Shown here one piece after another: positions 1 through 64,000 of a stretch of 64,000 nucleotides of DNA. Position numbers and translations under genes: made by a program. The DNA lies in contig JAFWFN010000019.1 of NCBI GenBank assembly GCA_017515565.1, positions 17,785-81,784 of the forward strand. The letters run 5' to 3'. Source of the DNA: Halomonas sp. Lineage in GTDB: Bacteria > Pseudomonadota > Gammaproteobacteria > Pseudomonadales > Halomonadaceae. Each line of letters opens with the position of its first letter. Positions within the stretch are counted from its first letter, which is position 1. Below the pieces are notes generated by a model. The model had not been told where the DNA came from. It worked only from the letters and a program-made list of their open reading frames with translations, and did not search any database.

Positions 1-607
1 GCGACGACATTAATTCATGCAAACGGCGTCGATTTGGCAAGCCAGTAAGCGGGTCTTCATAGCCAATACGTCGCAGGTCATGCTCGCGGGCTTTTTGTGC
101 GGAGATATCAATAAATAGGTTAATAAAATGAGTGATATTGCCGCGCTTATCGGTGATCGCCCTGACTTTTAACCACTCAGGATACTCATCGCCGTGCTTA
201 CGACGATTCCACATTTCACCTTCCCAGCGGCCAGTGGCCTTTAAGGTGCTCCAAAAGGCTTGATAAAAGGCTTTGTCGTGACGTGGCGCGGCTAAGGTTT
301 CGAGCTTACGGCCTATCATTTCCTGGCTTTCGTAGCCGGTAATATCGGTAAACGCAGGGTTGACGGCGATTACGCGATTCTCCGCATCGCTAATCACCAT
401 CGCATCGCTTGCCAACCCCATGGCATCTTGAGCGAGACGCAGGCGCAAACGCTGCTGACGCACTTGGCTCCAAGCATCCCATAAGCCCAACGCCACTAAG
501 CATGCCGCGACGATACGCAGCGCAGCATCGGGGATCCACACACAGGCAGGTAGAGCCACCAGCGCCATCCACACTAGCGGTCGATTAAGAGAAACAGGCA
601 GCCACAT
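1..607 (-). CDS. Membrane PAS-GGDEF(-probably EAL) c-di-GMP signalling protein, 5' part only (runs off the window edge; absent from the ORF track)
   Basis: Manual translation from ATG at 607: MWLPVSLNRPLVWMALVALP (hydrophobic)...DAMVISDAENRVIAVNPAFTDITGY...GRWEGEMWNRRKHGDEYPEW (PAS/PAC)...YEDPLTGLPNRR (start of GGDEF). No stop before position 1. Confidence 0.88.
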   Translation of the reverse strand, partial: MWLPVSLNRPLVWMALVALPACVWIPDAALRIVAACLVALGLWDAWSQVRQQRLRLRLAQDAMGLASDAMVISDAENRVIAVNPAFTDITGYESQEMIGRKLETLAAPRHDKAFYQAFWSTLKATGRWEGEMWNRRKHGDEYPEWLKVRAITDKRGNITHFINLFIDISAQKAREHDLRRIGYEDPLTGLPNRRRLHELMSS

Positions 608-763
608 GAAAATTAATCGCTTCCTAATTAATGATCGAAATAGGAGATGAGTAGCAGGCACGCTCACCTTGCCGCTCAGTAAAACGTGCGCGTTGTATAT
701 TACGTCAATAGGACGTTTATTGTGCAAATTCGCTAATTATGAAATAAAACATCTTGTTATCGG

Positions 764-790
764 TTATCGGCCGCTAAACAAAAAGCTGTA
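764..790 (-). promoter_or_regulatory. Putative sigma28 (FliA) promoter for the PAS-GGDEF gene
   Basis: Minus strand TACAGCTT-N11-GCCGATAA versus consensus TAAAGTTT-N11-GCCGATAA: perfect -10, 6/8 at -35, exact spacing, intergenic. Confidence 0.65.
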
Positions 791-881
791 GAAATACACG
801 ATAAGTTGCCTACGACGTGCATTCAGCGGTTTCGAGAAGTAGACTAGGCTTAACAACCATTTTGATACTCGGAACGATTCA

Positions 882-1397
882 GTGACCAAGCAACATTCCT
901 TTGATCGCGAAGAACTGCTGGCCTGCTCGCGTGGCGAGCTCTTCGGCCCCGGAAATGCTCAGCTTCCGGCTCCTAACATGTTGATGCTTGACCGCATCTC
1001 GCACATCCATAAAGAAGGCGGTGAGCACGGCAAGGGCGAGTTGATTGCCGAACTGGACATCACGCCTGACCTGTGGTTTTTTGACTGCCACTTCCCAGGC
1101 GATCCTGTTATGCCTGGCTGTTTGGGTTTGGACGCCATGTGGCAACTCGTAGGCTTCTATCTTGGCTGGCTTGGCCACCCTGGTCGTGGCCGTGCGCTGG
1201 GCTGCGGCGATGTCAAATTCAGCGGCCAAATTCTACCCGACGCGAAAAAAGTGACGTATCACATTAATGTGAAGCGCATTATTACCCGTCGGCTTATTCT
1301 AGGCATCGCCGACGGCACTGTGACCGTTGACGGACGCGATATTTACCAGGCTAATGACCTGCGCGTTGGCCTATTCACCTCCACTGCGAATTTCTAA
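882..1397 (+). CDS. fabA: 3-hydroxyacyl-ACP dehydratase/isomerase FabA
   Basis: [37 protein letters not shown] motifs; 171 aa; GTG start. Confidence 0.97.
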
Positions 1398-1409
1398 CAG
1401 GAGGCTCCC

Positions 1410-2627
1410 ATGCGACGAGTGGTAGTCACCGGCCTTGGCATCGTGTCGTGTTTAGGCAACGACCAGCAACAGGTCTTAGACGCGCTCAAAAACGGGCGCA
1501 GCGGTATTCGTTTCAAGGAAGAGTACGCCGAACGCGGCTTTCGTAGCCATGTAGCGGGCAGCGTCGACATCGACCTTGATACTCTTATTGACCGCAAACT
1601 GCGCCGTTTTATGGGCGATGCAGCAGCTTATGCGTATGTTTCCATGGCCCAGGCCATTGAAGATGCAGGGCTAACAGAAGAGCAGGTATCCAACGAGCGC
1701 ACCGGTCTTATTGCTGGCTCTGGCGGCGCTTCTAGCGCCAACCAGGTAGAAGCCGCAGACGTCATGCGTGAAAAAGGCCTGCGCCGGGTTGGCCCTTACC
1801 GTGTTACCCGCACCATGGGCAGCACGGTATCCGCTTGCTTGGCAACGCCGTTTAAAATTAAAGGCGTTAATTACTCGATCTCTTCCGCCTGTGCGACCTC
1901 TGCCCACTGTATCGGCAGCGCCATGGAACAAATCCAGCTGGGCAAGCAGGACGTTGTGTTTGCGGGTGGTGGCGAAGAAGAGCACTGGACACTCTCCTGC
2001 TTATTCGACGCTATGGGCGCTCTTTCCACCCAATACAACGATACCCCGGAGAAGGCCTCGCGCCCTTATGACCAGGCTCGCGATGGCTTCGTCATTGCAG
2101 GCGGCGGCGGCATGCTGGTGCTTGAGGAGTTAGAGCACGCCAAAGCACGTGGTGCCAAAATTTACGGCGAGCTGGTGGGCTATGGCGCGACGTCCGACGG
2201 CCACGACATGGTGGCACCGTCAGGCGAAGGCGCTATGCGCTGTATGCGCCAGGCGATGGCAACCGTGTCGGGTGATATTGATTACATCAATACCCACGGC
2301 ACCTCAACGCCCGTTGGCGATGTAGCCGAGCTCAAAGCAATCCGCGAGGTGTTTGGCAATTCAACCCCCGCCATGAGTTCAACGAAATCACTCACCGGAC
2401 ACTCGCTAGGGGCTACGGGCGTTCAGGAAGCGATCTACTCGCTACTGATGATGCAGCATAGCTTTGTAACCGCTTCTGCCAACATTGAGCATCTAGATGA
2501 GCAGGCTGACGGCTTTGATATCGTTACCCAGCGTCGTGATGACGTCACCATTGAGCGCGTGCTTTCCAATAGCTTTGGTTTTGGCGGCACCAACGCTTGC
2601 TTGGTTTTCCAGCGCTTTAACGATTGA
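1410..2627 (+). CDS. fabB: Beta-ketoacyl-ACP synthase I
   Basis: [14 protein letters not shown] (catalytic Cys), [26 protein letters not shown]; follows fabA. Confidence 0.97.
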
Positions 2628-2660
2628 GATAAGCGAGATACGTCAGTCGACGCAGGAATA

Positions 2661-2696
2661 AAACATTAATGGCGCCACTCGGCGCCGTTAATGTTT
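2661..2696. terminator. Hairpin between convergent fabB and plsC, likely bidirectional terminator
   Basis: AAACATTAATGGCGCC-ACTC-GGCGCCGTTAATGTTT, 16-bp inverted repeat with one G-T pair. Confidence 0.75.
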
Positions 2697-2733
2697 ACCC
2701 GCTAGGCAATGAAAAGCAGCGAGGTGCACTAAG

Positions 2734-3468
2734 CTAACGAGAAGTGGGCCTTGGCACGTCAGAAATCTCCTGCAACTGCCCTTCAATCCACGCCTCTACA
2801 TCAACTAACACCTCATCTGGGGTGCGCCCTGCGGTTTCAATCGGCTTACCAATTCGCACCCGCAGCACCCCGGGCTGCTTCACCCAGTTACGCCCCGGCC
2901 AACGTTCGCCGGCGTTATGCGCCACCGGCAACACCGGCACTCCCGCGCGACACGCCACCACGCTACCGCTTTTGTTGTAGCGCCTGCGGATACCGGGATC
3001 AACGCGGGTGCCTTCCGGAAAAATTAGCACCGAAAGCCCGGTACCTAAACGCGCTACGCCTTGGGTCAGCACCTGCTTCATGGCTCTGGCGGGCTTTGAA
3101 CGGTCTAAACTAATGGGCCGCAGCAGCCTTAACCCCCAACCAAACACCGGTATTTTCAATAGCTCCTGCTTAAGCACCGTGCACACCGGCGGCTTCATCA
3201 CCTGCAGAAATACCGTTTCCCACTCGCACTGGTGATTGGCCTGTATAACGCAGGGCCCCTCGGGAATATTCTCACGACCCTGGATGTCATAGCGCACGCC
3301 GCAGGCGATTTTGAACCACACCATCAAAAAATAGTTATAAAGGTTGAGCAAGCGATAGCGGGCAGCGAGCGGCAGGAAAGGTGCTATAGGCAAAAACAGC
3401 ACACCAATCACCAGCATGGCGGAGAAGTAACCCAAGTAAAACAATAGGCTGCGAACCACATTGATCAA
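2734..3468 (-). CDS. plsC: 1-acyl-sn-glycerol-3-phosphate acyltransferase (PlsC family)
   Basis: ANHQCEWE (HxxxxD/E), LIFPEGTR, PVLPVA acyltransferase motifs. Confidence 0.88.
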   Translation of the reverse strand: MINVVRSLLFYLGYFSAMLVIGVLFLPIAPFLPLAARYRLLNLYNYFLMVWFKIACGVRYDIQGRENIPEGPCVIQANHQCEWETVFLQVMKPPVCTVLKQELLKIPVFGWGLRLLRPISLDRSKPARAMKQVLTQGVARLGTGLSVLIFPEGTRVDPGIRRRYNKSGSVVACRAGVPVLPVAHNAGERWPGRNWVKQPGVLRVRIGKPIETAGRTPDEVLVDVEAWIEGQLQEISDVPRPTSR

Positions 3469-4355
3469 GCCGTCTCTCCTGTTTCAGCGTCACTCTGCTG
3501 GTCACGTGTTAAACACCACGCATCCAACATGCGACTTACTTCAAGGCGCCACGGCTTTTGATGCACACCAAACACATCCAATACACGGCGGCAGTTTAAA
3601 ACTCGACGCAGCTTGGCATCATGGTGGTGGTTTAACGCCTGCACATCACCAAGGATGATCGACTCGCCACGCCCCTCTAAGTGGGTGGCTAACTGCGTTC
3701 GCACCATGGACGTAAATGTAAAGGCGCTAACAGGCTCTGTGCCTGCCAAATGGTAGGCCCCCCAGGCATCGGCGCCACAGGCCTGCTGCTGCAGTATGCC
3801 CATTAAGGCCATGGCCACTGCATCCGCCGAGGTGGGGCAAAAGATAACATCCTCAGCCGCGCGAACATTTTGCCCCATAATAAGGCTGTCGATAATTTCG
3901 CTTAGCCACGCAAGACTACCTTCAAGGGCGAACAACGGCCCTAGCCGCACAATCAAATGGCGGTGATACTGCGCCCGAATACGGTCGCCGGTTTCTACTA
4001 GTCGCCGTAAGCACTCATCCCGCGGGGCGGGTACGACGTGTTCATCAATCGGTACATCAAAACCATCTTCGTAAAGTTGGTCGGAAACGCACCATACCAG
4101 CGCAACCTCCTGGGTTTGGCAGGCCTCCAGGCAGGTGTCCACCGCATCTGCATGAGCCTTAACCGCCGCTGGCGTCATGCTTAGCGGATGCGCCAGCGGC
4201 GGTATGATTACCGCATCAGGCGCAATTGCCTGTAATTGCGCCGCCGTTACCGTCGTGCCTTGTTCGATAACAAGCGCCGCGTCGGTGCGACGGCTCGCCT
4301 CGCGGGCCAATGCCAAGCTTAGGCAGTGCCCGGCATCTAATATCAGCAGCTTCAC
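3465..4355 (-). CDS. RmlD-like (dTDP-4-dehydrorhamnose reductase fold) sugar-nucleotide-binding protein, degenerate
   Basis: CVSDQLYEDG...IDEH..P, HLIVRLGPLF, DVIFCPTSADAVA, GAYHLAG, KPWRLEV resemble RmlD, but no GxxGxxG or YxxxK is visible. Confidence 0.7.
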   Translation of the reverse strand: MKLLILDAGHCLSLALAREASRRTDAALVIEQGTTVTAAQLQAIAPDAVIIPPLAHPLSMTPAAVKAHADAVDTCLEACQTQEVALVWCVSDQLYEDGFDVPIDEHVVPAPRDECLRRLVETGDRIRAQYHRHLIVRLGPLFALEGSLAWLSEIIDSLIMGQNVRAAEDVIFCPTSADAVAMALMGILQQQACGADAWGAYHLAGTEPVSAFTFTSMVRTQLATHLEGRGESIILGDVQALNHHHDAKLRRVLNCRRVLDVFGVHQKPWRLEVSRMLDAWCLTRDQQSDAETGETA

Positions 4356-4402
4356 GGCAGACCCTCTTTCTCAACCCAAGAACGTACTAGTAACTTACCA
4401 GC

Positions 4403-5086
4403 TTAAAATGGGATTTCGTCGTCAAAATCATCGAAGTTACCTGGATCAGGCGCGCCGTAGTTGCTGTTCTGGTTGGCGGGGGCAGGCTGGTTTTGCTGCG
4501 GAGCAGGCTGTGGGCTACGCTGGGCGCCGCCCTGCTGTGGGTAACCACCCGGCTGCTGTGGCGCGTTTTGAGCAGGCGGCGTCTGCCCTGGGTTGCCTTG
4601 CCCATAGCTGTTTTGCGCAGGGGCATGTTGGGCCGGGGCGTTTTGGGGCTGCCCACCCTGTGCGGTGTTGCCCTGGGCATAGTTATTCTGGGCATTATTC
4701 CCTTGAGAGTAATTACCCTGCGGCGCGCCGCCGCCTTGGAAGTCGCCACTGCGGCCATCAAGCATCTGCATGTCATTGGCAACAATTTCAGTGCTGTAAC
4801 GATCCTGACCATTCTGGTCTTGCCACTTACGGGTTTGCAGGCGGCCTTCAATGTAGACCTTGGCGCCTTTTTTCAAATACTGCTGGGCAATCTCGGCTGT
4901 TTTATTGAACAGCACAATGCGGTGCCATTCGGTACGCTCTTGTCGCTGACCACTCTGACGGTCCATCCAGGTGTCGGAGGTCGCAAGGTTCAAGTTAGCC
5001 ACCGCGGTGCCCGAGGGGGTAAAACGTACTTCCGGGTCTTGCCCCAGGTTGCCAATCAAGATGACTTTGTTAATTCCGCGCGCCAT
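4403..5086 (-). CDS. ssb: Single-stranded DNA-binding protein
   Basis: [23 protein letters not shown] fold; C-terminal DDFDDEIPF. Start moved to ATG 5086, which follows an AAGGAG RBS. Confidence 0.98.
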
Positions 5087-5188
5087 AGCTCGCTCCTTTA
5101 ATAATCGGTCATAAAAATAATCAACCAACGATACGACGGCATCATCGGCTTCTCTGCCTGCTGCCCCGAGTTGAGCAGCTTAGCAGGG

Positions 5189-6568
5189 TTAAGTCTTAGG
5201 CGGCGAAATCAGCTTTGTTAAGGCCGCCCGGTCAAGCTGCTGACGATTCACTTTTAGGTACATAAGGCGTTCTTCAGGCACCACCATCACATCTTCAACC
5301 CCCACGACGTCGGCTAAATGCTCCATTAAGAGGTCTAACGCATCGGGCTGTGTGTCGTGTAGCGCAACGACCTCGCTGGATAACGGCGGCGGCGATGGCA
5401 TACGCAGCATGGCCAACCACCATAACAGTGCCAAACACGCGCAGCCGATAAACACCGCATTAAGGCCCCAGTTATGCGCCAACACTCCGCCAAGCGTGCC
5501 ACCTAAGAATGCCCCTAAAAACTGGCTGGTGGAGTACACCCCCATCGCAGTGCCTTTAGCACCGGCAGGCGCTAGCTTACTGAGCATCGAAGGCAGCGTC
5601 GCTTCCAGCAAATTAAAGCCGGTAAAGAACACAAACAGCCACACAAATAGCCAGTGCCCCTGAGAGAGCGTTAACCCCAAGCTAGCCAAACTAACCACAA
5701 TAGCGCCGATGGCGAGCAGGCACATCAGCTTCATCTGCTGGCACTTCTCAGCCACAATCACCAGCGGCACCATGGCCACAAAAGAGAGCGCCATGACCAC
5801 CAAGTAGGCCAAACCGTGGTATTCAACCGCCACCCCGGCACTGAGTAGCCGAAACGGAATTGCCACAAAAATGGCCATCAGCACCAGGTGCAGGGCAAAA
5901 ATGGATACATCTAAGCGCCATAGGTCAGGGCGGGTAATGACGCTTTTCAACTGCTGACGATCCATGCCTACGTCGCGGTGACGCAGACGCCGCGGCGCGG
6001 GTGGCACCCAGCGCCAAAGCACTAACAAGCTCACTAAGGTCAGTAGGGCCGTAAACCAAAACACCGCCGACAACCCTGCCCAAGCCGCGAGCAAAGGCCC
6101 TATTACCATGGCGATCGCAAACGACACGCCAATCGATAAACCAATGGTGGCCATCGCTACGGTGCGCACCTGTTCCCGCGTTTGGTCAGCAAGAAGTGCC
6201 ATTATCGCCGCCGCTATTGCCCCGCTGCCCTGCAGCGCACGGCCAAAAATAACCCCCCAAATGGTGTCCGCCAGAGCCGCTACAACGCTACCTAGCGCAA
6301 AAATGACTAACCCCATGGCAATAACACGCTTACGGCCAATGCGGTCAGAGAGCAGACCAAACGGTATTTGCAGTGTCGCTTGGGTTAATCCATAAATACC
6401 CAAGGCCACGCCTATTAATAGCGGTGTCGACCCTGTAAGTGTATCGGCATACAGCGCCAACACCGGCAACACCATGAAAAGCCCCAACATACGAGACGCA
6501 TAGAGGCCAGCCAAGCCGCTGATTGCACGGCGTTCAGTGGCCATCAGCAGTGCAGAAACCTTGCGCAT
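5189..6568 (-). CDS. MFS transporter (YajR-like)
   Basis: About 12 hydrophobic segments; FGLLSDRIGRKRV motif A; C-terminal small domain with YLKV. Start uncertain (6568 or 6544). Confidence 0.88.
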   Translation of the reverse strand: MRKVSALLMATERRAISGLAGLYASRMLGLFMVLPVLALYADTLTGSTPLLIGVALGIYGLTQATLQIPFGLLSDRIGRKRVIAMGLVIFALGSVVAALADTIWGVIFGRALQGSGAIAAAIMALLADQTREQVRTVAMATIGLSIGVSFAIAMVIGPLLAAWAGLSAVFWFTALLTLVSLLVLWRWVPPAPRRLRHRDVGMDRQQLKSVITRPDLWRLDVSIFALHLVLMAIFVAIPFRLLSAGVAVEYHGLAYLVVMALSFVAMVPLVIVAEKCQQMKLMCLLAIGAIVVSLASLGLTLSQGHWLFVWLFVFFTGFNLLEATLPSMLSKLAPAGAKGTAMGVYSTSQFLGAFLGGTLGGVLAHNWGLNAVFIGCACLALLWWLAMLRMPSPPPLSSEVVALHDTQPDALDLLMEHLADVVGVEDVMVVPEERLMYLKVNRQQLDRAALTKLISPPKT

Positions 6569-6678
6569 AATGCCCTTGTGTATGGTGGATGGGCCGAACG
6601 GCCTAAGATAACCGCCCATTCTAGCGCTTTGTACCCAGGCTGGAAACGTCCAGTGCCGCCGTTTCGCTGCAGGCAGTT

Positions 6679-6708
6679 TTGCCGGGAGGGGTACAGGAAA
6701 CGTATAAT
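6679..6708 (+). promoter_or_regulatory. Putative sigma70 promoter of uvrA
   Basis: TTGCCG-N18-TATAAT about 30 bp upstream of the uvrA start. Confidence 0.5.
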
Positions 6709-6738
6709 CGCGCTTTTGCCACGCGATTCGAGGTGTTG

Positions 6739-9588
6739 ATGGACAGCATTCTGGTCAGGGGTGCCCGCACCCACAACCTCAAGCAGATCGATGTGGAGCT
6801 GCCACGCGATAAACTGATTGTTATTACAGGACTTTCAGGCTCAGGCAAATCATCGCTAGCGTTTGACACGCTCTACGCCGAAGGGCAGCGCCGCTATGTG
6901 GAGTCTCTCTCTACCTACGCGCGCCAGTTTCTTTCGATGATGGAAAAGCCCGATGTAGACCACATTGAAGGGTTATCGCCTGCGATTTCCATTGAACAGA
7001 AGTCCACCTCCCACAATCCTCGCTCCACCGTTGGCACTATTACTGAGATTTACGATTACCTGCGCCTAATGTTTGCCCGCGCCGGTACGCCGCGCTGCCC
7101 GGAACACGGTGAAGACCTTGAGGCGCAAACGATTTCGCAAATGGTCGACCAGGTAATGAACCTGGCCGAAGGCACCAAGCTGATGCTATTGGCGCCGGTG
7201 GTGAAGGGCCGCAAAGGGGAACACCTGCAGCTGTTGGCCGAGCTTCGCGCCCAAGGCTTTGTGCGCGTGCAAATTGACGGCCAGGTGCTTGAATTAGACG
7301 ACATTGCGCCGCTGGATAAACGCAAGAAGCACGATATCAGCGTCGTCGTTGACCGCTTTAAAGTGCGCGACGACATCGCCCAGCGTTTGGCCGAGTCATT
7401 TGAAACCGCAATCAGCCTCGCCGATGGCACGGCAATGATTCACTTTATGGATGGCGAGCAAGAAGATCTCGCCTTTTCATCGCGCTTTGCCTGCCCGGTG
7501 TGCGGCTACTCGCTCTCTGAGCTTGAGCCGCGCATGTTCTCGTTTAACAACCCCGCGGGCGCCTGCCCTACCTGTGACGGACTAGGCGTGCAGCAATATT
7601 TTGATCCTGAAAAGCTGATCAGCCACCCGGAACTTTCGCTGGCCGAAGGCGTAATTAAAGGCTGGGACCGGCGCAACATTTACTACTTTACCCAGTTACA
7701 GGCGCTGGCCAATCACTACCGGTTTGAGTTGGAAACGCCCTGGAGCGAGCTTGCCCGCCACGAGCGGGAGATTATCCTCAACGGCAGTGGTGACGAACAA
7801 ATTCCGTTCACCTATGTGGGCGACCGTGGCCGCAAGGTAACCCGCGAACACGCTTTTGAGGGCGTGTTGCCTAATATGCAGCGCCGCTACCGGGAAACCG
7901 AATCCAACATGGTGCGCGACGACCTAGCCAAGTATATCGCCGTGCAGCCCTGTGCCACCTGCAGCGGTTCGCGGCTGCGCAAAGAGTCCCGCCACGTTTA
8001 TGTCGATGACCAAAATATCGCTGATATTGTGCGCCTGCCCATTGGCGATGCGTGGCGCTACTTTGCAGATCTAAGCCTACCGGGCCGCAAAGGCGAAATT
8101 GCCGATAAAATCGTCAGTGAAATCCATGCCCGCCTGGAATTTTTGGTCAACGTGGGGCTTGATTATCTGAACCTTGAGCGCAGTGCCGATACACTCTCCG
8201 GCGGTGAAGCCCAGCGAATTCGTTTGGCCAGCCAAATTGGCGCGGGGCTGGTCGGCGTGATGTACATTTTGGATGAGCCTTCCATCGGCCTTCACCAGCG
8301 TGACAACGACCGCCTGCTGAAAACCCTGGAGAGGCTGCGGGACTTAGGCAATACAGTGATCGTTGTGGAGCACGACGAAGATGCCATCCGGGCCGCTGAC
8401 CACGTGCTGGATATCGGCCCTGGTGCCGGTGTCCACGGCGGTGAAATCGTCGCCCAGGGCACGCCCCAAGACGTTATGGACAACCCCAACTCGCTCACCG
8501 GCCAGTACCTTTCAGGCACGCGGGAAATCGCCGTGCCGCCCTACCGAATTCCCGGCAACCCGGAAAAGCAGCTGGTGCTGCGCGGTGCTACGGGCAACAA
8601 CTTGCAAGACGTCACTTTAAGCCTCCCGCTGGGGCTGTTTATCGCCATTACGGGCGTTTCCGGCTCGGGTAAATCCACCCTGATCAACGGCACGCTGATG
8701 CCGATTGCGGCCCGGGAATTAAATCGCGCGACCACGCTGACCGCTGCACCTTATGAGAAAATTGAAGGGCTGGATCAGCTTGATAAAGTGATCGATATTG
8801 ATCAAAGCCCGATTGGCCGTACGCCACGCTCTAACCCCGCGACGTACACCGGGATTTTCACCCCTATTCGTGAGCTGTTTGCGGGCACTCAGGAAGCGCG
8901 TTCACGGGGCTATAAGCCGGGCCGTTTTAGCTTTAACGTGAAAGGTGGACGCTGCGAAGCCTGCCAGGGCGAAGGCATGATCAAGGTAGAGATGCACTTT
9001 CTGCCGGATATTTACGTGCCCTGCGACGTGTGTAAGGGCAAGCGTTACAACCGCGAAACGCTCGATATCCATTACAAAGGCAAAACCATCCATGAAGTCC
9101 TAAACATGACGGTGGAAGACGCCTTAGCGTTCTTCAGCCCAGTACCCGCTATTGCCCGCCGCTTACAAACCCTTCTGGATGTAGGTCTTTCCTATATTCG
9201 CTTGGGGCAAAGCGCTACCACCCTATCCGGCGGTGAAGCCCAGCGCGTTAAGCTGGCTCGGGAGCTGGCTAAGCGTGATACCGGTAAAACGCTGTATATT
9301 TTAGATGAGCCCACTACTGGTCTGCACTTTGAAGATATTCGCCAACTGCTGACCGTGCTCCATCGTCTGCGCGATCACGGCAATACCATTGTGGTGATTG
9401 AGCACAATCTAGACGTTATCAAAACCGCTGACTGGATTATCGACCTGGGGCCTGAAGGCGGCTCTGGCGGTGGAAAAATCATTGCCAAAGGCACCCCCGA
9501 ACAGATCGCCAAACAGAAGGTTTCTCACACAGGGCGCTTCTTGGCCCCGCTACTGGCCCGGGGTAAACGCAACGCTAAACCCGCCTAA
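6739..9588 (+). CDS. uvrA: Excinuclease ABC subunit A
   Basis: [15 protein letters not shown], two Walker A ([18 protein letters not shown]), two LSGGEAQR signatures, zinc-finger CxxC pairs. Start taken at ATG 6739 (GAGG RBS). Confidence 0.99.
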
Positions 9589-9727
9589 CCCCGAATCAGG
9601 GCACGCCATCGCTTGCCCTGCCAACGTTTAAGCCAGCCAAAAGGGCGAGCAACATTGCCGCGTTATGTTTATATTATTTAGCACGTAACGTAACAGTGGC
9701 GGTTAACGCTTGAGGAGAACGTAAGCT

Positions 9728-10471
9728 GTGGATGAGGATAAAAGCTGTATTATTCGCCACTTTAGTCACTACTGCTCGCTGACTGAAGAGGAAAAACAGT
9801 TACTGGACTCTTTAGAACAGAGCCCGACCACGGTCAAGGCTGGTGCCCTGCTTTGGGAAGCCGGTGCTACGGCAGATGAGTTCTGCACGATTAGAAGCGG
9901 CTGGGCCTACTCCTTCCGCCAGCTTGAGAACGGTGACCGGCAGATATTAGAAGTCTTTCTGCCTGGCGATATTATTGGCCTGCGTGAATTTGCTTTTTCA
10001 CAGCGACTGGACAGTGTCCGTATGATTACGGACTGCGAGGTCTGCCACTTCCCCCATAGGCGCATGCTTGAAATATTCCGCCAGTCGCTAACCTTGACCT
10101 CGGTGCTTTTCGCCATCAGCAGTCGTCAGCAGGCGCTATTGATCGAGCGGCTAATCAACTTAGCTAGGCGTACCGCCAGGCAAAAAATGGCGCACTTTCT
10201 CCACGAAATGTATATCCGCCTGCGCCAAACCAACCGTGATATTGGCGGTCAGTTTCGCTTACCTCTTTCACAGGAGCAGCTCGCGGATGTTTTGGGGCTG
10301 AGCCCCGTACATGTTAGCCGTACCTTTAGTGCATTAAGTGAAGAGGGGCTGGTTTTCCGAGACCGCCACCATGTCACCATCCCCGACCTGGATGCCCTGG
10401 CCACTGAAGGCGAGTTTGACGACTGCTACTTAACCGATAGCGTTAAGCCACTGCTTGAACAGTCCGCATAA
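9728..10471 (+). CDS. Crp/Fnr-family transcription regulator
   Basis: cNMP-binding beta-barrel (GDRQILEVFLPGDIIG), then C-terminal HTH LSQEQLADVLGLSPVHVSRTF; GAGGAG RBS. Confidence 0.92.
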   Translation: MDEDKSCIIRHFSHYCSLTEEEKQLLDSLEQSPTTVKAGALLWEAGATADEFCTIRSGWAYSFRQLENGDRQILEVFLPGDIIGLREFAFSQRLDSVRMITDCEVCHFPHRRMLEIFRQSLTLTSVLFAISSRQQALLIERLINLARRTARQKMAHFLHEMYIRLRQTNRDIGGQFRLPLSQEQLADVLGLSPVHVSRTFSALSEEGLVFRDRHHVTIPDLDALATEGEFDDCYLTDSVKPLLEQSA

Positions 10472-10503
10472 AAAAAAGCCGCGCGCCTAAGGCACGCGGT
10501 TTG
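10470..10503 (-). terminator. Rho-independent terminator of the nrdJ operon (possibly bidirectional)
   Basis: Minus strand ACCGCGTGCC-TTA-GGCGCGCGGC followed by a T8 run. Confidence 0.8.
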
Positions 10504-10534
10504 TTAGTTGCCTATTTTTAATTACCCACCTTTG

Positions 10535-11317
10535 TTAACCACACTTAGACCAGCCGCAGCCTGCATAGCAGGTGGGGCAACCGTCCATCATGATTAACTC
10601 ACCGCGACACTCCGGGCAGTTGCCTACGCTGACGGGGCCACTGCCTTCAGGCTTTTTTACCGGTGCATCTGACCCGCCAATCGGTTCTACAGCGCCCTGC
10701 TCGAGCGCGGCGGCTTCGGCTTCTTCAGGCTGCCAGGCATGGCCGTGCTGCATACGATGTGCATAGCGCTCCACCAGCGTTTCCACTGGCACTTGGTTGC
10801 CATCCTGATCAAGAAAGCCACGGCGATAGAGAATTTGCTGAATCGACCAGGCAATCGCCGCGACTTCTGAGTCGTGGAACATCGGCTTGTTCCAGCGACT
10901 CATTCCACAGCGCACCAAGCCTTTATCCCAGGCCACCTTGCGCAGGTCGGCAACTGCCTGGGTCACATAGCCACCGCGGGCGGCCAGTGAAAGGCTGCGC
11001 ATAGTAGCCGTGATCCACTGGTGTTCACTGGAGAGCTGCCCGGAGGGAAAGAAAAACTCTACGGGCCGCTCAATCACTACCCGCCGGCCGCCCATCACGC
11101 CCTCTACGGGCATAAAAGAAACCAACAAATAGACTTTTTTACGCCCTTCAGCGCCTACGTAAGAAATCTTTTCAGAGACGGCTTCCAGCGTCCCTTCCGG
11201 GCGAGAGGGAATTCGAACCGTGAGCGGATCTTCTTCAGGCAGCTCAGGGGCAGGCGCGGCCTGCTCCTGCTGTTTAATGCGATAACCAACTATTTTTGAA
11301 GTAATTTCAACAGCCAT
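10535..11317 (-). CDS. nrdJb: Class II ribonucleotide reductase small subunit (NrdJb, TSCPD domain plus Zn ribbon)
   Basis: Directly downstream of nrdJa; C-terminal CPECRGELIMMDGCPTCYAGCGWSKCG. Start taken at ATG 11317 (GGAG RBS). Confidence 0.88.
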   Translation of the reverse strand: MAVEITSKIVGYRIKQQEQAAPAPELPEEDPLTVRIPSRPEGTLEAVSEKISYVGAEGRKKVYLLVSFMPVEGVMGGRRVVIERPVEFFFPSGQLSSEHQWITATMRSLSLAARGGYVTQAVADLRKVAWDKGLVRCGMSRWNKPMFHDSEVAAIAWSIQQILYRRGFLDQDGNQVPVETLVERYAHRMQHGHAWQPEEAEAAALEQGAVEPIGGSDAPVKKPEGSGPVSVGNCPECRGELIMMDGCPTCYAGCGWSKCG

Positions 11318-11374
11318 ATCGTTCTCCACTTAGCAAAGGTGTGCGTGGTTTAGTCAGTAAGATGCTGCCCGCAC

Positions 11375-13486
11375 TTACCATTTGCCGTAGGTGCCCTCTT
11401 TCAAGCCATCAAACAGGTTAGCGGCATTATGCTCTTCACCGTCGTAAATCACGGTTTCATCGCCGGTAAGCTCTAGGGTTTCGCCATTTTCCAGTTCAAA
11501 CACATAGGTGGTGTTTTTAAGGTCGTCTTCGCGTACCAGCACACCTTGGAAGGCTTCAGGGTTAAAACGGAAAGTGGTGCAGCCTTTTAAGCGGCTTTCG
11601 TAGGCTTGCAGGTAGAGGTTCTGGAATTTTTCAAACGCAAAATCGGTAGGCACGTTCACCGTTTTAGAAATGGCCGAATCAATCCACTGCTGAGCGGCTG
11701 CCTGCACGGCCACGTGCTGCTCCGGCGACACCGAATCAGCGGTAATAAAGTAGTCAGGTAGATCGCTCTCTACCGCCTCGGCGGCAATAAAGTGGCGGTA
11801 GGCCGCCAGCTCAAACGACACCACTTCAACCTGCTCTTTGGTCTTTTTGCCCGACTGAATAATGTTGCGGAAGTAGCGGTGCGAGAACGACGGCTCAATA
11901 CCGTTAGAGGCATTGTTACCCATGGAAAGCGAAATAGTCCCCGTCGGTGCAATCGAGCTGTGGTGGGTAAACCGCGCACCATGTTCGGCCAGTGCCGCCA
12001 CCAGCTCAGGCTCTAGCTCAGCGACTTTCGCCATATATTGGCTGTAGCGGGCATGTAGAATACGCCCTGGTACCTTGTCGCCCACTTCGTAACCATCGCT
12101 TGCAAGCTGGGGGCGCTCGCGCATCATCTTCGGCGTAATGGTGTGCTCTTGCTCTAACACCGGCGCCATACCTTTCTCTTTGGAAAGCTCTAACGCTTGC
12201 TTCCAACCCTCCAAGGCAAGGTGACGGCTGACCTCTTCAGTGAAGGCTAGCGACGCGTTTGAGCCATAGGGGATTTTGAGCATCGTCATCGTTGACCCCA
12301 GCCCTAAAAAGCCCATCCCGTGGCGACGCTTAGCTTCAATTTCACGCTGCTGCTGGGGAAGTGGCAGGCCAGCGATCTCCACGACGTTATCCAGCATGCG
12401 GGTAAAGATAGCCACCACTTTACGGTAGCGCTCCCAATCAAAACGCGGCTTATCGCTGAACGGTTCGATAACAAACTGAGTGAGGTTGATAGACCCCAAC
12501 AGGCAGGCGCCTTCCGGCGGTAGCGGCTGTTCACCACAGGGGTTTGTGGCGCGGATATCTTCGCAGAACCAGTTGTTGTTCATGCGATTAACCTGATCAA
12601 TCAGGATAAAGCCCGGCTCGGCGTAGTCGTAGGTTGAAGACATGATCGTGTCCCACAGCTCGCGGGCTTTGATCACTTCAACAATGCGGCAGGCCACACG
12701 GCCTTGCTCATCCACCGTATAGCCCTCTTCGATAACGGGCCAGTCGCGGTAGATCAGATCCTTGGCCTTAACGTCCTCTTTTTCACCGGGATGGAGCGGA
12801 AACGCCAGCGGCCAGTCGGCGTTGTTTTTCACCGCTTCCATAAACTCATCAGTGATTAACAGGCTAAGGTTGAACTGACGCAGGCGGCCCGCTTCCCGCT
12901 TGGCCTGGATAAACTCACGCACATCCGGATGACCGACATCGAAGGTACCCATCTGCGCACCACGGCGCCCACCGGCGGAGGCGACGGTGAAGCACATTTT
13001 GTCGTAGATATCCATGAACGCCAGCGGGCCGTTGGTACCGGCGCCTGCGCCAAATACGAAGGCGCCCTTATGGCGCAGCGTCGAAAAGTCGTAACCAATG
13101 CCAGCGCCAGACTTCAGCGTCATGCCCGCATCCACCACGGAATCCAGGATATCGCGCATGGAGTCGCGAATGGTGCGCGATACCGTGCAGTTAATCAGGC
13201 TCACCGCTGGCTTGTAGGCTTCGGCACCAGCGTTAGACAAAATCCGTCCGGCGGGAATAGCGCCGTTTTCCAGCGCCCAGCGAAATTTCGGCAGCCACTC
13301 GTTCGCTTTATCGCCCTCCACCGCCGCTAGCGCCCGCGCGACCCGCTCAAAGGTAGCACCTACATCCTGGTCAACAGAGCGACTATGACGATCTTTAAGG
13401 CGATACTTAGCGTCCCAGATCTCCCGCGAGGGTGCCTGCATCGGAACATCATTAGAGGTCTTCATAGCTTTAGCAGCGGTGCTCAT
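11375..13486 (-). CDS. nrdJa: Adenosylcobalamin-dependent class II ribonucleotide reductase, large subunit
   Basis: PAGRILSNAG, SLINCTVS, ATNPCGEQPL (radical Cys), ACLLGSINL, SIAPTGTIS, SAISKTVN, LKGCTTFR. Start taken at ATG 13486 (AGGAG RBS). Confidence 0.95.
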   Translation of the reverse strand: MSTAAKAMKTSNDVPMQAPSREIWDAKYRLKDRHSRSVDQDVGATFERVARALAAVEGDKANEWLPKFRWALENGAIPAGRILSNAGAEAYKPAVSLINCTVSRTIRDSMRDILDSVVDAGMTLKSGAGIGYDFSTLRHKGAFVFGAGAGTNGPLAFMDIYDKMCFTVASAGGRRGAQMGTFDVGHPDVREFIQAKREAGRLRQFNLSLLITDEFMEAVKNNADWPLAFPLHPGEKEDVKAKDLIYRDWPVIEEGYTVDEQGRVACRIVEVIKARELWDTIMSSTYDYAEPGFILIDQVNRMNNNWFCEDIRATNPCGEQPLPPEGACLLGSINLTQFVIEPFSDKPRFDWERYRKVVAIFTRMLDNVVEIAGLPLPQQQREIEAKRRHGMGFLGLGSTMTMLKIPYGSNASLAFTEEVSRHLALEGWKQALELSKEKGMAPVLEQEHTITPKMMRERPQLASDGYEVGDKVPGRILHARYSQYMAKVAELEPELVAALAEHGARFTHHSSIAPTGTISLSMGNNASNGIEPSFSHRYFRNIIQSGKKTKEQVEVVSFELAAYRHFIAAEAVESDLPDYFITADSVSPEQHVAVQAAAQQWIDSAISKTVNVPTDFAFEKFQNLYLQAYESRLKGCTTFRFNPEAFQGVLVREDDLKNTTYVFELENGETLELTGDETVIYDGEEHNAANLFDGLKEGTYGKW

Positions 13487-13574
13487 GTGGCAAAACTCCT
13501 TCACAACGGGGTGAATACAGTACTCAAATGAGGCGATTATACGTGGCATCGAAATGAAGTATAGACTTGACTTC

Positions 13575-13622
13575 ACACTATATACGCCACTTAATTTTCG
13601 TATTTACTACTAGATATAGGAA
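13575..13622. promoter_or_regulatory. Tandem NrdR boxes upstream of nrdJ
   Basis: ACTAGATATAGG (13609-13620) and weaker ACTATATACGCC (13577-13588) versus core aCwAtATaTwGt; 32 bp apart. Confidence 0.6.
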
Positions 13623-13692
13623 AATCAGCGCGTTAGCTTTTGTTGGTCGCTAACACGCTATAGGCTAGGGTTTTTCTTGTGCGAAATGACCC

Positions 13693-14271
13693 ATGCAAAC
13701 GTACACCTCTTTCCCAACGCTTGTGATTAGCACCATGGCGAGCGCCACCCTTTGGGTTGCCGCGCCCTTCGCCGCAGCGGCTACGTTTAACATTGAGCAG
13801 CCCGACACCCATGGCCATTGGCAGTCGATGGTGCTTGCCCTGGGTGACGAACGCCACGTGCGCGCAGTGGAAACCCACAGCTACTCAGATGCGACCTTAA
13901 GCCTCAACGCGACCCAGGGCGTTTGTGATCTACCTTGGCTGGAAATGCGCGTTACCCTTGAGCAGCAACAGGGGGAAAGCAAAGCGGTCAATCTCGTACC
14001 GGCTAGGCTGCGTATTGATGAGCAGCCCATCGTGGATACCATGGCGGAATTTATTACCGAGCGCGGCGACGATGGCTTTTACGCACACTTCTATCTCAGC
14101 GAAATGCCTGCATTAATAGACGACATGCGCCAGGGCGAGCAGCTATTTATCGGCTTTGACCAAGAAGCGAGCGCACCGTGGTATATGACGTTTAGCCTGG
14201 AAGGTGCTGATAGCGCCATTGGGCGCATGCAATCGCTGTGCGATGCCTTCTTATCTACTGATGCCCCCTAG
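13693..14271 (+). CDS. Secreted hypothetical protein
   Basis: 192-aa ORF; signal-peptide-like N-terminus ending AAAA; C-terminal FSLEGADSAI..LC reminiscent of IalB/VasI-like proteins. Confidence 0.7.
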   Translation: MQTYTSFPTLVISTMASATLWVAAPFAAAATFNIEQPDTHGHWQSMVLALGDERHVRAVETHSYSDATLSLNATQGVCDLPWLEMRVTLEQQQGESKAVNLVPARLRIDEQPIVDTMAEFITERGDDGFYAHFYLSEMPALIDDMRQGEQLFIGFDQEASAPWYMTFSLEGADSAIGRMQSLCDAFLSTDAP

Positions 14272-17010
14272 CTTATCGGCATGAATACACGCCTCGTCTT
14301 GTAGCCGTAAATGTTCGATGGGCTGGGGCCGCGAGAAGAAGTAGCCCTGGAAGGAGAGACACCCCTGGGCATAGAGCCAGTCACGGTGCGCTTGAGTCTC
14401 AACTCCCTCTGCAATGACCTCCAGCTCCAAGCTGTGAGCCAGCGCAATGACGGTTCGTACAATCGCGGCGTCGGCGGGGTCATCCAACACATCGCGAACA
14501 AACGACTGGTCAATTTTAAGCTGGTCCAGGGGGAGCTGCTTGAGGTAGGCCAGCGATGAATAGCCGGTGCCGAAATCATCCAGTGAGAAGCGAATCCCCA
14601 GCTGCCGCAGAGCCTCCATGCGGCAACGCACTTCGGCAATGTCCTCCATGAGCAGTGACTCGGTCACTTCAAGCTTTAGCCGCTGCGGATTGGCCCCGGT
14701 ACGTGCTAAGACTGCTTTTATTTGTTCAACAAAACCTTCTTGTCGGAACTGGTTAGGGCTAACGTTAACCGCAGCACACAGCGCTGAGGTATGCGGCTGC
14801 TGCGACCAGACCACTAGCTGCTGACAAGCCGTTTCCAGCACCCACTCACCAATTATCCCAATGAGGTGCGTTTCCTCCGCTAGCGGAATAAAGACGCCCG
14901 GTGACACAATACCGCGCCTGGGATGCACCCAGCGCACGAGCGCCTCAACGCCCACGACCTGGCCACGCTCATCCACCTGGGTTTGGTAGTAGAGCGAGAG
15001 CTGCTGTCGTTCTATCACGTGCCGTAGGTCAGATTCTAGCTGGGCACGCTCCATCACTGCGGCTTGCATGGAGGGGTCAAAAAAGCACAGCGCATTGCGC
15101 CCAGAGGCTTTGGCCTGGTACATCGCCAAATCTGCCTGCTGTAAAATTTCGCTTACGCCTACCGCCTCCCCCGCAAATAGCGTAACGCCAATACTGCCAG
15201 AGACCTGGAGTGGGTGGTCATCAATGACCAACGGTTCTCTGAGTGCGGTCAGCAGCTTATAAGCAACACCTTCTGCATGCTGCGCAGCCACCGCGATATC
15301 GTCCCCCAGCTCATGAAGCATAACGACAAATTCGTCGCCTCCCAAGCGGGCGGCGGTATCACTGTCACGCACAATACCCGCGAGCCGTTTGGCAACGGAT
15401 ACCAGTAACGCATCGCCTAGGTAGTGGCCCAGGCTGTCGTTAATGGTTTTGAAGTTGTCCAGGTCAATAAACATCACCGCGCTGTAGTGACTCTCCTGCC
15501 GTGTCTCCCGCTGCCGGGCCTCAATGCGGTCAATTAAAAGGCGACGGTTGGGAAGCCCGGTAAGGGCATCAAAAAACGCTAGCTGATGAATTTCCTGTTC
15601 AGCGGCTTTGCGCTGGGTGATATCACTCAAAGTAGCTACATAGTGGGTAACGGCGCCGCTATCATTGCAAACAACGCTAATGGTCAACCATTGGGGATAA
15701 ACTTCACCATTTTTACGCCGATTCCACACCTCACCTTGCCAGCGACCCTGCTCACTGAGGGATAGCCACATCTGTCGATAAAACGCGGCATCATGGCGGC
15801 CAGAATTCAGCATCGCCGGTGTAAGGCCCACCACTTCTTTTTCGTCGTAGCCGGTGATCTCACTAAAGGTGTGGTTAACCTGCACAATGCGGTTATCCGC
15901 ATCTGCAATAAACATGCCCAGGTGCGTTTCAAACGCCATTGCAGCAATTTTTAGCTGCGCGGCTTCAAGCTCAGTGGCTTGCTGCGCTTTTTTTCGGGCT
16001 GCCACCTCCTGAGTAAGCTGTTGGCGGTGTTCACGCAGGCCTTTTTCCGCCGCATAAAGGCGCCGGTAGTGGTGAAAGGCCGTCGCTCCCAGTGCTGCTA
16101 ATAGCCCCACTACCACCAAGATAATCCAAAACCGCCGCCACCAGTCGTTCAAATAAAAGGTGGTGTCTTCTCCACTGATGACTAGCCAGGGGGCATCACT
16201 CAATCGCCGCGCGCTAAACAGCCGCTGCGTATCATCGACTGGCGAAACGCGCTCCCACGTGGCCGCCAGTTGTTCACTTGCTAAAAAATGCGCCAGTTCG
16301 GGGGTACTGACCTCGCGGCCCAGCAAGGAGGGCGCTTCCTCGCCCCCCTGAGAGCGTTGCATGATGACACGGGGCGTAGCATCTAACAGTGCTAGACTAG
16401 CGCCTTCGTTCAGGGTTAAACGTCCCATCAGCTGCACAAAATAAGCAGGATCTAACCGCGCAACGATATAGGCCTCCGGCTCCCCAACGCTGTTTTCTAC
16501 GCTTAGTAGGTGGAGCAGGCGAAGTCCATCCGCTCTCTCTGACCAGTAAAGGCGCGAGACGACATCGCGGCGGGCACTTTGCCTGGCTAACCCAGACAAA
16601 ACCTCCTGTACGCCAACATCAAACCGCGTACTCTGAAGCGGTAGTGTTGATGCCAGTACATTGCCTTGCGGATCAAGCAGGCCAACTTCATCCCAAAGTG
16701 CGACTTGGTCGCGTTGCTGCAACAAATAGTGCGTCAGCACAGTCGTATCAATACGCTCGTCATGGGTGAGTTGATAGAGCGCCTCAACGCTCTCAAGGGC
16801 ATGACGTGAGGTCTCGAGGGCGCTTCCTAACCACTCCGCCACTACATCAGCACTAGCACCTGTACGCGACTGCGCCGAGGTTTGCTGGTTGAGATAGTAG
16901 GTGCGCATCTCCCACACCACCAGCATGATGATACTTGCCAGTAATAGGCTGCCAAAGAGCCCTACCCATCTAGGGGAGAGGTAGCGCCACTTCTCACTCC
17001 AATACCTCAA
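14251..17010 (-). CDS. Membrane Cache-like sensor-PAS-GGDEF-EAL protein
   Basis: Two TM segments flank a periplasmic region; PAS/PAC; RLGGDEF with RDSD I-site; EAL, DDFGTGYSSL, EGVE, QGY. TTG start overlaps the upstream stop (TTGA). Confidence 0.95.
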   Translation of the reverse strand: MRYWSEKWRYLSPRWVGLFGSLLLASIIMLVVWEMRTYYLNQQTSAQSRTGASADVVAEWLGSALETSRHALESVEALYQLTHDERIDTTVLTHYLLQQRDQVALWDEVGLLDPQGNVLASTLPLQSTRFDVGVQEVLSGLARQSARRDVVSRLYWSERADGLRLLHLLSVENSVGEPEAYIVARLDPAYFVQLMGRLTLNEGASLALLDATPRVIMQRSQGGEEAPSLLGREVSTPELAHFLASEQLAATWERVSPVDDTQRLFSARRLSDAPWLVISGEDTTFYLNDWWRRFWIILVVVGLLAALGATAFHHYRRLYAAEKGLREHRQQLTQEVAARKKAQQATELEAAQLKIAAMAFETHLGMFIADADNRIVQVNHTFSEITGYDEKEVVGLTPAMLNSGRHDAAFYRQMWLSLSEQGRWQGEVWNRRKNGEVYPQWLTISVVCNDSGAVTHYVATLSDITQRKAAEQEIHQLAFFDALTGLPNRRLLIDRIEARQRETRQESHYSAVMFIDLDNFKTINDSLGHYLGDALLVSVAKRLAGIVRDSDTAARLGGDEFVVMLHELGDDIAVAAQHAEGVAYKLLTALREPLVIDDHPLQVSGSIGVTLFAGEAVGVSEILQQADLAMYQAKASGRNALCFFDPSMQAAVMERAQLESDLRHVIERQQLSLYYQTQVDERGQVVGVEALVRWVHPRRGIVSPGVFIPLAEETHLIGIIGEWVLETACQQLVVWSQQPHTSALCAAVNVSPNQFRQEGFVEQIKAVLARTGANPQRLKLEVTESLLMEDIAEVRCRMEALRQLGIRFSLDDFGTGYSSLAYLKQLPLDQLKIDQSFVRDVLDDPADAAIVRTVIALAHSLELEVIAEGVETQAHRDWLYAQGCLSFQGYFFSRPQPIEHLRLQDEACIHADKLGGISR

Positions 17011-19010
17011 GATGGCTCCTTAATGGCGACTTCAACACGGTTGCGCCCACTGCGTTTTGCCTGGTACATCGCCATATCAGCGCGGGCGACTAACGTTTTG
17101 CAGCTGTCTCCGGGCCGCCATGCCGCGACCCCAACGCTGACGGTAATCGGCTGTGGTAATTTATTTACCTCCTGCGAGGCAACAAGGTGGCGCAGCCGCT
17201 CCGCCAGCCCAGCTGCCGCCTCTATATCGGAGTGAGTCGCTAGCACCACAAACTCTTCTCCGCCCCAGCGGCCAAGATGGTCACAACCGCGTAGAGAGCT
17301 TTCCACCAAGCGCGCTAGCGATACCAACACGTCGTCACCCAAGCTATGTCCGTAGCCATCGTTGATCTGCTTAAAGTGGTCGACATCGAACAGCAACACT
17401 GCAAAGACTGCGCCATAGCGTTTAGCTGCCACCAGCTCAGCGTCGATGGCTTGCTCAATGCGGTAGCGGTTCCACACCTGGGTAAGCGGGTCGAAATGCG
17501 CCAGCTGCTCTAAGCGCTGATTTGCTTCCGCCAGCGCTTTGCGCTCGCACTCTAGGTACATATTGAGCGTGCTGATTTCGTACGCTGAAATCGCCAACGT
17601 TAGGTCTTCCCCCAAGTCCACCGCCGCTAGGCGCTCGACCCGCTGCCACGACTCGCTTTTACCCACCACTTCTTCATGCCATGCCGCCGGGGGGGTGGCC
17701 ATGACGGCTTCCTGTGGGAAGGCTTTAGGCTGCATCGCCCAATAGAAGCTTTCTACCTGTTCAGGGCGGAAAAATAGCAGCCAGCCGCGCTGGGCGGGGT
17801 TCACGGGCAGGGGTACCGCTAGCACACCACACTGCTCGGGCATGGCTAGCGATGAGGTTAACGGCTCCTTAGAGATATCCCGGGTACACCACGGCCCGCT
17901 GTGTACATGGGCTTTATCCAAGCGCCTAGCCAACTGGCTAATCGCCTCTGGGGCAGGCGTATTACCAGACTGAAAAACGCTGCCCTTCGCCCATAGTGCC
18001 ACGCCGTGGGAACGAAACAGTGCCATCCAGGTATCTGCCTGTTCAGCTAAAAGTTGCTGGGGGCTTTGCGGCTCTACGCGTGCTTTGGTTGAAAGCGCCA
18101 GGCTATCCTGCACACGCTGTAGATAGCGCGCTTCTTGACGTGCCCGCAGCAGCAGCAGGCGCTGAGTCGCCATTTGCACCAGCATGCGCACTGCGTCACG
18201 CACCGGAGGAGCCACCGGATGTGGTTTCGCCGAATAACAAAACAGCAGCCCCCAAAGGCCAGTATCGCTCTGCATAGCAACGCTTAACGCCCCGCGAACG
18301 CCAAGACGGTGCAGATAGCGTTGACGCTCTGGAGCAGGGGCACGCAGAAAACTATCGTTAAGTGCCACAGGGCAGTCACGGGGGACTAAGTGTTCACTAG
18401 GCGCTGCCACATCCTCAATTAAGCGCACCGGGTGGCGCTCGTAGGCGAGGCGTAAGGAAAGGGGGAAATCGCTGGCGGGAAAACGCTGGCCTAGCAGTGT
18501 CGGCAAGCCGCTGCCGCATGCTTCGGCGACGATCAGCCCGTGCCAGTCGCTATCAAAGTGGCAGATCGACACGCGATCGTGACCGGTCAGCTCTTGAACA
18601 GCCCGCACCAGGTAGTCAAGCAACTCCTCTTGATGACTCGCTTCCGTCAGCCGCAGCAGGCGCTCATTCACCGTTCCTAACAAGCGCCGTTTCCCAATCG
18701 GTGTTAGTGGTTCAATTTCCACCACAACGTAGGCGCCTGAACGGTAGGCATACAGCTGAAAGCGCGTTGGGCTCGCCGGGCGGGTAAAGGTTAGCGGCCC
18801 GGCCAAGCGCTGCTGGCCCTGTAGCTCGTGGCGAAGCCGTTGGCTTAGGCGTTTACCAAGCACTCCCGACAGCATCTGATCACGCCCGTCGGTAACGGTC
18901 GTGCCAACAAGTGCGGCAAAGTTGCTACTGAAAGCTTGAATGCGCCGACTGTCAGCATCCAACACCAGTAAAGCGCCAAACGACTGAAGTAAAGGGTGTT
19001 GCTTCGGCAC
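17007..19010 (-). CDS. Bacteriophytochrome-fold (PAS2-GAF-PHY) diguanylate cyclase with degenerate chromophore pocket
   Basis: LQSFGALLVLD, LTGHDRV, RFPASDFP, LWGLL, FFRPE..FYWA match the BphP photosensory core; C-terminal DPLTQVWNR...RGCD..GRWGGEEF. Confidence 0.92.
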   Translation of the reverse strand: MPKQHPLLQSFGALLVLDADSRRIQAFSSNFAALVGTTVTDGRDQMLSGVLGKRLSQRLRHELQGQQRLAGPLTFTRPASPTRFQLYAYRSGAYVVVEIEPLTPIGKRRLLGTVNERLLRLTEASHQEELLDYLVRAVQELTGHDRVSICHFDSDWHGLIVAEACGSGLPTLLGQRFPASDFPLSLRLAYERHPVRLIEDVAAPSEHLVPRDCPVALNDSFLRAPAPERQRYLHRLGVRGALSVAMQSDTGLWGLLFCYSAKPHPVAPPVRDAVRMLVQMATQRLLLLRARQEARYLQRVQDSLALSTKARVEPQSPQQLLAEQADTWMALFRSHGVALWAKGSVFQSGNTPAPEAISQLARRLDKAHVHSGPWCTRDISKEPLTSSLAMPEQCGVLAVPLPVNPAQRGWLLFFRPEQVESFYWAMQPKAFPQEAVMATPPAAWHEEVVGKSESWQRVERLAAVDLGEDLTLAISAYEISTLNMYLECERKALAEANQRLEQLAHFDPLTQVWNRYRIEQAIDAELVAAKRYGAVFAVLLFDVDHFKQINDGYGHSLGDDVLVSLARLVESSLRGCDHLGRWGGEEFVVLATHSDIEAAAGLAERLRHLVASQEVNKLPQPITVSVGVAAWRPGDSCKTLVARADMAMYQAKRSGRNRVEVAIKEPS

Positions 19011-19030
19011 GAAAATAGCCTCGAAAAAGT

Positions 19031-19705
19031 CTATTCACCCTTGACCTGCTGCTTTAGCAACAGCTCAACGCGCCGATTGGCTGCTCGCCCTTCTGCGGTC
19101 GCGTTACTTTCCATGGGTTGGGTGTCGGCATATCCGACCGCCCGCATTCGTGAAACAGCGACTCCCTGGCGCTCAAGGTGGCGCACAACCGCAATCGCGC
19201 GACCTACCGAGAGCTCCCAATTCGACGGGAACCGAGGAGTAGCAATGGGTATATTATCGGTATGCCCTTCTACCGAAATTTGACCTTCAAAGGCCTCAAG
19301 CGCCGTTATCAGGTTTTCTAACACATCCTGTCCTTGGGCCGTTAGCACTGCATCGCCACTGGGAAACAACAGGCTATCGTCGATACGCAGGGTAAGGCCT
19401 TCACGGCCCTGGGAAACACTGACCCCGGGAATATTTAGCCCTGCCATCTGCGGCCTTAGCCCCTGGTGACGAGGCTGAATACCGGTGGCTAAGGTTGCCA
19501 GGGGCAGTGAAGTAATCGCACTGGCCGAGCGCATTCTGTCGCTATCAAATGCCTCCCCCCCTCCTGGTGGCGTTAATGCCAGCAGGAGGACAAAGAGGGT
19601 GATTAACAGCGTCAAAACGTCCAAGTAGCTCGTTAACCAGCTCTCATCACCCTCGCCTGCCGCAGGGGGAAGTTCCAGCGCATGACGGGCTTCGCTATCC
19701 AGCAT
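19031..19705 (-). CDS. Second stator B subunit (MotB/PomB/MotS family, OmpA-like domain)
   Basis: WLTSYLDVLTLLITLFVLLL TM segment with the essential Asp; VEGHTDNIPI...SNWELSVGRA...NRRVE. Confidence 0.9.
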   Translation of the reverse strand: MLDSEARHALELPPAAGEGDESWLTSYLDVLTLLITLFVLLLALTPPGGGEAFDSDRMRSASAITSLPLATLATGIQPRHQGLRPQMAGLNIPGVSVSQGREGLTLRIDDSLLFPSGDAVLTAQGQDVLENLITALEAFEGQISVEGHTDNIPIATPRFPSNWELSVGRAIAVVRHLERQGVAVSRMRAVGYADTQPMESNATAEGRAANRRVELLLKQQVKGE

Positions 19706-19709
19706 GGCG

Positions 19710-20528
19710 CTACCCTTTTGTCGCGGAGCTAGGCGTGGCGCGTGGCTTTACAGTGGCATCGCGTATTTCGTCGTGGTAGTTGGCAACAAAGGAGTTGAGT
19801 GTTTCTTCAATAAACGACGGCAAGCGACGTTTGGTGATCAGCGATATACCTTCAAGCACCATATTCATGGTGATGAGGCGCTCTTCGGTACGACGCTCAA
19901 GCTTAACGGCGATAGGCTTAAACACTAGGTTGGCGAGCAAGATACCGTAAAACGTGGTGAGCAAGGCAACGGCCATGCGCGGGCCAATGACCTCCAGGTC
20001 ACCCGCATCCATTACCTCAAGCATATTGACCAACCCCACCAAGGTGCCAATCATGCCAAAGGCAGGCGCATAGGTTGCCATTGTGCGGAAAATTTGTGCC
20101 TCCGCATGCTCGCGCGCTTTTAACCGTGCTATGCGCCAGCGCAGCATGTCGAAGATTTCATCCTCTTTGGTATTGGCAATCACCAGTTGAATGCCCGTGC
20201 GTAGAAACGGGTTACGGGTGTGCTCAAGCTCTTTTTCCACCGCCCGAACATCGCCTTTAAACCATAGCCGGGACATCGACACGAGTTCGTTAATGTCATC
20301 TCGAACATAGGTGTTTTCACGGCGAAACACTAAGCCTACCAAGCGCACTACCCGAAGCACTTCTTTCAGCGGGTAACTGATAAACGTAGCGGCCAGCGTG
20401 CCGGTGATGACAATCGCTAACCCAGGTAAATTAAGAAAGCTTTCTGGGGACTCTGCGGTAAAAAACAGCACGCTTACCAGCAGTAGAATGCTGGCAGATA
20501 TACCGATCAGCGTAGATGGGTTCATCAA
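19710..20528 (-). CDS. Second stator A subunit (PomA/MotP-like)
   Basis: APAFGMIGTLVGLVNML and IGPRMAVALLTTFYG closely follow PomA/MotP; four TM segments. Confidence 0.9.
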   Translation of the reverse strand: MMNPSTLIGISASILLLVSVLFFTAESPESFLNLPGLAIVITGTLAATFISYPLKEVLRVVRLVGLVFRRENTYVRDDINELVSMSRLWFKGDVRAVEKELEHTRNPFLRTGIQLVIANTKEDEIFDMLRWRIARLKAREHAEAQIFRTMATYAPAFGMIGTLVGLVNMLEVMDAGDLEVIGPRMAVALLTTFYGILLANLVFKPIAVKLERRTEERLITMNMVLEGISLITKRRLPSFIEETLNSFVANYHDEIRDATVKPRATPSSATKG

Positions 20529-20564
20529 CGGCTCCTCGCCGGGTTCAAATAAGTAAGTGAGAGA

Positions 20565-21263
20565 TTAATTGGCATCGTGCAAACGGGCGCGTAAACGGCT
20601 AACGGCCTGACTATGCAGTTGGGAGACACGGGACTCGGTAACCCCCAGCACAGCGCCCACCTCTTTTAAGTTCATCTCTTCTTGGTAGTACAGCGCCATT
20701 AACAGCTTTTCTCGCTCTGGCAGCGCCTCAATCGCTTCAATCAAGGTTTGACGTTGTTGGGCGTCCAACAACTGGTCGAAGAGCAAATTGCCAGCGCCGC
20801 TACTAGGCTCACCGCCCTCTGTCACCAGTTCTTCAAACGGCAGCAGTTGGCCGCTGTTGGTGTCATTGAGTAGCTGCTGATAGTCGCTGAGCGGCATCTC
20901 TAAATCACGCGCGATTTCCCCCTCTTCGGGAGCGCGACCTAGCTGTTGCTCCAGCCGCCGCACCGTCTCATCCATCGCCCTGGCCGAACGCCGCACGCTA
21001 CGGGGTAGCCAGTCGCGCGTGCGTAGCTCATCCATCATGGCGCCACGAATTCGCTGGCTGGCAAAGGTGGCAAATGTCGCGCCTTGGGCCGCATCAAAGC
21101 GCCCAAGGGCTTCTAATAACCCCACCATGCCCGCCTGGATAAGATCATCTAGCTCGATGCTCGCGGGCAACCTCACCTGCAGCGTTAAGGCCTGACGTCT
21201 CACCAGTGGCATGTATTGGGTTAACAGCTCACTCTGTTTGATCCTGCCTTGTGCTGTATACAT
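20565..21263 (-). CDS. fliA: Flagellar sigma factor sigma28
   Basis: DDLIQAGMVGLLEA, RIRGAMMDELRTRDWLPRSVR, LGVTESRVSQLHSQA. Confidence 0.98.
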   Translation of the reverse strand: MYTAQGRIKQSELLTQYMPLVRRQALTLQVRLPASIELDDLIQAGMVGLLEALGRFDAAQGATFATFASQRIRGAMMDELRTRDWLPRSVRRSARAMDETVRRLEQQLGRAPEEGEIARDLEMPLSDYQQLLNDTNSGQLLPFEELVTEGGEPSSGAGNLLFDQLLDAQQRQTLIEAIEALPEREKLLMALYYQEEMNLKEVGAVLGVTESRVSQLHSQAVSRLRARLHDAN

Positions 21264-21290
21264 CCTCGTGCCTCGCGGCTAAAACACTTG

Positions 21291-21740
21291 TTACTGGTAA
21301 TTCACGATGGCTTGCAGCCCCTGTACCCGCACCGGCCGTTGGCCAGGCGTTAAGGTAAAACGAAAGTACAGCGGCGCATCGGCGTGCTTTCCGGCTAATG
21401 CCATAGTGGAACCCCGCATGCTGTTAAGTGGGACGCACTGCTCAGGGTGACATAGCCAAGCATTTACTGGCGACGTAGGTGGCGCCTCATACCGCCACTG
21501 TATCCGATCGATCACTGCGTTTCCTACTTGCGCTGCGCTGGGCGCCACGATGGGGTGGCTGCGGCTGACCCTGTCGCTCATGGCGACCATGACACTGGGA
21601 ACTTGGCTGCTCCAACTGCCAGGCGCCGCCTGCACGCTACTTGCCAACCCCATCGCGATGAACGCCGCCGTAATGCTCACCGTGATCACCTTTAAAATGC
21701 TCCTGCCCTGCCTACTTTTTCGCTGCATGGGTACTCCCAA
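21291..21740 (-). CDS. flhE: Periplasmic flagellar protein FlhE
   Basis: Signal peptide; GSWS...WRY...AWLCHPEQCVPL...F.F...QAIVNYQ pattern; position after flhA/flhF. Confidence 0.82.
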   Translation of the reverse strand: MGVPMQRKSRQGRSILKVITVSITAAFIAMGLASSVQAAPGSWSSQVPSVMVAMSDRVSRSHPIVAPSAAQVGNAVIDRIQWRYEAPPTSPVNAWLCHPEQCVPLNSMRGSTMALAGKHADAPLYFRFTLTPGQRPVRVQGLQAIVNYQ

Positions 21741-21808
21741 TAACGCTACTAGATAGTGGCCAGTACTCGTCTGCCAATACCCACTTGCTTATAAGCGCTG
21801 CAACCCCC

Positions 21809-22375
21809 TTACCGGGCAAGCAACAGCAGTTCTGTGTCTAAATAACCTGCGGCAGCTTCTCGCAAGTTATCGAGTAATCCTTGGCGTGGCAAGTGGGGCT
21901 CATGCAGCGCCAAAAGGCGCTTTGGGCCTTTGTTGTCATGCACTTGTCGCAAAACTCGGTACATCGGCATAAACGCATCCGCATCGCTACTTACCCACAA
22001 CGCCCACCGCGGGTAACGCGCCACCAGTAATGGCAGATTGGCTGTAGCAGGGTCAACTAGGTGAATGTCCCAGCCATCTGGGTCGCCTGCCCAGCGGCGC
22101 CCCAACGCCGACCATTGGCTGAGGCGACTTCTTACCTTGTTAACCTGGTGCTGATGGGTGGATAAGCCCACCACCACCAGCGGCTGTTTCGGCGTGGGGG
22201 GTGCCTCTACTGTCGGCACCATGGCGGATGCAGCATAAACGGAAGCCGCTTCCTTTGAGACGGGCTCTGCGGGGACTGGCTCATCCGGCAGAGTATCTTC
22301 GGGCATTTCTCCGCGCTGCTGACGCTGTAAATCCGCCCATTTACGCAGCCCCGCTGCCTGGTCTTGGCTGCTCAT
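21809..22375 (-). CDS. FlhG/FleN-related protein lacking the ATPase P-loop
   Basis: N-terminal DQAAGLR motif; sits directly after flhF (ATGA overlap); no KGGVGKT; C-terminal half weakly resembles FlhG. Confidence 0.65.
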   Translation of the reverse strand: MSSQDQAAGLRKWADLQRQQRGEMPEDTLPDEPVPAEPVSKEAASVYAASAMVPTVEAPPTPKQPLVVVGLSTHQHQVNKVRSRLSQWSALGRRWAGDPDGWDIHLVDPATANLPLLVARYPRWALWVSSDADAFMPMYRVLRQVHDNKGPKRLLALHEPHLPRQGLLDNLREAAAGYLDTELLLLAR

Positions 22376-24546
22376 ACCATGCCCTCTCGGCTCACGCTAC
22401 CTAGCTGACGAATAGCATCGCGGGCCATAAAGGCATGCACTAATCCGTCAAGTAAGGCGGTATCGCGCCGTTTTCGCTGGGTGCCTAGCAGCAGCATCAG
22501 GTCGGTACGCAGAGCAAGAGCAGCGTCATCGTCGGCACTGTCCAAATGCCCTGCTACGGCGGCAGCGCCGCTGGCCATGAGCAGGCGTATTTCAGCACTG
22601 ACATCGCCACTGTCGGCTTCTTTAAGCTGCTGCCATGCCCGCTTGGTCAGCGCGGTGACCCCTTCGCTTTGCAGTTGGGTAGCCAGTAAAGAGAGTGCAT
22701 CAGCGCCTAATCGAGCAGGGCTTAACCAGTAGCGCCGTGCAATACGCTTAGCGCTTTCGGGGTCACGAATCTCTCCGTACCACGCCAGTAGAGCATTGCC
22801 TGACGCGTCGGTCACTTCTGCGTAGGCACTCCACAACTGCATAGGCTGCCCACGAAAACGCACGCTTATATGGTGCGTAAGCGTGCTATCAATAAATAAC
22901 TGGCGCTGGGCACAACGCGCGCCCTGGAAGTATACCCGCTGACTGGCAGGCACCAAGCTGACCCAGGTCAGGTGTTGGGCTTCCAACCATGCCAGCGCTT
23001 CGGTGTCGGGGAGTGCAGGCAGCAAATGGACGGCGATGCCGTGTGCATCACTTTGTGTTGCCAAGCGAGGCTGCCAACCGGCGGGCTGGCGATGCTGCAG
23101 GCAGGGTAGCGCCGACCATGCCCCGTTAGCATCTAGCCCAATATCTGGCATTGACCAGTCACAGCCACGCTCATTGCGGCGGGGGGACCATGCCATCCCT
23201 AGGAGGTTATCTGCCGGGGGCGTGTCAGCGAGTAAACGATCAAGCCGCCCATCCTGCACTGCGCTTGGCAGAGCGGCGATATCCCATACGGCCTCTAAGC
23301 GGGCAAAACCCGCCACTCGCTGACGCAGGCGCGTCAATACCGATGAGAGACGACGCCCTTGGCCAAGCACATCCCGAGACCAGCGGGGCAGACTTACCGG
23401 CGCGGAAGCAGGCTGGCTGGCTAACGTGGATTGGCTGTCCAGCGCCTGATCGATAAGCGCCGCGGGGTTCGCCACGGCCATATCTTCGGGCACTTGCTGA
23501 CCGTGGGAGCCAAACAGCACACGCATCCCATGGCGCATGACAATATCAAGCACCGGCGCTAAGCGTCCGGCTTCGTCCTGCTTGGTGATAATACAGTCAT
23601 CTAGCTCGGCGCCCGCCGCACGGGCGGCTTGCCGATAGCGTAGTACGACTTCTTCGAGCGTTTCCGGCTGGCTGGCAGCGTTTAATAGCAGTACTAACCG
23701 CACGGTCGATTGCCCCCCCTGCAGGTGAGCGATTTGCTCAATAACCCGCTGGTCACGCTGGCTCATGCCGACCGTATCAATGATTACCCACTGTTTACCC
23801 TGTAGCCGACCTAGCAGATCATCAATGGGCTGCTCCGCATCGAGGGCATACATCGGCGTATCGAGCAGACGCGCATATATCCGCAGTTGCTCGTGGGCGC
23901 CGATACGGAAGCTATCGGTGGTGACAAGCGCCACCGGCCGCGTACCGTGGCGCATCACAAAACGTGCCGCGAGCTTAGCGGTGGTGGTGGTTTTACCTAC
24001 GCCCGTTGGGCCCACCAGCGCGACAATGCCCGTTTGGTCAAAAAAGCTGTTTTCCTGGTTAAGCACCGGTAAGCGCGCCATCAGCTGTTCGCGCAGCCAT
24101 ACAAGCGGCTGGTCACTGTCGGCAGAGGCTAGTACCAGTGAGTCCGGCAGCCCCGCCAGCACTTCGCTGCTTAACTCATCGCTAAAACCAACGCGCGCTA
24201 GCAGTTGGCGCAGCCGCGTGGGCGTATCCGCCGCTGCAGCAGCGGCAGGTGCTTGCTGTTGGCGGGTCAGCAGCTCACGCATATCCTGCATTTCACGCAG
24301 CAAACGCTCGCTCATGGCCTGAAGGGGGTCGGAGGCAGGCAGCGAGAAAGCGGGGGGAGAGGCGGGAGGCGGCTCTGGCGTGGGGGCTGGGTCAAAATGA
24401 TCGACCGCTTCATCCGCCATCGCCAGAATCTCAACGCCGCCCTCGGTACGCCGGTTAGCAAGAATCAAGGCGTCATCGCCCAATGCCTCGCGTACTTGGC
24501 GCATCACATCACGGCTATTTGCTCCGACAAAACGTCTAACACTCAT
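22372..24546 (-). CDS. flhF: SRP-type GTPase FlhF with long C-terminal extension
   Basis: MSVRRFVGANSRDVMRQVREALGDDALIL; G1 GPTGVGKTTT; TDSFRIGAHEQL; DTVG; TKQDE; GQQVPED; then ~350 extra residues. Confidence 0.93.
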   Translation of the reverse strand: MSVRRFVGANSRDVMRQVREALGDDALILANRRTEGGVEILAMADEAVDHFDPAPTPEPPPASPPAFSLPASDPLQAMSERLLREMQDMRELLTRQQQAPAAAAAADTPTRLRQLLARVGFSDELSSEVLAGLPDSLVLASADSDQPLVWLREQLMARLPVLNQENSFFDQTGIVALVGPTGVGKTTTTAKLAARFVMRHGTRPVALVTTDSFRIGAHEQLRIYARLLDTPMYALDAEQPIDDLLGRLQGKQWVIIDTVGMSQRDQRVIEQIAHLQGGQSTVRLVLLLNAASQPETLEEVVLRYRQAARAAGAELDDCIITKQDEAGRLAPVLDIVMRHGMRVLFGSHGQQVPEDMAVANPAALIDQALDSQSTLASQPASAPVSLPRWSRDVLGQGRRLSSVLTRLRQRVAGFARLEAVWDIAALPSAVQDGRLDRLLADTPPADNLLGMAWSPRRNERGCDWSMPDIGLDANGAWSALPCLQHRQPAGWQPRLATQSDAHGIAVHLLPALPDTEALAWLEAQHLTWVSLVPASQRVYFQGARCAQRQLFIDSTLTHHISVRFRGQPMQLWSAYAEVTDASGNALLAWYGEIRDPESAKRIARRYWLSPARLGADALSLLATQLQSEGVTALTKRAWQQLKEADSGDVSAEIRLLMASGAAAVAGHLDSADDDAALALRTDLMLLLGTQRKRRDTALLDGLVHAFMARDAIRQLGSVSREGMV

Positions 24547-24614
24547 GCTTTACCTTTTGCCTCTGCTTGAATGGCTGCCACTGTTTTATCGGCGTTTATG
24601 CCTATCTCCGCTGA

Positions 24615-26696
24615 CTAGCGCCCACCCACTACGGTGGTCACCCGCAGCGTACGGTCATCTGGCACTTCGGCCTGAGACATCACCACCATATGACGCATGC
24701 GTCGGCGCAGGAAGCGCGACAACACAGCACGTAATGAATGCTGCACCACCAGCACTGGGGCTTCCCCACTGGCTTCGTGCTGTTCTAGCGCTTGCTGTGC
24801 CTGATTCATCAGGGTGTCTGCTAAGCCTGGCTCCATGGCGCCGTTGCCGTTCATCGCCTGAATCAGCACTTGCTCTAGCTGGGCATCCAGCCCCATCACG
24901 TTAAGCGTTTCTTGCCCGGCAAACCATTGCTGAGTGATGGCGCGGCCCAGCGCAATGCGCACTAGCGCAGTGAGCTCATTAGGATCTTTCTGCTGCCCAG
25001 CGAACTCCGCCAGGGTATCCAGCACAGTGCGCATATCGCGAATAGAAACATCTTCATCCAGCAGGTTCTGCAGGATGCGCTGAAGCACCGTCAGGGAGAT
25101 CGCTTTTGGCACGACTTCTTCCACCAGCGATTTTTGATCATCACCGAGCTTATCCAGCAGTTTTTGCACTTCCTGGCGACCGAGCATTTCCGGCGAGTGG
25201 CGGTGCAACAGGTGATTTAAATGGGTGGCAATGACCGTACTCGCATCCACCACCGTATAGCCATACACCTGGGCGTGTTCACGCTGACTGGCATCAATCC
25301 AGATAGCCGGGAGGCCAAAGGCGGGCTCTTGAGTGGGCGTACCCTGTAGTTCGCCAGATACCTGCCCTGGGTCGATAGCCAGCCACTTGCCTGGCTGTGC
25401 CTCGGCACGTCCAATCTCCGCGCCCTTCATCGACAGTACGTAGGTGTTGGGGGAAAGCTCCAAGTTATCGCGGATATGCACAACAGGGGGCAGAAAGCCG
25501 ACCTCCTGAGCAAACTTTTTGCGCACGCTTTTAATCCGGCCCAACAGCTCACCTTTCTGGCGCGAATCCACTAGCGGGATTAAGCGATGTCCGACTTCGA
25601 GACCCAAGGTATCCACTAACTGGACATCTTCCCAACTCGCTTCCGGAGTTTCTTGAAGTGGTGGAGGGGCCGCAGCAATCTCCTCCTTGACCAGCGCCCG
25701 GTCTTTTTGACGGATCAACAGCCATGCAAGCCCGGCAAGCAGCGCCGTAAAAATCAGGAAAACCAGATTGGGCATGCCGGGCACCATGCCCAATAGCCCC
25801 ATAACGATGGCGGCTAAAATCATAACCTGGGGGTTAACGAACAGCTGGCTGATCATTTGCTGACCAACGTCCTGATCGGTATTTACCCGCGACACCGTGA
25901 CACCCGCTGCGGTTGAGATCACCAGTGCCGGAATCTGGGCGACCAAGCCATCCCCAATGGTTAATAGTGTGTAGGTACGGGCAGCATCACCGAAGTCCAT
26001 GCCATGCTGCATCATGCCAATCAGCAGGCCGCCGATAATATTAACCACCATAATAACCAAACCGGCCATGGCGTCGCCGCGTACAAACTTACTGGCGCCA
26101 TCCATTGAGCCGTAAAAATCGGCTTCTTGGGCGACTTCTGCACGACGCTTTTTAGCGTCCTCTTCACCAATTAACCCAGCGTTTAAGTCTGCATCAATGG
26201 CCATCTGCTTGCCGGGCATGGCGTCCAGCATAAAGCGGGCGCCAACTTCGGCAATCCGCCCAGCGCCCTTGGTAATAACCATGAAGTTGATAATAACCAA
26301 AATCAGGAAGACCACTAGGCCAACCGCAAAGTTGCCGCCTACCAGAAAGGTGCCGAACGCTTCGATAACTTTACCAGCGGCATCGCCCCCTTGATGCCCT
26401 TCCATGAGTACCACCCGGGTGGAGGCAACATTGAGCGATAGTCGCAGCAAAGTGGTGAACAGCAGCACCGCTGGAAACGCCGCAAAGTCCAGCGGCTTTT
26501 GCGCAAACATGCTGACCAACAGCACCATAATGGCCAGGGCAATATTGAAGGTGAAAAGCAAATCCAGCGCGAAGGGCGGCAAGGGCAGAATCATCATGCC
26601 CAAAATCATTAGAATCAGCAGCGGCCCAGCGAGCAGCTTCATGCGCACATCGCCCATCCAATCGCGCTGATTGATCAACTGGCCTAAGCCCTTCAT
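24615..26696 (-). CDS. flhA: Flagellar export gate protein FlhA
   Basis: RIAEVGARFMLDAMPGKQMAIDADL, FYGSMDGASKFVRGDA. Confidence 0.99.
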   Translation of the reverse strand: MKGLGQLINQRDWMGDVRMKLLAGPLLILMILGMMILPLPPFALDLLFTFNIALAIMVLLVSMFAQKPLDFAAFPAVLLFTTLLRLSLNVASTRVVLMEGHQGGDAAGKVIEAFGTFLVGGNFAVGLVVFLILVIINFMVITKGAGRIAEVGARFMLDAMPGKQMAIDADLNAGLIGEEDAKKRRAEVAQEADFYGSMDGASKFVRGDAMAGLVIMVVNIIGGLLIGMMQHGMDFGDAARTYTLLTIGDGLVAQIPALVISTAAGVTVSRVNTDQDVGQQMISQLFVNPQVMILAAIVMGLLGMVPGMPNLVFLIFTALLAGLAWLLIRQKDRALVKEEIAAAPPPLQETPEASWEDVQLVDTLGLEVGHRLIPLVDSRQKGELLGRIKSVRKKFAQEVGFLPPVVHIRDNLELSPNTYVLSMKGAEIGRAEAQPGKWLAIDPGQVSGELQGTPTQEPAFGLPAIWIDASQREHAQVYGYTVVDASTVIATHLNHLLHRHSPEMLGRQEVQKLLDKLGDDQKSLVEEVVPKAISLTVLQRILQNLLDEDVSIRDMRTVLDTLAEFAGQQKDPNELTALVRIALGRAITQQWFAGQETLNVMGLDAQLEQVLIQAMNGNGAMEPGLADTLMNQAQQALEQHEASGEAPVLVVQHSLRAVLSRFLRRRMRHMVVMSQAEVPDDRTLRVTTVVGGR

Positions 26697-27859
26697 GACT
26701 GCGCCTCACTGCCACCGGCATTGGGGCCGGGACTATCCATTTCCGGAGGAACCGGCAAATTATCAGGGGTGGGGGGCACCTCGCCTCCTTGTTGTGCAAC
26801 ATGCTTTAGGCGGTACGCCCAGGCCATCACTTCCGCCACAGCGGTATACAGTTCCGCAGGCACTTCGGCCTCTAAGTCCACGTGATGATACAGGGCGCGG
26901 GCCAAGGGCGCTGCCTCCAATCGTGGCACGCCCGCTTCTAAACCAATTTCACGGATACGTGCCGCCACCGCATCGGCCCCTTTGGCGACTAGCCGAGGCG
27001 CGCCCATACTGCCTTCCTGATACCTGAGCGCAATCGCATAGTGGGTAGGGTTGGTAATAATAACGTCAGCATCCGGTACTTTGCTCATCATGCGGCCACG
27101 CGCCATCGCCTGCTGTTGCTGACGAATGCGGCCTTTTACATGGGGGTCGCCCTCTGACTCTTTATGCTCTCGCTTTACCTCTTCCTTGCTCATGCGCAGC
27201 TTTTTAGCATTGCTCCACAGCTGGAAAGGCACATCGATGAGGATGACCACAATCAGCGATAACACAATTAACCCAGCGGCTAACGCGGCCATATTTAGTG
27301 CAGTGACCAGCGCCTGCTGAATAGGCAGATCCATCAGCCCCATAAACGTGCCGATATTAACGTACAAAAAGGTTGCCGCGACGCTCCCCACCAGCACCGA
27401 TTTAGCAATCGCTTTGGCTAGCTCCACCAGTGCCTGAGGCCCGAATATGCGCTTCACCCCTTTAACAGGGTTGAGCTTTGAAAGCTTTGGCTGCATTGAT
27501 TTTGCCGATACCAGCCACCCCCCCAGCAGCGCAGGTGCCACCAACGCCACCACCACGAGGAGTACAAACAGCGGAATCATGGCAAACAGCGTGCGCTGGC
27601 CAAGATCCAGGGCATTCACCAACATGGGAGTGCTTTCCATTACTTGGCGTCGCTCAAACAGGAATGCCCTCTCCATAACCATTCCCAACTGGTCATAGAG
27701 CATCTGCCCCATGCTCCAAAGCCCTATCACGCCCCCCAGTAGCAGCATAAAAGTGGTCAGCTCTCGGGAGCGGGGAACCTGACCCTCTTCGCGCGCTTTA
27801 TCCAAGCGTCTGGGGGTGGCCTCTTCGGTTTTTTCCTGGTCGCTGTCGTTGTCTGCCAT
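26693..27859 (-). CDS. flhB: Flagellar export switch protein FlhB
   Basis: EKTEEATPRRL; autocleavage motif ITNPTHYAIAL. Confidence 0.99.
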   Translation of the reverse strand: MADNDSDQEKTEEATPRRLDKAREEGQVPRSRELTTFMLLLGGVIGLWSMGQMLYDQLGMVMERAFLFERRQVMESTPMLVNALDLGQRTLFAMIPLFVLLVVVALVAPALLGGWLVSAKSMQPKLSKLNPVKGVKRIFGPQALVELAKAIAKSVLVGSVAATFLYVNIGTFMGLMDLPIQQALVTALNMAALAAGLIVLSLIVVILIDVPFQLWSNAKKLRMSKEEVKREHKESEGDPHVKGRIRQQQQAMARGRMMSKVPDADVIITNPTHYAIALRYQEGSMGAPRLVAKGADAVAARIREIGLEAGVPRLEAAPLARALYHHVDLEAEVPAELYTAVAEVMAWAYRLKHVAQQGGEVPPTPDNLPVPPEMDSPGPNAGGSEAQS

Positions 27860-27896
27860 GCTGCTATCCGGCCGGTCGTACGCGGCTCACCATGAA

Positions 27897-27922
27897 TTCA
27901 GCCGCCCTAGTGGGCGGCTGAA
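27897..27922. terminator. GC-rich hairpin between cheZ and flhB
   Basis: TTCAGCCGCCC-TAGT-GGGCGGCTGAA, perfect 11-bp stem; weak U-tract on the coding strand, so it may be a stabiliser rather than a terminator. Confidence 0.5.
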
Positions 27923-27976
27923 CAAAAAGCCTATAGTGCCAGATGCGGCTTGTTACAATGTCTTAATAACAACGCA

Positions 27977-28672
27977 TTAAAAGCCTAATTCATCCAATAA
28001 GTCGTCTACCTGATCTTGGCCCGTTACGGTATCCGGTGCATTCTCCTTCACTTGAGGACCATTGAGCAGGTCTTCTTTACGACGTTCGTTCTCGTTTTTC
28101 CACTGATCTTCGGCCTTGCGCTGCATGCTTTCCCGCGCCTGCGCGCCCGGCACGTTATCAATCAGCACCTGTACGAGCTGATGTTCGATCTCACGAATCA
28201 CATCCATCATCTTCTTGATGACTTGGCCTGTCAGATCCTGAAAATCTTGCGCCATCATGATTTCCAGCAGCTCTTTATTGGTAGCTGCGGCCATAGTGGG
28301 CACATCACTTAAATAGGTGCGGGTCTCTTTAACCAAGGCTTTAGCATCATCTAGCTCTTGAGGCGCTTCAAACCATGCTTCCCAACGCTTATCCAGCGCT
28401 TCAGCACGGTCAGACAGCTGATCCTGAAGCGGCTGTGCCCGGTCAATAGCGTTTAACGCACGATCAGCGGCCTGCTCCGTCATGGTCGCAACATAGTGCA
28501 AGCGGTCACGAGCGTCAGGAATCGCTTCCGCTGCTTTTTCGATCTCTTTATCTAACCCCAACTCACGCATGTTTTCGCGCAGCATGCGGGTAAGCTTACC
28601 AATGCGATGGATAAGCTCTTCAGCGGCTTCATCGGGCAGTTGGGCAGTGTTTCCCTGCTCATTCTGGCTCAT
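27977..28672 (-). CDS. cheZ: CheY-P phosphatase CheZ
   Basis: IMMAQDFQDLTGQVIKK; C-terminal QDQVDDLLDELGF. Confidence 0.97.
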   Translation of the reverse strand: MSQNEQGNTAQLPDEAAEELIHRIGKLTRMLRENMRELGLDKEIEKAAEAIPDARDRLHYVATMTEQAADRALNAIDRAQPLQDQLSDRAEALDKRWEAWFEAPQELDDAKALVKETRTYLSDVPTMAAATNKELLEIMMAQDFQDLTGQVIKKMMDVIREIEHQLVQVLIDNVPGAQARESMQRKAEDQWKNENERRKEDLLNGPQVKENAPDTVTGQDQVDDLLDELGF

Positions 28673-28715
28673 TATGATGTCTCCTTGCTAACCGAGCCAC
28701 AAAGGCTCAGCCGCT

Positions 28716-29105
28716 TCATTTACCCATCTTGTCGAAGATTTTATTTAGCTTTTCTTCTAGGGTAGCAGCAGTGAACGGCTTAACGACGTAGCCGTTAGCA
28801 CCTGCTTGGGCGGCCGCGATAATGTTCTCTTTCTTCGCCTCAGCGGTCACCATCAGCACTGGCAGGTCTTTGAGCGCATCATCCTGGCGGATCTCTTTTA
28901 GCATCTCTAATCCATCCAGATTGGGCATATTCCAATCCGAGACAACGAACTCAAAATTGCCGGCCCGCAACTTATTTAGCGCATCTTGGCCATCTTCCGC
29001 CTCATCCACATTGGTAAAGCCCAGCTCTTTTAACAGGCTGCGGACGATCCGACGCATCGTAGGAAAATCGTCAACTACCAGAAAACTCATGTTCTTATCG
29101 GCCAT
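28716..29105 (-). CDS. cheY: Chemotaxis response regulator CheY
   Basis: [32 protein letters not shown]. Confidence 0.99.
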
Positions 29106-29138
29106 TGGTCATCCTCTCATCAAACACATGGGTTAGGG

Positions 29139-29156
29139 TGACTGGACACCCAGTCA
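29139..29156. other. Small hairpin between the MCP gene and cheY
   Basis: TGACTGG-ACAC-CCAGTCA. Confidence 0.4.
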
Positions 29157-29169
29157 GGGTTTATTACGG

Positions 29170-30858
29170 TTAAAACGCTTCCCACTCGTCGTGGTGGTTG
29201 TTCTGGCGGGCGCTCCGCTGTGCAGCAGGCTGTGTAGAGGCAAGCTGTGCTGGCGCCGAAGGCGCTATTGAGCGCGGCAATTCATAAGGCTGTTCTTGGA
29301 CACCGAGCAGCTTAAAGACGGCAACCGCCTCTTCTAACCGGCTCGCCTGCTCCTCCAAAGAAGCAGCCGCCGCTGTAGCTTGCTGAACCAGCGCAGCGTT
29401 TTGTTGGGTCACTTCATCCATCTGCCCCACTGCTTGGCTAACTTGCTCAATGCCGTCGCTCTGCTCCTGCGAGGCCGCGGATATCTCATCCATAATATCG
29501 GTGACCCGACGCACGGCGGTCACTACTTCACTCATGGTGCTACCAGCCTGCTCTACCAGGGTGGAGCCTTGCTTAATTTGTGAAACCGACGCATCGATCA
29601 GGGTTTTGATCTCTTTGGCAGCATCGGCGCTACGGCTGGCCAGGTTGCGTACCTCACCTGCTACAACGGCAAAGCCCCGCCCTTGCTCGCCAGCGCGCGC
29701 CGCTTCGACAGAGGCATTCAGTGCAAGAATATTGGTTTGAAAGGCAATCGAGTCAATCACACTGGTAATATCCGCCACTTTCTGGGAGCTCGTTGAGATG
29801 CCATGCATTGTTTGCACGACCTGCTCAACCACCTGCCCGCCCTGCTCAGCGGTGGTAGACGCATCCGCGGCAAGGGTACTGGCTTGGCGCGCATTGTCCG
29901 CATTCTGCTTCACCGTAGCCGTCATCTGCTCCATGCTGGCAGCGGTTTCTTCAATAGAGGCGGCCTGCTGTTCGGTGCGCGATGAAAGATCCGCATTGCC
30001 GCCGGCAATTTCCCGAGTGCCGTGATGAATTTCACTGCTGCCCTCGCGAACTCTTGAAACAATCCCCGTGAGATTTTGCTGCATGGTTGCCATTGCAGCA
30101 AAAAGACGGCCGACTTCACCTTTACCTCCGGCGGGTAAAGGCTCGGTCAAATCAGCCTGGGCAATTTTATCCAAGCGACGCACCGCATCGTTAAGAGGAG
30201 CAATCACTGTGCGACGCAACCCTACATAGATCACCACGGTAACCAATAACGCAATGAGTGCCGCGAGGGCATTGATGAGGGTGAAAAATTCCCCTTCCAC
30301 GTTAGAGTCGCTGCGGATGGTGCTCACGCGGTCAAAGCCATAATCAACAAAGGCAGTGGAGCTCTCAGCCAAGTTTGCCAACGGCCCTGTCAGCTCACCG
30401 CGCAGCCGATTAAACGTGGTGATATCCATGGTTTCAAAACTCACCAACTGTTGTTTAACCATTACTAATACGTCTTGAAAATCTTCAATCAAGTCACTGC
30501 CCAGCCTTTCACCTTGAGGCGTACGCGGCGTTGCAACAAAGTTTGCTAAGCGCTGTTCCGCACGCTCAATACGGTTAGCGGCAATCTCTATTTGCTCGTT
30601 AGTTTGACGTGTCTGACCCACCATTAAGAAGTTTGACGCCGTTTCCATCGCCAGCATCGCTTGGTTAAGCAATGAATCCGCACGATTAATTTCATTTAGC
30701 TGCTCATTGCTAATGACATCTAGTGTAGCTAAATTATTTTGGGCGCTGCGATCCGACACAAAACTGATGCCTGCCAACACCGCTATGATGGCGATAAAGC
30801 TGATGAGAGCAGCGATAACAGCCGCATGAATACTCAAGTTGCGAAACAAGCGAGCCAT
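29170..30858 (-). CDS. Methyl-accepting chemotaxis protein with periplasmic four-helix-type domain (Tar/Tsr-like)
   Basis: TM1-periplasmic-TM2-HAMP; [30 protein letters not shown]; C-terminal DEWEAF. Confidence 0.95.
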
Positions 30859-30896
30859 AGTACTTCCCCTGTTGACGTTATTTTTTTGGTTATGAG

Positions 30897-31958
30897 TTAA
30901 ACCCGTTGGGCACGGCCGGAAGCCGCGACCAGCGCCATCAATCGCGATGGAATATCGTCTAGCGCGACGACATCAACCGCCCCCCCAACAGCAATCGCTT
31001 CTCTCGGCATCCCGAAAACCACGCAGCTCTCTTCGTTTTGCGCAATGGTCGGCGCGCCTGCTTGGCGCATTTCTAATAACCCTGCAGCGCCATCTTTTCC
31101 CATGCCAGTCAAAATCACCCCAATCGCATTTTTACCGGCGTGCTTTGAGGCAGAGTGAAACAACACATCCACCGATGGCCGGTGGCGGTTGACCGGGGGC
31201 CCATCGTTCAAGCGTGCCACGTAGTTTGCACCGCTGCGAACGAGTTCAAGGTGTTGATCACCCGGTGCGATATAGGCATGGCCCGGCAGCACACGCTCAC
31301 CATCGGTGGCCTCTTTGACGGTAATCCGGCACAGCCGATCCAACCGTTCAGCAAACGAGCGGGTAAAGCCGCCCGGCATGTGTTGGGTAATCAAAATAGC
31401 AGGTGCGTTAGCAGGCAAGGGTTCCAGTACCGCACGAATCGCTTCGGTTCCACCAGTAGAGGCACCAATAATGATCAGCTTCTCACTGGTAACCAGCGGT
31501 GCTTTCAACTGCGTGGGAGGCGGCGCGTTTTTGTGGCGGGCCTGACGGGGTCGCGAGCGCGCGGCGGCACGCAACTTCTCAGCAATTTCGTTGGCGTACT
31601 CCATCATCCCATTGCGAATACCTAAGCTAGGCTTAGCAACAAAGTCCAGCGCGCCCAACTCCAACGCTCGCAGAGTGATTTCAGAACCGCTCTGGGTGAG
31701 TGATGAGACCATTAACACCGGCATCGGGCGCAGGCGCATCAACCGCTCAAGAAAGTCCAACCCATCCATGCGCGGCATTTCCACGTCAAGAGTCAGTACA
31801 TCAGGGTTATGCTGTTTAATCAGGTCCCTGGCAGCAATGGGGTCGGGCGCAACGGCAACCACTTCCATATCCGGCTGTGAGTTGATGATTTCGGTTAGCA
31901 AATCTCGAATCAGCGCCGAGTCATCGACACATAACACTTTGATCTTGGCTGCGCTCAA
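30897..31958 (-). CDS. cheB: Chemotaxis methylesterase CheB
   Basis: Receiver domain (TLDVEMP); GASTGG, QHMP, HRPSVD, GMGKDGA. Confidence 0.98.
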
Positions 31959-32050
31959 AGCACGCCTCCTCTTGCGGTAGCTACCTGATGTGCTGTTACG
32001 CTTCCGCTTGAGAGATAACTGCTAACGGAGCTAAACGCACGTAATACGGG

Positions 32051-32923
32051 TTATTTTTTAGCGGGGGTGTAGACCGTCTGCCCACGCAACTTGAATGCAT
32101 CGCTAATATAGGAGAAGTTTTCAGAGTGCCCTGCAAACAGCAGGCCATCTGGTTTCATGAGCGGCGCAAACCGCTTTAGAATTTTCGCCTGAGTATCTTT
32201 ATCAAAATAAATCATGATATTGCGGCAAAAAATGGCATCAAAGGGCCCTTTAACGGGCCACTGGGGCGCCAGCAGGTTAAGCGGCAAAAACTCCACCAAC
32301 GCGGATACTTCAGGTCGTATGCGGGCAAGACCAATATGGTTGCCAGTACCTTTCTGAAAAAACCGTTTTACCCGCACATCATCAAGTTTACGAACCTGTT
32401 CCTGGGGATAAATACCGGCGCGAGCCCTATCCAGCGCGTCAGTATCAATATCCGTGGCGATGACTTTCGCTTGAGAGGCTTTGGGGCCTAGCGTTTCCAG
32501 CAGCGTCATGGCTATTGAATACGGCTCTTCACCCGTGGAGGCCGCTGAGCACCAAATAGTGACCGGCTCCTGTTTATGCTTGATGTGCTCAGCCAGCAGC
32601 GGAAAGTGGTGCGCCTCACGAAAAAACGCCGTGAGATTGGTGGTGAGTGCGTTAGTAAACGCTTCCCACTCTTTGGCATCGGGCTGACGCTCTAAGCGTG
32701 ACAGGTAGTCGGTAAAGTGCGTTATGCCGTGGTGGCGCAGCCGCTTTGCTAAACGACTGTAAACCATTTCACGCTTATGCTCGGCAAGCACGATACCGGC
32801 ACGCAGGTAGATCAGTTCTCTAATACGTGAAAAATCGGCATCTGTAAGCAGCAAATCGCGCTCGATCTGCCCACTAGACGCCCATTGGCCGGCTTCGGCT
32901 CCCCATTCGCGTTGTCCGCTCAA
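32051..32923 (-). CDS. cheR: Chemotaxis methyltransferase CheR
   Basis: [39 protein letters not shown]. Probable TTG start overlapping the aer stop. Confidence 0.97.
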
Positions 32924-35085
32924 AACTCTTCCCACTCCTCTGCAGAAACCGATTGCCGCTTCACAAGCGGCGCCGGCGATGTCACGCTATTTGGCTTCGC
33001 AGAAAGTTTATGCGCGGCAGCAGGTGCCCCAATAGCGGCTGGCATAGCCTGTAGCGACTGTTGATGGTTTAGCCGAAACGCCTCTACAGATAACGCCAGC
33101 AACCCCGCTTGATGTTCTAATGCTGCCGCAGCCCGCGCGGTTTCCTGCACGCGGCCAGCATTTTGCTGGGTCGCTTGATCCATTTCCGCCACGGCTTGGT
33201 TTACTTCTGCAATACCGCTGCTCTGCTCTTCTGAAGCAGAAGAGATCTCATGCATAATCTGCGTTACGTTGCGTGCCGCTTCAGCAACCTCTCTCATGGC
33301 CGCTTCAGCTTTTTCCACTAGCCCGGCCCCTGCACTAACATCCTGACTGGAGCCGTCAATTAATACCCGGATCTCTTGGGCCGCGCCTGCACTGCGTCCC
33401 GCCAAATTACGCACTTCTTCTGCCACAACCGCAAAGCCGCGCCCGTACTCCCCTGCCCTTGCCGCCTCAACCGACGCATTAAGCGCCAGAATATTGGTTT
33501 GAAACGCAATAGAATCAATGACGTTGATAATCTCGGTCATTTTGCGCGAGCTTTGGGTTATACGCTGCATGTTGTCGACTAGCTGTGTCATCAGCTCGCC
33601 GGTTTGCGTCACCCGTGTAGCATTATTATCGGCCAGACGGCGGGCTTCTTGAGCGTTATCGCTATTTTGGCGCACAGTCGTGGTTATCTCTTCCATGCTG
33701 GAAGCGGTTTGTTGCAGCGCGGCGGCCTGCTCCTCTGTACGCGATGACAGCTCTTCATTACCACTGGCAATACCCTGCGCCGCAGGAGTCACTACCTCAA
33801 TTCCGCTTTTAACCTCGCCAATAATACTGCTCAGGCTTTTACGCATGGTATTTAGCGAATCAAGCAGTAGGCCAATCTCATCACGACGACGGGCAGGCAC
33901 ATGGGCTGCCAAGTTGCCCCCCGCTATTTGCAGGGTAAAGCGCGCAGCACTTTTTAACGGTTTAACGATTGAGCGTAACGTGAGTGTGCCTATTAGTATG
34001 AGTATCAGTAAGCCAATACTCAGCACGGCCGCCTGAGCGCTTAGCATGGCGGTTTGCTCCTGCTCAGCCTCTACCGCCATGACTTCCGCAGCAGCCTGTT
34101 TTTGCGCAATCAGCTGATTCACCATCTCCGACAGCGCTCGCCCATCGGTATTCATCACACGAATCACCGCATCTAAACCAGTAAACGCTTCATACGTCTC
34201 TTCAGCTTGCAGCACGTTTGCCGCTTGCCCCATGCCATTAGCTAAGAACGACTGGAGCTGTTGATCAAAACTATCCGCAAGCTGACTAGCGTTAGCATCA
34301 CGCTGGTAGTACGCCTGCCAAACCTCAGCTACCTCCGCGGCGTTTTCCGCCACAGCTTCGCCCATCTCAAACCGTTGACTGATGAGCTGCATCCTTTCTG
34401 GTTCGATCATCGACTGACGAGTGTGGGCAATGGTTTGGTCGATCTGCTGCAGACGGATAACATCGCGCAGCCCATCGTTATTGAGGCGATCTAGCCGGTC
34501 ACTGGCGCCATTTAATCCATAGAGTCCTAGCCCGCCACTGACTAACAGCAGCATGCCTGCCACCACAATCATGCCCACCAGCTTGGCGCGGATGGTGTGC
34601 AGGCGCACCCGCTTAAGGCGCTGCACCAGCCCCTTATAACGTATACGTCCTTTATCTAAATAGACCCGCTTAAGACGCCCCTCACGAATACCTGCGTATA
34701 CCTGTTCTGCCTGGGCGATTGCCTCCCGTGACGCCTGAACCCGCACTGAGGCATAGCCGATCACCTGATCATTCTCGACAATCGGCGTCACGCTGGCGTC
34801 TACCCAATAATGGTCACCGTTTTTGCAGCGGTTTTTAACCAGCCCACGCCACGTTTCACCGGTTTCGATGGTTTGCCATAAATTTGCAAACGCCGCTGGC
34901 GGCATATCCGGGTGGCGGATCAGGTTATGCGGCGCCCCAATTAGCTCGTCATGGCGAAAGCCACTAATCTGGATAAACGCCGGATTAGCATACGTAATGC
35001 GACCTTTAAGATCCGTTCGCGAGACGAGAAAATCGTCCCCCTTTAGCTCAACTTCGCGTTGGGAGACTGGCTGATTGTTACGCAT
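32920..35085 (-). CDS. Aer-type PAS chemoreceptor with an additional periplasmic domain
   Basis: [11 protein letters not shown]...[20 protein letters not shown]...[10 protein letters not shown]...W..I...[15 protein letters not shown] (Aer FAD-PAS); TM; ~150-aa loop; TM; HAMP; MCP signalling domain; C-terminal EEWEEF. Confidence 0.93.
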
Positions 35086-35155
35086 TAACGTGCCTTATTG
35101 TTAGGGAGGTGACGTTTTTATTAGTTAAATTGGGCGACTCTACGTAAATGCTGGA

Positions 35156-36451
35156 TTAAAAAGCTTCCCACTCGTCTACCGACGCTTTAGAAGCAACCAC
35201 CTTAGCGGGCCGTGGCGTGGCACTGGGTAGGATTGAACTAGTGGTCACTGGTGCGGTACTCGCTCCCGACACTCGAAAACGCTCAACCGCTTCACGCAGG
35301 CGAGCGGCCTCACTCTCTAGCTCATTGGCACTGCGAGCGGCCTGCTGAACCAGCTGGGCATTCTGCTGCACTACCTGATCCATTTGGGCAACCGCTTGAT
35401 TAACTTGGCCGATGCCATTGCTCTGCTCTTCTGATGCGGCAGCAATTTCATCCATAATATCGCTGACACGCTGAACCGCTGCGACAAGATCTTGCATGGT
35501 CTGTCCTGCATGGTTCACTCGCTGCGTACCGGCATCAACTTTACCCAGTGAAGCGTCAATAAGTGTGCGAATTTCTTTTGCTGCATTGGCACTGCGGCTA
35601 GCCAAGCTGCGAACCTCCTGCGCCACTACGGCAAACCCTTTTCCGTGCTCCCCAGCTCGTGCCGCCTCAACAGAAGCATTAAGCGCTAAGATATTGGTTT
35701 GGAAGGCTAAGTTATCAATAACCGTAATGATATCAGCTACCTGATGGGAGCTGGCGCTGATCTCTTGCATGGTTTCAACGATATTACCGACCTCTTCACC
35801 ACTGCGCCTGGCGGTTAAGGTCGCATCGCCTGCCAGTTGGCTAGCTTGGCGCGCGTTATCGGCGTTGTGACCAACAGTGGAGGCTAACTGCTCCATACTG
35901 GAAGCAGTCTCTTCCAAAGAGGATGCTTGCTGTTCAGTGCGTGAAGAGAGGTCATTATTACCGCTGGCAATATGCTGAGAACGCTCAAAAATAGAGGCTC
36001 CGCTTTGGCGCACTACGCCCACCGTCTCAGAAAGTGAGCCTTGCATATGCGCCATAGCGCTATACAGTCGACCGATTTCGTTATTACCCGGCGAGGTAAT
36101 TTGCTGATTTAAATCGCCTTGAGCCATACGCTCAAAATAACCCACTAAGTTGTCTAGCGGGCGCAATACATTCGCCGTCACACCCCAAATAACCACCACA
36201 ACGGTAAGCACCGTCATGACGACTACGCCAATAAGAACCCAGCGAACTTGGGCTGCAAATTCCGTAAACGCTGCCTGCTGCGACTGTAAGTCGCTGGTCG
36301 CTTGCACAATGGCAGCACCATGGTGGAGCGCGTAGAGACCTATACCGCACGCAAGGACAATCAGGAGTGAAAACGTAGCAAGTACCAGCCCCCAACTTAA
36401 ACGCACGGTCATATTGTCCATCATTTGACGCACTAGCTGTGTCACACGCAT
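35156..36451 (-). CDS. Methyl-accepting chemotaxis protein with minimal periplasmic loop
   Basis: Two TM segments ~25-30 aa apart, HAMP, MCP signalling domain, C-terminal DEWEAF. Start taken at ATG 36451 (GGAG RBS). Confidence 0.93.
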   Translation of the reverse strand: MRVTQLVRQMMDNMTVRLSWGLVLATFSLLIVLACGIGLYALHHGAAIVQATSDLQSQQAAFTEFAAQVRWVLIGVVVMTVLTVVVVIWGVTANVLRPLDNLVGYFERMAQGDLNQQITSPGNNEIGRLYSAMAHMQGSLSETVGVVRQSGASIFERSQHIASGNNDLSSRTEQQASSLEETASSMEQLASTVGHNADNARQASQLAGDATLTARRSGEEVGNIVETMQEISASSHQVADIITVIDNLAFQTNILALNASVEAARAGEHGKGFAVVAQEVRSLASRSANAAKEIRTLIDASLGKVDAGTQRVNHAGQTMQDLVAAVQRVSDIMDEIAAASEEQSNGIGQVNQAVAQMDQVVQQNAQLVQQAARSANELESEAARLREAVERFRVSGASTAPVTTSSILPSATPRPAKVVASKASVDEWEAF

Positions 36452-36548
36452 TACTCCAAGCACAACCCAGTTGGCCGCAGCACTCCATGGCTCGCGGCTC
36501 GGTTGTTTAGCTCAAAATAGGCACACTCCTTATGCCCAGTGTTCTGCA

Positions 36549-37049
36549 TTAAGAATTGCTAGTGCTATCTACCAGCGCCATTTCTTCACTGGTCAGAAGT
36601 TTGTCGATATCCACTAGCACCAGCATACGGTCATCAAGACTGCCCAGACCGCTTAAAAAATCAGAGGAGAGGGTAACCCCAAACTCAGGTGCGGGTTTGA
36701 TCTGCTCTGGGGTTAGGGTCATTACGTCTGAAACACCGTCGACCACAATCCCCACGACACGGTCGGCGACATTGACCACGATCACCACGGTTTGACCGCC
36801 ATACTCCACATTTTCCAGGTGGAATTTAATGCGTAGATCAACAATTGGCACAATAACACCGCGCAGGTTGGTCACGCCTTTTATGAAATCCGGTGCGTTG
36901 GCAATACGCGTTACATTTTCGTAACCGCGAATTTCCTGCACTTTCAAAATATCAATGGCGTACTCTTCTTCTCCTAAAGAGAATACTAAGAATTCGCGAT
37001 TTTCTGCCTCTGCAGCGGCTAGCACCGCCTTATTAGCTGCTTGACTCAT
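36549..37049 (-). CDS. cheW: Chemotaxis coupling protein CheW
   Basis: [41 protein letters not shown]. Confidence 0.98.
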
Positions 37050-39151
37050 GACGGCTCAGCCTCCTTGTAATAAGCGAGATGTGGATGATTGGTTACTTTG
37101 CCTGCTTCTTTTTTGGCACGACTTAAGCGGTGTAAGCCCGTGATATCCAAAATCAATGCGACACTTCCATCCCCCAGGATGGTGGCAGCGGAAACGCCCG
37201 GCACTTTGCGGTAGTTATCTTCTAAGTTTTTGACAACCACCTGCTGCTGGCCAATGAGCTCATCGACCAACATGGCATAACGACGACCCTCGCCTTGTAC
37301 GATAACGGCGATACTTTTAGTCGGGTCAGTAATTGCATTTTCGACGTCTAACACTTCATGAATCGCGATAACCGGCAGGTATTCATCACGCACTTTGATG
37401 ACCACATCATCCCCGGCCATCGCGTACATATCACCTTTGGCAGGCTGGAGGGACTCAAGCACAGTAGAGAGCGGCAGGATGAACGTTTCGCCACCCACTT
37501 TGATTGACATGCCGTCTAGAATCGCGAGGGTCAGCGGCAATACAATACGCGTATTGGTACCTTCGCCCTTTTTAGACTGTATTTCGACTCGCCCGCCCAT
37601 TCCTTGAATATTACGTTTCACCACATCCATACCGACGCCGCGCCCTGATACATCGGTGACCTCTTTTGCGGTGGAAAAACCGGGGGCAAAAATCAGTTGG
37701 AAAACGTCTTCATCGGACATTGCGTCAGAAACATTGAGTCCATTTTCACGCGCTTTATCGAGTAGGCGTTCACGATCCATTCCTGCACCGTCATCACGCA
37801 CTTCAATCAGAATATTACCGCCTTGGTGGCGCGCTGAAAGCACCAGTTTGCCTACGCGAGGCTTGCCTAGCGCCTCACGCTCGTCGGGCATTTCGATACC
37901 ATGGTCTAAGCTGTTACGTACTAAATGCGTAAGCGGGTCTGTGATTCGCTCAACCAAACTTTTATCCAGCTCGGTGGATTTACCCTCGGTAATGAGTTCG
38001 ATCTCTTTATTCAGCTTGCCTGCGGTATCTCGCACCACGCGGGGGAATCGGCTAAATACAAACTCCATGGGAATCATGCGGATCGACATGACGGCTTCTT
38101 GGAGATCACGAGCATTGCGCTGCAGCAGACTCATGCCGTTTTGTAGCGAGCTATTGCCCACGGACTGATCGTCAAGGTCGCTAACCGTTTGATCGAGCAT
38201 CGACTGGGTAATGATCAGCTCACCGACTAGGTTGATGATTTGATCAACTTTGTCGACGGATACACGTATCGACGAGGACTCGCTCGCGGCTTTTTTTGGC
38301 GCCGCCTTAGCGGGCTTATCGTTGGCTTTCGGGGGGCTCTTTTCGCTCTGCTCTGGCGCAGCTGAGGGGGCATCCGCGGTACTCACCACTTCCTCAACGG
38401 CGGGCGAAGAGGCAGGAACTGGCACATCAGATGCTGGCACTGGAGCTCGGTCATCCGCAGCAACGGTGCTGATGCTAATTTGCTCAGGCTCGATAATAAA
38501 GCACATCACGGCTTCGATATCGTCAGCACTGACACCACCTTTGAGGACGACCTCGTAACGCTTGTCATCACCCGAGTGCGACTGGATATCCCCCAGTTGC
38601 TCCAGCTCTTCGACTAGCAACGTGCGATCTTTATCGTTAACGTTCAGCAAAACAACTAATAGATGCGTCTCACCCTCTTCAGGCGACTCACTTTTACTCG
38701 GCTCTGACTTGGAGGCCTGCGTCACCATTGGCGCTGGCGTTGCAGGCGCTTCGAGGGTTTGTCCAATTTCCTCTAAAGCGATCTGCTGCAGAACTTGACA
38801 GATTCGCTCATAGGCTTCTTGGTTGGGCTCTTCCTCGTTGCGATAGGCATCGAGTTGCTCATGCATGATGTCTTTTGCCTCTAAAAAGGTATCAACGAGG
38901 TCAGCTCGCAGGGTCAGCTCCCCTTTGCGCGCATGATCCAGCAGGTTTTCGAAAATGTGCGTGGTTTTTTGCAGCACGCTAAACCCGAACGTCCCTGCAC
39001 CGCCTTTTATAGAGTGGGCCGCACGGAAAATAGCGTTTAGCTGCTCGCTATCCGGATCATCGACATCCAGTTCCAATAAGTGCTGCTCCATATCTGCTAG
39101 CAGCTCTTCCGCCTCTTCAAAAAAGGTGTCAAAAAAATCCGCTATATCCAT
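37046..39151 (-). CDS. cheA: Chemotaxis histidine kinase CheA
   Basis: Hpt [46 protein letters not shown]; C-terminal CheW-like domain. Start MDIADFF. Confidence 0.98.
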
Positions 39152-39194
39152 GCACCACTCCACATTATCATCATATTTTTTGGACCAGCTTCGC

Positions 39195-40112
39195 TCATTC
39201 GGCTACGTCGGCCTGTGGCATGTCTGGTAGTAAAGCCTCTTCGGGCGAATCGCCCTCAGGTAACAGCACATCAGCGCCAAGAATACCTGGGTCGCGAATT
39301 GTCTCAGCAATTTCGGGTAACAGTACTAAAAGCTCAATACGCCGATTAATAGGGTCTGAGGGGGCAGTGTCAGGCAGCAACACCCTATCGGCAAAGCCCG
39401 ATACCCGCAGTAATTGACCTGGGTCAAGCCCACCGACCACCAACTCCCGACGCGAAGCATTGGCGCGGTCACTGGATAGCTCCCAATTACTGTAACCTCG
39501 ATAGCCACCCGCATAGGGCACGCTGTCGGTATGACCGCTGATGCTTAGGTCATTGGGCAATTCATTGAGTAATGGCGCGATAGTGCGTAGAAGGTTACGC
39601 ATATAAGGTGCCACCTGATCACTACCTAGTTGAAACATTGGCCGCTGCTCTGTATCGAGCAGTTGAATGCGCAGCCCTTCACGGGTAAGGTCAAAACGCA
39701 TTTGGTTGCGCAACTGGCGCAGCTCCGGGTCTAGCTCAATGGCTCGCTCTATACGTTCTTGTAAATCAGAGAAAAAACGCCTCTCTTGCAAGCTGGGCCG
39801 CGGCTGTAGAGACAAATCTACCCGGGCGCGCTCACCATCGCTATGGGCTGGATCAGGCCCGCCACCGGGAATCACCCGCGTACTACCACCCCGGTCGCCG
39901 GTCATCGCGGTTATCAGCGGTGTACTAAAGTACTCGGCAACACCGCGCCGCGTTTCATCACTGGAGACGCTTAAAATCCACATCACCAGGAACAGGGCCA
40001 TTAGCGCGGTCATAAAATCAGCCAAGGCGATTTTCCATGCTCCCCCATGATGAGCATGAACCACTTTTTTGCGCCGAATGACTATCGGGCGCTTGTCACC
40101 GCCCTTACTCAT
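39195..40112 (-). CDS. motB: Flagellar stator MotB (enteric H+-type)
   Basis: HHGGAWKIALADFMTALMALFLVMWIL; SGHTD, NWELSSDRA, NRRI. Confidence 0.97.
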   Translation of the reverse strand: MSKGGDKRPIVIRRKKVVHAHHGGAWKIALADFMTALMALFLVMWILSVSSDETRRGVAEYFSTPLITAMTGDRGGSTRVIPGGGPDPAHSDGERARVDLSLQPRPSLQERRFFSDLQERIERAIELDPELRQLRNQMRFDLTREGLRIQLLDTEQRPMFQLGSDQVAPYMRNLLRTIAPLLNELPNDLSISGHTDSVPYAGGYRGYSNWELSSDRANASRRELVVGGLDPGQLLRVSGFADRVLLPDTAPSDPINRRIELLVLLPEIAETIRDPGILGADVLLPEGDSPEEALLPDMPQADVAE

Positions 40113-40978
40113 GCATTACCGCCCTTCTTGGCGTCGCGCACGTACTCTTCAAGTTCTGAGAAACTAGGACGTTCGGTGCTGTGCAGTGCCTTACGACCGA
40201 ACTCAACGGCTAACTGAGGTGCATAACCATGCAGACTCGCTAGCAGCGTGACACGGATACACTGCAGCATTTTTTCCGCTTCTTTTGCCTGCCGATCTGC
40301 GTAGCTAGCAATTGGGCTGATAAAGCCGTAACCCATCAAAATCCCTAGGAAGGTGCCCACTAGCGCCATCGCAATCATTTGACCCATTTGGTCAGGGCTA
40401 GCATCTGCATAGGTCAGTGCTTTAATTACCCCCATTACCGCAGCCACAATGCCAAACGCAGGCATGGCATCACCTACTTTAGCAATCGCATCAATGGGAA
40501 TATGGGCTTCTTGCTCAAATACTTCGATTTCGTGAAGCATCAGTTCGTCGATTTCCATCGGCTCCATGCCGCCGCTTACCATTAGGCGCAGGTAATCGGT
40601 TAAAAAATCCATAATGTGCGGGTCCGCAAGTACCGTGGGATGTTCTTGAAACAGCGGGCTTTCCTGAGGGTTATCGATATCGCGCTCAATCCCCAGCATC
40701 CCCTCACGGCGCACTTTGGAGAGAATTTTGTACTGCAGCGCCATTAGCTCCATGTATAGGGCTTTGTTATATTTTTTGGTCCGTTTGAGCCGCGGCAGTA
40801 TTTTAAACGTGGCTTTAATCGCTTTACCGTTATTGGCGGCAATAAACGCGCCTACGCCCGCACCGCCAATAATTAACAGCTCTAAAGGTTGATACAGGGG
40901 GCCTAAACTACCACCTGCCAGCACATAGCCGCCAAATACACACAATATTACGACCACATAACCTAGGAGAATCAGCAC
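40109..40978 (-). CDS. motA: Flagellar stator MotA (enteric H+-type)
   Basis: QPLELLIIGGAG, DAMPAFGIVAAVMG, ALVGTFLGIL..YG, AVEFGRK. Confidence 0.97.
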   Translation of the reverse strand: MLILLGYVVVILCVFGGYVLAGGSLGPLYQPLELLIIGGAGVGAFIAANNGKAIKATFKILPRLKRTKKYNKALYMELMALQYKILSKVRREGMLGIERDIDNPQESPLFQEHPTVLADPHIMDFLTDYLRLMVSGGMEPMEIDELMLHEIEVFEQEAHIPIDAIAKVGDAMPAFGIVAAVMGVIKALTYADASPDQMGQMIAMALVGTFLGILMGYGFISPIASYADRQAKEAEKMLQCIRVTLLASLHGYAPQLAVEFGRKALHSTERPSFSELEEYVRDAKKGGNA

Positions 40979-41198
40979 AAGCAGTGTCCTTGCGATAGCA
41001 GTTTTTGTATCAACGGAGCGCCAACCACTGCTTCATCATTATGAATGACATTGGAGGGTTCCATTTCAAGTGAAGCTTAGTCATATCATACTAAGATGTA
41101 GGCGGTGTTTAATGGAAAAGTACCACCGTCTTTTAACGCTATCTATGCGATAATGGCTGTTTTTATTAATATTGCGCCTTCCTGTGAGTGGGTCATGG

Positions 41199-41744
41199 CT
41201 ATGTTTCTGTACCGGCCGCTCCGCGTTGGGCTTTACGTGTTTTCCCGGCACGTGAAGGGGGCTGGCAAATACCGCATACATATCCGTGAAACGGGCTATG
41301 CGCATGGGCAACAAATCGCCCCTCACACCGGGTACATGTATTTAGCTGCAGCAGATCACTTTCAAAAAAACGCACCAGTGTCCACGCTCGCGTTAAGCCC
41401 AGCACTGGCTCCACGTCTTCAAGCGCTATTTGCTCTTCGTAAAGTCGATAAGCTTTAACGAACGCATCAATACGTTCGCAGCAGGTATCTTGTTGTAAAC
41501 TTGCATAAATATTATAAAAAAGTGATGAGTGCACGTTAGGCAACCAGGTAACAAACCAGTCTGCCGAAAAAGGCAACATCCCTTTTGGAGGCGACATGCC
41601 ACGCACTTCTTTATACAGCTTAATTAGGCGAGTACGGCTTAGATCCGTTTCCGTTTCCAACACCTGTAAACGTGCACCTAACTCAATCAGTTCGATTGCC
41701 AGCTGTACTTGATGCATTTCATCAACCAAGCTTTTCTGGCTCAC
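41199..41744 (-). CDS. flhC: Flagellar master regulator FlhC
   Basis: [29 protein letters not shown], zinc ligands CTRC...CGIC. Confidence 0.97.
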
Positions 41745-42073
41745 TCTGCCCCTCCTTTGGGTAGTGAATCGAACGGTTCGCAGGCTGATAACAGCGATGC
41801 ATGCAATCCCGAAAGCCCTTGATCTCTGGGGTTTTCCATAATTTGACGCAAGCGCTGCCCGCTAGTTTGGCTAAACCGACATACCAATTGATTGGTACGC
41901 GCCAGCTTCGTTAACTGCCAAGCATTAAGTGAAACGAGCAAATCTGCCAGTTCGCTATCAATTTTCAGGCGAAACATGGCTGCCTCTCGATCTTCACTCA
42001 GTAGACGTTGGGCAAGAAGTAAGTACGCTAAGTTTAATTCTTCAATTTCATCGAGAAAGTTTGATTGGCTCAT
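41741..42073 (-). CDS. flhD: Flagellar master regulator FlhD
   Basis: [26 protein letters not shown]...[10 protein letters not shown]. Confidence 0.96.
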
Positions 42074-42176
42074 AGTGTTCCATCGGACGACACAGGCGCG
42101 GCTTTATAAACTTTATAATGACGCCATGGGTGACTTTTTCCATCAACGTCATGGTTGCACACAACGTCTACATTGG

Positions 42177-42470
42177 CTACTTGAGCTGCTCACGGTGACT
42201 TAGCGCACCTTCAGAAAGCTCAAACACCCACACCAGCAACTCAGCAACGACCTGATATAAGCTCGCAGGTATCTCGGCATCTAAATCCAACTGCATGAGC
42301 AGTGCCACCAACTCAGGAGCATCGTGCACATAAATCCCCTGACGCTGCGCCTCTGCCATAATCCGCTCAGCTAACTCACCATACCCTTTTGCCACAACCC
42401 GGGGTGCCTGCTCCCCCTCTTGATAGGCCAATGCCACGGCTTGGCGGCGCCGCTCACCCGGTGTCTTCAT
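42177..42470 (-). CDS. Stand-alone FlhB C-terminal-like protein (EscU/YscU family, FlhX/YlqH-like)
   Basis: AVALAY....APRVVAKG.GELAERI...A...GI.V...LVALL..LDLDAEIP..LYQVVAELL; corresponds to the post-NPTH part of FlhB. Confidence 0.88.
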   Translation of the reverse strand: MKTPGERRRQAVALAYQEGEQAPRVVAKGYGELAERIMAEAQRQGIYVHDAPELVALLMQLDLDAEIPASLYQVVAELLVWVFELSEGALSHREQLK

Positions 42471-43668
42471 GGTGGCTCTCCAAGCTTATATAACGCGCTT
42501 TAACCTGCACTTTGCGAAAATCCAGGGCCCCCAAACGTTGCTCTAACGCGCCTACCCCCTGCTCAAGTTGCCGGTATGTCGCTAGGTCTTCGGTGGCAAG
42601 ATCTATGCTGAGCACTGACTGATAGAGCCATAAAGCAACGCTAAATGCGCCTACATTGGGTACTTCGAGCTGCATTTCAGAGCGCCACCCTTCGCCTGAA
42701 TCAGTATCGTCCTGGGCGCTCTCACGCCCTTCATCACGTGTAGGCAAGTTAATCACTAGCGCCATAAAAATCCCGGCCCACACGTCGCCCTCCCAACGTA
42801 TGGTAGGCATAACCAGCATCTCCAGCTGCTGACGCACTAGGCTCTGCAGGTTTTCATGCACAATCTCACGACCGCCGCGCTGGATGGCTACATCGGCTAG
42901 CTCGCGCGCACCCACTGCATCCACTCTAGCCTGGGCTGATTCTTGCCTCTCTGCCTGTAGCGCGGCAGGACTGGTTGGCGTATTGACGAGGGCCACGGGG
43001 CGCTCAAGTGTCAGCCTTTCGCTTGCGACCGGCACCAGCGCTGTATTGGGCAAAATAGAAAAGTTGCCAGACCCCGTTGGCACAGAGGGGCCTGTCGCTA
43101 AAGATGTAGCAACCGCCGACAACACATTCACATTAGCAGGCATTACAGGCCGTGGGCCGGGCTGCATCTGGGGCTCACGCAATAGCTGCTGGCGAGAAAC
43201 ATCCCCCTGGAACCAGCGTTTTAAATGAGACTCGTAGAACAGACCACTATCTCGTACGCTCGACTCTAGACGCGTCGCGAGCGTCGTAGCTGACGGCGCG
43301 TCCTGAGCTCTCATTAGGGGAGCTTCAGGGCGCATAACGGTGGGCGGCGCAGGAAAACGCAGCAACACATCCGCAATCGTGCGTGCCGCAGGACTTAAAT
43401 GGGTCTGGGTGGAGCCTGGAGCCGTATTGACTCCGCCTTGGGTAGATAGGCGCTGCCCATCCGGGGAGTTTGGTAAGCGCTTAAGATCACCTAACGGCAG
43501 CGACATTGGCCGCCCGTCTAAGCTAGAATCACCTTGTAAGGCTCGCGGGCCTTCTCCCGGCGGAACAGGCTGCACAGGAGCATTCAAGGAGCGCTGTAAA
43601 GAGGCTTCCCCTTGACGCCCAAGCACTTGGTGCATGAGGGTATCAATAAGCGGCGTGATGCCACTCAC
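42454..43668 (-). CDS. FliK-like (hook-length control domain) protein, second copy type
   Basis: SVRDSGLFYESHL motif; C-terminal W.G.VW.G...W.S.MQLEVPNVGAFSVALWL resembles the FliK T3S4 domain; overlaps the FlhX-like gene. Confidence 0.75.
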   Translation of the reverse strand: MSGITPLIDTLMHQVLGRQGEASLQRSLNAPVQPVPPGEGPRALQGDSSLDGRPMSLPLGDLKRLPNSPDGQRLSTQGGVNTAPGSTQTHLSPAARTIADVLLRFPAPPTVMRPEAPLMRAQDAPSATTLATRLESSVRDSGLFYESHLKRWFQGDVSRQQLLREPQMQPGPRPVMPANVNVLSAVATSLATGPSVPTGSGNFSILPNTALVPVASERLTLERPVALVNTPTSPAALQAERQESAQARVDAVGARELADVAIQRGGREIVHENLQSLVRQQLEMLVMPTIRWEGDVWAGIFMALVINLPTRDEGRESAQDDTDSGEGWRSEMQLEVPNVGAFSVALWLYQSVLSIDLATEDLATYRQLEQGVGALEQRLGALDFRKVQVKARYISLESHHEDTG

Positions 43669-44072
43669 GGAGCCCCCTGGTCTTGTGTGCCTTCAGGGTC
43701 ATAGATGTCATGGCTGCCCTGCTGCGGCGCGTAGGCTCGGTGCAAATCACGCTGGCGCTGAGATACGCCAATTAGCTTCCCAAGCTCCTCACGTCGCGCA
43801 ACCAAACGCCGGCGAATTTCAACATCGTGCTCAAGAATACTTTCCAACAGCTCAGCCTTTCGGGTCTTGGCAGAAGCATCTAACACGACTTTTTTATCAA
43901 GCTCACGCAACTCTTCGACTAACGTCACGTAATGGGTGCGCTGCTCAATAAGCTCTGGCCACTGCTCCGCATTGGCTAGCTCTTGCATATGCCTTGCACG
44001 TACAAGCAGTTCGGCGTAAGCCTTTAGCAGCGCTTTTTGAGTAGTGCCATGGACAGCTTCAGAACCCGACAT
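43665..44072 (-). CDS. fliT: Flagellar chaperone FliT
   Basis: M.ELANAEQWPELIE...Y...V...ILEHDVEIRRRL..RREELGKL; follows fliS. Confidence 0.85.
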   Translation of the reverse strand: MSGSEAVHGTTQKALLKAYAELLVRARHMQELANAEQWPELIEQRTHYVTLVEELRELDKKVVLDASAKTRKAELLESILEHDVEIRRRLVARREELGKLIGVSQRQRDLHRAYAPQQGSHDIYDPEGTQDQGAP

Positions 44073-44079
44073 AGTTGCC

Positions 44080-44496
44080 TCATGCACTCTGCTGTTGGCC
44101 GATTTCACGCCAAGCTGAAGCGATATCTTCCAGTAACCGTTCCGCCTGACTCAGGCTCTCTTCATCATTACGTAGGTTAGCAACTAAGAGTAAGCGGGCA
44201 ATGTAGTCGTACAAGGACGCTAGCCGCTCAGCAATGGCACCGCCCTGCTCCTGATCCAATGCAGCCGCTAAGCCATTATTAATAATATCCAACGCCTTGG
44301 ATATCGACTTTCCCTTCTCGGCTGTGTTGCCTGCCTGCATATGAATTCGTGCCGCCCGGATAGCCGCTTGGGCGCCGTCAAACAGCATTACGATAAGCTG
44401 GTGCGGGTCAGCAGACATCACACCGCTCTCCACGCCGACACGGGCATACGCCTTAGCACCACGCCCGTAGGCGGCGCCACTGCGAGAGTATGTCAT
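44080..44496 (-). CDS. fliS: Flagellin chaperone FliS
   Basis: AYARVGVESGVMSADPHQLIVMLFDGA...A..LASLYDY...AW; AGGAG RBS before ATG 44496. Confidence 0.97.
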   Translation of the reverse strand: MTYSRSGAAYGRGAKAYARVGVESGVMSADPHQLIVMLFDGAQAAIRAARIHMQAGNTAEKGKSISKALDIINNGLAAALDQEQGGAIAERLASLYDYIARLLLVANLRNDEESLSQAERLLEDIASAWREIGQQQSA

Positions 44497-44565
44497 AAGC
44501 GGGCACTCCTTCATTGGGTAACACAACAGCTGAGCCCATAGGGCTAATACTTGCTGTTAATGATT

Positions 44566-44590
44566 CAAAAAATTTGAGCTTTCAAGCTCA
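44566..44590 (-). terminator. Terminator-like hairpin in the fliS leader
   Basis: Minus strand TGAGCT-TGAA-AGCTCA-AA-TTTTTT. Confidence 0.55.
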
Positions 44591-44601
44591 GCTATGTAGT
44601 T

Positions 44602-44628
44602 ATATCGGCGCACCCACCACAGACTTTA
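44602..44628 (-). promoter_or_regulatory. sigma28 promoter upstream of fliS
   Basis: TAAAGTCT-N11-GCCGATAT. Confidence 0.85.
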
Positions 44629-44713
44629 ACCCTCAAACACACTTTCGCTTAGAAAAGTAATGCTCGCAGGATGGAAAGTAACCTAGCTGCTAGACGATGG
44701 CAGCCAAATCACA

Positions 44714-46405
44714 TCAGGTGGATACTGCCACCTCCCTAACAGGCCGCCCCAACCTCTCAAAGACATCACCATGCACGGATATTCCCAACGTATCGCGCAG
44801 CGGCGGCTCAACCCCCTCGGCCAGAACTACCTCAGATGGTGTACCATCTTTATTAAGGCGCACAATCCAGGCCAACTGCTCACTTGAAAAGTGGGCAAGC
44901 GAGCCAACAGGAAGCGTTTTAAAGTGCTCGACATAGCGCTTGATCCAGCGAGGATCAAATTGATGCGGATGACGCAATAAATGACGATAAATTTGTTGCG
45001 CTGTTCGAGCCGGACGGTCGGCCCGGTCACGGCGCATTGCCTCAACAACATCGACAATCGCGCTGGCTTTAGCCAACTCGTTAATATCATTACCCGACAA
45101 ACCGTCTGGGTAGCCACTGCCATCAAGCCGCTCGTTAATGCCCCCAATTACCGCCTTGGCAACGGAGGCTGAAAGCCATTGACAGTTGTGTAGCCGATCC
45201 ATTAGCAGAGACACATGCTCACTCATGGCCTGACGATGGGTAGCTTCAAAATTGGGCGCCTTGAAAACCACTTGGGGAACAAGCGCCTTGCCTAGATCGT
45301 GGATCAAACCACTGGCCACAACCGCCTTTTGCACGTCGCGCGGCATGTTACTTCCCACTAGATCCAGCAGGTGCACTGCCACGGCAATACCATGGCGCAC
45401 GAGAAGCGGCTCAGGGGATAAGCAGCGCGAAGCAAATAGCAGCGCCTCGCGATCCTCTTCATGCAGCATTAATACGCGGTCGGCGTTGCGCGAGAGTTGC
45501 CGGGAGTCAATATCACTACCCTGTTGTAGCAGCAGTAATTGAGCATCTAGGTAAGCCGCCACCTTCACAAGGCGCCTAGCCGTCGGGGTGGCGTAACGCT
45601 TAATATCGCGGCGCCCAACAAGCTCTGACCCTTCGGCTCGCCTACCTGTCTGCTCAAACAGTGGCGATGGCTGACGATCTTCTTGCGTCTCTTTCTTATA
45701 GCGTGCCGCTTCACGCTCAATCTCACACACGAAGTACCAAATTTGACGCTCTTGCTCCGACGTGCAATTTGCAAAACGAAACCCCACCCGCAAAATATGG
45801 CGCTCAGGGTCTGTTTTCTGGTGGCGGGCCACGCCCTGTGCTTCAAAATAAGTACCATCAGGAAAGGTATAGGCAAGCTTAAGGGGACCATCAGCCTCAG
45901 CAAGCACGCCACTCGCAGCTAAAGGCAGCTCTATCTGGCAGCCATCCTGGGAAAGATCGCGCAGCTCACCCTGGACGCTCTCACCATCGGCGCTAACCAC
46001 TGCTGCGGACACCACCATCCCCATGCGCAGCTCTGCGCGAAACGATTCGCGCCGCTGCAGCACATCTATTGAGGCTGGGTAGTCGCTACAGCATAAAAAA
46101 CGCCCACCGGTGCGTCGCGTTTCGGTTAACGAAAGCAGCGGCGTACGCAACACCTTGCCCTGAGATTGGCCGCGTAAGAAGAATTGTTCGCCCTGCTGCA
46201 AGCGGCCTAGCAAGTAATCAACGGAAGACAAGTCCATGACCAGGGCTTCCCCAGCGTGCTGTTCCATTAACACAATAGGCTCAGGACGCGCATCCGACGT
46301 AGCCAAACAGAGCGATACACCACCGCTTTCAATCATGGCATTTAAATAAGCGCTTATCGTTGAGGCACTGGTAACGCCTTCATACTCATCTTGCTGAACG
46401 ACCAT
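44714..46405 (-). CDS. YcgR/PilZ flagellar-brake-like protein fused to a degenerate HD-GYP domain
   Basis: QRRESFR (RxxxR) and DLSQDG (DxSxxG); then IHDLGK and GINERLDGSGYP. Confidence 0.87.
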   Translation of the reverse strand: MVVQQDEYEGVTSASTISAYLNAMIESGGVSLCLATSDARPEPIVLMEQHAGEALVMDLSSVDYLLGRLQQGEQFFLRGQSQGKVLRTPLLSLTETRRTGGRFLCCSDYPASIDVLQRRESFRAELRMGMVVSAAVVSADGESVQGELRDLSQDGCQIELPLAASGVLAEADGPLKLAYTFPDGTYFEAQGVARHQKTDPERHILRVGFRFANCTSEQERQIWYFVCEIEREAARYKKETQEDRQPSPLFEQTGRRAEGSELVGRRDIKRYATPTARRLVKVAAYLDAQLLLLQQGSDIDSRQLSRNADRVLMLHEEDREALLFASRCLSPEPLLVRHGIAVAVHLLDLVGSNMPRDVQKAVVASGLIHDLGKALVPQVVFKAPNFEATHRQAMSEHVSLLMDRLHNCQWLSASVAKAVIGGINERLDGSGYPDGLSGNDINELAKASAIVDVVEAMRRDRADRPARTAQQIYRHLLRHPHQFDPRWIKRYVEHFKTLPVGSLAHFSSEQLAWIVRLNKDGTPSEVVLAEGVEPPLRDTLGISVHGDVFERLGRPVREVAVST

Positions 46406-46587
46406 GCTCGTCTCGCCTTCCTTACCACGTTATTGTTTGACACCCAACCTGAAGCGACAGAGCATAGCAGAAGCTTTCAGCAAGCCACATGTGCCCACTA
46501 GCCTAATTATGTTTTTTCTTTTCACAGATACCTGCCTATGAAAACTTGTCGATCTAACAAAAGCATCACAAGCCCAGCATTAACTCC

Positions 46588-46614
46588 TAAAGATTAGAAT
46601 GTGTCGGCCGATAG
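46588..46614 (+). promoter_or_regulatory. sigma28 promoter of flaG
   Basis: TAAAGATT-N11-GCCGATAG. Confidence 0.85.
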
Positions 46615-46715
46615 AGATAGAGAGGCTCAATAATTAAGCAATAAGCTGCCTCAGCCTTTGATATTGCAACGCTACCTAGCCGTTAGGCTTACTTACCTTT
46701 GAAGGAACGTCTCTT

Positions 46716-47075
46716 ATGGGTCCACTGCCATTAGACAGCGCGTCTGCTTCACTACCTACTCCATCAACGCAAACGCTTACGCCACGCCAAGAGCTTGTGA
46801 ACAAACTCAGCCAACTCACAACACAAGAGAGCCAAGCTCCTGCCAGCAGCACAATTACGAAAGAAGAGTTGGTTGAGCCCATACAGCGTATTAATGATGT
46901 TATGCGACCACGCGGCCTTGAGTTTGATGTTAGCGAGCAGTCCACGCGCATCATCACCCGGGTTGTAGACCGAGACACAGGTGATGTTATTCGCCAAATA
47001 CCGGCTGAAGAAGTGCTATTACTTGCCGAACAACTAGAGGAAATGCAAGGCCGACTTATCTCAGTGGAAGCGTAA
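46716..47075 (+). CDS. flaG: Flagellar protein FlaG
   Basis: L.FDVSEQSTRIITRVVDRDTGDVIRQIPAEEVL.LA...G.L motif. Confidence 0.9.
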   Translation: MGPLPLDSASASLPTPSTQTLTPRQELVNKLSQLTTQESQAPASSTITKEELVEPIQRINDVMRPRGLEFDVSEQSTRIITRVVDRDTGDVIRQIPAEEVLLLAEQLEEMQGRLISVEA

Positions 47076-47204
47076 AACAACCGCGTTTAGCAAGCGAACG
47101 CTTAGCAGTACGTAGTAAGACTATAAAAACTGATTAGCCTTTCAGTCAGCGTTCGCCATGCCGCTTTTCACACCATGCCCCTAGCCCCACCTTCGCCTTA
47201 CTTG

Positions 47205-47531
47205 CTAGACCTGCATATTCATCACGTCCCGGTAGGCAGAGACTAGCCGGTTACGTACCTGCAATCCCATCTGAAAAGCAACACTGGCCTTTTGCATATC
47301 CACCATAACGTCATTTAACTCAACATTAGGCTCGCCTGCCTGAAACGCCATTGCCTTGGTGTTAGCACTCTGCTGAAGACGGTTAATGCGCTGTATGGAA
47401 GCTTGAAGCTCACTACCGAAACCGCCCTGACCAACGGCGGTAGAGACATGCTCGCCTTTAATAGGCTGAGCCGCCTGGGAAGCCATGTTCTGCATTTGCT
47501 GCAGGGCAGCCTGAATAGGGGGAGAACTCAT
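47205..47531 (-). CDS. fliE: Hook-basal body protein FliE
   Basis: LNDVMVDMQKASVAFQMGLQVRNRLVSAYRDVMNMQV. Confidence 0.98.
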   Translation of the reverse strand: MSSPPIQAALQQMQNMASQAAQPIKGEHVSTAVGQGGFGSELQASIQRINRLQQSANTKAMAFQAGEPNVELNDVMVDMQKASVAFQMGLQVRNRLVSAYRDVMNMQV

Positions 47532-47787
47532 ACGTATGCCTCATTCGCATGAAAGTAAAATAATGCCTGCAGCCTATCACTGGTAGCATAAGACTCATAC
47601 GAACAAATAGGTACGAAAAGCCAAGCTTTTCGTTCATTTATGGTCGACGCGCCCCGGGATAATGGCGTTCATCATAATTCCGCTTACTACTTTCAGCGGA
47701 TAACCGCGATCGACGGATATAGCCTATGCCTTCTTTGGTGATGCGCCTGGGCCGTCATCGGTTTTGCCTGCCCTCTAGGAGGGATGC

Positions 47788-49545
47788 ATGAGCGAAACTG
47801 GTGCTACGGCAGGCCGTCAGAACAGTACGACCCAAAACGTCCCCCGCAGTGGAACGGCAGAGAGTGAGACTAAAAGCACGCCGACGGTTGAACGCATGCT
47901 GAAACAGCTGCGAGGCAACCCACTGGTAGTGTTATTGGTCGCTGCTGCTGCGTCTATTGCTGTTGTCGCGGCGCTCTTCATGTGGGCCAGCAGCCCTGAA
48001 TACCGCGTGCTCTACAGCAACCTCAGTGAAGCCGACGGCGGACGCATCATCGCCGAACTCGATAGCCGAGGCGTTCCCTATCAGTTTAGCGAAGGCGGCC
48101 AAGCGCTATTAGTGCCTGGCAATAATGTTCACACGCTTAGGCTTCAGCTTGCTGAGCAAGGCCTGCCTCGCGGCGGCAACCTTGGCCTGGAGCTTATGGA
48201 TAACCAAGCCTTCGGTATTAGTCAGTTTGCTGAGCAGGTCAATTTCCAGCGCGGCTTAGAAGGTGAGTTAGCCCGTTCCATTGAGTCGCTTGGCCCAGTG
48301 GAAAGGGTGCGGGTTCACCTTTCCATGGCCAAGCCGTCGGTCTTTATACGCGACCGCGAGCCTGCCAAGGCATCCATTGTTCTGACCCTACTACCCGGCC
48401 GAGTTTTAGGTGAAGGCCAAGTCAGCGCTATTGTGCACATGGTCTCCAGCAGCGTACCTGAACTGTCCACCGAGGACGTCACGGTAGTCGATCAAAACGG
48501 TCGCCTACTGACCGCCAACGCCTCTCAGGGGAATGACCTTGATGGTTCCCAGCTGGCTTATATCACCGAAGTAGAGCGCTCCTACCAGCGCCGTATCGAG
48601 AATATTCTTTCGCCTATTTTGGGCAGTGAAAACGTGCGCGCCCAGGTCGCTGCACAAATCGATTTTTCACGCCGCGAAGAAACCTCTGAGCGCTACGGCC
48701 CTAACCAGGCGCCCAATGAGTCGGCCGTGCGCAGCCGTCAGCTAAGCCTTTCTTACGATGGCGAAGACCCATTAGCAACGGGAATACCTGGCGCGCTTAG
48801 CAACACCCCGCCCGGCGTGGCACCTGCCCCTATCAATCAGCCAGACGCTGAGGAGGGTGAGAATGACCTGCCGGCCAATGCGCTACGCAACCTACGCCAA
48901 GACGACGTCGTTAATTACGAAGTTGATCGTAGCATTGAGCATATTCAGCATCGCCTGGGGCAGGTTCAGCGCCTCTCGGCAGCGGTTGTCGTAAATTTCC
49001 GCCGCGCCATCAATGATGAGGGCGAGGTAGAACAAGTCGCTTTAAGCCCTGAAGAAGTTGCTCAGCTAGAGCGCCTCGTTCAACAAGCTATGGGCTTCTC
49101 ACTGGACAGAGGCGACCAAGTCGAAGTCGTTAACACCCCCTTTGCCAGCACCGACGAGGCGACGGATGAGGCCGATTGGTGGCGGCAACCCGAGATACTC
49201 TCGCTTGCCTCTACGCTGGGGCGCTACTTACTCGTGGCACTTGCTGCACTACTGCTTTATCTGCTGATACTCCGCCCGCTGATCAAACGCTATACGCAGA
49301 CACCCGTCATGGCAGCCGCTATGCCTGGCACTGGCAGTACCTTTAGCGTCAGCGTCGGTGACGAAAAGGATGATGAAGAGGATGAGTCGTCTTCAGAGGG
49401 CGGTGATACCTATAGCGATAAACCTAAACGTCGCCGTAAAACGTCGCTGTACGAACACAATCTTAACGACCTGCGGGAAATGGCCCAGGAAGACCCCCGC
49501 ATGGTCGCAATGATTATCCGTAGTTGGATGAATGCCAATGAGTAG
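47788..49545 (+). CDS. fliF: MS-ring protein FliF
   Basis: LYSNLSEADGG.I, FGISQF.EQVNFQRGLEGEL.RSI, NYEVDR.I. Confidence 0.98.
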   Translation: MSETGATAGRQNSTTQNVPRSGTAESETKSTPTVERMLKQLRGNPLVVLLVAAAASIAVVAALFMWASSPEYRVLYSNLSEADGGRIIAELDSRGVPYQFSEGGQALLVPGNNVHTLRLQLAEQGLPRGGNLGLELMDNQAFGISQFAEQVNFQRGLEGELARSIESLGPVERVRVHLSMAKPSVFIRDREPAKASIVLTLLPGRVLGEGQVSAIVHMVSSSVPELSTEDVTVVDQNGRLLTANASQGNDLDGSQLAYITEVERSYQRRIENILSPILGSENVRAQVAAQIDFSRREETSERYGPNQAPNESAVRSRQLSLSYDGEDPLATGIPGALSNTPPGVAPAPINQPDAEEGENDLPANALRNLRQDDVVNYEVDRSIEHIQHRLGQVQRLSAAVVVNFRRAINDEGEVEQVALSPEEVAQLERLVQQAMGFSLDRGDQVEVVNTPFASTDEATDEADWWRQPEILSLASTLGRYLLVALAALLLYLLILRPLIKRYTQTPVMAAAMPGTGSTFSVSVGDEKDDEEDESSSEGGDTYSDKPKRRRKTSLYEHNLNDLREMAQEDPRMVAMIIRSWMNANE

Positions 49546-50545
49546 CTCTATTGCCGAAATGAGCGGGGCGCGTAAAAGCGCTATCCTGCTACTTGCCCTT
49601 GACGAAGACAGCGCTGCAGAAGTGTTTAAGTTCCTGAGCGCCACCGAGGTGCAAGATATCAGTACGGAAATGGCGCGCTTGCACCAAGTCTCCCACGAGG
49701 ACATGAAGGCTGTTCTGGAAGCGTTTCACAATGAGTCCGAAGAGTTCGTGGCGCTTAACCTCAACTCCAGCGAGCATATTCGCTCAGTACTTACCAAGGC
49801 TCTTGGCAGTGAGCGCGCCACTAGCCTTATCGAGGATATCCTTGAAACCACGGGGGGCAACTCGGGCATCGATGCACTGAACCTTATGGAAGCTTCCATG
49901 GTGTCAGAGCTTATCCGCGATGAGCACCCGCAGATTATTGCCACCATCCTGGTTCATTTAGACCGCCATCAGGCTGCCGATATTCTGGAACTGTTTGAAG
50001 AGAAACTGCGCAACGATGTGGTTCTGCGTATTGCCACCTTTAGCGGCGTTCAGCCAGCGGCACTCCAAGAGCTGACCGAGGTACTCACCAGTATGCTGGA
50101 TGGACAAAACCTCAAACGCAGCAAAATGGGCGGCGTAAGAACAGCAGCCGAAATTTTGAATTTGATGAACTCTTCACAAGAAGAAGTCGCCATCGAAACC
50201 GTTCGCTCGCACAGCGAAGACCTTGCACAGAAAATTATCGACGAAATGTTCCTATTCGAGAACCTACTCGACCTGGACAACCGTGCAATTCAAATGGTGC
50301 TGCAAGAAGTCGAAACCAACTCCCTGGTGGTGGCCCTCAAGGGCGCCCAGGATGCGCTGGTCGACAAGTTCCTGCGCAATATGTCGCAACGAGCTGCAGA
50401 TTTGGTACGCGAAGATATGGAAGCTCGCGGCCCCATCCGGGTTTCCCAGGTAGAGACGGAGCAAAAAGCCATTCTACAGGTGGTTCGTCGTTTAGCGGAT
50501 TCTGGTGAGGTCGTCTTGTCAGGTGGAGATGATGAGTATGTCTAA
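49538..50545 (+). CDS. fliG: Switch protein FliG
   Basis: KSAILLLALDED.AAEVFK, EHPQIIATIL, MGGVRTAAEILN, MFLFENL, NMSQRAA. Confidence 0.98.
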   Translation: MSSSIAEMSGARKSAILLLALDEDSAAEVFKFLSATEVQDISTEMARLHQVSHEDMKAVLEAFHNESEEFVALNLNSSEHIRSVLTKALGSERATSLIEDILETTGGNSGIDALNLMEASMVSELIRDEHPQIIATILVHLDRHQAADILELFEEKLRNDVVLRIATFSGVQPAALQELTEVLTSMLDGQNLKRSKMGGVRTAAEILNLMNSSQEEVAIETVRSHSEDLAQKIIDEMFLFENLLDLDNRAIQMVLQEVETNSLVVALKGAQDALVDKFLRNMSQRAADLVREDMEARGPIRVSQVETEQKAILQVVRRLADSGEVVLSGGDDEYV

Positions 50546-51305
50546 TACTCACTCCCCCGAATTTGACCGCCATGGCACCTGGCAGCGCTGGCAGATGGAT
50601 GAGCTAAAGGAGCAGAGCGCCAACTTCCAAGAGAGCAGCTTCTCTGCCCCCTCGGCGCAACAACGTAAAGTTGAGGCGGCACAGCGCGCTGCGGAGCAAG
50701 CACGCCAGCGAGAAGAGCAAGAGCGTCAAGCGCTCTATGAGCGTATTCGCCAACAAGCTGAGGAAGACGGCTATCAGGCAGGCTTGGCACGTGGCCACCA
50801 AGAGGGGCTCGAGCAAGGCCTACAGGAGGGGCACGCTCAGGCCGAAGAAACGCTTAAACAGCAAGTTCGCCAAACCGTCACTCCGCTTCAAGCTCTCGCT
50901 AAACAGTTCTCGGATGCCCTTGAGCGAATGGATGAAACGATTGCCCATGACCTTACCGAATTAGCGCTCGCCACTGGCAAGCAGCTTGCAGGTAATGCTC
51001 TCCAAGAGAACCCTGAGCAAGTTCTGACGATTGTGCGCGACCTTCTGCACACCGAGCCCCCCCTGGTTGGCCAGCAACGCTTGTGGTTGAACCCAGAAGA
51101 TCATGCGCTAGTAAAAGAGCATCTAGGTAGCGAACTAAGCGCCGCTAACTGGCAACTCCAACCTGATGATCAGCTTGCCCGCGGCGGCTGTCGCGTCACT
51201 AGCGCCCAGGGCGAGCTAGACGCCACCTTTGAAAGCCGCTGGCAGGCCGTACACGCCCAACTCCGCAAGCGCCATCACGGCAGCGACACTTCGACCTCTT
51301 CGTAG
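50538..51305 (+). CDS. fliH: Flagellar assembly protein FliH
   Basis: W..W...EL N-terminus; GY..G...G..EG repeats; D..LARGGCRV; start MSNTHS. Confidence 0.95.
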
Positions 51306-51313
51306 GCACTAAT

Positions 51314-52702
51314 ATGAGCGATGCCACTTGCCCACATCACTACCGCTGGCGTAAAGCGCTGAACCGCACCACGCAGCGTGTTGGCCATTTACCCCACTAC
51401 CGCACAAGCGGCAGGGTGATTCGCGCCACGGGCATGGTGATCGAGGTAGTGGGATTGCGAGTAGCGGTAGGCAGTGCATGCCGAATTGAATTACCCGGTG
51501 CAGACGGAAGACTTAACGACAGCGAAAAGCACGCAGAAGCTGAGGTCGTTGGCTTCTCAGGCGATAAGCTGTTTCTTATGCCCTTGGAAGAAATCACCGG
51601 CTTAATGCCGGGGGCTAGGGTGACGCCCCTTAGCGATGGCAGTGGACACAGCGCACGACGTTTCCCGATTGGTGATGAACTCCTAGGGCGTGTACTGGAT
51701 GGCAACGGCAACCCACTGGATGACCGGGAAAGCATCGATGACGCTCCCCGCGCGACACTCCAAGCCACGCTGCTTAACCCACTCTCCCGCGCGCCTATCG
51801 ATGCACCGATTGATGTGGGCATCCGCGCCATCAACGCCCTACTAAGCGTTGGCCGAGGCCAGCGGATGGGGTTATTTGCAGGCTCAGGGGTGGGTAAATC
51901 TGTTCTGCTTGGCATGATGGCGCGCTACACCCAGGCGGATGTCATCGTTGTTGGGCTAATTGGTGAGCGTGGCCGGGAAGTACAGGACTTCATAGATAAT
52001 ATTTTAGGCCCAGAGGGCCGAAGGCGCGCCGTTGTCGTTGCAGCGCCTGCTGATACATCCCCGCTTCAGCGCCTCCAGGGGGCGGCCTATGCAACGCGAT
52101 TAGCCGAAGGCTTCCGCGATGCGGGCCGCAATGTGCTGCTTATTATGGATTCATTAACGCGTTATGCCATGGCGCAGCGTGAAATCGCCCTCGCTATCGG
52201 CGAGCCGCCTGCTACCAAGGGCTACCCACCCTCGGTGTTTGCCAAACTGCCTGGGCTAGTTGAACGGGCAGGCAATGCAGAGCGGGGCGGTGGCTCCATT
52301 ACCGCTTTTTATACCGTACTAACCGAAGGTGACGACCAGCAGGATCCTATTGCTGATTCGGCACGGGCGATTCTGGATGGCCATATCGTGCTCTCACGCG
52401 GGCTTGCTGAAGCTGGTCACTACCCCGCCATTGATATTGAAGCCTCTATTAGCCGCGCTATGACCGCCATTGCAACGCCTGAGCAACTGCAGGCTGCGCG
52501 AACGTTTAAGCAGCTTTTTTCACGTTATCAGCGTAATCGCGACCTGATTAGCGTAGGCGCCTACAGCCCAGGCCACGACCCAAAACTGGATGAGGCAGTG
52601 AGCCGGTTTCCAGCCCTGGAACGCTTTCTTCAGCAAAACATTGATGAATGCGCAACGCTTGAAGCGTCACGCCAAGCACTGCATGCCACCGTGGGAGGCT
52701 AA
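51314..52702 (+). CDS. fliI: Flagellar export ATPase FliI
   Basis: [42 protein letters not shown]. Confidence 0.99.
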
Positions 52703-52704
52703 CC

Positions 52705-53157
52705 ATGAGTCATTCACAGCTCGACATGTTAACCGGCTTAGCACGAGAGGCCAGAGACCAAGCAGGCAAGCTGCTGGCTGAAGAACGCCAAACACAACAA
52801 CAGACCGAAGCACAACTTGAATCGCTCAACCGCTACCGCGCCGAGTATGCCGAACGTTTACAACTGGCCATGCGCGACGGTATTGACCCAGCTACCATGT
52901 ACAATTATCAACAATTTCTAGCTTCGTTGGACGCCGCGCTGAGCCGTGCCAGGCAAGCACTGGCTGCACAGCAAAAACGTGTTCAGCAAAGCCAACAACA
53001 TTGGCAGCAAGAGCAGCGTAAGCTCTCCTCCTACGATACACTAGCCTCGCGCCGGTTATTAGAAGAGCACCGCCGCCAAGAGCGCCATGAGCAAAAAGCT
53101 AGCGATGATTTTGTCACTGGCCGTTTGGCTCGCCAACTTACTGATAAACCGCACTAG
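52705..53157 (+). CDS. fliJ: Export chaperone FliJ
   Basis: Coiled coil; L..YRAEY...NYQQFL..LD...EQK..DD; position after fliI. Confidence 0.95.
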   Translation: MSHSQLDMLTGLAREARDQAGKLLAEERQTQQQTEAQLESLNRYRAEYAERLQLAMRDGIDPATMYNYQQFLASLDAALSRARQALAAQQKRVQQSQQHWQQEQRKLSSYDTLASRRLLEEHRRQERHEQKASDDFVTGRLARQLTDKPH

Positions 53158-53179
53158 CGTCGCGCCGGGGAACTTACTT

Positions 53180-54412
53180 ATGAATATTCAACTGCTGCTT
53201 TCAGCGAATCAGGGTCAAAATTCCCTGTCATCCGCCCCGGCACAGACCCTGGGGCACAAAGGGGCGCCACACGCCCTTTTTCATCAGGCTTTGATACAAG
53301 CAACTGGCTCTCAGCCTCAGCGGTTAACCAGTCCGCCAACGGAGGCTAACTCTTCTGACCCGCTAGCCAGCTTTGTTCAACTGCTAACGTCACTAGATAT
53401 CGAATTGGATGAGGACGCTTTGGCTGACTTACTCACTCGACTCCAGGCTGTCGACTTAAACTCAGCACATCCAATGGTTAATGAGGGTTCGCTGAGCGAA
53501 GCATCAGCGCTCACGCCTCTTGATGAGATCGCGGCACGTTTATCGTTAGTCGCCGCATTCTCCGAAGCACCAGTAGCGCCAGAGCTACAGTCAGCACCCC
53601 AGGTACGAGATATTGCCCAGCAGTTGGCTGTTAGTGAAAGCCAAGCCGCTGAGCTGCTTACTGCTTTTAACTCCCTTAGTGCCGCCACACCGCAGGGTAC
53701 AACCATCACGGAGCTTCACCGACAAGTTGCCAACCTGCTGCCCAGCGCAAATACCTCAGAAGGTAGCCAGTCGCTCACTGCTTATCGAAGCAGCAACATA
53801 GCACTACCTGTAGATATAAATGCTAGCTCGCTTCGCATTGGTGGCGAAGCGCCAAACATTGCAGCCGCTCTAGCTGAACTTACGCCAGGCACCAGCAAAG
53901 GAGGAGAGCCCCCCCTTTCAACTCAGCCCGGCACCCTTACGCCAGCGACAGGCAGCTTAATGACCTCAGCGTCAATCGGCACACCCGTTAGCAGCCCCGC
54001 ATGGCCTTCTCAGCTTGGCCAGCAGCTTATTCAGTTTGCCCAACGAGGGGGGGAGCACCAAGTTAAAATGCAACTCCACCCGGCAGAGTTAGGGCCACTC
54101 TCTATTTCACTTAAAGTGAGCGAGCACGGAACACAGGCGCATTTTTTATCAGCCCACGCCCAAGTTCGCCAAGCACTTGAACTAGCGATCCCACAGTTAC
54201 GTGAAGCCTTGGCTGAACAAGGGATTTCACTTGGTGAAACATCCGTAGGGGAGCATAACAACCCTAACGAACAGGCCTTTGCTCAACAAGGCTCTAACAC
54301 CCCCAACAGTAGTGGTGACAGCGGAAGCAAAGAAGAAGGCGACAGCGCAATTAAGCTCCTTGAGGGTGGTAACCCTTTAGTTCTTGACGGACGTGTCGAT
54401 CTATATGCTTAA
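53180..54412 (+). CDS. fliK: Hook-length control protein FliK
   Basis: S/T/A/P-rich N-terminal region; W..QLGQQL...LHPAELGPL.ISL...QLREALAEQGISLG..SV. Start taken at ATG 53180. Confidence 0.93.
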   Translation: MNIQLLLSANQGQNSLSSAPAQTLGHKGAPHALFHQALIQATGSQPQRLTSPPTEANSSDPLASFVQLLTSLDIELDEDALADLLTRLQAVDLNSAHPMVNEGSLSEASALTPLDEIAARLSLVAAFSEAPVAPELQSAPQVRDIAQQLAVSESQAAELLTAFNSLSAATPQGTTITELHRQVANLLPSANTSEGSQSLTAYRSSNIALPVDINASSLRIGGEAPNIAAALAELTPGTSKGGEPPLSTQPGTLTPATGSLMTSASIGTPVSSPAWPSQLGQQLIQFAQRGGEHQVKMQLHPAELGPLSISLKVSEHGTQAHFLSAHAQVRQALELAIPQLREALAEQGISLGETSVGEHNNPNEQAFAQQGSNTPNSSGDSGSKEEGDSAIKLLEGGNPLVLDGRVDLYA

Positions 54413-54572
54413 GTCACGCCTGAGTGGTCGTATGAAAATACTGACATCGCTACGGTTAGATAGCTAAACCAAAAGATAGACTCTCCAAAGGAGTCTGTTC
54501 ATTTCATCATCAGCACCTGCGTTAGGCATAATGCTTGGCTAGTGTCATGCGTCATGATCATGGGAACAATAA

Positions 54573-55046
54573 ATGGCAGAAACAAGCAGCGGATCCAAAA
54601 AACTGCTCTGGATAATGATTATTCTAGTAGTGCTGTCGTCTGCGGGCGCAGCGGCAGCGATATATATGGTGTTAGACCAGCGAGGAACTACGGAGGGTGG
54701 TGAAATTCAGCGGGTCGCAGAGCGCGAAACGCCTGTTTTCACGCGCATTGAGCCTTTTACTGTCAACCTTGCAGATGACCGCTACGGCTCACGTCTTCTT
54801 TATACGGGCATTACGCTACTCGTTGGTAACGAGCAAAGTAAGACCATTATTGAGGAGCACATGCCTCAAGTACGTAGCCGCCTGCTGATTTTGTTGTCAG
54901 GTAAACAAGCTAGTGAGCTTACCTCTACAGAAGGTAAAGAGGAGCTTGCCCAGGCGATAATCAGCCGACTCACCATACCTTTGACAGAAAATCAGCCGCC
55001 TCTCGATTTACGAGAAGTGCTATTTACTGAATTCATTGTGCAATAA
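54573..55046 (+). CDS. fliL: Basal-body protein FliL
   Basis: Single TM; IEPFTVNL, PQVRSRLLILLS, VLFTEFIVQ. Confidence 0.96.
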   Translation: MAETSSGSKKLLWIMIILVVLSSAGAAAAIYMVLDQRGTTEGGEIQRVAERETPVFTRIEPFTVNLADDRYGSRLLYTGITLLVGNEQSKTIIEEHMPQVRSRLLILLSGKQASELTSTEGKEELAQAIISRLTIPLTENQPPLDLREVLFTEFIVQ

Positions 55047-55067
55047 CCTCGGGAACTGGAGCCGTTC

Positions 55068-56123
55068 ATGTCACAGGACGATCTACTGTCCCAGGAAGAA
55101 ATTGATGCCCTACTTAAGGGTGTCAGCGGGGACGACGAGCCATCAGCTTCGGCGTCCCATTCTGAGAGTGAATCACGCATTCGCCCCTATGACCCAGCCA
55201 CACAGCACCGGGTCATACGCGAACGCCTGCACGCGCTTGATTTTATTAACGAGCGCTTTGCACGCTATTTCCGTAACAGTTTATTTAACTTGATTCGCCG
55301 TAGCGCAGATATCACCGTTGAATCAGTTCGCTACCAAAGCTTTAGTGATTTTTCACGTAACGTGCCAGTGCCCACCAACTTGAACCTGGTGTCCATGAAA
55401 CCGCTACGTGGCTCCGCGCTGGTGGTCTTTCCACCTAATCTTGTCTTTATGGTGGTAGATAACCTGTTCGGCGGAGACGGGCGCTTTGTCACAAAATCCG
55501 ATGGCCGTGAATTCACCAATACCGAGCAGCGCATCATTCAACGACTTCTGAATTTAGCCCTTGAGGCTTATCAAGAAGCCTGGAAAGTGGTTTACCCCTT
55601 AGAAGCACACTTTTTACGTTCAGAAGTGCAGTCAAAGTTTGCCAATATCACTAACTCTCCTAATGAGATTGTGGTTAATACCAAATTTAATATTGAGGTT
55701 GGTAACCTTTCTAGCAACTTTCAGATATGCATGCCCTACGCGATGATTGAGCCGCTGCGTGATTTACTGGCCAACCCCATTAATGACAGCAACCATGACC
55801 ACGACGGTACATGGTCGCGGCGCATGGCCAGCGAACTGCGCCATTCAGAGGTCGAGCTAGTGGCAGAGTTTGCTCAAATACCAAGCCGTATTGCCCATGT
55901 GATGGGGCTGAAAAAAGGCGACGTACTGCCCATGGACATTCCACAAACCATCACAGCTCGTGTGGATGGAGTACCTGTCATGGAGTGTGAGTACGGCAGC
56001 CAGCTTCAGCAGCGCGCTTTACGTGTCCTGCATATGATCGACCATGCCGCATTGAATAACGTGTCGTCCAAGGACTTTATTAAAGGTTCAACGCGACAGA
56101 AAGCCAAGGAACCCAAAGCATGA
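55068..56123 (+). CDS. fliM: Switch protein FliM
   Basis: LSQEEIDALL CheY-binding peptide; LDFINERFAR; DNLFGGDG. Confidence 0.98.
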   Translation: MSQDDLLSQEEIDALLKGVSGDDEPSASASHSESESRIRPYDPATQHRVIRERLHALDFINERFARYFRNSLFNLIRRSADITVESVRYQSFSDFSRNVPVPTNLNLVSMKPLRGSALVVFPPNLVFMVVDNLFGGDGRFVTKSDGREFTNTEQRIIQRLLNLALEAYQEAWKVVYPLEAHFLRSEVQSKFANITNSPNEIVVNTKFNIEVGNLSSNFQICMPYAMIEPLRDLLANPINDSNHDHDGTWSRRMASELRHSEVELVAEFAQIPSRIAHVMGLKKGDVLPMDIPQTITARVDGVPVMECEYGSQLQQRALRVLHMIDHAALNNVSSKDFIKGSTRQKAKEPKA

Positions 56124-56698
56124 CTGATCCTAACAAACCCGATCAAAAAATCTCTAACGACGATTGGGCGGACGCCATGTCTGAGCAAGAAGAACCTACT
56201 GCCAACGCCGATGATGCCGGTGAAGACGACCTTTGGTCCGCTGCGATGGCGGAACAAGAAGAGGCAAGCGCTACTAGTAACGAAGAGGATCCTTGGGCGG
56301 CTGCGATGGCAGAGCAAGAGGCGGAAGAGCAAGCCCAAGCCGAGGAGCCTGAGCACAAGACCCCAGCACCCGTAGCAAAATCAGCCAGTGACGAGGTGTT
56401 TCGTCCGCTCGGCCCGGAAAGTAGCAACGCTCAATCCCGTGATCTTGAAATGATCATGGATATTCCGGTGAAGCTTACAGTAGAGCTAGGCCGCACCAAG
56501 CTTACGATTAAGCAACTGCTTGAGCTTGCCCAAGGGTCAGTTATTGAACTTGAAGGGTTAGCTGGCGAACCGATGGATATATTAATCAATGGCTACTTGA
56601 TTGCTCAAGGCGAAGTGGTCGTCGTCGAAGATAAGTATGGCATTCGTATTACAGAGATCATCACCCCCTCTGAGCGAATCCACAAACTAAATCGATGA
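56120..56698 (+). CDS. fliN: Switch protein FliN with extended repeat-containing N-terminus
   Basis: C-terminal IMDIPVKLTVELGRT...GEVVVVEDKYGIRITEI; three DxW..AM.EQE repeats. Confidence 0.97.
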   Translation: MTDPNKPDQKISNDDWADAMSEQEEPTANADDAGEDDLWSAAMAEQEEASATSNEEDPWAAAMAEQEAEEQAQAEEPEHKTPAPVAKSASDEVFRPLGPESSNAQSRDLEMIMDIPVKLTVELGRTKLTIKQLLELAQGSVIELEGLAGEPMDILINGYLIAQGEVVVVEDKYGIRITEIITPSERIHKLNR

Positions 56699-57147
56699 GT
56701 GTCGCTACCTCTTCCACACAGAGCACGTCCATTGACGCCCTTAGCAGCAGCGGTGATGCCTTAATAGGGATGGCAGTGCTAGGCAAAACGGCTGCCGCAC
56801 TCGCCCTAGTTATTGCCATCATTTTACTATGCACCGCACTATTAAAGCGCTGGCAAACGGGACGTCATCATCACGGCGCCCACTTACGCATTGTAGGCAG
56901 TACTGCGGTGGGCAATCGCGAACGTATCGTGGTGGTTGAGATCGAAGATACGTGGCTAGTGCTAGGCGTTAGCGGGGGTCGAATTACCAAGTTACATGAG
57001 CGTGGCGCTCCTAACGAACGTCCGCCTCCCACCTCGCCAGAACCACCGGCACGCTTTTCACACCGCTTAGCCCAGACGCTAGCAAGCCACCGTGACAAAC
57101 GAGGCAGTGAAGCCCCGCCCTCTTCTGACCCAACGAAAACACCATGA
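56695..57147 (+). CDS. fliO: FliO
   Basis: TM; [27 protein letters not shown]...I..L. Confidence 0.92.
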
Positions 57148-57926
57148 GATATGTGATGCACCTCTCCTGGCCTTACCAGCTCCGCTGGTGGCTTTTTAGC
57201 GCTTTCATTGCCAGCGGCTTAATGTTGGCTTTCCCTGCCCATGCGCAACAATTACCCGGTTTAGTCTCACAGCCGCTGGAAGATGGCGGACAGCAGTGGT
57301 CCATCACGCTGCAAACGCTGCTATTCTTAAGCTCACTGGCATTTCTACCGGCAATGTTATTAATGATGACCAGCTTTACGCGCATCATCATTGTGCTTAG
57401 CTTGCTGAGAACAGCAATGGGTACGCAGGCAACACCGCCTAATCAAGTGCTACTAGGCATCGCCCTTTTCTTAACATTTTTTATTATGTCTCCCGTCATC
57501 GCCCAAGTGTATGACACAGCGTGGGTGCCTCTTACAGAAGAAACCATTGATTTTGAAGAGTTTTTACTTCTTGCCCAAGGGCCTTTTCGCGAATTTATGC
57601 TCGCACAAACCCGCGAGCCCGATTTAGCACTGTTCGTGCGTTTAGCCGATGTTGGCCCCATGCAAGGGCCTGAAGAACTTCCTATGCGCGTGTTACTACC
57701 CGCTTTTGTTACCAGTGAACTGAAGACCGCATTTCAGATTGGCTTCACCATTTTTATCCCATTTTTAATTATTGACCTTGTCGTTGCGAGCACCTTGATG
57801 GCACTAGGGATGATGATGGTGCCCCCCATTACTATTTCGCTACCCTTCAAACTGATGCTGTTTATCCTTGTAGACGGCTGGCAGCTAATTATTGGCTCGT
57901 TAGCTGAAAGCTTTTACATGATTTAA
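57144..57926 (+). CDS. fliP: Export gate FliP
   Basis: [38 protein letters not shown]. Confidence 0.98.
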
Positions 57927-57955
57927 TTGTCGCAACGGGCGACTAGGAGCAAACC

Positions 57956-58225
57956 ATGACCCCGGAAATGGTAATGAGCATTGCTTACCAGGGCATGCGC
58001 GTGACCCTTTTTCTTGCAGGCCCGATGCTGATGGCCGCTCTTTTTACTGGCCTGCTGATCAGCTTGTTTCAAGCAGCCACGCAGATAAATGAAATGACGC
58101 TGACATTTATTCCTAAAGTATTGGCCGTTTTTGCCGTGCTGGTATTAGCTGGGCCATGGCTACTTGGATTGATTACGGACTTTACCCATCGCTTATTCAC
58201 TAATATTCCTAACATGGTGATGTAG
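57956..58225 (+). CDS. fliQ: Export gate FliQ
   Basis: GLLISLFQAATQINEMTLTFIPK. Confidence 0.98.
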   Translation: MTPEMVMSIAYQGMRVTLFLAGPMLMAALFTGLLISLFQAATQINEMTLTFIPKVLAVFAVLVLAGPWLLGLITDFTHRLFTNIPNMVM

Positions 58226-58228
58226 CCG

Positions 58229-59020
58229 ATGGTCGAGGTCACGTTTGCCCAGCTACAGGGCTGGTTAGTGGCATTTCTATGGCCTTTCGCACGGATAACT
58301 GCCTTTATGGCGGCGTCACCTCTTTGGGGCCATAGCAGTATTCCTAACCAAGTTAAGGTGGGACTAGCGGCTATCGTTGCGGTGGTGATCGCCCCTGTTT
58401 TACCAGCCATGCCGAATGTGCCTGTTATGTCCTGGGCCGGTGTCGGCATCATGGTGGAGCAAATACTTATCGGCCTAGCCATCGGCTTAGTGATGCACAT
58501 CATATTTGCCGTCGTGCAGGCTGCTGGGGAATTTATCGGTTTGCAGATGGGCCTGGCGTTTGCGAGCTTTTTTGACCTCTCCAGCGGCACTAACATCATG
58601 GTGCTATCGCGTATTCTATATATGATTACGCTACTGATGTTTCTTGCGCTGAATGGTCATTTGATGGTGTTAGAAACGCTGGTAATGAGCTTTCAAACCT
58701 TGCCGGTTGGCATCGGCACGCTGAATCCTAATGCCTTTGAGCTATTAGCACGCTATGCAGGGACTATTTTTGCGTCAGGGATGCTACTGGCTTTACCACT
58801 TTCTGGGTCGTTATTAATTATTAGCCTGTCGCTGGGTATCCTCAACCGCTCAGCACCGCAGCTCACCGTCTTTAATATCGGCTTCCCGACGTCACTCACC
58901 GTCGGGCTGATCTTGCTAATGGTACTTATGACCGATATAGGCCGCTTTTTACAAAATCTCTTCAGCCAAGGTCTCGCCTTTATGCAGAGCTTAATCGAAA
59001 CCATGGCCCCATTAAGCTAA
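58229..59020 (+). CDS. fliR: Export gate FliR
   Basis: AGEFIGLQMGLAFA.FFD, R.APQL.VF.IGFP. Confidence 0.98.
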   Translation: MVEVTFAQLQGWLVAFLWPFARITAFMAASPLWGHSSIPNQVKVGLAAIVAVVIAPVLPAMPNVPVMSWAGVGIMVEQILIGLAIGLVMHIIFAVVQAAGEFIGLQMGLAFASFFDLSSGTNIMVLSRILYMITLLMFLALNGHLMVLETLVMSFQTLPVGIGTLNPNAFELLARYAGTIFASGMLLALPLSGSLLIISLSLGILNRSAPQLTVFNIGFPTSLTVGLILLMVLMTDIGRFLQNLFSQGLAFMQSLIETMAPLS

Positions 59021-59088
59021 ACCCCCTGCGCCTAACGGTACAAGGGTCTTAGTTCATACTCTTAAAAAACTGCATCTAACACTTAGAC

Positions 59089-60330
59089 TTACATATAATC
59101 GAAGAGTGACATGCCCTTAATATCGACAAAGGCCTTTTGCGCAGCCTGCAATCCTACTTGACGTAGACTGTACTCGGAAATAGCAGACGCATAATCAAGA
59201 TCCACTAAATCCGACAGCGTTTGCTCGTAGTTAAGCATGCGGTTACTGCCTACAGAATCAATAACATCCAGCTCGTTAAGACGAGCGCCAGCGGATGCAC
59301 GAACAGTCAACACATTATCCAGTGCGTTGTCTAAATCACGCATTGACGTATTAAGCGTATTACGCAGCTCAGCCTTATCAGCAGCGGTGACAGCCGGGTT
59401 TTCCAATACGCGAATTGCCTGCTCCATCGTTCTAAACAGATCAGCAGGCCGTTCGGCACTGCCTGCTCGCGCCACTAAAATTTCATCCCCGTCTTCAGGT
59501 ACTCCGTTAAGCGTTATGGAAACGCCACCAAAAGCAACACGCTGACCATCTCCCGAGTAGGGTTGATTGGTAAGTGCCGGATCATCAACGGCTACATAGT
59601 CTGTGCCATCAAAGCGTTGAACACTGTAGGTAGGCTCCCCCGCCACCTCACCAAAGACAACTTTATAGCTTTCACCAAAGTTCTCATTATTAATGTCATT
59701 TACTTGGGGACCACTAAAGGTAACGCTACCTTCGTTGGCTTGTGCTTCGGCAATATAGCCAGCGCCACTAGGCACGCTCTGAAAAATCGTGATGCCGTTT
59801 TCTGTCACGGGCATTAGCCGAGAGGAGTCGACCCTCTGCTCGCGTGAGTTATCGCTACCTTGATATCGAGTATTACCATCTGCATCGGAAACGAAAGGCG
59901 GTGTATTGTCTGCATACCCACCAAATAAATAGCGCCCATTGCCATCGGTGGCATTTGCCTGACCAATCATTGTTTCGTAAACGCCTTTGAGCTCGCTGGC
60001 AACCGACTGCCGGTCAACGTCACTCAAGGTATCGCTAGAAGCTTGCACTAATAGCGTTTTGGCACTGGTAATTGCATCACTAACACTGTTCAAAATGCTC
60101 TCTGTTTGCGAAAGCGAGTTGCGTGCCGAAACTCTCGCATCCGCAAACTGTTGTGTTATCGCTTTAGATTGGTCAACGCCTACCGCACGAGAAGCCGCCT
60201 GGGGGTCATCGGATGGATTCACTACCCGCTTCCCACTGGCGATTTGCTGGCTTACTTTTAAAAAATCGTTTTGCTGACGGTTAATAGAAGCCGTGCTTTG
60301 CTCAAACATGGTGACTGTGCTAATACGCAT
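59089..60330 (-). CDS. flgL: Hook-associated protein 3 FlgL
   Basis: MRISTVTMF...SGKRVVNPSDDP...GRYLFGG...S.L.D.DY..AIS. Confidence 0.97.
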   Translation of the reverse strand: MRISTVTMFEQSTASINRQQNDFLKVSQQIASGKRVVNPSDDPQAASRAVGVDQSKAITQQFADARVSARNSLSQTESILNSVSDAITSAKTLLVQASSDTLSDVDRQSVASELKGVYETMIGQANATDGNGRYLFGGYADNTPPFVSDADGNTRYQGSDNSREQRVDSSRLMPVTENGITIFQSVPSGAGYIAEAQANEGSVTFSGPQVNDINNENFGESYKVVFGEVAGEPTYSVQRFDGTDYVAVDDPALTNQPYSGDGQRVAFGGVSITLNGVPEDGDEILVARAGSAERPADLFRTMEQAIRVLENPAVTAADKAELRNTLNTSMRDLDNALDNVLTVRASAGARLNELDVIDSVGSNRMLNYEQTLSDLVDLDYASAISEYSLRQVGLQAAQKAFVDIKGMSLFDYM

Positions 60331-60345
60331 CGCCTAAGCTCCTTA

Positions 60346-61950
60346 TTAATTCCGCAGGTTCAAAATAGTGTCCATAATGGTACCCGCGGTATCGATAACC
60401 CGAGCATTTGCTTGGTAAAACTGTTGATAACGAATTAAGTTAGCCGCCTCTTCATCAAGATTAACCCCCGACTCTGACTGCTGAACAGCTCTTAGTTGAT
60501 CGGTAAGGCCTTGCCGCGCTTCTAAATTAACTTGTGTAATATTCGTGCGGTTGCCCACATCACTCACAATGGCACCGTAGGCACCGCTGACCGATGCATT
60601 GCCACCAACAATATTTTGACTTTGCAGGCTCTGCAGGGCCAAGGCATTACGGTTATCACCCGAAAAAGCTTCTTCACCCGCGGCAATTTTATCCACTTCA
60701 GAAATTGCCAATTCCATACCCGCGGCAGCACGGCGGACAGGCTGAACCTCGAAGCGATCCCCGTTTTCCAAACCCCCACCAAACGTCATAGTAACGCCGC
60801 CGAAGGAGAGTTGATCGTTATCTCGCTCAAACGCTACGGCGGCTCCGGTGTCATTGCGAATAACTGAAAAATCAGTGCCATCGTAACTGACGGTATAATC
60901 AGTAGCGCGTAGCTGCCCGATGTTATCGGTATCGAATTCAATCAATGCGGTGGCACTGTTTTCAGGAGAGCCGTATACCTGTGGTTCTCGGACGCGGAAA
61001 AAGTCTTCTCCATCATCACCATTTAAATCAATACCTTGCTTATGCTGCTCATTGAAGGCGACAGAAAGAGAAACTGCTAACTGCCCAATTTGATTCTGAG
61101 TTTTATCAAGGGTTTCAGCGCGGAAAGTCATAAGTCCACCCAAGGCGCCGCCCTGTACGGTCGACTCGTCAAGCTGAACCAAGTTACCGCCACCGTCACG
61201 ATAGCCCACAACAGTGCGCTGGGGATCATTCTCAGCCTGAACCGCTTCAAGTTTAAATGAGCTTGTGCCCGTCACTAAGGGCTGCCCATTAGGCAGGCTG
61301 ATGTTATAGGTTTTACCATCCTGTACATTCAGCCGGAGGTCCATACGCTCATTAAGCTCCGACACCAAGTGATCCCGCTGGTTGAGCAGGCTGTTGGGGG
61401 CTTCGCCAGTACGCGCACGGGCCAAGACTATCTCCCGATTTAAACCGGCAATCTGCTCAACCGTGTTGTTAACTTGGGTAATCTCATCTTTAATCTGATT
61501 ATTAATGTTGCTCTGCATATCCTGCAGATAACCATCAAACGATCGGAACTGGGCGCTTAAGGTGTTCGCAGTACCCAATACGCCCTGGCGGGCAGCGGGG
61601 TCTGAAGGTGAACTCGCCAAATCTTCTAATGAAGAGAAAAATGACTGCATTAAGGGCGATAAGCCAGCGGCACGGTCAGCAAGCAGGTTATCAATTTGCG
61701 AAACCTGATTATTGTAAGTGCTCAAAGCGCTTGACTGTGTCTTGGCATTATTCAGCTGATTTGCGACATACGTATTGAACTGGCGCTCGATATCATTAAC
61801 ACGAACACCGCCCCCTATGCGTCCTTCACCAAGCTGTGTTAGTTCGCGATTATAGCTAGGCGTGTACACATTGCTAATATTGTTACTGGTTGTATTGAGG
61901 GCATTCTGCGCCGCGTTTAAGCCGCTTAAGCCGATCGAAAACATGCTCAT
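60346..61950 (-). CDS. flgK: Hook-associated protein 1 FlgK
   Basis: IGLSGLNAAQ.ALNTTSNNISN...SGVNLDEEAANL..YQQ.Y.ANA. Confidence 0.98.
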   Translation of the reverse strand: MSMFSIGLSGLNAAQNALNTTSNNISNVYTPSYNRELTQLGEGRIGGGVRVNDIERQFNTYVANQLNNAKTQSSALSTYNNQVSQIDNLLADRAAGLSPLMQSFFSSLEDLASSPSDPAARQGVLGTANTLSAQFRSFDGYLQDMQSNINNQIKDEITQVNNTVEQIAGLNREIVLARARTGEAPNSLLNQRDHLVSELNERMDLRLNVQDGKTYNISLPNGQPLVTGTSSFKLEAVQAENDPQRTVVGYRDGGGNLVQLDESTVQGGALGGLMTFRAETLDKTQNQIGQLAVSLSVAFNEQHKQGIDLNGDDGEDFFRVREPQVYGSPENSATALIEFDTDNIGQLRATDYTVSYDGTDFSVIRNDTGAAVAFERDNDQLSFGGVTMTFGGGLENGDRFEVQPVRRAAAGMELAISEVDKIAAGEEAFSGDNRNALALQSLQSQNIVGGNASVSGAYGAIVSDVGNRTNITQVNLEARQGLTDQLRAVQQSESGVNLDEEAANLIRYQQFYQANARVIDTAGTIMDTILNLRN

Positions 61951-61978
61951 GGTTCACTTCCTTAGGCCGATAACTTCT

Positions 61979-62005
61979 TTATCGGCAGCGCGCAGAAAAA
62001 CTTGA
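61979..62005 (-). promoter_or_regulatory. sigma28 promoter of flgKL
   Basis: TCAAGTTT-N11-GCCGATAA. Confidence 0.88.
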
Positions 62006-62018
62006 ATTGCTAACGGCG

Positions 62019-63059
62019 TCAACGTGCATCCGCCAACAGGTTGTGCCCTGGATTCAGCGGCCCCATGGTATTCATAACGGCAACCAGTTTGTCGGCATAC
62101 AGGGGGTCTGTCGCATAACCACCCCGTTGTAATTCGCGTGCGGCTTGCTCCGCATTAGCGGCTTGCACCACACCGGCATAGCGGGGGTTATTACCAATCA
62201 AGTTCGCGTAGTCGGTAAAAGCGTGTTCAAACGAGTCATAAACACGGAAGGTGTCCACCATCTGTGTCCGGCGGCCATTGATATATTCATGGGTAACGAT
62301 ATCGGTGGTTTTACCCTGCCACTGGCTGCCTGCTTTTATACCAAATAAGTTATGGCTGTTACTGCCTTGGCGGGTAGCAATCTCGTGTCGACCCCAGCCT
62401 GTCTCCAACGCCGCTTGCGCTAAAATCAGTTCGGCAGGCACCCCACTTGCCTGGCTAGCTGCCTGGGCAGGCGCGGCGAGCTTTATCATAAACCGCTGCA
62501 CATGCTCAGGGGCGTTAGAGAAGCTAGGTAATTCAGTGGCTTGTGCATCGCTAACTTCAGCACTTGCGCCAGGGCTGGGCTCCACCGAGGAGCGCTGTCT
62601 AACTACCTCTAACTCAGATAAGAAGCGTCCTCCGGTTTCACTCGCACCTTGTGGCTGCAAGGGCCCATCCAGCACACGCGGCGTCCCGCGGGGAATACCT
62701 GCAATCAGCGCCTGCAGCTCCTGATCCTGGTTCGCACTGTTCGCTGTACTACCAACGGCCCCTTGGCGCTGTAGCTGTTCCACCAGCATGTCCGCTAGCC
62801 CCATCCCTTTAGATGAGATCACCTGCGACCACTGCTGATCCAGCATTTGCTGGTAGGTGTCAGTGGTCGAACTGTTTAATAAGCCTGAGGAAGGAACGGC
62901 ATCGCGCATGCTTTTCATCATCATTTGCACGAAAAGCGCTTCAAACTGCTGCGCAGCGCCATGCACACCTGCTTCTGGATCTACTCGCGCATTATGCTGT
63001 AAGCGCTGAAAACCATTCATATCCAGGGCAAACTGACTGGTCATATCGGCCATGCTCAT
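62019..63059 (-). CDS. flgJ: Rod assembly protein/peptidoglycan hydrolase FlgJ
   Basis: AAQQFEALFVQMMMKSMR; QAALETGWG, NLFGIKA, GYATDP.YA.KL. Confidence 0.97.
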   Translation of the reverse strand: MSMADMTSQFALDMNGFQRLQHNARVDPEAGVHGAAQQFEALFVQMMMKSMRDAVPSSGLLNSSTTDTYQQMLDQQWSQVISSKGMGLADMLVEQLQRQGAVGSTANSANQDQELQALIAGIPRGTPRVLDGPLQPQGASETGGRFLSELEVVRQRSSVEPSPGASAEVSDAQATELPSFSNAPEHVQRFMIKLAAPAQAASQASGVPAELILAQAALETGWGRHEIATRQGSNSHNLFGIKAGSQWQGKTTDIVTHEYINGRRTQMVDTFRVYDSFEHAFTDYANLIGNNPRYAGVVQAANAEQAARELQRGGYATDPLYADKLVAVMNTMGPLNPGHNLLADAR

Positions 63060-64000
63060 TAGATAACCTCCAGCTCAGCACGCAGTGAACCCGAGGCTTT
63101 TAGCGCTTCCAAAATAGTCATTAGATCTTGAGGCGTCGCACCGAGCGCGTTGAGTGCATTAACAACGTCGTTAAGCTGTGCACCTTCTACTATTTGTAGA
63201 TAGGCCTCTTGCTGCTCAATATCAATATCCGTGTTGGGTACAACAACCGTTTCACCTTCGCCAAAAGGCGCGGGCTGGCTAACACCAAACTGGGTATTGA
63301 TCATAATAGAAAGATTGCCGTGCGCCACAGCTGCTTGTCGAAGGGTAACGGCGCTATTCATCACCACAGACCCCGTTCGGGCATTAAGTACAACGCGAGC
63401 AGGCGCGTCCATGGGTGTCACTTGCACATTCTCTACCCTTGCCATGAAATTTACCCGCTCGTTGGCATCCATGGGGCCATCGAGTGCAATCACTCGGCCA
63501 TTCCGTGCGTAGGCAACCGATTGACCAAATTCGTTATTAATCGCGGTGACCACCCGCTGTGCGGTGCCAAAATCAGAGTTATTGAGCTGTAGCTCGAGCA
63601 CCCCGCCATTACCTCCCAAATTGAGCGGCACTTCTCGCTCTACAAGCGCACCATTAGGAATACGCCCCGAAGCTTGTTGATTGATCTGCACACTGCTGCC
63701 ACCCGCTTGAGCGCCGGCCCCTCCGACTAACATATTGCCCTGGGCAATGGCATAGGTATCACCATCAGCCCCTTTTAACGGTGTCATCAGCAGCGTGCCG
63801 CCTCGAAGGCTGCGGGCATTGGCAATAGACGAAACCACTATGTCTAAGCGTTGGCCTGGGCGAGAGAAAGGAGGCAAGTCAGCCGTGACCATAACCGCAG
63901 CCACGTTACGCAGCTGTAGATTAGTGCCCGGCGGTACGGTTACCCCAAGCTGCGACAACATATTGGTCAAACTTTGACTGGTAAATGGCGCCTGAGTGGT
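63059..64000 (-). CDS. flgI: P-ring protein FlgI, 3' part (start lies beyond the window)
   Basis: QAPFTSQSLTNMLSQLGV, NVAAVMVTA.LPPF, SLRGGTLLMTPL, GSLRAELEVI. Confidence 0.97.
   Translation of the reverse strand, partial: TTQAPFTSQSLTNMLSQLGVTVPPGTNLQLRNVAAVMVTADLPPFSRPGQRLDIVVSSIANARSLRGGTLLMTPLKGADGDTYAIAQGNMLVGGAGAQAGGSSVQINQQASGRIPNGALVEREVPLNLGGNGGVLELQLNNSDFGTAQRVVTAINNEFGQSVAYARNGRVIALDGPMDANERVNFMARVENVQVTPMDAPARVVLNARTGSVVMNSAVTLRQAAVAHGNLSIMINTQFGVSQPAPFGEGETVVVPNTDIDIEQQEAYLQIVEGAQLNDVVNALNALGATPQDLMTILEALKASGSLRAELEVI

Follow-up and report, generated by a model that had tools for sequence, protein, structure and literature searches.

In E. coli and Salmonella, PdeH (YhjH) and YcgR are co-regulated with the flagellar genes as separate class-3 genes; to our knowledge, the E. 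coli flagellar regulon contains no cyclase and no second stator. E. coli also has a local c-di-GMP module, DgcM-PdeR, composed of a cyclase and a PAS-GGDEF-EAL 'trigger' phosphodiesterase, whose genes are non-adjacent and which controls curli, not the motor. In the flagellar cluster of P. aeruginosa, motCD lies downstream of fliA. Two stator sets, MotAB and MotCD, serve one motor in P. aeruginosa together with SadC and FlgZ (bioRxiv 10.1101/483339; PMC12288467), and SadC binds MotC via its transmembrane region (bioRxiv 10.1101/483339). YcgR is a PilZ brake (PMC12713396), and in Shewanella the PilZ gene motL always follows the lateral motB (PMC8203827). Dual H+/Na+ stators are known as MotAB/MotPS in B. 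subtilis and PomAB/MotAB in S. oneidensis (PMC9039648, PMC5380961); we found no report of c-di-GMP enzymes in the stator operons of these two species. Phytochrome-activated diguanylyl cyclases form the PadC family, represented by IsPadC (PDB 5LLW; PMC5336353, PMC9587094).

The arrangement analyzed here, within a window of 64,000 nt (the whole stretch of DNA), is a variation on this known coupling of flagella and c-di-GMP. It resembles P. aeruginosa in having two stator sets, a DGC functionally tied to the auxiliary stator and a PilZ effector (the DGC and effector being candidates here). In P. aeruginosa, however, the SadC gene lies elsewhere and both stator sets use H+, whereas here the auxiliary stator bears a Na+ signature, motB2 is immediately followed by the gene for a soluble cyclase, and the GGDEF-EAL protein is the only membrane partner candidate. 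With S. putrefaciens MotL it shares a c-di-GMP gene directly downstream of the motB of one motor system, which in Shewanella thereby gains its own c-di-GMP control, but MotL is a non-enzymatic PilZ receptor of a separate lateral flagellar system. As in E. coli and Salmonella, a (here probable) phosphodiesterase and a (here candidate) PilZ brake accompany the flagellar genes, but in the window the fliA/stator run itself contains both a cyclase and a GGDEF-EAL enzyme. An H+-type and a Na+-type stator serve one flagellar system, as in B. subtilis and S. oneidensis (predicted here from residues), but this stator operon carries c-di-GMP enzymes. Like DgcM-PdeR, the window pairs a cyclase with a PAS-GGDEF-EAL enzyme; unlike them, the two genes adjoin and belong to a flagellar run. 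The cyclase shares PAS2-GAF-PHY, coiled coil and GGDEF with PadC, including GGEEF and the I-site, but differs in lacking bilin motifs and in the position of its gene in a stator operon.

Our best explanation, which we believe slightly more than we doubt, is that a long flagellar gene run of a Vreelandella/Halomonas genome ends here in a 3′ tail that encodes a Na+ stator, a blind PadC cyclase and a phosphodiesterase acting on the motor (Table 1). The interpretation given in an earlier note on this DNA is partly supported. The gene identities and operon-like packing that it named agree with Pfam and ORF spacing, and ORF coordinates confirm its five-gene single-strand run with gaps of 36, 4, 20 and −4 nt from fliA through motA2, motB2 and the cyclase gene to the GGDEF-EAL gene.

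Table 1. Coordinates of features in the window
Feature	Position	Strand	Description
192-aa ORF (hyp192)	13693..14271	+	convergent; N-terminus signal-peptide-like
GGDEF-EAL (hydrolase) gene	14251..17010	-	PAS, GGDEF, EAL (Pfam)
cyclase (DGC) gene	17007..19010	-	PAS_2, GAF, PHY, coiled coil, GGDEF (Pfam)
motB2	19031..19705	-	stator B subunit; TM Asp29, MotB_plug, peptidoglycan-binding OmpA-like domain (Pfam)
motA2	19710..20528	-	PomA/MotP/MotC-like stator A subunit; Pfam MotA_ExbB
fliA (sigma-28)	20565..21263	-	232 aa; Pfam Sigma70_r2/r3/r4; heads the stretch
flhB, flhA, flhF (724 aa), 188-aa ORF, flhE	21291..27859	-	upstream part of same run
motA1-motB1 (first stator, E. coli type)	39195..40978	-	directly after flhDC (41199-42073)
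YcgR-like PilZ-HD-GYP fusion	44714..46405	-	Pfam PilZ + HD_5; weak YcgR match

The junction of the last two genes of the run reads AAGGAGccatcTTGA, in which the TTG start and the TGA stop share nucleotides and a strong Shine-Dalgarno sequence (AAGGAG) precedes the TTGA. A scan of the region for terminator-like sites yielded 20, all inside ORFs, compared to 16.3 ± 4.4 in shuffled sequence, and none between the five genes is convincing, in agreement with the earlier claim. Sigma-28 consensus sites are enriched across the window (11 vs 1.3 expected), and one sigma-28-like site (41209-41235) is near motA1-motB1/flhDC; the same window-wide scan placed none within 14251-21300. The flhB-flhA-flhF-fliA run noted upstream is real and also includes the 188-aa ORF and flhE, with gaps of −4, 68, −4, 68 and 27 nt; its gene order is kept in 80/80 loci, and fliA is 74-92% identical across related loci (80/80). 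The flagellar block is ordered flhDC-motAB-cheAW-MCPs-cheRBYZ-flhBA..E, which we take to be the E. coli order. It ends at the 192-aa ORF, which overlaps the 3′ end of the hydrolase gene by 21 nt, has no match in Pfam or NCBIfam, and in most Vreelandella loci immediately follows either motB2 or the cyclase gene.

RNA from a V. titanicae-like relative is consistent with the proposed co-expression of stator and DGC: one contig spans fliA-motA2-motB2, and three runs gave contigs that extend beyond the motB2 stop into the cyclase gene. This RNA support reaches as far as the cyclase gene; co-transcription of the GGDEF-EAL gene with the rest of the run would be expected from its spacing. These data also bear on a rival explanation, possible but rather unlikely, in which the enzyme genes are operon-tail hitch-hikers: GGDEF/EAL genes would be inserted and lost at a permissive site after motB2 and feed the general c-di-GMP pool with no specific stator relation. 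Coverage of the cyclase gene body is patchy and shallower than that of motB2, as this explanation would predict, contig depth being a poor measure. Against it, the gaps of 20 and −4 nt, together with a 4-nt overlap of the motB2 stop by a PAS-GGDEF-EAL-type gene at locus L133, leave no space for independent promoters.

A survey of gene neighborhoods, named beforehand as a check, revealed that in 56/80 species the stator pair has a GGDEF, EAL or HDOD gene beside it; as the species are related, these counts are not independent events. This linkage of stator and c-di-GMP genes is real, recurrent and undescribed. It is found on both flanks and also in genera whose fliA lies apart from the stator, which argues against insertion at a merely permissive site, the systematic search having covered GGDEF, EAL and HDOD neighbors. 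The remaining 24 species have no c-di-GMP-type gene beside the stator (these loci were inspected in part). The cyclase gene directly follows motB2 in 36/80 species, a (Cache-)PAS-GGDEF-EAL gene occupies this slot in 9 and a stand-alone EAL gene in 6. The synthase/hydrolase pair claimed for the second stator is present in the window but rare, occurring at this position in only 2/80 species plus the window, and the commoner state is the cyclase alone.

Several of these observations favor hitch-hiking genes: the patchy distribution, a hydrolase in only three genomes, and different gene types in the slot in different genera. Independent deletions have left remnants of the cyclase gene in two species (L085, L090), indicating that the module is dispensable. 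At the slot the flagellar block also gives way to housekeeping genes (hyp192, ribonucleotide reductase), an edge where gain and loss may be tolerated, GGDEF/EAL genes are numerous in these genomes, and paralogous blind PadCs are encoded at non-flagellar loci, e.g. in B. campisalis. On the other side, the pairing of a blind PadC with a PAS-GGDEF-EAL protein recurs elsewhere, including in H. urumqiensis, where it lies in a flagellar cluster other than this one, and the cyclase is under strong purifying selection, with dN/dS of the sensor module (about 0.05-0.18) similar to MotB2.

The stator behind fliA had been called a second one, and the E. coli-type MotA1B1 is indeed the other set. MotA1 belongs to NCBIfam equivalog TIGR03818 (374 bits) and MotB1 to PRK09041 (331 bits), both above cut-off. 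In NCBIfam, MotA2 scores highest against MotP (180 bits) and PomA (159 bits) and MotB2 against MotD (171 bits), all below cut-off; MotA2 also matches the PomA structure 8BRI (E = 8e-32). MotA2 residues T162, T191 and T192 align with PomA T158, T185 and T186, three Thr reported for all Na+ stators (PMC10374538). This T/T/T pattern is found in 79/80 MotA2 orthologues, whereas MotA1 has Ala and Gly at the T158 and T185 positions. As judged from these residues, MotA2B2 is probably a Na+-coupled, PomAB/MotPS-like auxiliary stator, and MotA1B1 is predicted to be an H+-type stator.

That MotA2B2 misses the cut-offs of all named stator families could also suggest an ion-driven motor for a non-flagellar process regulated by the c-di-GMP enzymes, an idea to which we give almost no credence. 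The pair lies between fliA and the flagellar cluster end in 80/80 species, and the proteins it matches best are without exception flagellar stators (MotP, PomA, MotC/D, PDB stator structures). Plug and OmpA-like domain are present, the TM Asp is kept in 78/80 loci, and the MotA2 translation contains both conserved MotA prolines, at what we take to be the E. coli MotA positions. MotA2 identity of 86-96% across genera indicates strong constraint and likewise speaks for a flagellar stator.

The cyclase matches IsPadC over its full length (E = 8e-100), starting at IsPadC residue 30. GGEEF and the RxxD I-site are intact and invariant in 35/35 orthologues, and the coiled-coil linker keeps heptad register (+14 type, a 7-residue insertion vs IsPadC(+7)). 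The description as a phytochrome-fold DGC thus holds for the fold and the GGDEF domain, but chromophore-binding residues are lost, so that the phytochrome module probably no longer binds bilin and the cyclase is probably not a light sensor. Light-controlled motility by a functional photoreceptor (red/far-red, or with another tetrapyrrole bound non-covalently), as expected of canonical PadCs, is very unlikely, despite the homology to light-activated IsPadC, the linker register, retained equivalents of Tyr216, Arg254 and Tyr263 (D. radiodurans BphP numbering) and a His290-equivalent that is His in 31/35 orthologues. The IQPHG-equivalent motif of the cyclase is preceded by 8 residues, and the N-terminal bilin-Cys segment is lacking. 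Alignment with IsPadC and canonical PadCs reveals DFP for DIP, WAM for WAG and loss of the PRxSF tongue motif; the His260-equivalent is Arg in 34/35 orthologues, and the His290-equivalent is Tyr in the window cyclase. Pfam or NCBIfam searches of 63 window ORFs found no heme oxygenase. A degenerate Halomonas PadC is already known: the H. meridiana homologue (HmPadC+14) is described as 'missing all essential motifs' and could not be purified (PMC9587094), and the accessible part of that paper contains no discussion of its genomic context.

The GGDEF-EAL protein consists of a TM segment, a periplasmic double-PDC/dCache domain, a second TM segment, a NifL-like PAS domain, GGDEF and EAL. The dCache_1 Pfam match is weak (19.8 bits, below cut-off), but a profile of the N-terminal region matches PDB 3LIF (E = 3e-17); the PAS region matches NifL PAS1 (E = 2e-21). 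In NCBIfam the protein scores highest with DibA (635 bits against a cut-off of 980), and PRK10060 ('cyclic di-GMP phosphodiesterase'), presumably the PdeR model, scores 402 bits, also below cut-off. Because all EAL catalytic motifs (EAL, DDFGTGYSS, KID, EGVE, QGY) are intact in the translation, the protein is a probable phosphodiesterase, possibly bifunctional, for which we infer the net enzymatic direction.

Under our preferred explanation, the arrangement would function as follows, possibly with contact between stator and enzymes. MotA2B2 would supplement the H+ stator MotA1B1. The soluble PadC-derived cyclase may have been kept by selection as a bilin-free, dimeric regulatory scaffold, and the membrane dCache-PAS-GGDEF-EAL enzyme would in this lineage most likely be a signal-gated phosphodiesterase. 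Read-through from fliA or from more distant upstream promoters would yield stator and enzymes jointly, so that a cell that builds flagella and installs the Na+ stator would also gain a c-di-GMP source and sink. The balance of the two could depend on a periplasmic ligand sensed by dCache, on a redox or flavin-type signal perceived in the cytoplasm by PAS, and on some input to the blind phytochrome module. It would act on PilZ-type effectors (the YcgR-like PilZ-HD-GYP protein, for instance), braking the motor or changing which stator is used.

The earlier note had proposed the PilZ-HD-GYP protein as the target of this module, a link that the survey does not bear out. The protein is present in 48 species, some with and some without the cyclase, and its occurrence showed no association with that of the cyclase. 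It is a candidate c-di-GMP receptor of the flagellar cluster and may act as an effector: RxxxR and DxSxxG are intact and HD and GYP are present, while HHE is replaced by INE, with loss of these metal ligands.

The five genes from fliA to the hydrolase lie on one strand with intergenic gaps of 36, 4, 20 and −4 nt (fliA/motA2/motB2/cyclase/hydrolase), and the ORF coordinates reproduce exactly the spacing given in the earlier note. At the last junction (AAGGAGccatcTTGA), which carries a strong ribosome-binding site, the TTG start of the hydrolase gene overlaps the TGA stop of the cyclase gene. Pfam bears out all of the note's domain assignments, 'Cache' resting on a sub-threshold match plus a profile. 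Terminator-like sites all fall within ORFs and are no commoner than in shuffled sequence, in agreement with the claim that no terminator separates the genes. The stator pair beside fliA (MotA2B2) is, as claimed, a second set, with an E. coli-type pair (MotA1B1) encoded in the same cluster. The observation of genes, spacing and a second stator is therefore confirmed; its interpretation as a motility-control module is only partly supported.

Coordinates, strands and identifying matches of features in the window
Feature	Position	Strand	Match or location
fliA	20565-21263	-	Pfam sigma-70 regions 2, 3 and 4
motA2	19710-20528	-	Pfam MotA_ExbB
motB2	19031-19705	-	Pfam MotB_plug + OmpA
PadC-like cyclase, 667 aa	17007-19010	-	Pfam PAS_2, GAF, PHY, GGDEF
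GGDEF-EAL protein (hydrolase), 919 aa	14251-17010	-	Pfam PAS, GGDEF, EAL; dCache_1 sub-threshold
flhF, 724 aa	21809-24546	-	
ORF, 192 aa	13693-14271	+	
PilZ-HD-GYP gene	44714-46405	-	
sigma-28-like site	764-790	-	consensus match
sigma-28-like site	41209-41235	-	consensus match; end of flhC, ahead of motA1
sigma-28-like site	44602-44628	-	consensus match; just downstream of the PilZ-HD-GYP gene, before fliS
sigma-28-like site	46588-46614	+	consensus match
sigma-28-like site	61979-62005	-	consensus match

Against 1.3 expected matches, the sigma-28 consensus occurs 11 times in the window, a clear enrichment, and several of the sites precede flagellar genes. The site at the end of flhC is placed as the E. 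coli motA promoter is. None of the 11 matches lies within 14251-21300. The only RNA run found to match the window (X6) has near-equal contig depth across convergent genes, a DNA-like pattern, and the runs matching V. nigrificans (X47-50) assemble into contigs of 12-22 kb that hold no transcript information. The four informative runs come from a V. titanicae-like relative in which the cyclase stands alone, with no hydrolase after it; their contigs are unstranded and contig depth is a poor measure. One contig spans fliA, motA2 and motB2, and contigs in three runs extend from motB2 approximately 65-130 nt into the cyclase gene, supporting read-through from motB2 into the cyclase gene in this relative. 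Beyond that point coverage of the cyclase gene is patchy and, by this poor measure, lower, which leaves room for attenuation at the start of the gene.

A terminator or attenuator hairpin at the cyclase start was considered and rejected, as folding there is no better than that of shuffled sequence (z = −0.13 and −0.93). In a related locus (L098), a contig of run X41 maps to 11052-11565, except for its leading 23 nt, which align to 11573-11595 on the opposite strand; three further runs have contigs that end within 11495-11626, where no stable hairpin is predicted. The assembly may have created these ends artificially, or a genuine RNA 3′ end may lie early in the cyclase gene.

MotA1 and MotB1 are assigned to the E. 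coli type, each scoring above the cut-off of the corresponding NCBIfam equivalog model. The best NCBIfam matches of MotA2 and MotB2 are MotP, PomA, MotC and MotD, all below cut-off, so that no subfamily name is assigned. The pair nonetheless has the MotA_ExbB channel domain, the MotB transmembrane Asp, plug and OmpA-like anchor, and a flagellar gene context in all 80 loci surveyed. Aligned with Vibrio PomA (PDB 8BRI), MotA2 places T162, T191 and T192 at PomA T158, T185 and T186, a pattern kept in 79 of 80 MotA2 orthologues; MotA1 has A, G and T at these positions. The three threonines are found in all Na+-driven stators, and T158 and T185 are replaced by Ala in H+ stators (PMC10374538). From the residues at these sites, we predict that MotA1B1 is an H+ stator and MotA2B2 a Na+ stator. 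B. subtilis and S. oneidensis likewise combine H+ and Na+ stators, the pairing in the window being predicted from sequence.

The cyclase is a full-length homologue of IsPadC (PDB 5LLW; E = 8e-100, residues 8-659), the red-light-activated diguanylyl cyclase of Idiomarina, and has the complete PadC architecture of PAS2-GAF-PHY sensor, helical linker and GGDEF domain. As defined in PMC9587094, PadCs carry in their N-terminal segment a strictly conserved Cys that binds biliverdin. Canonical PadC homologues have this Cys about 14 residues upstream of the motif equivalent to IQPHG; the window's ORF begins 8 residues ahead of that motif ('LQSFG'), with an in-frame stop upstream, and so lacks the segment. 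Pocket and tongue motifs are also altered: DIP reads DFP, the His260 equivalent is Arg, WAG reads WAM and the PRxSF tongue motif is absent. The His290 equivalent is Tyr in the window, although 31 of 35 orthologues have His there. The Cys, DIP, both His and PRxSF are all retained in more distant homologues, from Oceanisphaera, Haliea, Halioglobus and an Aquisalimonadaceae genome, and the loss of chromophore residues is therefore specific to the Halomonadaceae clade.

The output domain shows no such decay. GGEEF and RGCD (the RxxD I-site) are invariant in 35/35 orthologues, and DxLT and DVDHFKxxND are conserved in the alignment, so by motif content the protein should be an active GGDEF diguanylate cyclase. 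The sensor module has a dN/dS of approximately 0.05-0.18, comparable to that of MotB2 (rough values, with dS saturated), indicating that it evolves under constraint. It offers a clear case of a photoreceptor module under selection after loss of its chromophore site, and prompts one to ask what a 'blind' phytochrome might sense.

The hydrolase has a periplasmic domain of approximately 250 aa between two hydrophobic segments. Pfam dCache_1 reaches 19.8 bits (cut-off 45). A profile of the N-terminal region from nine orthologues matches PDB 3LIF (E = 3e-17), which we take to be a double-PDC sensor, and KinD (4JGO) weakly; on this match the 'Cache' label seems reasonable. A homology search with the N-terminal sensor fragment returned nothing. 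For the PAS domain (15600-15950, residues ~360-475), the match is to NifL PAS1 (TIGR02938, E = 2e-21), an FAD-binding domain, hinting by analogy at a redox or flavin input. The EAL domain (Pfam E = 3e-73) has all the expected motifs: EAL(xR), N, ExxE, DDFG(T/A)GYSS, KxD, EGVE and QG. The best named NCBIfam match is the phosphodiesterase DibA, below cut-off. The protein is most likely a signal-gated phosphodiesterase; its GGDEF motif, with RxxD, is intact too, making dual cyclase/phosphodiesterase activity possible.

A candidate receptor is encoded elsewhere in the window, by a gene whose product joins a PilZ domain (E = 8e-11; the c-di-GMP-binding motifs RxxxR and DxSxxG intact) to a YcgR-like N-terminal region and an HD-GYP domain. 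The YcgR model scores E = 9e-7 and 28.7 bits against a cut-off of 400, and the HD-GYP extension is foreign to YcgR. HD and GYP are present in that domain, but INE stands in place of the HHE metal ligands, and the domain may therefore act in reception and not in catalysis. At the motor, the protein could plausibly serve as a c-di-GMP receptor. The earlier note had proposed that the module signals to it, but nothing ties it specifically to the module: orthologues occur in 48 Vreelandella/Halomonas species, several of them without the cyclase (V. aquamarina 558, V. sulfidaeris, Halovibrio variabilis and V. subterranea), and a test for co-occurrence of the PilZ-HD-GYP protein and the cyclase was negative. 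It is therefore a general component of the flagellar cluster rather than a dedicated partner.

To survey gene neighborhoods, we collected 80 species-representative loci via MotA2 and located in each the counterparts of the window's proteins and domains. The closest locus found is that of V. nigrificans (MotA 96% and FlhA 98% identical). Nearly all 80 loci contain the run cheZ-flhBAF-ORF-flhE-fliA-motA2B2, a few being cut by contig ends or missing one gene; in many Billgrantia and Halomonas loci other genes intervene between fliA and motA2. The PadC-like cyclase alone follows motB2 in 34 species, and the cyclase together with the Cache-PAS-GGDEF-EAL gene in two (V. nigrificans and V. rituensis). 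A (Cache-)PAS-GGDEF-EAL gene directly follows motB2 in nine, mostly Billgrantia, and a stand-alone EAL gene in six; five have only an HDOD gene, accompanied by an EAL gene in one of them, between fliA and motA2, and 24 have no such gene at the stator pair. A GGDEF, EAL or HDOD gene therefore touches the stator pair in 56/80 species, which are related and do not represent 56 independent events. The proposed linkage of a stator with a synthase/hydrolase pair stands as a recurrent c-di-GMP association, but the full pair is confined to 2/80 plus the window.

Of the 15 loci in which a GGDEF-EAL or EAL gene follows motB2, 14 have an HDOD gene between fliA and motA2, and eight of these 14 hold a further EAL gene in that interval. 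Genes of c-di-GMP type stand beside MotA2B2 in at least four structurally different arrangements. As the link persists where fliA is separated from the stator, the gene order argues for the stator, and not fliA, as the partner of these genes. On the separating genes we further observed that the HDOD gene splitting stator from fliA in Billgrantia and some Halomonas is on the opposite strand (L133:7675-9832, L145:8610-9809), and that Billgrantia also carry a stand-alone EAL gene within this interval.

The main rival explanation sees the end of the flagellar block as a place that tolerates insertions. Two features favor it, the patchy distribution of the genes and the rarity of the hydrolase. One cyclase-less species retains the last 28 codons of the gene (L085:11542-11625) and another the first 59 (L090:11522-11689), differing remnants that show two independent deletions. 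Tolerant insertion does not readily account for the tight gene coupling, seen also in a Billgrantia locus (L133) where motB2 and the hydrolase gene share 4 nt at their stop and start, for the restriction to c-di-GMP types of the genes found beside the stator in the 56 flanked loci, or for selection on the cyclase. Related pairs are also found away from the stator: H. urumqiensis has a blind PadC and a PAS-GGDEF-EAL gene between flaG and fliD, another flagellar cluster position (L162:6001-10547), and B. campisalis has both at a non-flagellar locus, its hydrolase 59% identical to the window's over PAS-GGDEF-EAL.

The best reading of the gene order is that the c-di-GMP enzymes would be members of the flagellar regulon, made together with a Na+-type auxiliary stator. 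A more specific proposal, which we consider improbable, is that a chromophore-less phytochrome has been co-opted as input module by a cyclase that serves a single stator type, reading the state of the Na+ stator (engaged or idle, ion flux, or direct contact) into c-di-GMP, with the GGDEF-EAL partner where present. If true, this would be a hard-wired stator-to-second-messenger feedback like the circuit inferred for Pseudomonas MotC-SadC, by which halophiles could select H+ or Na+ drive or detect surfaces.

PdeH and YcgR are members of the E. coli flagellar regulon. In the MotCD-SadC-FlgZ system of P. aeruginosa, the cyclase gene lies elsewhere, and its product contacts the stator via its membrane region (bioRxiv 10.1101/483339), and Shewanella MotL is a PilZ receptor whose gene always follows lateral motB (PMC8203827). 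The window differs from these systems and from PadC photoreceptors in that the enzymes sit in the stator run and the phytochrome module is blind. In the literature on Halomonas stators and on stator-linked cyclases we found no description of the arrangement, in line with the earlier note, although the degenerate form of the cyclase is already on record: the available text of PMC9587094 includes an H. meridiana homologue expressed too poorly for purification, and discussion of its genomic context was not found in that text. The window's cyclase has a 7-residue linker insertion relative to IsPadC(+7), consistent with the +14 label of the H. meridiana homologue. Crosstalk between stators and c-di-GMP is an active question in surface sensing, stator swapping and motor braking, and the link has so far rested on enzymes encoded far from motor genes. 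Here the enzymes are beside one specific, probably sodium-driven, stator across a bacterial family, and the natural variants (cyclase only, cyclase plus hydrolase, hydrolase only, nothing) provide a ready comparative and genetic system in halophiles that are culturable and non-pathogenic.

In this genome, from the Halomonas group now named Vreelandella, all 23 genes from 42073 down to 14251 (~28 kb) are on the minus strand, in the order flhDC, motA1B1, cheAW, MCPs, cheR, cheB, MCP, cheY, cheZ, flhB, flhA, flhF, a 188-aa ORF, flhE, fliA, motA2B2 and the two c-di-GMP enzymes. The first part (flhDC-motAB-cheAW-MCPs-cheRB-cheYZ-flhBA..E) follows the order of the E. coli region, the flhF...fliA-stator part is like Pseudomonas clusters, and the whole looks chimeric. 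FlhF has a C-terminal half of approximately 350 aa with no match in Pfam or NCBIfam. The 188-aa ORF, which overlaps the flhF stop, occupies the FlhG/FleN position of polar-flagellum clusters and lacks a P-loop; it has no match in Pfam or NCBIfam and no convincing one among PDB sequences. FlhF without FlhG is unusual within an FlhDC-type cluster. Converging on the hydrolase gene with a 21-nt overlap is a conserved 192-aa ORF whose N-terminus resembles a signal peptide and which matches no family in Pfam or NCBIfam; in relatives this ORF marks the border between the flagellar block and a ribonucleotide reductase gene.

Follow-up and report, generated by a model that had tools for sequence, protein, structure and literature searches.

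What does a phytochrome module do once the residues that capture light have been replaced? PadC-type diguanylate cyclases serve as a model of how a coiled coil carries a signal from sensor to enzyme, and are also used as optogenetic tools. The stretch analysed here (the window; 64,000 nucleotides of Halomonas sp. contig JAFWFN010000019.1) encodes a protein of this type with a heavily altered bilin pocket, situated in a putative operon with flagellar stator genes.

Gene architecture and known relatives

The gene was a complete ORF, and four Pfam domains were recognised in its 667-aa product with E-values between 1e-9 and 1e-43:

17007..19010, minus strand: predicted chromophore-less PadC-type diguanylate cyclase; complete ORF, 667 aa, GTG start
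18708..18992, minus strand: PAS_2 domain (Pfam), residues 7-101; not preceded by the segment that bears the biliverdin-binding Cys in other PadCs
18162..18629, minus strand: GAF domain (Pfam), residues 128-283; former bilin pocket, remodelled
17592..18071, minus strand: PHY domain (Pfam), residues 314-473
17037..17501, minus strand: GGDEF domain (Pfam, E = 3.7e-43), residues 504-658; DPLT wide turn

The GTG start has a GAGG Shine-Dalgarno 8 nt on its 5' side. A GTG seven residues ahead of LQSFG was kept in 17 orthologous loci. Upstream of it, the frame reads I-D-F-F-E-A-I-F after a TGA at 19035-19037, a stretch that contains no Cys and overlaps the 3' end of a motB-like gene (stop 19031-19033). 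An earlier, model-made reading of the same DNA (the first-pass annotation) had described the N-terminal biliverdin Cys as absent, and the closed upstream frame agrees with this. In the orthologue from H. olivaria (AP019416) the reading frame was broken, probably by an assembly error.

IsPadC was the top solved relative by sequence (E = 8e-100), and an AF2 model of the protein (mean pLDDT 88.4) returned full-length IsPadC (5LLW) as its top Foldseek match (TM 0.67-0.70). The PAS-GAF-PHY, coiled-coil and GGDEF architecture with a linker length of the heptad class is that of a PadC. Like IsPadC and other PadCs (PDB 5LLW, 5LLX, 6ET7), the window protein combines this common fold with a GGEEF motif and an I-site; unlike them, it lacks the N-terminal Cys segment, DIP, His260, Tyr176, PRxSF and an adjacent heme oxygenase, and because of these losses red-light activation is not expected.

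A close relative has already been published. Böhm et al. 2022 (PMC9587094) reported HmPadC+14 (WP_159340624) from Halomonas meridiana, described as "missing all essential motifs", whose purification failed. It belongs to the same clade and size class as the window protein (670 vs 667 aa) and has the same 42-residue (+14) linker, and over the sensor module the Vreelandella aquamarina/meridiana-type sequences of the set shared ~73-74% identity with the window protein. The window gene is an orthologue of the published, uncharacterised HmPadC+14, though from another species, and its sublineage differs in having CYS rather than CHS and an extra downstream PAS-GGDEF-EAL gene.

The former bilin pocket and the tongue

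Substitutions were read from the alignment to IsPadC together with the verified translation, and motif losses and retentions were scored over 64 Vreelandella-type, 7 Billgrantia-type and 4 Marinobacter-type members. The ORF and all substitutions listed in the first-pass annotation were found in place:

18555..18566, minus strand: ICHF, with Cys150 for Tyr176
18462..18470, minus strand: DFP for DIP, residues 181-183; Asp and Pro retained, Ile replaced by Phe
18324..18335, minus strand: APER for SPxH, with Ala226 for Ser257 and Arg229 for His260
18231..18239, minus strand: CYS for CHH; clade consensus CHS
17661..17765, minus strand: PHY tongue, residues 416-450; WAG changed to WAM, PRxSF deleted, W-x-E retained

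At the N terminus, the biliverdin-binding Cys (C17 in IsPadC) is missing and IQPxG is replaced by LQSFG. Cys150 was present in every Vreelandella-type (64/64) and Billgrantia-type (7/7) member, position 176 was Ala in 3/4 Marinobacter-type members, and the Phe of DFP occurred in 62/64 Vreelandella-type members. C150, F182, P225 and R229 depart from the canonical consensus, and within the Vreelandella clade each reached a conservation of 95% or more. The replacement of CHH by CYS held for the window protein but carries less weight than first proposed: CYS marks the window's sublineage alone, and since His290 varies (G/H/K/A) even among canonical PadC relatives, its loss is not diagnostic. The tongue is about six residues shorter than that of IsPadC (ATPPAAW vs GPRKSFEAW) and was modelled by AF2 as two strands with a low-confidence tip, the sequence of which is also variable. 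Thus three of the four PadC-defining motifs (N-terminal Cys, DIP and PRxSF) are absent, and the fourth, GGDEF/GGEEF, is present.

D207, F203, P209, Y216, R222, R254, Y263 and C288 were retained, none of which had been mentioned in the first-pass annotation. Within the Vreelandella clade, Y216, R222 and R254 were each found in 64/64 members and D207 in 60/64, and Cys258 was likewise present in 64/64, with further conserved Cys residues at 375, 576 and 637. Pocket positions as a whole were more conserved than the remaining GAF domain (0.53 vs 0.99 bits, p = 0.007). S206, S257, P258, S272 and S274, which are invariant in canonical members, were relaxed to 0.8-1.5 bits in the clade of predicted chromophore-less relatives (the blind clade), which argues against a tetrapyrrole held in the old geometry. 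Glu228 was considered as a propionate mimic and dropped, as it varies in the clade (1.49 bits); a heme-ligating Cys150-His151 dyad was down-weighted because neighbouring strand residues face opposite sides.

Heme oxygenase (PF01126) was encoded directly upstream of the gene in 3/3 canonical relatives. A Pfam scan of about 40 window ORFs did not find it, consistent with the first-pass annotation, and tblastn with the BphO of a canonical relative hit neither the window nor the 30 fetched loci, apart from the locus that had supplied the query. A bphO gene at the same locus is typical of the BphP family but not obligatory.

Descent, selection and the cyclase output

The three blind groups, Vreelandella/Halomonas, Billgrantia and Marinobacter, belong to halophilic and marine Gammaproteobacteria. 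They were jointly monophyletic in 200/200 NJ bootstraps and nested within canonical PadCs, with P0073-75 as their sister in the NJ tree. The bilin-binding features were lost once, in the ancestor of the blind clade, along with the adjacent heme oxygenase gene. Together, the three missing motifs, the monophyletic loss and the lack of bphO from blind loci support the earlier suggestion that bilin photosensing has been lost.

Selection was evaluated as dN/dS (NG86) between the window and its three closest relatives, and among 17 other orthologues. In the first comparison, values were 0.05-0.07 overall and about 0 in the linker, with 0.03-0.08 for GAF, 0.04-0.06 for PHY and 0.025-0.05 for GGDEF. 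The 17 other orthologues gave a like pattern. Over both comparisons dN/dS was 0.05-0.10 and linker dN about 0, and the sensor domains were approximately as constrained as the cyclase domain. The first-pass annotation had proposed a search for purifying selection among orthologues with the same substitutions; the values of 0.05-0.10 indicate that such selection operates and that the gene is not decaying. Full-length ORFs were open in >60 sequence clusters. Copies with single frameshifts lay on three metagenomic contigs and reflect either sequencing errors or occasional loss.

Beyond the PHY domain, the following output features were located:

17493..17585, minus strand: coiled-coil linker between sensor and effector; length 42 residues as defined by Böhm et al. 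(+14 class)
17280-17291, minus strand: RGCD I-site, residues 574-577; RxxD five residues ahead of GGEEF
17250-17264, minus strand: GGEEF, residues 583-587

Linker length was 42 residues in 63/64 Vreelandella-type, 7/7 Billgrantia-type and 4/4 Marinobacter-type members. The residues of the wide turn, the metal and substrate sites and the active-site motif (D507, L509, T510, N514, D542, D544, K547, N550, D551, GGEEF, K652 and R656) were invariant in alignment A1. The output domain is therefore intact, as first described: the GGEEF cyclase is predicted to be competent, and it carries an RxxD site for inhibition by its product.

The putative stator operon and what the module may sense

The gene lies on the same strand as a sigma factor and two stator genes:

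20565..21263, minus strand: FliA (sigma-28), at the upstream end of the conserved fliA-motA-motB-padC run as examined
19710..20528, minus strand: MotA-family (MotP/PomA-like) stator subunit
19031..19705, minus strand: MotB/MotD-like stator subunit; stop 20 nt before the start of the cyclase gene
14251..17010, minus strand: PAS-GGDEF-EAL protein with a weak dCache-like N terminus; overlaps the stop of the cyclase gene by 4 bp

Gaps along fliA-motA-motB-padC were 36, 4 and 20 nt. We collected 24 Vreelandella-type loci (21 plus L106-L108), of which 19 extend far enough upstream to judge, and fliA-motA-motB immediately preceded the gene in all 19. The downstream PAS-GGDEF-EAL gene was restricted to the window's sublineage. 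Blind relatives in Billgrantia and Marinobacter had no flagellar context, so the stator link is lineage-specific. A PilZ-HD protein is encoded in the same flagellar cluster. No terminator-like sites fell in the intergenic gaps of the run, and the few intragenic matches were fewer than in shuffled sequences; a combined terminator and promoter scan of the locus gave no signal above shuffle expectation, and the sigma-28 promoter pattern TAAA-N14-17-GCCGATAA had no match in the window. The sole RNA run with the locus was a metatranscriptome, in which a 7-kb contig showed flat depth across convergent genes and may represent DNA.

We consider it probable that the protein is a bilin-free PadC descendant. 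It keeps the PadC fold, long helical spine, coiled-coil linker and GGEEF cyclase. The protein would not sense red light; the former photosensory module would serve as a light-independent dimeric allosteric unit, fixing the coiled-coil register and through it the activity of the cyclase. The protein would be co-expressed with a second stator set and make c-di-GMP in flagellated cells. Apo-IsPadC is unstable on expression in E. coli, so stability in the absence of bilin should call for compensating changes, for example the pocket substitutions seen here. Against a bilin-free protein, BphP variants that lack the Cys can still take up biliverdin without a covalent bond, and D207, Y216, R222, R254 and Y263, which contact the pyrroles and propionates in canonical BphPs, are retained and leave room for a tetrapyrrole-like ligand.

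Whether such a module still answers a cue other than light, be it Cys150/Cys258 thiol redox, binding of a small molecule or contact with another protein, for instance the stator, we judge to be about an even call. This is more likely than a purely constitutive scaffold, in which PAS-GAF-PHY would dimerise and fix the coiled-coil register with no sensory input, leaving control to the FliA regulon and I-site inhibition. A scaffold would fit the disappearance of all chromophore-linked switch elements (N-terminal segment, PRxSF, His260, Tyr176), the relaxation of five once-invariant contacts, the variable and poorly modelled tongue tip, and the operon position 3' of fliA and the stator genes, which offers an alternative level of control. 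However, each of the three domains of this 475-residue module is held at dN/dS 0.03-0.10, in lineages down to 39% identity, a constraint that exceeds the usual need of a dimerisation handle; the pocket substitutions are fixed across the clade rather than drifting, and the linker is nearly invariant. We regard the scaffold as possible but less favoured.

If a cue is sensed, one rather tentative proposal is that the rebuilt pocket binds a new ligand (heme or another tetrapyrrole, or a metal) or forms a reversible intramolecular disulfide, passing the signal to c-di-GMP at a possibly sodium-type stator operon; the phytochrome fold would then have become a chemical or redox sensor in the control of motility. 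Such a site would be made up of the invariant Cys150 opposite Cys258, Arg229 in place of His260 and the Arg/Tyr anchors for carboxylates that have been retained. A thiol sensor in the narrower sense, in which reversible oxidation of Cys150, alone or with Cys258 on the adjacent strand, shifts the register, seems unlikely, even with Cys150 and Cys258 kept throughout the Vreelandella-type members, Cys150 in all Billgrantia-type members and further Cys residues at 375, 576 and 637. Most Marinobacter-type members have Ala at position 176, and Cys258 is no new feature because light-sensing PadCs conserve it too; Cys150 is the only residue on which a redox or metal role would hang. There is a conceptual precedent in RpBphP4 of Rhodopseudomonas palustris, said to have been described by Vuillet et al. 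in 2007 as a chromophore-less, redox-sensing bacteriophytochrome: here too a bacteriophytochrome lineage lost chromophore binding and stayed functional. RpBphP4 is reportedly an alphaproteobacterial histidine-kinase BphP with demonstrated redox sensing, whereas the window protein derives from gammaproteobacterial PadCs by an independent loss, has a GGDEF rather than a kinase output, and would be a redox sensor by hypothesis; the resemblance is one of analogy only. Given this 2007 precedent and the published Halomonas orthologue, the novelty implied by the first-pass annotation was overstated.

Alternatively, the module might be an interaction surface for the MotP/PomA-like and MotD-like stator, with c-di-GMP reporting stator engagement or load. 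The invariant fliA-motA-motB order ahead of the gene in the 19 informative Vreelandella-type loci and the PilZ-HD protein of the flagellar cluster are compatible with this, as is the stimulation of a diguanylate cyclase by stators in P. aeruginosa, where MotC reportedly stimulates SadC (10.1101/483339). There too, a diguanylate cyclase is functionally linked with a second set of flagellar stators, but SadC is reportedly a membrane cyclase that has no phytochrome module and is encoded outside the stator operon, whereas here the link is one of gene order alone. As the window protein has no membrane segment, its blind relatives in Billgrantia and Marinobacter lie away from flagellar genes, and adjacency of genes is by itself no proof of physical interaction, we consider such coupling quite unlikely.

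More improbable again is a pocket that still binds a tetrapyrrole or dicarboxylate (heme, protoporphyrin or non-covalent biliverdin), in which case the protein would sense heme, a gas or some other ligand, or retain some photoreceptor function. The propionate anchors Y216, R222 and R254, the retained D207 and the higher conservation of pocket positions speak for it, but the latter argument is weak because buried core residues are conserved regardless. The Cys, His260, Tyr176 and PRxSF are gone, five contacts that are invariant in canonical members have relaxed, no heme oxygenase lies nearby, and His151, beside Cys150 on a beta-strand, should face outward by strand geometry. Decay of a former photoreceptor gene towards a pseudogene, free of any selected function, which the loss of all photosensory hallmarks and the three frameshifted metagenomic copies might suggest, is effectively refuted by low dN/dS in every domain (0.05-0.10, the window's own lineage included), and the open ORFs of >60 clusters and the invariant catalytic and I-site residues also stand against it.

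With the chromophore probably discarded and the transmission apparatus kept under strong selection, the blind PadCs could help to separate the allosteric from the light-capturing parts of these proteins. If redox, ligand or stator sensing proves true, this would be the second documented phytochrome turned into a non-light sensor, and one that links such a sensor with the control of motility in halophiles. Two points limit the practical value: a homologue is already in the literature, and all functional statements are read from sequence. A genome scan with the full-length protein as query returned mostly GGDEF-only matches and two useful loci, one of them that of H. olivaria. The rebuilt pocket proposed above may be common to a large subfamily of degenerate PadC-like proteins, so far unrecognised, in Gammaproteobacteria of marine and halophilic habit; among the 141 best cluster representatives that were examined, 17 lacked at least three of seven hallmark features.

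Architecture and pigment-site motifs of the blind cyclase

The gene encodes a protein with the full PAS-GAF-PHY-GGDEF architecture of a phytochrome-activated diguanylate cyclase (PadC), with a GAGG Shine-Dalgarno sequence 8 nt 5' of its start codon:

17007-19010, minus strand, blind PadC ORF, 667 aa, GTG start
Residues 7-101, PAS_2 domain (Pfam)
Residues 128-283, GAF domain (Pfam)
Residues 314-473, PHY domain (Pfam)
Residues 504-658, GGDEF domain (Pfam)

By sequence, the closest solved relative was the red-light-activated cyclase IsPadC (5LLW; E = 8e-100), and full-length IsPadC chains were the top structural matches (TM 0.67-0.70) to an AlphaFold2 model with a mean pLDDT of 88.4, built from an input alignment of 57 sequences. 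The GTG start lies 7 residues ahead of LQSFG, an arrangement kept in 17 orthologous loci. Upstream in the same frame, a TGA at 19035-19037 is followed by I-D-F-F-E-A-I-F; since this stretch overlaps the end of the motB-like gene, no longer N-terminus is possible. Public metagenome contigs from two runs matching the locus carried one additional A after window position 19023, inside the 20-nt motB-padC spacer and 5' of the Shine-Dalgarno sequence.

Residue-by-residue alignment bore out every substitution on which the first-pass annotation had based its claim of a 'blind' bacteriophytochrome cyclase. The N-terminal Cys segment is absent, Tyr176 (canonical numbering) is replaced by Cys150 within ICHF, DIP reads DFP, and SPxH reads APER, with Ser257 changed to Ala and His260 to Arg. 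WAG has become WAM, the PHY tongue is about six residues shorter, and PRxSF is gone. The reported loss of CHH is real in this protein, which has CYS, but does not hold as a trait of the clade: CYS is confined to the window's own sublineage, the clade consensus being CHS. Because His290 varies even among canonical PadC relatives, its loss is not diagnostic. The GGEEF motif and the RGCD I-site are intact, and the cyclase is predicted to be catalytically competent.

A protein of this kind is already in the literature. Böhm et al. 2022 (PMC9587094), who defined PadCs by an N-terminal Cys, DIP, PRxSF and GGDEF/GGEEF, described HmPadC+14 of Halomonas meridiana (WP_159340624; 670 aa, 42-residue linker) as lacking every essential motif; this protein was expressed at levels too low for purification and belongs to the same clade as the protein studied here. 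In the literature searched, HmPadC+14 had no mention outside that paper. The same group found apo-IsPadC to be unstable on expression in E. coli, so compensating changes would be expected in a protein that folds stably without bilin. To this the present analysis adds a view across the whole clade, the selection estimates, the heme oxygenase contrast and the linkage to a stator operon.

Relatives and loss of the heme oxygenase gene

With only the sensor module as query, a search recovered about 90 full-length PAS-GAF-PHY-GGDEF proteins, which formed a graded series. Vreelandella/Halomonas orthologues (55-98% identical) all shared the window's substitutions. These were followed by a Billgrantia/Halomonas group (45-48% identity), with Cys at 176, DFP and Gln at 260, and a Marinobacter-type group (~39% identity), with Ala at 176, Ala at 207 and Gln at 260. 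Next came canonical PadCs from Oceanisphaera, Aquisalimonadaceae, Haliea and others, which carry the N-terminal Cys, Tyr176, DIP, SPxH and PRxSF. A neighbour-joining tree built on 471 columns of the sensor module placed the blind groups within the canonical PadCs and recovered all three together as monophyletic in 200 of 200 bootstraps; they thus have a single origin, and one loss of photosensory features is the simplest reading. The linker between sensor and effector was 42 residues long in 63/64 Vreelandella-type, 7/7 Billgrantia-type and 4/4 Marinobacter-type proteins, placing them in the +14 heptad class and suggesting that the coiled-coil transmission element is intact.

Among the 141 best cluster representatives from a wider search covering 1.84 billion, 17 lacked three or more of seven hallmark features, and nearly all of these were placed beside the blind clade, a position subject to long-branch attraction. 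Their named sources include Halomonadaceae bacterium T82-2, Modicisalibacter luteus, Methylophaga and Haliea sp. E1-2-M8, whose single genome holds both a canonical PadC with an adjoining heme oxygenase (P0087, locus L109) and a degenerate PadC-like paralogue (P0131). The representatives P0101-P0138 form a broad radiation of degenerate PadC-like proteins, some of which look intermediate: N-terminal Cys and PRxSF are absent from both P0108, which keeps DIP and His260, and P0107, which keeps His260 and has DLP. Such intermediates suggest that the photosensory features decayed stepwise.

All three canonical loci fetched had a heme oxygenase gene (bphO; PF01126) directly 5' of the PadC gene. A tblastn search with one of these oxygenases gave no match in the 64-kb window or in the other loci searched, and Pfam scans of ~40 window ORFs revealed no heme oxygenase, in agreement with the first-pass annotation. 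Loss of photosensing is therefore well supported, by the motif losses and by the loss of bphO, and the protein would be blind to red light.

Selection on the gene and its former pocket

Orthologues with the same substitutions proved to be under purifying selection. Comparison of the window gene with its three nearest relatives gave an overall dN/dS (Nei-Gojobori) of 0.05-0.07 at dS of 0.18-1.1, with values of 0.09-0.11 for PAS, 0.03-0.08 for GAF, 0.04-0.06 for PHY, ~0 for the linker and 0.025-0.05 for GGDEF; seventeen other orthologues gave the same picture. Constraint on the sensor module is therefore nearly as strong as on the catalytic domain, and retention as a functional gene is well supported. 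Low dN/dS across the domains refutes the reading of a decaying gene. Three metagenomic contigs carried single frameshifts in the blind PadC (L096 ~7226-7239, L099 ~1218-1231, L103 ~6663-6669), two sharing a site (query residues 412-416) and the third close to residue 225, which may be sequencing or assembly errors or occasional real loss in some strains. In Halomonas olivaria AP019416 (L002, 9989-11998) the orthologue was split into two ORFs with neighbours that also look fragmented, a pattern that probably stems from faulty assembly and not from the organism.

Several classical pocket residues are kept (F203, D207, P209, Y216, R222, R254, Y263 and C288), and four positions in the former pocket, C150, F182, P225 and R229, were at least 95% conserved across the Vreelandella clade with residues that differ from the canonical consensus. 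Former pocket positions were more conserved than the remaining GAF domain (0.53 vs 0.99 bits, p = 0.007), and five contacts invariant in canonical proteins (S206, S257, P258, S272 and S274) had relaxed to 0.8-1.5 bits. This pattern fits a pocket that does not hold biliverdin in the old geometry yet is not free to drift. We propose that the former photosensory module may act as a light-independent, dimeric allosteric module setting the coiled-coil register, and that the protein would make c-di-GMP under product inhibition. We put at about even the chance that some non-light input remains, whether thiol redox at Cys150/Cys258, a ligand or a protein partner. A general precedent is a bacteriophytochrome that reportedly shed its chromophore and turned into a redox sensor (Vuillet et al. 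2007). That the module is a purely constitutive scaffold is an alternative that we consider less likely. Residual tetrapyrrole binding is improbable: the Arg/Tyr propionate anchors are retained, but the former contacts are relaxed and the Cys, His260, Tyr176 and PRxSF are absent. The redox, tetrapyrrole or other ligand, and stator-partner candidates overlap one another and the general case for a remaining input, and these likelihoods do not add up to a whole.

Stator operon and flagellar neighbourhood

The window has two flagellar stator sets, and the blind cyclase follows the second:

19031-20528, second stator pair (MotP/PomA-like and MotD-like; best-scoring models, below NCBIfam cut-offs), after fliA and before the blind cyclase
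39195-40978, classical MotA1/MotB pair in an flhDC-type operon
14251-17010, minus strand, PAS-GGDEF-EAL gene with a 4-bp overlap with the stop of the blind cyclase
13693-14271, plus strand, convergent 192-aa ORF

Genes for fliA and for MotA-family and MotB-family proteins lay directly 5' of the blind gene in all 19 loci, from 24 Vreelandella-type loci in total, that extend far enough upstream. In the window, the genes of the fliA-motA-motB-padC run stand 36, 4 and 20 nt apart. None of these spacers holds a terminator-like site, and such matches inside genes were few, and fewer than in shuffles. The cyclase would thus be co-produced with the second stator set. In P. aeruginosa, a diguanylate cyclase is known to be stimulated in a stator-dependent manner (10.1101/483339). 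The Billgrantia and Marinobacter blind genes lie outside flagellar clusters, so the gene appears to have lost its pigment site before it was recruited into the stator operon.

The downstream PAS-GGDEF-EAL gene is restricted to the window's sublineage (L106-L108), being absent from 21/21 other Vreelandella-type loci screened. Billgrantia campisalis has a 60%-identical homologue (L082, 14197-16104) two genes away from its blind PadC, and GGDEF-EAL neighbours also occur beside canonical PadCs. Downstream of the blind gene, the conserved convergent ORF occurs in 20/21 Vreelandella-type loci screened, at 67-81% identity; neither Pfam nor NCBIfam gave a match to it. A 188-aa ORF (21809-22375, minus strand) fills the position between flhF and flhE that a FleN/FlhG-type gene might occupy; no Pfam hit is recorded for it in orthologous loci, and the window copy drew none from NCBIfam. 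The flagellar cluster also encodes a 563-aa PilZ and HD_5 (HD-GYP-like) protein with weak YcgR-like similarity (44714-46405, minus strand), a candidate c-di-GMP receptor or phosphodiesterase of the same circuit. A methyl-accepting chemotaxis protein (32920-35085, minus strand) has an N-terminal cytoplasmic PAS domain followed by a TarH/4HB module.

Follow-up and report, generated by a model that had tools for sequence, protein, structure and literature searches.

A second stator pair beside fliA in Halomonas sp. with a PomAB-like ion pathway, probably a sodium-coupled auxiliary of the flagellar motor

The locus described here raises the question of whether a single flagellar motor can draw on two ion gradients. 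It lies in a stretch of Halomonas sp. DNA (the window: 64,000 nucleotides of contig JAFWFN010000019.1, assembly GCA_017515565.1) that carries an E. coli-type motAB and, beside the sigma-28 gene fliA, a second stator pair. The initial annotation assigned Na+-type signatures to this second pair and H+-type signatures to motAB, and proposed that one enteric-type motor can use both. Mixed-fuel motors are already known in other bacteria. The pairing of Bacillus subtilis MotPS with MotAB and that of Shewanella oneidensis PomAB with MotAB follow the same concept, an H+ stator accompanied by a Na+-type second stator, and these hybrid-fuel motors are described in PMC5380961 and PMC9039648.

Stator genes, rotor and operon

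The coordinates of the relevant genes are collected in Table 1. The open reading frame of the A subunit, as listed, spans 19710-20528 on the minus strand and opens with a TTG at 20528, one codon before the ATG at 20525. This ATG is almost certainly the true start, as the resulting N terminus (MNPSTLIG...) matches the orthologues. The A subunit has the four TM helices and full cytoplasmic domain of a PomA/MotP-like (TGI4-type) flagellar stator; it scores 93 bits against Pfam MotA_ExbB (PF01618) and aligns to PomA over residues 3-248 and to Paenibacillus MotA1 residues 2-248. The characterised references throughout are the sequences of the PDB alignments: Vibrio alginolyticus PomA and PomB, B. 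subtilis MotA and MotB, Clostridium sporogenes MotA and MotB, and Paenibacillus TCA20 MotA1.

Table 1. Stator, rotor and operon genes of the window
Feature	Coordinates	Strand	Basis
A subunit, second stator	19710..20525	-	271 aa from ATG 20525; Pfam MotA_ExbB and full-length PomA alignment
B subunit, second stator	19031..19705	-	224 aa; TM helix, linker and OmpA-like domain
fliA (sigma-28)	20565..21263	-	NCBIfam FliA NF005413, 307 bits vs cut-off 201
Phytochrome-like GGDEF gene	17007..19010	-	ORF and spacing; starts 20 bp past B subunit
Sensor PAS-GGDEF-EAL gene	14251..17010	-	ORF; 4-bp overlap with phytochrome-like GGDEF gene
motA, E. coli type	40109..40978	-	TIGR03818 MotA1, 374 bits vs cut-off 304
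motB, E. coli type with plug	39195..40112	-	NF006548, 331 bits vs cut-off 277
fliG	49532..50545	+	Sole FliG of the genome

The B subunit begins with a single TM helix (WLTSYLDVLTLLITLFVLLLAL; T27, L28, T31, L32, L35 and A38 in PomB numbering), in which Asp29, the equivalent of PomB D24, sits in SYLDVLTLL. Its C-terminal domain scores 61 bits against Pfam OmpA (PF00691). In an AF2 monomer model, residues 21-43 form a helix (pLDDT ~93) and residues 95-218 a folded domain; the linker between them (residues 45-95) is weakly conserved and of variable length across relatives. No plug helix was found in this subunit. The TM helix continues into TPPGGGE with no amphipathic plug helix directly after it, and Pfam MotB_plug matches only profile positions 9-39 of 58, which is the TM part. 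Residues 47-81 are modelled without a helix at pLDDT <50, although a monomer model is no proof of absence. The window MotB matches the same profile at 60 bits over residues 15-65.

With every NCBIfam equivalog cut-off missed, the second pair is a member of neither the MotP/MotS nor the PomA subfamily. The best score of the A subunit is for the MotP model (NF005383, 180 bits against a cut-off of 394), ahead of PomA (NF006527, 159 against 341). That of the B subunit is for MotD (NF006541, 171 against 283), a match confined to the C-terminal domain; MotS (NF005382) gives 109 against 264.

Two stator pairs had been counted, which holds for the window, but the genome total is three. The missed pair, on contig C34 outside the window, is canonical, PomAB-like and equipped with a plug. 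It is much closer to PomAB than the second pair (314 versus 159 bits with the PomA model), and the possibility that the second pair is the PomAB orthologue was rejected. The window MotA reads PAFGIVAAVMGVI and MALVGTFLGI, giving A158, A165, I179, G185, T186, I190 and Y194 in PomA numbering, and its MotB carries the motif LADFMTALMALFLVMW in the TM helix ADFMTALMALFLV, with Val at Asp+11. The window MotAB is an E. coli-type stator with proton-type pore residues.

A FliG_C search of the whole genome returned one match (G000:C29:67982-68302, equal to window 50198-50518). With a single FliG, there is one FlhDC-type flagellar system, and its rotor would have to serve all three stator pairs. Neither motX nor motY had been noted in the window; for motY this holds beyond it, in that a profile search of the whole genome with the MotY N-terminal domain (MotY_N, PF18393) gave no match. 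The MotX/MotY T-ring is not needed by the Na+-type stators of Bacillus or Clostridium.

The second pair lies 37 bp downstream of fliA, and no terminator-like site occurs in the gaps between fliA, the A subunit, the B subunit and the next gene. That next gene, encoding a phytochrome-like GGDEF protein, is probably co-transcribed with the B subunit; it follows the B subunit in 35 of the 80 closest loci, and the synteny of the PAS-GGDEF-EAL gene recurs in locus L001. No match to the sigma-28 consensus was found in the window, and the strictness of the pattern used makes this result uninformative. Among the 80 closest loci, 79 have fliA on the same strand, upstream of the pair and within 3 kb; the gap is below 100 bp in 50 of these. 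In Pseudomonas aeruginosa the second stator MotCD is similarly placed, closing the flhF-fliA gene run. Use of MotCD is tied to c-di-GMP, and at positions 158 and 185 MotC carries Ala in place of Thr. MotCD is described as H+ driven (PMC11633141).

Residues of the ion pathway

The original case for Na+ use rested on two sets of motifs, and both are confirmed in the sequence: GMIGTLVG and LLTT in the second A subunit against GIVAAVMG and LVGT in motA, and Leu against Val at Asp+11 of the B subunits. The motifs of the second pair read APAFGMIGTLVGLVNML and MAVALLTTFYGILLANL in the A subunit and SYLDVLTLLITLFVLLLAL in the B subunit. Alignment to V. alginolyticus PomA (PDB 8BRI) places the three threonines exactly at T158, T185 and T186, the positions that form Na+ site 2 (Hu 2023, Onoue 2019), a feature that is not exclusive to Na+ stators. 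The other aligned residues of interest are F88, K89, E96, P151, M165, M179, I190, N194 and P199. The TM3/TM4 prolines P151 and P199 and the TM3 glycine zipper G154-G161 are present.

A wider comparison extends the likeness to PomA. At 17 ion-pathway positions the A subunit is identical to PomA in 16 (P151, A152, G154, M155, T158, L159, L162, M165, L166, M179, A182, L183, T185, T186, G189 and N194), the sole difference being A190 to Ile. The H+-driven B. subtilis MotA matches at 7 of the 17 and the window MotA at 8. Overall identity to PomA is 31%, rising to 68% in TM3-TM4 and falling to 20% elsewhere. On this comparison, the pore is selectively conserved relative to PomA as against the rest of the A subunit.

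The cavity and bottleneck of the pathway are also largely in the Na+ state. The size filter of Cavity-I consists of PomA M165 and M179 with PomB L35, which are Ala, Ile and Val in H+ stators (Nishikino 2024). In the second pair, L162, M165, L166, M179 and L183 of the A subunit are all kept, as are L28 and L35 of the B subunit; C31 is replaced by Thr and F32 by Leu. The window MotA/MotB and B. subtilis MotA/MotB have A165, I179 and V35. At the PomB bottleneck, S27 and C31 supply a hydroxyl or thiol, and T27 and T31 supply hydroxyls here. A C31T substitution in PomB is functional in Vibrio (Nishikino 2024). Position 31 is Ala in the Alcaligenaceae orthologues, B. subtilis MotB and the window MotB.

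Position 190 departs from this pattern. It lies near Na+ site 1, where Na+ stators have Ala or a polar residue and H+ stators Ile (Hu et al. 2023); in all 89 Halomonadaceae loci it is Ile, as in the H+ state. Among representatives with the Thr-Thr-Thr motif the residue varies (V27, A26, L25, I19).

The threonines and the Leu at Asp+11, the signatures cited in the initial annotation, are not diagnostic alone. Rhodobacter sphaeroides MotAB is PomA-like and shares T158, T185 and T186 with the second pair, yet it is H+ driven (Nishikino 2024). It keeps the whole A-subunit path, and its departures from PomAB are confined to S27, L28 and C31 of the B subunit (Nishikino et al. 2024). Because this H+-driven stator keeps the path, a PomA-like A subunit is no proof of Na+ use. 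Moreover, of the 130 nearest representatives of clusters at 50% identity, about 105 (~80%) have Thr-Thr-Thr, which makes it a general trait of the PomA/MotP-like radiation as a whole and nothing peculiar to the second pair. Freshwater and soil taxa, Ferrovibrio and Achromobacter among them, are part of this radiation.

Two characterised stators frame these residues. V. alginolyticus PomAB (Na+-driven polar stator; PDB 8BRI, 8BRD, 8ZYV) belongs to the same 5:2 stator family and shares the B-subunit Asp24, L28 and L35, with S27 and C31 replaced by Thr such that the hydroxyl is kept. It differs in the A subunit (A190 to Ile, R88 to Phe, D114 to Ala), in having a 315-residue PomB with a plug helix, and in working alongside MotY, which this genome lacks. 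C. sporogenes MotAB (PDB 6YSF, 8UCS) resembles the second pair at T158, T185, T186, M165, M179 and N194 of the A subunit and at T27, L28, T31 and L35 of MotB; unlike the second pair, it has Ser at position 190, canonical R88/R89 and a Gram-positive host. At the FliG contact surface, the A subunit of the second pair keeps K89 and E96 and carries an Arg at ~93. An Arg one helical turn past the R88/K89 region is frequent in the clade. The replacement of R88 by Phe and D114 by Ala means that rotor coupling would be non-canonical.

Distribution in Halomonadaceae and beyond

The second pair belongs to a stator lineage conserved across Halomonadaceae. Of 89 loci, 79 share one TM3/TM4 pattern and the other ten, all from Chromohalobacter, have L179/S185; Leu at Asp+11 is invariant. 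Presence follows that of the rotor: 79 of the 80 Halomonadaceae genomes carrying this type have FliG, 10 of the 11 FliG-less genomes of the family lack the type, and each of the ten carriers tested outside the family has one FliG. In the one exception (genome G011) the pair is intact with all pore residues, and both FliG and FlhA are missing.

The initial annotation saw a fit with a halo- or alkali-tolerant lifestyle. The host is indeed a halophile of the Vreelandella/Halomonas group, but close orthologues occur in the non-halophilic Achromobacter and Bordetella, and the lineage is therefore no halophile speciality. The A subunits of these two genera keep Thr-Thr-Thr, I190 and N194. Elsewhere the Alcaligenaceae orthologues have L165, M166 and L179, with A31, M32 or L32, and V35 in the B subunit; to judge from these residues, their cavity is remodelled and H+-like at the B-subunit positions. 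The Val/Leu position was also considered alone as a marker of habitat and rejected, as marine or halophilic Marinobacter, Ectothiorhodospiraceae and Kangiellaceae have Val. In Chromohalobacter, Achromobacter, Guyparkeria, Pleionea and others the pair lies away from flagellar genes.

Physiological evidence comes from Chromohalobacter. Four genomes of this genus, C. israelensis (to which strain DSM 3043 belongs) among them, encode only an E. coli-type MotA(B) and a pair of the second type, with no PomAB-like pair. Motility is reported to depend on the Na+ gradient in this genus: the Na+ ionophore ETH2120 impaired soft-agar motility of DSM 3043, whereas a protonophore did not, in an assay that its authors call preliminary (PMC6104435). 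Together, the stator inventory and the ionophore result offer indirect support, by analogy, for Na+ coupling of the second-pair type. Some genera hold two copies of the type, and Chromohalobacter, in which the pair is not linked to fliA, groups with the second branch of the family clade; its pair may not be a strict orthologue of that in the window.

Energy coupling of the second pair

The second pair is a genuine auxiliary flagellar stator and, from its residues, probably a Na+-coupled one. It would form a 5:2 MotA/MotB-type ion-driven rotary unit, transcribed in this genus with fliA and followed by two c-di-GMP enzymes, and would use the sodium-motive force to turn the one FlhDC-type rotor that the H+-type MotAB also drives. 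The third, canonical PomAB-like pair of this strain would also act on that rotor. Since the TM ion path is nearly residue-for-residue like that of Na+-driven Vibrio PomAB, use of the sodium-motive force is the most likely reading. Several observations weigh against it: Ile at position 190, where it is the H+ state (Hu et al. 2023); a plug helix that was not found, replaced R88 and D114, and a pair retained without a flagellum in G011; and, for the physiological support, a Chromohalobacter pair that is off fliA and in another sub-branch, in a preliminary assay.

One possibility, on the unlikely side, is that this auxiliary flagellar stator uses protons, or both ions, like Pseudomonas MotCD or R. 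sphaeroides MotAB; the threonines would then be inherited with the lineage and would not act as a selectivity filter. Ile at 190, the R. sphaeroides precedent, the spread of Thr-Thr-Thr through ~80% of the 130 nearest representatives regardless of habitat, and its retention with I190 and N194 in non-halophilic Achromobacter and Bordetella are all consistent with this proposal. So is the B-subunit residue at Asp+14, which in this genus is Ala, the Bacillus MotB state, and not Ser. Set against these, M165, M179 and B-subunit L35 are the Na+-type residues where H+ stators have Ala, Ile and Val (Nishikino 2024), and Thr31 offers a hydroxyl where B. subtilis MotB, E. coli-type MotB and the Alcaligenaceae orthologues have Ala. 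The pore is also much closer to PomA than is the remaining protein, and Chromohalobacter shows Na+-gradient-dependent motility with no PomAB-like pair to account for it.

A second rival, very unlikely, gives the pair a role other than, or beyond, that of a flagellar stator: it would be a MotAB-like 5:2 motor for another envelope process or a c-di-GMP-linked function, with the adjacency to fliA in this genus secondary. Such a role would accommodate the B subunit without a plug helix, the loss of the canonical FliG contacts R88 and D114, the loci away from flagellar genes in Chromohalobacter, Achromobacter, Guyparkeria, Pleionea and others, the intact pair of G011 with neither FliG nor FlhA, and an operon that runs on in the window into two c-di-GMP enzymes. 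It sits poorly with the presence of FliG in 79/80 family carriers and 10/10 tested outside, and with fliA adjoining the pair in 79/80 of the closest loci. The A subunit has a full flagellar-type cytoplasmic domain that aligns over its whole length to PomA and MotA, and the B subunit an OmpA-like domain and a Gly-rich linker; the cytoplasmic domain, OmpA-like domain and linker are flagellar (FIT) and not generic (GIT) traits (Puente-Lelievre et al. 2025). The A subunit likewise retains K89 and E96, and many members of the clade have an Arg one helical turn on. An unlikely further reading makes the pair an uncharacterised plug-less stator lineage, its pore retuned between Na+ and H+, newly gated or deployed and perhaps with a flagellum-independent role. 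Such a role is conceivable because G011, which lacks both FliG and FlhA, has kept its copy intact. The lineage would be recognised by 'S-Y-L-D' within the TM helix of its B subunit and by an A subunit that has lost the canonical R88. In Halomonadaceae and Guyparkeria its pore would be in a PomAB-like Na+ state, in Achromobacter and Bordetella in a MotB-like H+ state, and gating or deployment might involve, for example, the c-di-GMP enzymes of the operon.

The preferred reading, a Na+-coupled auxiliary stator, bears on the proposal that one motor uses both H+ and Na+ stators. The single FliG and the Na+-like pore of the second pair agree with that proposal, and its restriction to two stator pairs does not survive. 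Given an H+-type MotAB, a second pair with a PomAB-like ion channel and a Vibrio-like third pair, a mixed-fuel motor in this bacterium is likely but unproven. Unlike the hybrid-fuel motors of B. subtilis and S. oneidensis, it would have three pairs to draw on.

If this is correct, Halomonas/Vreelandella, a group used in biotechnology, would run one enteric-type motor with up to three interchangeable power units on two ion gradients, extending to these bacteria the hybrid-fuel principle of Shewanella and Bacillus. The lineage also offers a natural experiment on ion selectivity. Its halophile and Alcaligenaceae members share the three threonines and differ at the Cavity-I and bottleneck residues, which recent cryo-EM work proposes as the real determinants of selectivity. 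If a stator can work with no plug helix, it would also be informative on what keeps ions from leaking through a unit that has yet to dock onto the motor.

Flagellar linkage of the second stator pair

The A- and B-subunit genes of the second stator pair adjoin on the same strand, with the A subunit most likely starting at the ATG at 20525. The nearest NCBIfam models are MotP, PomA and MotA for the A subunit and MotD for the B subunit, and all scores lie far under the equivalog cut-offs. Among the closest loci the gene run flhA-flhF-ORF188-flhE-fliA-A-B is conserved, with fliA upstream on the same strand in 79 of 80 and a gap mostly below 100 bp. The short gaps of the fliA-A-B run contain no terminator-like site.

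Within a sample of 121 Halomonadaceae genomes, this stator type is present in 80, including all 11 of the genus; FliG is encoded in 79 of these 80 carriers, and the pair is absent from 10 of the 11 FliG-less genomes. The ten carriers outside the family have one FliG each. The pair can very probably be counted as a genuine, though non-canonical, flagellar stator, and a mainly non-flagellar, flagellum-independent role is an improbable minority alternative. One genome rated 100% complete (G011) has neither FliG nor FlhA and carries an intact pair (locus L180) adjoining an NSS-family sodium symporter gene. This A subunit is 77% identical to that of the window and retains all pore residues; the arrangement reflects either recent flagellum loss or a flagellum-independent role.

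Coordinates of the stator genes and associated features
Feature	Location	Coordinates	Strand	Remarks
A subunit, MotA/PomA-type	window	19710-20528 (as listed)	minus	MotA_ExbB domain
B subunit, MotB/PomB-type, 224 aa	window	19031-19705	minus	OmpA-like domain; partial MotB_plug match
motA	window	40109-40978		after flhDC, before cheAW; passes E. coli-type MotA equivalog cut-off
motB	window	39195-40112		after flhDC, before cheAW; passes E. coli-type MotB equivalog cut-off
ORF188, 188 aa	window	21809-22375	minus	between flhF and flhE/fliA
FlhF, 724 aa	window	22372-24546	minus	residues 1-373 match FlhF models
Third pair, A subunit	contig C34, locus L084	1351-2139	minus	canonical PomAB relative, outside the window
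Third pair, B subunit	contig C34, locus L084	499-1347	minus	canonical PomAB relative, outside the window
A subunit of L180	G011:C11	9885-10754
B subunit of L180	G011:C11	10751-11569

Ion selectivity of the pore

In V. alginolyticus PomA, the Na+ ion sits on T158, T185 and T186, and two H+ stators, from C. jejuni and B. subtilis, have Ala for T158 and T185 and Ile for A190 (Hu et al. 2023). Cavity-I, a hydrophobic size filter, comprises PomA L162, M165, L166, M179 and L183 with PomB L28, C31, F32 and L35; all Na+ types share M165, M179 and L35, for which H+ types have Ala, Ile and Val (Nishikino et al. 2024). The initial annotation assigned the pair to Na+ from A-subunit threonine motifs and the Bacillus Val/Leu rule for the B subunit, a rule recounted by Onoue et al. 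(2019) and Islam et al. (2020). Every motif it quoted for both pairs is present, and when the A subunit is aligned with the PDB sequence of V. alginolyticus PomA, the threonines fall exactly at T158, T185 and T186. These two motifs are by themselves insufficient; the Na+ assignment is upheld in part, through a Na+-like pore in what is very probably a flagellar stator.

Of 17 pathway positions, 16 have the PomA residue in the A subunit, the sole mismatch being Ile at A190, as compared to 7 for B. subtilis MotA and 8 for the window's motA product. Because the B subunit carries T27, L28, T31, L32 and L35, Cavity-I is identical to that of PomAB at seven of nine positions, with C31T conservative and F32L a real change. 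Overall the A subunit is 31% identical to PomA; the figure is 68% within residues 148-204 and 20% outside them, a much sharper contrast between pore and remainder than in C. sporogenes MotA (47% and 29%) or B. subtilis MotA (37% and 30%). Judged from sequence against the best structural criteria now available, the pore resembles that of Na+ stators, and the evidence leans toward Na+ coupling. The H+-driven R. sphaeroides MotAB retains the threonines and differs from PomAB solely at PomB S27, L28 and C31 (Nishikino et al. 2024). Coupling of the pair to H+, or to both ions, is rather unlikely.

Physiological data exist for Chromohalobacter salexigens, in which soft-agar motility rose with salinity and suffered under the Na+ ionophore ETH2120 but not under a protonophore, suggesting a mainly Na+-driven motor in an ionophore assay that its authors termed preliminary (Salvador et al. 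2018, PMC6104435). The strain is now placed under C. israelensis in NCBI taxonomy. Four Chromohalobacter genomes, C. israelensis among them, encode only TolQ, ExbB, an E. coli-type MotA and the window's stator type, with no PomAB-like gene. Should these motility data hold, the candidate Na+ stator of Chromohalobacter would be this type. The Chromohalobacter pair lies away from fliA, has a long Pro-rich linker, carries L179 and S185, and falls in a second sub-branch within the family clade; this sub-branch and that of the window coexist in some genera.

Relatives and stator inventory

Many Vreelandella, Halomonas and Billgrantia species have proteins 86-96% identical to the A subunit, and the guess of a halophilic host is therefore correct. 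An exhaustive profile-free search recovered relatives at 40-57% identity, the nearest named being Achromobacter. Loci fetched from Achromobacter, environmental Bordetella, Orrella, Guyparkeria, Halothiobacillus, Kangiellaceae, Pleionea and Pseudohongiella, and from Marinobacter and Ectothiorhodospiraceae MAGs, belong to the same lineage. Its A subunits have Thr158 and Thr186 in all cases and Thr185 in most, and its B subunits typically read S/T-Y-L-D.

Halomonadaceae and Guyparkeria share M165, L166 and B-subunit T31/L35; M179 is found in Guyparkeria and 79 of 89 Halomonadaceae loci, the other ten, from Chromohalobacter, having L179 and S185. In contrast, some 53 loci from Alcaligenaceae carry L165, M166 and L179 with B-subunit A31/V35/A38, states found in H+ MotB proteins. 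This difference, read from sequence, fits one stator lineage retuned between ions. The signal is not clean, since Val35 also occurs in some marine members. Most of the 130 nearest cluster representatives, freshwater Ferrovibrio included in the set, have Thr-Thr-Thr as well.

The orthologues in the non-halophilic Alcaligenaceae Achromobacter, Bordetella and Orrella (L087-L146) sit outside flagellar clusters. They retain Thr158/185/186, I190 and N194, carry Met-Asn at 88/89 with both positive charges gone, and have a remodelled Cavity-I (L165, M166, L179, B-subunit A31 and V35). Several Halomonadaceae genera hold two copies of the window's type (L181-L196; G015, G024, G035, G036, G041, G050, G063, G089): one window-like with a short B-subunit linker and T31, the other with a long linker, SYID(I/V)MTLLVA and Ala31. 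In those genomes neither has fliA within 4 kb. Two loci from MAGs labelled Lamprobacter and Halochromatium (L160, L162) read flhB-flhA-flhE-fliA-A-B; their A subunit shares 88% identity with that of the window, and the locus comparison gave no FlhF or ORF188 match. Mis-binning or gene transfer would account for what seem to be contigs of Halomonadaceae type in Chromatiaceae bins.

The source genome has six MotA_ExbB-family genes: TolQ, two ExbB-like, the window's two MotA-type and one stator gene on contig C34. The last belongs to a third pair, raising the count from the two initially annotated. The B subunit of this pair reads WMVTYADLMTLLLCFFVLLLSFAEIDAEKFRRVADELSKAFGVQ, nearly the PomB transmembrane helix and plug. 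Against the PomA model the A subunit reaches 314 bits, and identity of the pair to V. alginolyticus PomA is 50%. The pair stands alone apart from an OsmC-like gene on one side and an EamA-type transporter gene on the other, and such a pair occurs in just 5 of the 11 sampled genomes of the genus. As FliG is single, three stator pairs face one rotor. The MotY part of the earlier reported motX/motY absence holds genome-wide, a search of the source genome finding no MotY N-terminal domain.

Departures from canonical stators

The B-subunit transmembrane helix is followed by TPPGGGE and no amphipathic plug, and the linker is the least conserved region and of variable length. With 19 orthologues as input, AlphaFold predicts the transmembrane helix and peptidoglycan-binding domain confidently, with no helix in residues 47-81 (pLDDT <50). 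In the A subunit, positions 88 and 114 are Phe and Ala in place of canonical R88 and D114; K89 and E96 are retained.

The slot between flhF and fliA is usually occupied by FlhG/FleN. Here it holds ORF188, which related loci share at 41-70% identity. ORF188 lacks a P-loop, and sequence searches of Pfam, NCBIfam and the PDB gave no match. It begins MSSQDQAAGLRKW, which fits DQAxxLR, the FlhF-activating motif of FlhG, and ORF188 may be a remnant or minimal FlhG. The C-terminal ~350 residues of the adjacent FlhF belong to no assigned family.

Among the papers covered by the literature search, none dealt with stators of Halomonadaceae. Since other bacteria have hybrid-fuel motors, the main claim would add a case and no new principle. 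Four features set the pair apart: a B subunit that apparently lacks a plug, changed residues at the rotor contact, a probable operon shared with c-di-GMP enzymes, and the way in which Halomonadaceae orthologues differ from those of Alcaligenaceae.

Follow-up and report, generated by a model that had tools for sequence, protein, structure and literature searches.

The 188-aa open reading frame (ORF) that follows flhF in a Halomonas sp. genome is best explained as a miniaturised descendant of FlhG that likely acts as an ATP-independent activator of the FlhF GTPase, a reading to which we assign a probability of roughly 70%. The protein, here called mini-FlhG, is encoded at positions 21809-22375 (minus strand) of the window, i.e., the whole stretch of 64,000 nucleotides that was analysed.

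FlhF and FlhG constitute a conserved switch for the place and number of flagella, and in current models FlhG alternates between a monomer and a dimer that has ATP bound and is associated with the membrane. FlhG, also named YlxH, FleN or MotR, is a MinD-type ATPase controlling flagellar number and placement; its structures include 4RZ2 and 4RZ3 for the Geobacillus protein, and 5J1J, 5JVF, 7EJW and 8P53 for P. aeruginosa FleN. According to a 2025 review of the FlhF/FlhG switch (PMC12826062), the DQAxxLR helix of FlhG uses its Gln to stimulate GTP hydrolysis by FlhF, which thereby passes from the active dimer to the inactive monomer; in Vibrio, the Q9A substitution abolished activation in vitro (bioRxiv 10.1101/2022.03.19.484964). 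We found no paper on Halomonas flhF, truncated FlhG or P-loop-less FlhG, and such reduced forms are not mentioned in the review (PMC12826062).

The mini-flhG locus and the parts of its product

The gene order on the minus strand is flhB-flhA-flhF-mini-flhG-flhE-fliA. The features of this run, and of the regulatory genes located elsewhere in the window, are the following:

26693-27859, minus strand: flhB, ORF upstream in the same gene run
24615-26696, minus strand: flhA, ORF upstream in the same gene run
22372-24546, minus strand: flhF, 724 aa; TIGR03499 at 223 bits, SRP54 domain at aa 174-369
22375-23394, minus strand: search query (aa 385-724) for the C-terminal extension of FlhF, which spans about aa 375-724 (about 350 aa)
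22382-22388, minus strand: GAGAGGG, Shine-Dalgarno-like, within the 3' end of flhF and 6 nt before the mini-flhG ATG
22372-22375, minus strand: ATGA overlap of the mini-flhG ATG (22375-22373) with the flhF TGA (22374-22372)
21809-22375, minus strand: mini-flhG, ORF of 188 aa plus stop; 'hypothetical protein' in those relatives that bear a name
21291-21740, minus strand: flhE-like gene directly downstream of mini-flhG; PF06366 (FlhE), E = 4e-17
20565-21263, minus strand: fliA (sigma-28); NF005413, 307 bits
41741-42073, minus strand: FlhD-like ORF of 110 aa, upstream of flhC and overlapping its start
41199-41744, minus strand: flhC; NF009365 (FlhC), 280 bits

Two of these genes were recognised by eye from their sequence, and we take them to be flhA and flhB. 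Beyond fliA lie a second stator pair and two c-di-GMP enzymes. Since flhC and an FlhD-like ORF are encoded at 41199-42073, the flagellar system of the window is assigned to the FlhDC type of master regulator. In the genome, no FleQ-type enhancer-binding protein was found, the only candidate being a 237-aa ORF with a weak FleQ-domain match. Mini-flhG occupies the flhG slot and is predicted to be translationally coupled to flhF via the ATGA overlap, which agrees with the coupling that the initial annotation had proposed for this 188-aa ORF. Apart from mini-FlhG, neither FlhG nor FleN is encoded in the genome, whose nearest P-loop relative is a canonical MinD (272 aa, with a Walker A motif and a C-terminal membrane-targeting helix) on another contig (C69).

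The partner FlhF displays a normal B-NG part, with its G motifs intact (GPTGVGKTT, DSFRIGA, DTVG, TKQD and GQQVPED), and aligns with FlhF structures 8r9r and 2px0/3syn. Matches to its long extension were retrieved from Halomonadaceae only in a word-based search. A fusion of the FlhG ATPase half to FlhF was considered as the origin of this extension and was ruled out by its comparison with FlhG (hhalign P = 0.075-0.73).

Mini-FlhG is composed of three parts, with one segment of particular relevance to nucleotide binding:

aa 1-22 (22310-22375, minus strand): N-terminal enhancer helix, predicted to activate FlhF; D5-Q6-A7-x-x-L10-R11
aa 23-60 (22196-22309, minus strand): disordered P/A/E-rich tether, pLDDT 48-64, variable among lineages
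aa 61-188 (21812-22195, minus strand): putatively FlhG-derived alpha/beta core, (beta-alpha)x4-beta, devoid of nucleotide-binding motifs
aa 64-76 (22148-22186, minus strand): strand beta1 (PLVVVGL) and the following loop, the place where a deviant Walker A would be expected

The N-terminus, MSSQDQAAGLRKWA, contains an exact match to DQAxxLR, a motif found a single time when the window is translated in all six frames (0.11 expected), and mini-FlhG is the only product with this motif close to the N-terminus among the ORFs of at least 100 aa in the whole 3.76-Mb genome. An AlphaFold2 model of the full-length protein (mean pLDDT 82.8) comprises a helix at aa 4-22, disorder at aa 23-60, and then the (beta-alpha)x4-beta core, with the protein ending at the last strand, beta5; when modelled alone (about 125 aa, as a 131-residue query), the core domain reached a pLDDT of 91.3 and a pTM of 0.86. 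Pro, Ala and Glu account for 8, 7 and 6 of the 38 residues of the tether, respectively. Neither GxxxxGK[ST] nor KGG occurs anywhere in the sequence, and the loop after beta1 reads STHQHQ here and PGSGAAQ or SGAGGGD in relatives, varying in length and containing no Lys. Further, a Pfam/NCBIfam scan of mini-FlhG returned no family at E <= 1, including CbiA, AAA_31 and ParA, and four other mini forms gave nothing at E <= 10; the UniRef label 'DUF2868' carried by Chromohalobacter members is not reproduced by the family scan. The FlhF-activator motif, the P/A/E-rich linker and the missing deviant Walker A reported in the initial annotation are all confirmed, and its proposal that the ATPase was lost is in agreement with the absence of ATPase motifs from the protein.

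Distribution and constraint in Halomonadaceae

A family profile search recovered mini-FlhG in 70 of the 151 family genomes and 11 of the 25 genera, each time as a single intact ORF, and neither frameshifts nor internal stops were seen in the members found by the profile. The Kushneria and Salinicola forms, missed by this profile, are additional to these genomes. The slot between flhF and flhE is occupied in at least five named lineages (Vreelandella/Halomonas, 'Halomonas sp. 328', Chromohalobacter, Salinicola and Kushneria), the divergent forms being identified by their place after flhF, with flhE next wherever the flank was read. Among these, the 'Halomonas sp. 328' form (272 aa, with a repeat-containing linker) and the Chromohalobacter (145 aa), Salinicola (131 aa) and Kushneria (152 aa) forms are all named 'hypothetical protein'; the length of the family ranges from 131 to 272 aa. 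Many members, including those of Chromohalobacter and Salinicola, have no long linker, their helix and beta1 being separated by a spacer of about 8-15 residues.

A search of 5.8 billion proteins yielded 150 homologues, of which those with an organism name all belong to Halomonadaceae (Vreelandella, Halomonas, Halovibrio); the source name, where given, is always 'hypothetical protein', and none carries a Pfam domain. A profile search against 1.84 billion representative proteins returned 55 clusters only, none of them exceeding 272 aa. The mini-FlhG family is small and taxonomically narrow, confined to Halomonadaceae with a long FlhF and an FlhDC-type cluster. All surveyed carriers encode an unusually long FlhF of 711-919 aa. 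Since one Halomonadaceae lineage (G008) has flhE directly after flhF, with no mini-FlhG despite a long FlhF, the protein is dispensable in at least one background.

In an alignment of 37 sequences, M1, D5, Q6, A7, G9, L10, R11, W13 and A14 are conserved in at least 90%, the linker is gapped and differs in both sequence and length, and 30 positions within the last ~125 residues are invariant, many of these residues being absent from FlhG (W88, W95, W102, W124, W127, H158, R164 and N170). Rough within-genus dN/dS estimates, obtained from few pairs with saturated dS, were ~0.03 for the helix, ~0.58 for the linker and ~0.07 for the domain. As judged from these patterns, the DQAxxLR helix is under strong constraint, and the family-specific invariant Trp, His and Arg residues suggest a role beyond that of a passive helix carrier.

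These same core residues are what would be expected of a protein derived from FlhG but acting mainly as an adaptor or anchor, whose Trp-rich core binds the FlhF extension or a C-ring/MS-ring protein while the helix merely tethers the core to FlhF, or even locks FlhF in one state. The occurrence of a long FlhF in every surveyed genome with mini-FlhG, as well as the contacts of canonical FlhG with C-ring proteins and transcription factors described in the review (PMC12826062), point in the same direction. We consider this alternative unlikely, however, as the most constrained part of the protein is the catalytic Gln with the whole DQAxxLR motif, and the long FlhF is found without mini-FlhG in G008 and together with a 264-aa FlhG in one Burkholderiales genome.

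Similarity to FlhG in profiles and structural models

When the mini-FlhG profile was compared with PDB sequences, only chance-level matches to ketoacyl reductases were obtained (E about 1), and none of the 55 clusters mentioned above contained a full-length FlhG or MinD; therefore, methods comparing a profile with single sequences cannot bridge mini-FlhG to FlhG. The bridge was built from the genes downstream of flhF in other Pseudomonadota. In Vibrio/Shewanella-like genomes, these genes encode proteins with both DQAxxLR and GGKGGVGK[ST], and the FleN of Pseudomonadales has the P-loop without the DQA motif. Burkholderiales-type genomes encode proteins of 252-297 aa that carry DQAxxLR and a degenerate or absent Walker A, such as GGPAGVGCTT in Burkholderia and SATPQDDKGA in Massilia/Duganella, as well as the forms of Ralstonia and Hydrogenophaga. 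The flagellar systems of Burkholderia, Massilia/Duganella, Ralstonia and Hydrogenophaga are of the FlhDC type. Their proteins measure 269 aa in Burkholderia, 266 aa in Massilia/Duganella, 256 aa in Ralstonia and ~257-269 aa in Hydrogenophaga, and are named mostly FlhG, FleN or MinD/ParA, with some 'hypothetical', the exception being those of Hydrogenophaga, which appear as 'hypothetical protein'. Recognition by Pfam falls from Burkholderia (CbiA, 29.6 bits) to Massilia (13.8 bits), with no match for Ralstonia or the mini forms. By profile comparison with canonical FlhG (hhalign Prob 100, E = 1e-51), these beta forms are considered unambiguous FlhG homologues. The widespread loss of the P-loop in the full-length FlhG of FlhDC-type Betaproteobacteria would fit the possible link to FlhDC systems that the initial annotation had proposed.

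In hhalign comparisons, an alignment of 77 family sequences matched seven betaproteobacterial FlhG proteins with Prob 93% and P = 3.3e-7, pairing aa 103-184 of mini-FlhG with a stretch of FlhG that comprises the Walker-B strand and the three strand-helix units after it. With the 20 short-spacer forms as query, the same seven proteins were matched with Prob 95.7% and P = 8.4e-9, Ralstonia FlhG with Prob 92.7% and P = 4.4e-7, and canonical FlhG/FleN with P = 6.9e-4 in the same register. The Ralstonia alignment is collinear over 135 columns; it begins at the DQA helix, continues across beta1, which falls on 'RRVLVIG' of Ralstonia FlhG, and ends at the last strand. The two groups were handled separately after a mixed Ralstonia and Hydrogenophaga target scored worse due to misalignment. 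The similarity is not due to the helix only: the domain without it matched beta-type FlhG with P = 3.3e-6, in the register found against canonical FlhG, and the helix alone matched FlhG profiles with P about 1e-4. FlhG homology thus extends beyond the short motif, as the initial annotation had anticipated. The beta1-alpha1 segment alone (aa 58-100) gave no significant similarity to FlhG in hhalign, and its probable correspondence to the P-loop strand region is proposed by collinearity and spacing.

Reversed targets gave P = 0.16-0.56, 120 column-shuffled targets gave maximum scores of 18.7 and 20.9 versus 62.0 and 49.4 for the real ones, and the MinD proteins of ten Halomonadaceae gave P = 0.34-0.79 against the mini-FlhG profiles. 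Because all three controls were clean, the similarity is regarded as specific to the FlhG lineage, and it is strongest to the P-loop-less, beta-type members. These results redefine part of the original claim, which had described the segment WVSSDADAFMPMYRVLRQV...LDNLREAAAGYLDTELLLL as resembling the C-terminal half of FlhG/MinD: the segment is present and aligns significantly with FlhG, but no likeness to MinD is detected, and what it matches is the central part of FlhG, which begins here with the Walker-B strand and ends with the strand that precedes the C-terminal helices, the FlhG C-terminus being absent. The broader proposal of a miniature FlhG remnant is sustained by four independent lines of evidence: gene position, the conserved motif, profile homology with clean controls, and FleN/FlhG as the best structural matches.

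Mini-FlhG shares with canonical FlhG the place after flhF, the DQAxxLR helix and a core that is homologous by these comparisons, with 188 aa against about 270-295 aa. Several stretches of canonical FlhG have no counterpart in it: the deviant Walker A (xKGGxGK[ST]) together with its two lysines, the ~75 residues that separate alpha1 from the Walker-B strand (switch I/II with adjoining segments), and the last ~60-90 residues, including the C-terminal helices and the amphipathic membrane-targeting helix. In Ralstonia FlhG the alignment ends near residue 167 of 258, and in canonical FlhG near residue 226 of 286. The position aligned with the Walker B Asp of FlhG (DIHLVD in mini-FlhG) is not conserved in the 37-sequence alignment. 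Unlike canonical FlhG, the mini-FlhG of this genus has a tether inserted between helix and core. The closest profile similarity is to P-loop-less beta FlhG, in which DQAxxLR is likewise kept and Walker A is degenerate or gone; Ralstonia FlhG further resembles mini-FlhG in having an internal deletion and no Pfam match. The beta forms retain the C-terminal ~90 residues ('...FP.S..A..F..LA...' helices), and most also retain the switch-region segment, whereas mini-FlhG ends before the C-terminal helices. MinD, the cell-division ATPase paralogous to FlhG, belongs to the same SIMIBI fold class only distantly, through FlhG; it shows no detectable profile similarity to mini-FlhG, and its Walker A and C-terminal membrane-targeting helix have no counterpart there. 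Mini-FlhG appears to be a more radical reduction than P-loop-less beta FlhG, unrecognised by databases.

Structural comparison was carried out with Foldseek against the PDB. For the full model, Geobacillus FlhG (4rz3_A) ranked first, with five FleN chains among the best 40 matches; for the domain model, apo-FleN (5jvf) ranked first (E = 1.6e-3, prob 1.00, TMq 0.55), other FleN/FlhG chains scored TMq 0.45-0.56 (0.48-0.56 for the best-ranked ones), and all other matches scored 0.43 or less. No Foldseek E-value reached 1e-3, and generic Rossmann/flavodoxin-like folds were among the matches. The receiver-like chains 4qpj_C and 4lda_G were behind FleN in both probability and TMq when the full model was searched, and they were not in the top 50 of the domain model. 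FleN/FlhG being the best structural matches supports the FlhG reading and does not settle it. The alignments span ~200 columns for the 131-residue query, a span that would be expected if internal FlhG segments were absent.

The presence of CheY-like and other (beta-alpha)5 folds among the Foldseek matches (4qpj_C, 4lda_G) could instead denote an unrelated flavodoxin/CheY-like protein beside flhF, with a DQAxxLR helix acquired by convergence, an interpretation also compatible with the beta1-alpha1 segment showing no detectable similarity to FlhG and with the lack of any Pfam, NCBIfam or PDB sequence match. Such an origin seems very improbable. The domain freed of its helix still matches beta-type FlhG in the canonical register, the alignment with Ralstonia FlhG is collinear throughout its 135 columns, the helix-to-beta1 spacing of the short-spacer forms is the same as in canonical FlhG, and the TM scores of FleN/FlhG are the highest by a clear margin. 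If a MinD-type core were cut back to the Walker-B strand, the P-loop strand and the three strands that come after, its predicted strand order would be 2-1-3-4-5, and the flavodoxin/CheY-like matches would be explained by this order.

Proposed mechanism and significance

That mini-FlhG is a decaying, functionless flhG remnant heading for loss, as in enterobacteria with flhBAE only, is barely credible: complete loss in one lineage (G008) and almost neutral evolution of the linker are set against an intact ORF in the 70 profile-positive genomes plus the Kushneria and Salinicola forms, helix and core dN/dS far below 1, a confidently predicted core fold, and no frameshifts or internal stops seen in the profile-found members.

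For a miniaturised FlhG, the most likely function, as read from the motif alone, would be that of an ATP-independent and membrane-independent activator of the FlhF GTPase. Mini-FlhG would be incapable of ATP binding, of forming an ATP-sandwich dimer, and of membrane binding. In the GTP-bound FlhF dimer, Gln6 of the helix would reach the composite active site, stimulate GTP hydrolysis and return FlhF to the inactive monomer. Because the ATGA coupling would fix the proportion of mini-FlhG to FlhF, the lifetime of active FlhF may be set by stoichiometry rather than by an ATP/membrane cycle. The Trp-rich core probably supports folding and stability, and offers FlhF or a basal-body protein a surface for docking. 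With regard to origin, a full-length FlhG without P-loop, such as that found today in FlhDC-type Betaproteobacteria, may have been trimmed further in Halomonadaceae; the loss of the ATPase probably preceded miniaturisation, since P-loop loss is already widespread in the full-length FlhG of those bacteria.

A more speculative extension, which we regard as doubtful, is that mini-FlhG and the ~350-aa extension of FlhF form a new, nucleotide-independent partner module, in which inactivation of FlhF is gated by assembly state and no longer by the MinD-like ATP/membrane cycle. The core would find its docking site on the FlhF extension or on a basal-body protein, and the tether would set the reach of the catalytic helix. 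If so, these bacteria would represent a living intermediate, with FlhF/FlhG control of the beta type on one side and, on the other, the enterobacterial flhBAE arrangement, which lacks FlhF and FlhG.

As a miniaturised FlhG, the protein would constitute a natural separation-of-function allele, present in several genera, in which the FlhF-activating helix is carried on a minimal core predicted to bind neither ATP nor the membrane. Two questions would thereby become testable, namely whether GTPase activation is the one function to which FlhG can be reduced, and what the ATPase cycle contributes beyond it. The family, whose members are listed as 'hypothetical proteins' with no annotation, also gains an identity. 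The review (PMC12826062) asks how FlhF and FlhG came to be missing from FlhDC-type (enterobacterial-type) flagellar systems, and the degeneration series that may be drawn here, from canonical FlhG through the P-loop-less FlhG of Betaproteobacteria and mini-FlhG to no FlhG, bears on this question.

DQAxxLR and Walker A in full-length proteins

The N-terminal DQAxxLR helix, a motif linked to stimulation of the FlhF GTPase, is carried by the Vibrio/Shewanella-like FlhG proteins (loci L065-L070 and L073). Among the Pseudomonadales flhF loci (L022-L051), from which 25 FleN proteins were extracted, the motif was found in 0/25, and in all 25 the N-terminus lies only a few residues ahead of the P-loop strand (e.g., MGSMHPVQVIAVTGGKGGVGKT). 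Full-length FlhG proteins of Betaproteobacteria, from genera whose flagellar systems we take to be FlhDC-type, retain DQAxxLR and have a degenerate Walker A:

Massilia/Duganella FlhG, 266 aa (L054)
Burkholderia FlhG, 269 aa (L055)
Ralstonia FlhG, 252-258 aa (L057)
Hydrogenophaga-like FlhG, 256 aa (L071)

Across these four loci the degenerate sequences read SATPQDDKGA (Massilia/Duganella), GGPAGVGCTT (Burkholderia), GAQEQVDD (Ralstonia) and ASPAQPARG (Hydrogenophaga-like), and several of the proteins are still labelled 'MinD/ParA family ATP-binding protein' in databases.

Mini-FlhG linker and annotation of the locus

L017 6180-6998 (+), mini-FlhG of 'Halomonas sp. 328', 272 aa
Window 21291-21740 (-), flhE-like ORF, listed start TTG

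The linker of the 'Halomonas sp. 328' protein reaches ~120 aa, and within it one segment is duplicated (…DDRETAIARTLREMA… / …DDRETAIARALVEIA…). Some UniRef clusters name the 145-aa Chromohalobacter mini-FlhG (P0450 and members of its cluster) 'DUF2868 domain-containing protein'; this label looks spurious, since a Pfam scan at E <= 10 returned zero matches. In the flhE-like ORF, the signal peptide (…KVITVSITAAFIAMGLASSVQA) opens past an internal Met, and the real start is therefore probably a few codons downstream of the listed TTG.

C-terminal extension of FlhF

Window 22375-23394 (-), FlhF C-terminal extension, aa 385-724, ~350 aa following the NG domain

The extension has no Pfam match, no similarity to FlhG was found in it, and its matches in a word-based search were limited to Halomonadaceae. 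The long-FlhF model NF011312 (PRK14723, 768 positions), however, spans the entire Kushneria FlhF, as well as the full length of a 798-aa FlhF from a Burkholderiales-type genome (L052).

Halomonadaceae loci lacking an FlhG-type gene

As a usual rule, flhF always has flhG after it. At L083 (G008, genus g9), flhE starts 4 nt past a long flhF (736 aa); mini-FlhG is missing, and DQAxxLR occurs in no frame of the locus. Four further Halomonadaceae genomes (G059, G004, G023 and G025, of genera g3, g5, g23 and g25; loci L084-L087) encode a short FlhF (422-468 aa), with neither flhG nor fleN between flhF and fliA. DQAxxLR is absent from every frame of these loci, and genome-wide the top match to the FleN N-terminus was MinD, at 36-40% identity. 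In these short-FlhF Halomonadaceae, flhF is followed directly by fliA-cheY-cheZ-cheA, and they constitute an exception that contradicts the flhF-then-flhG rule.
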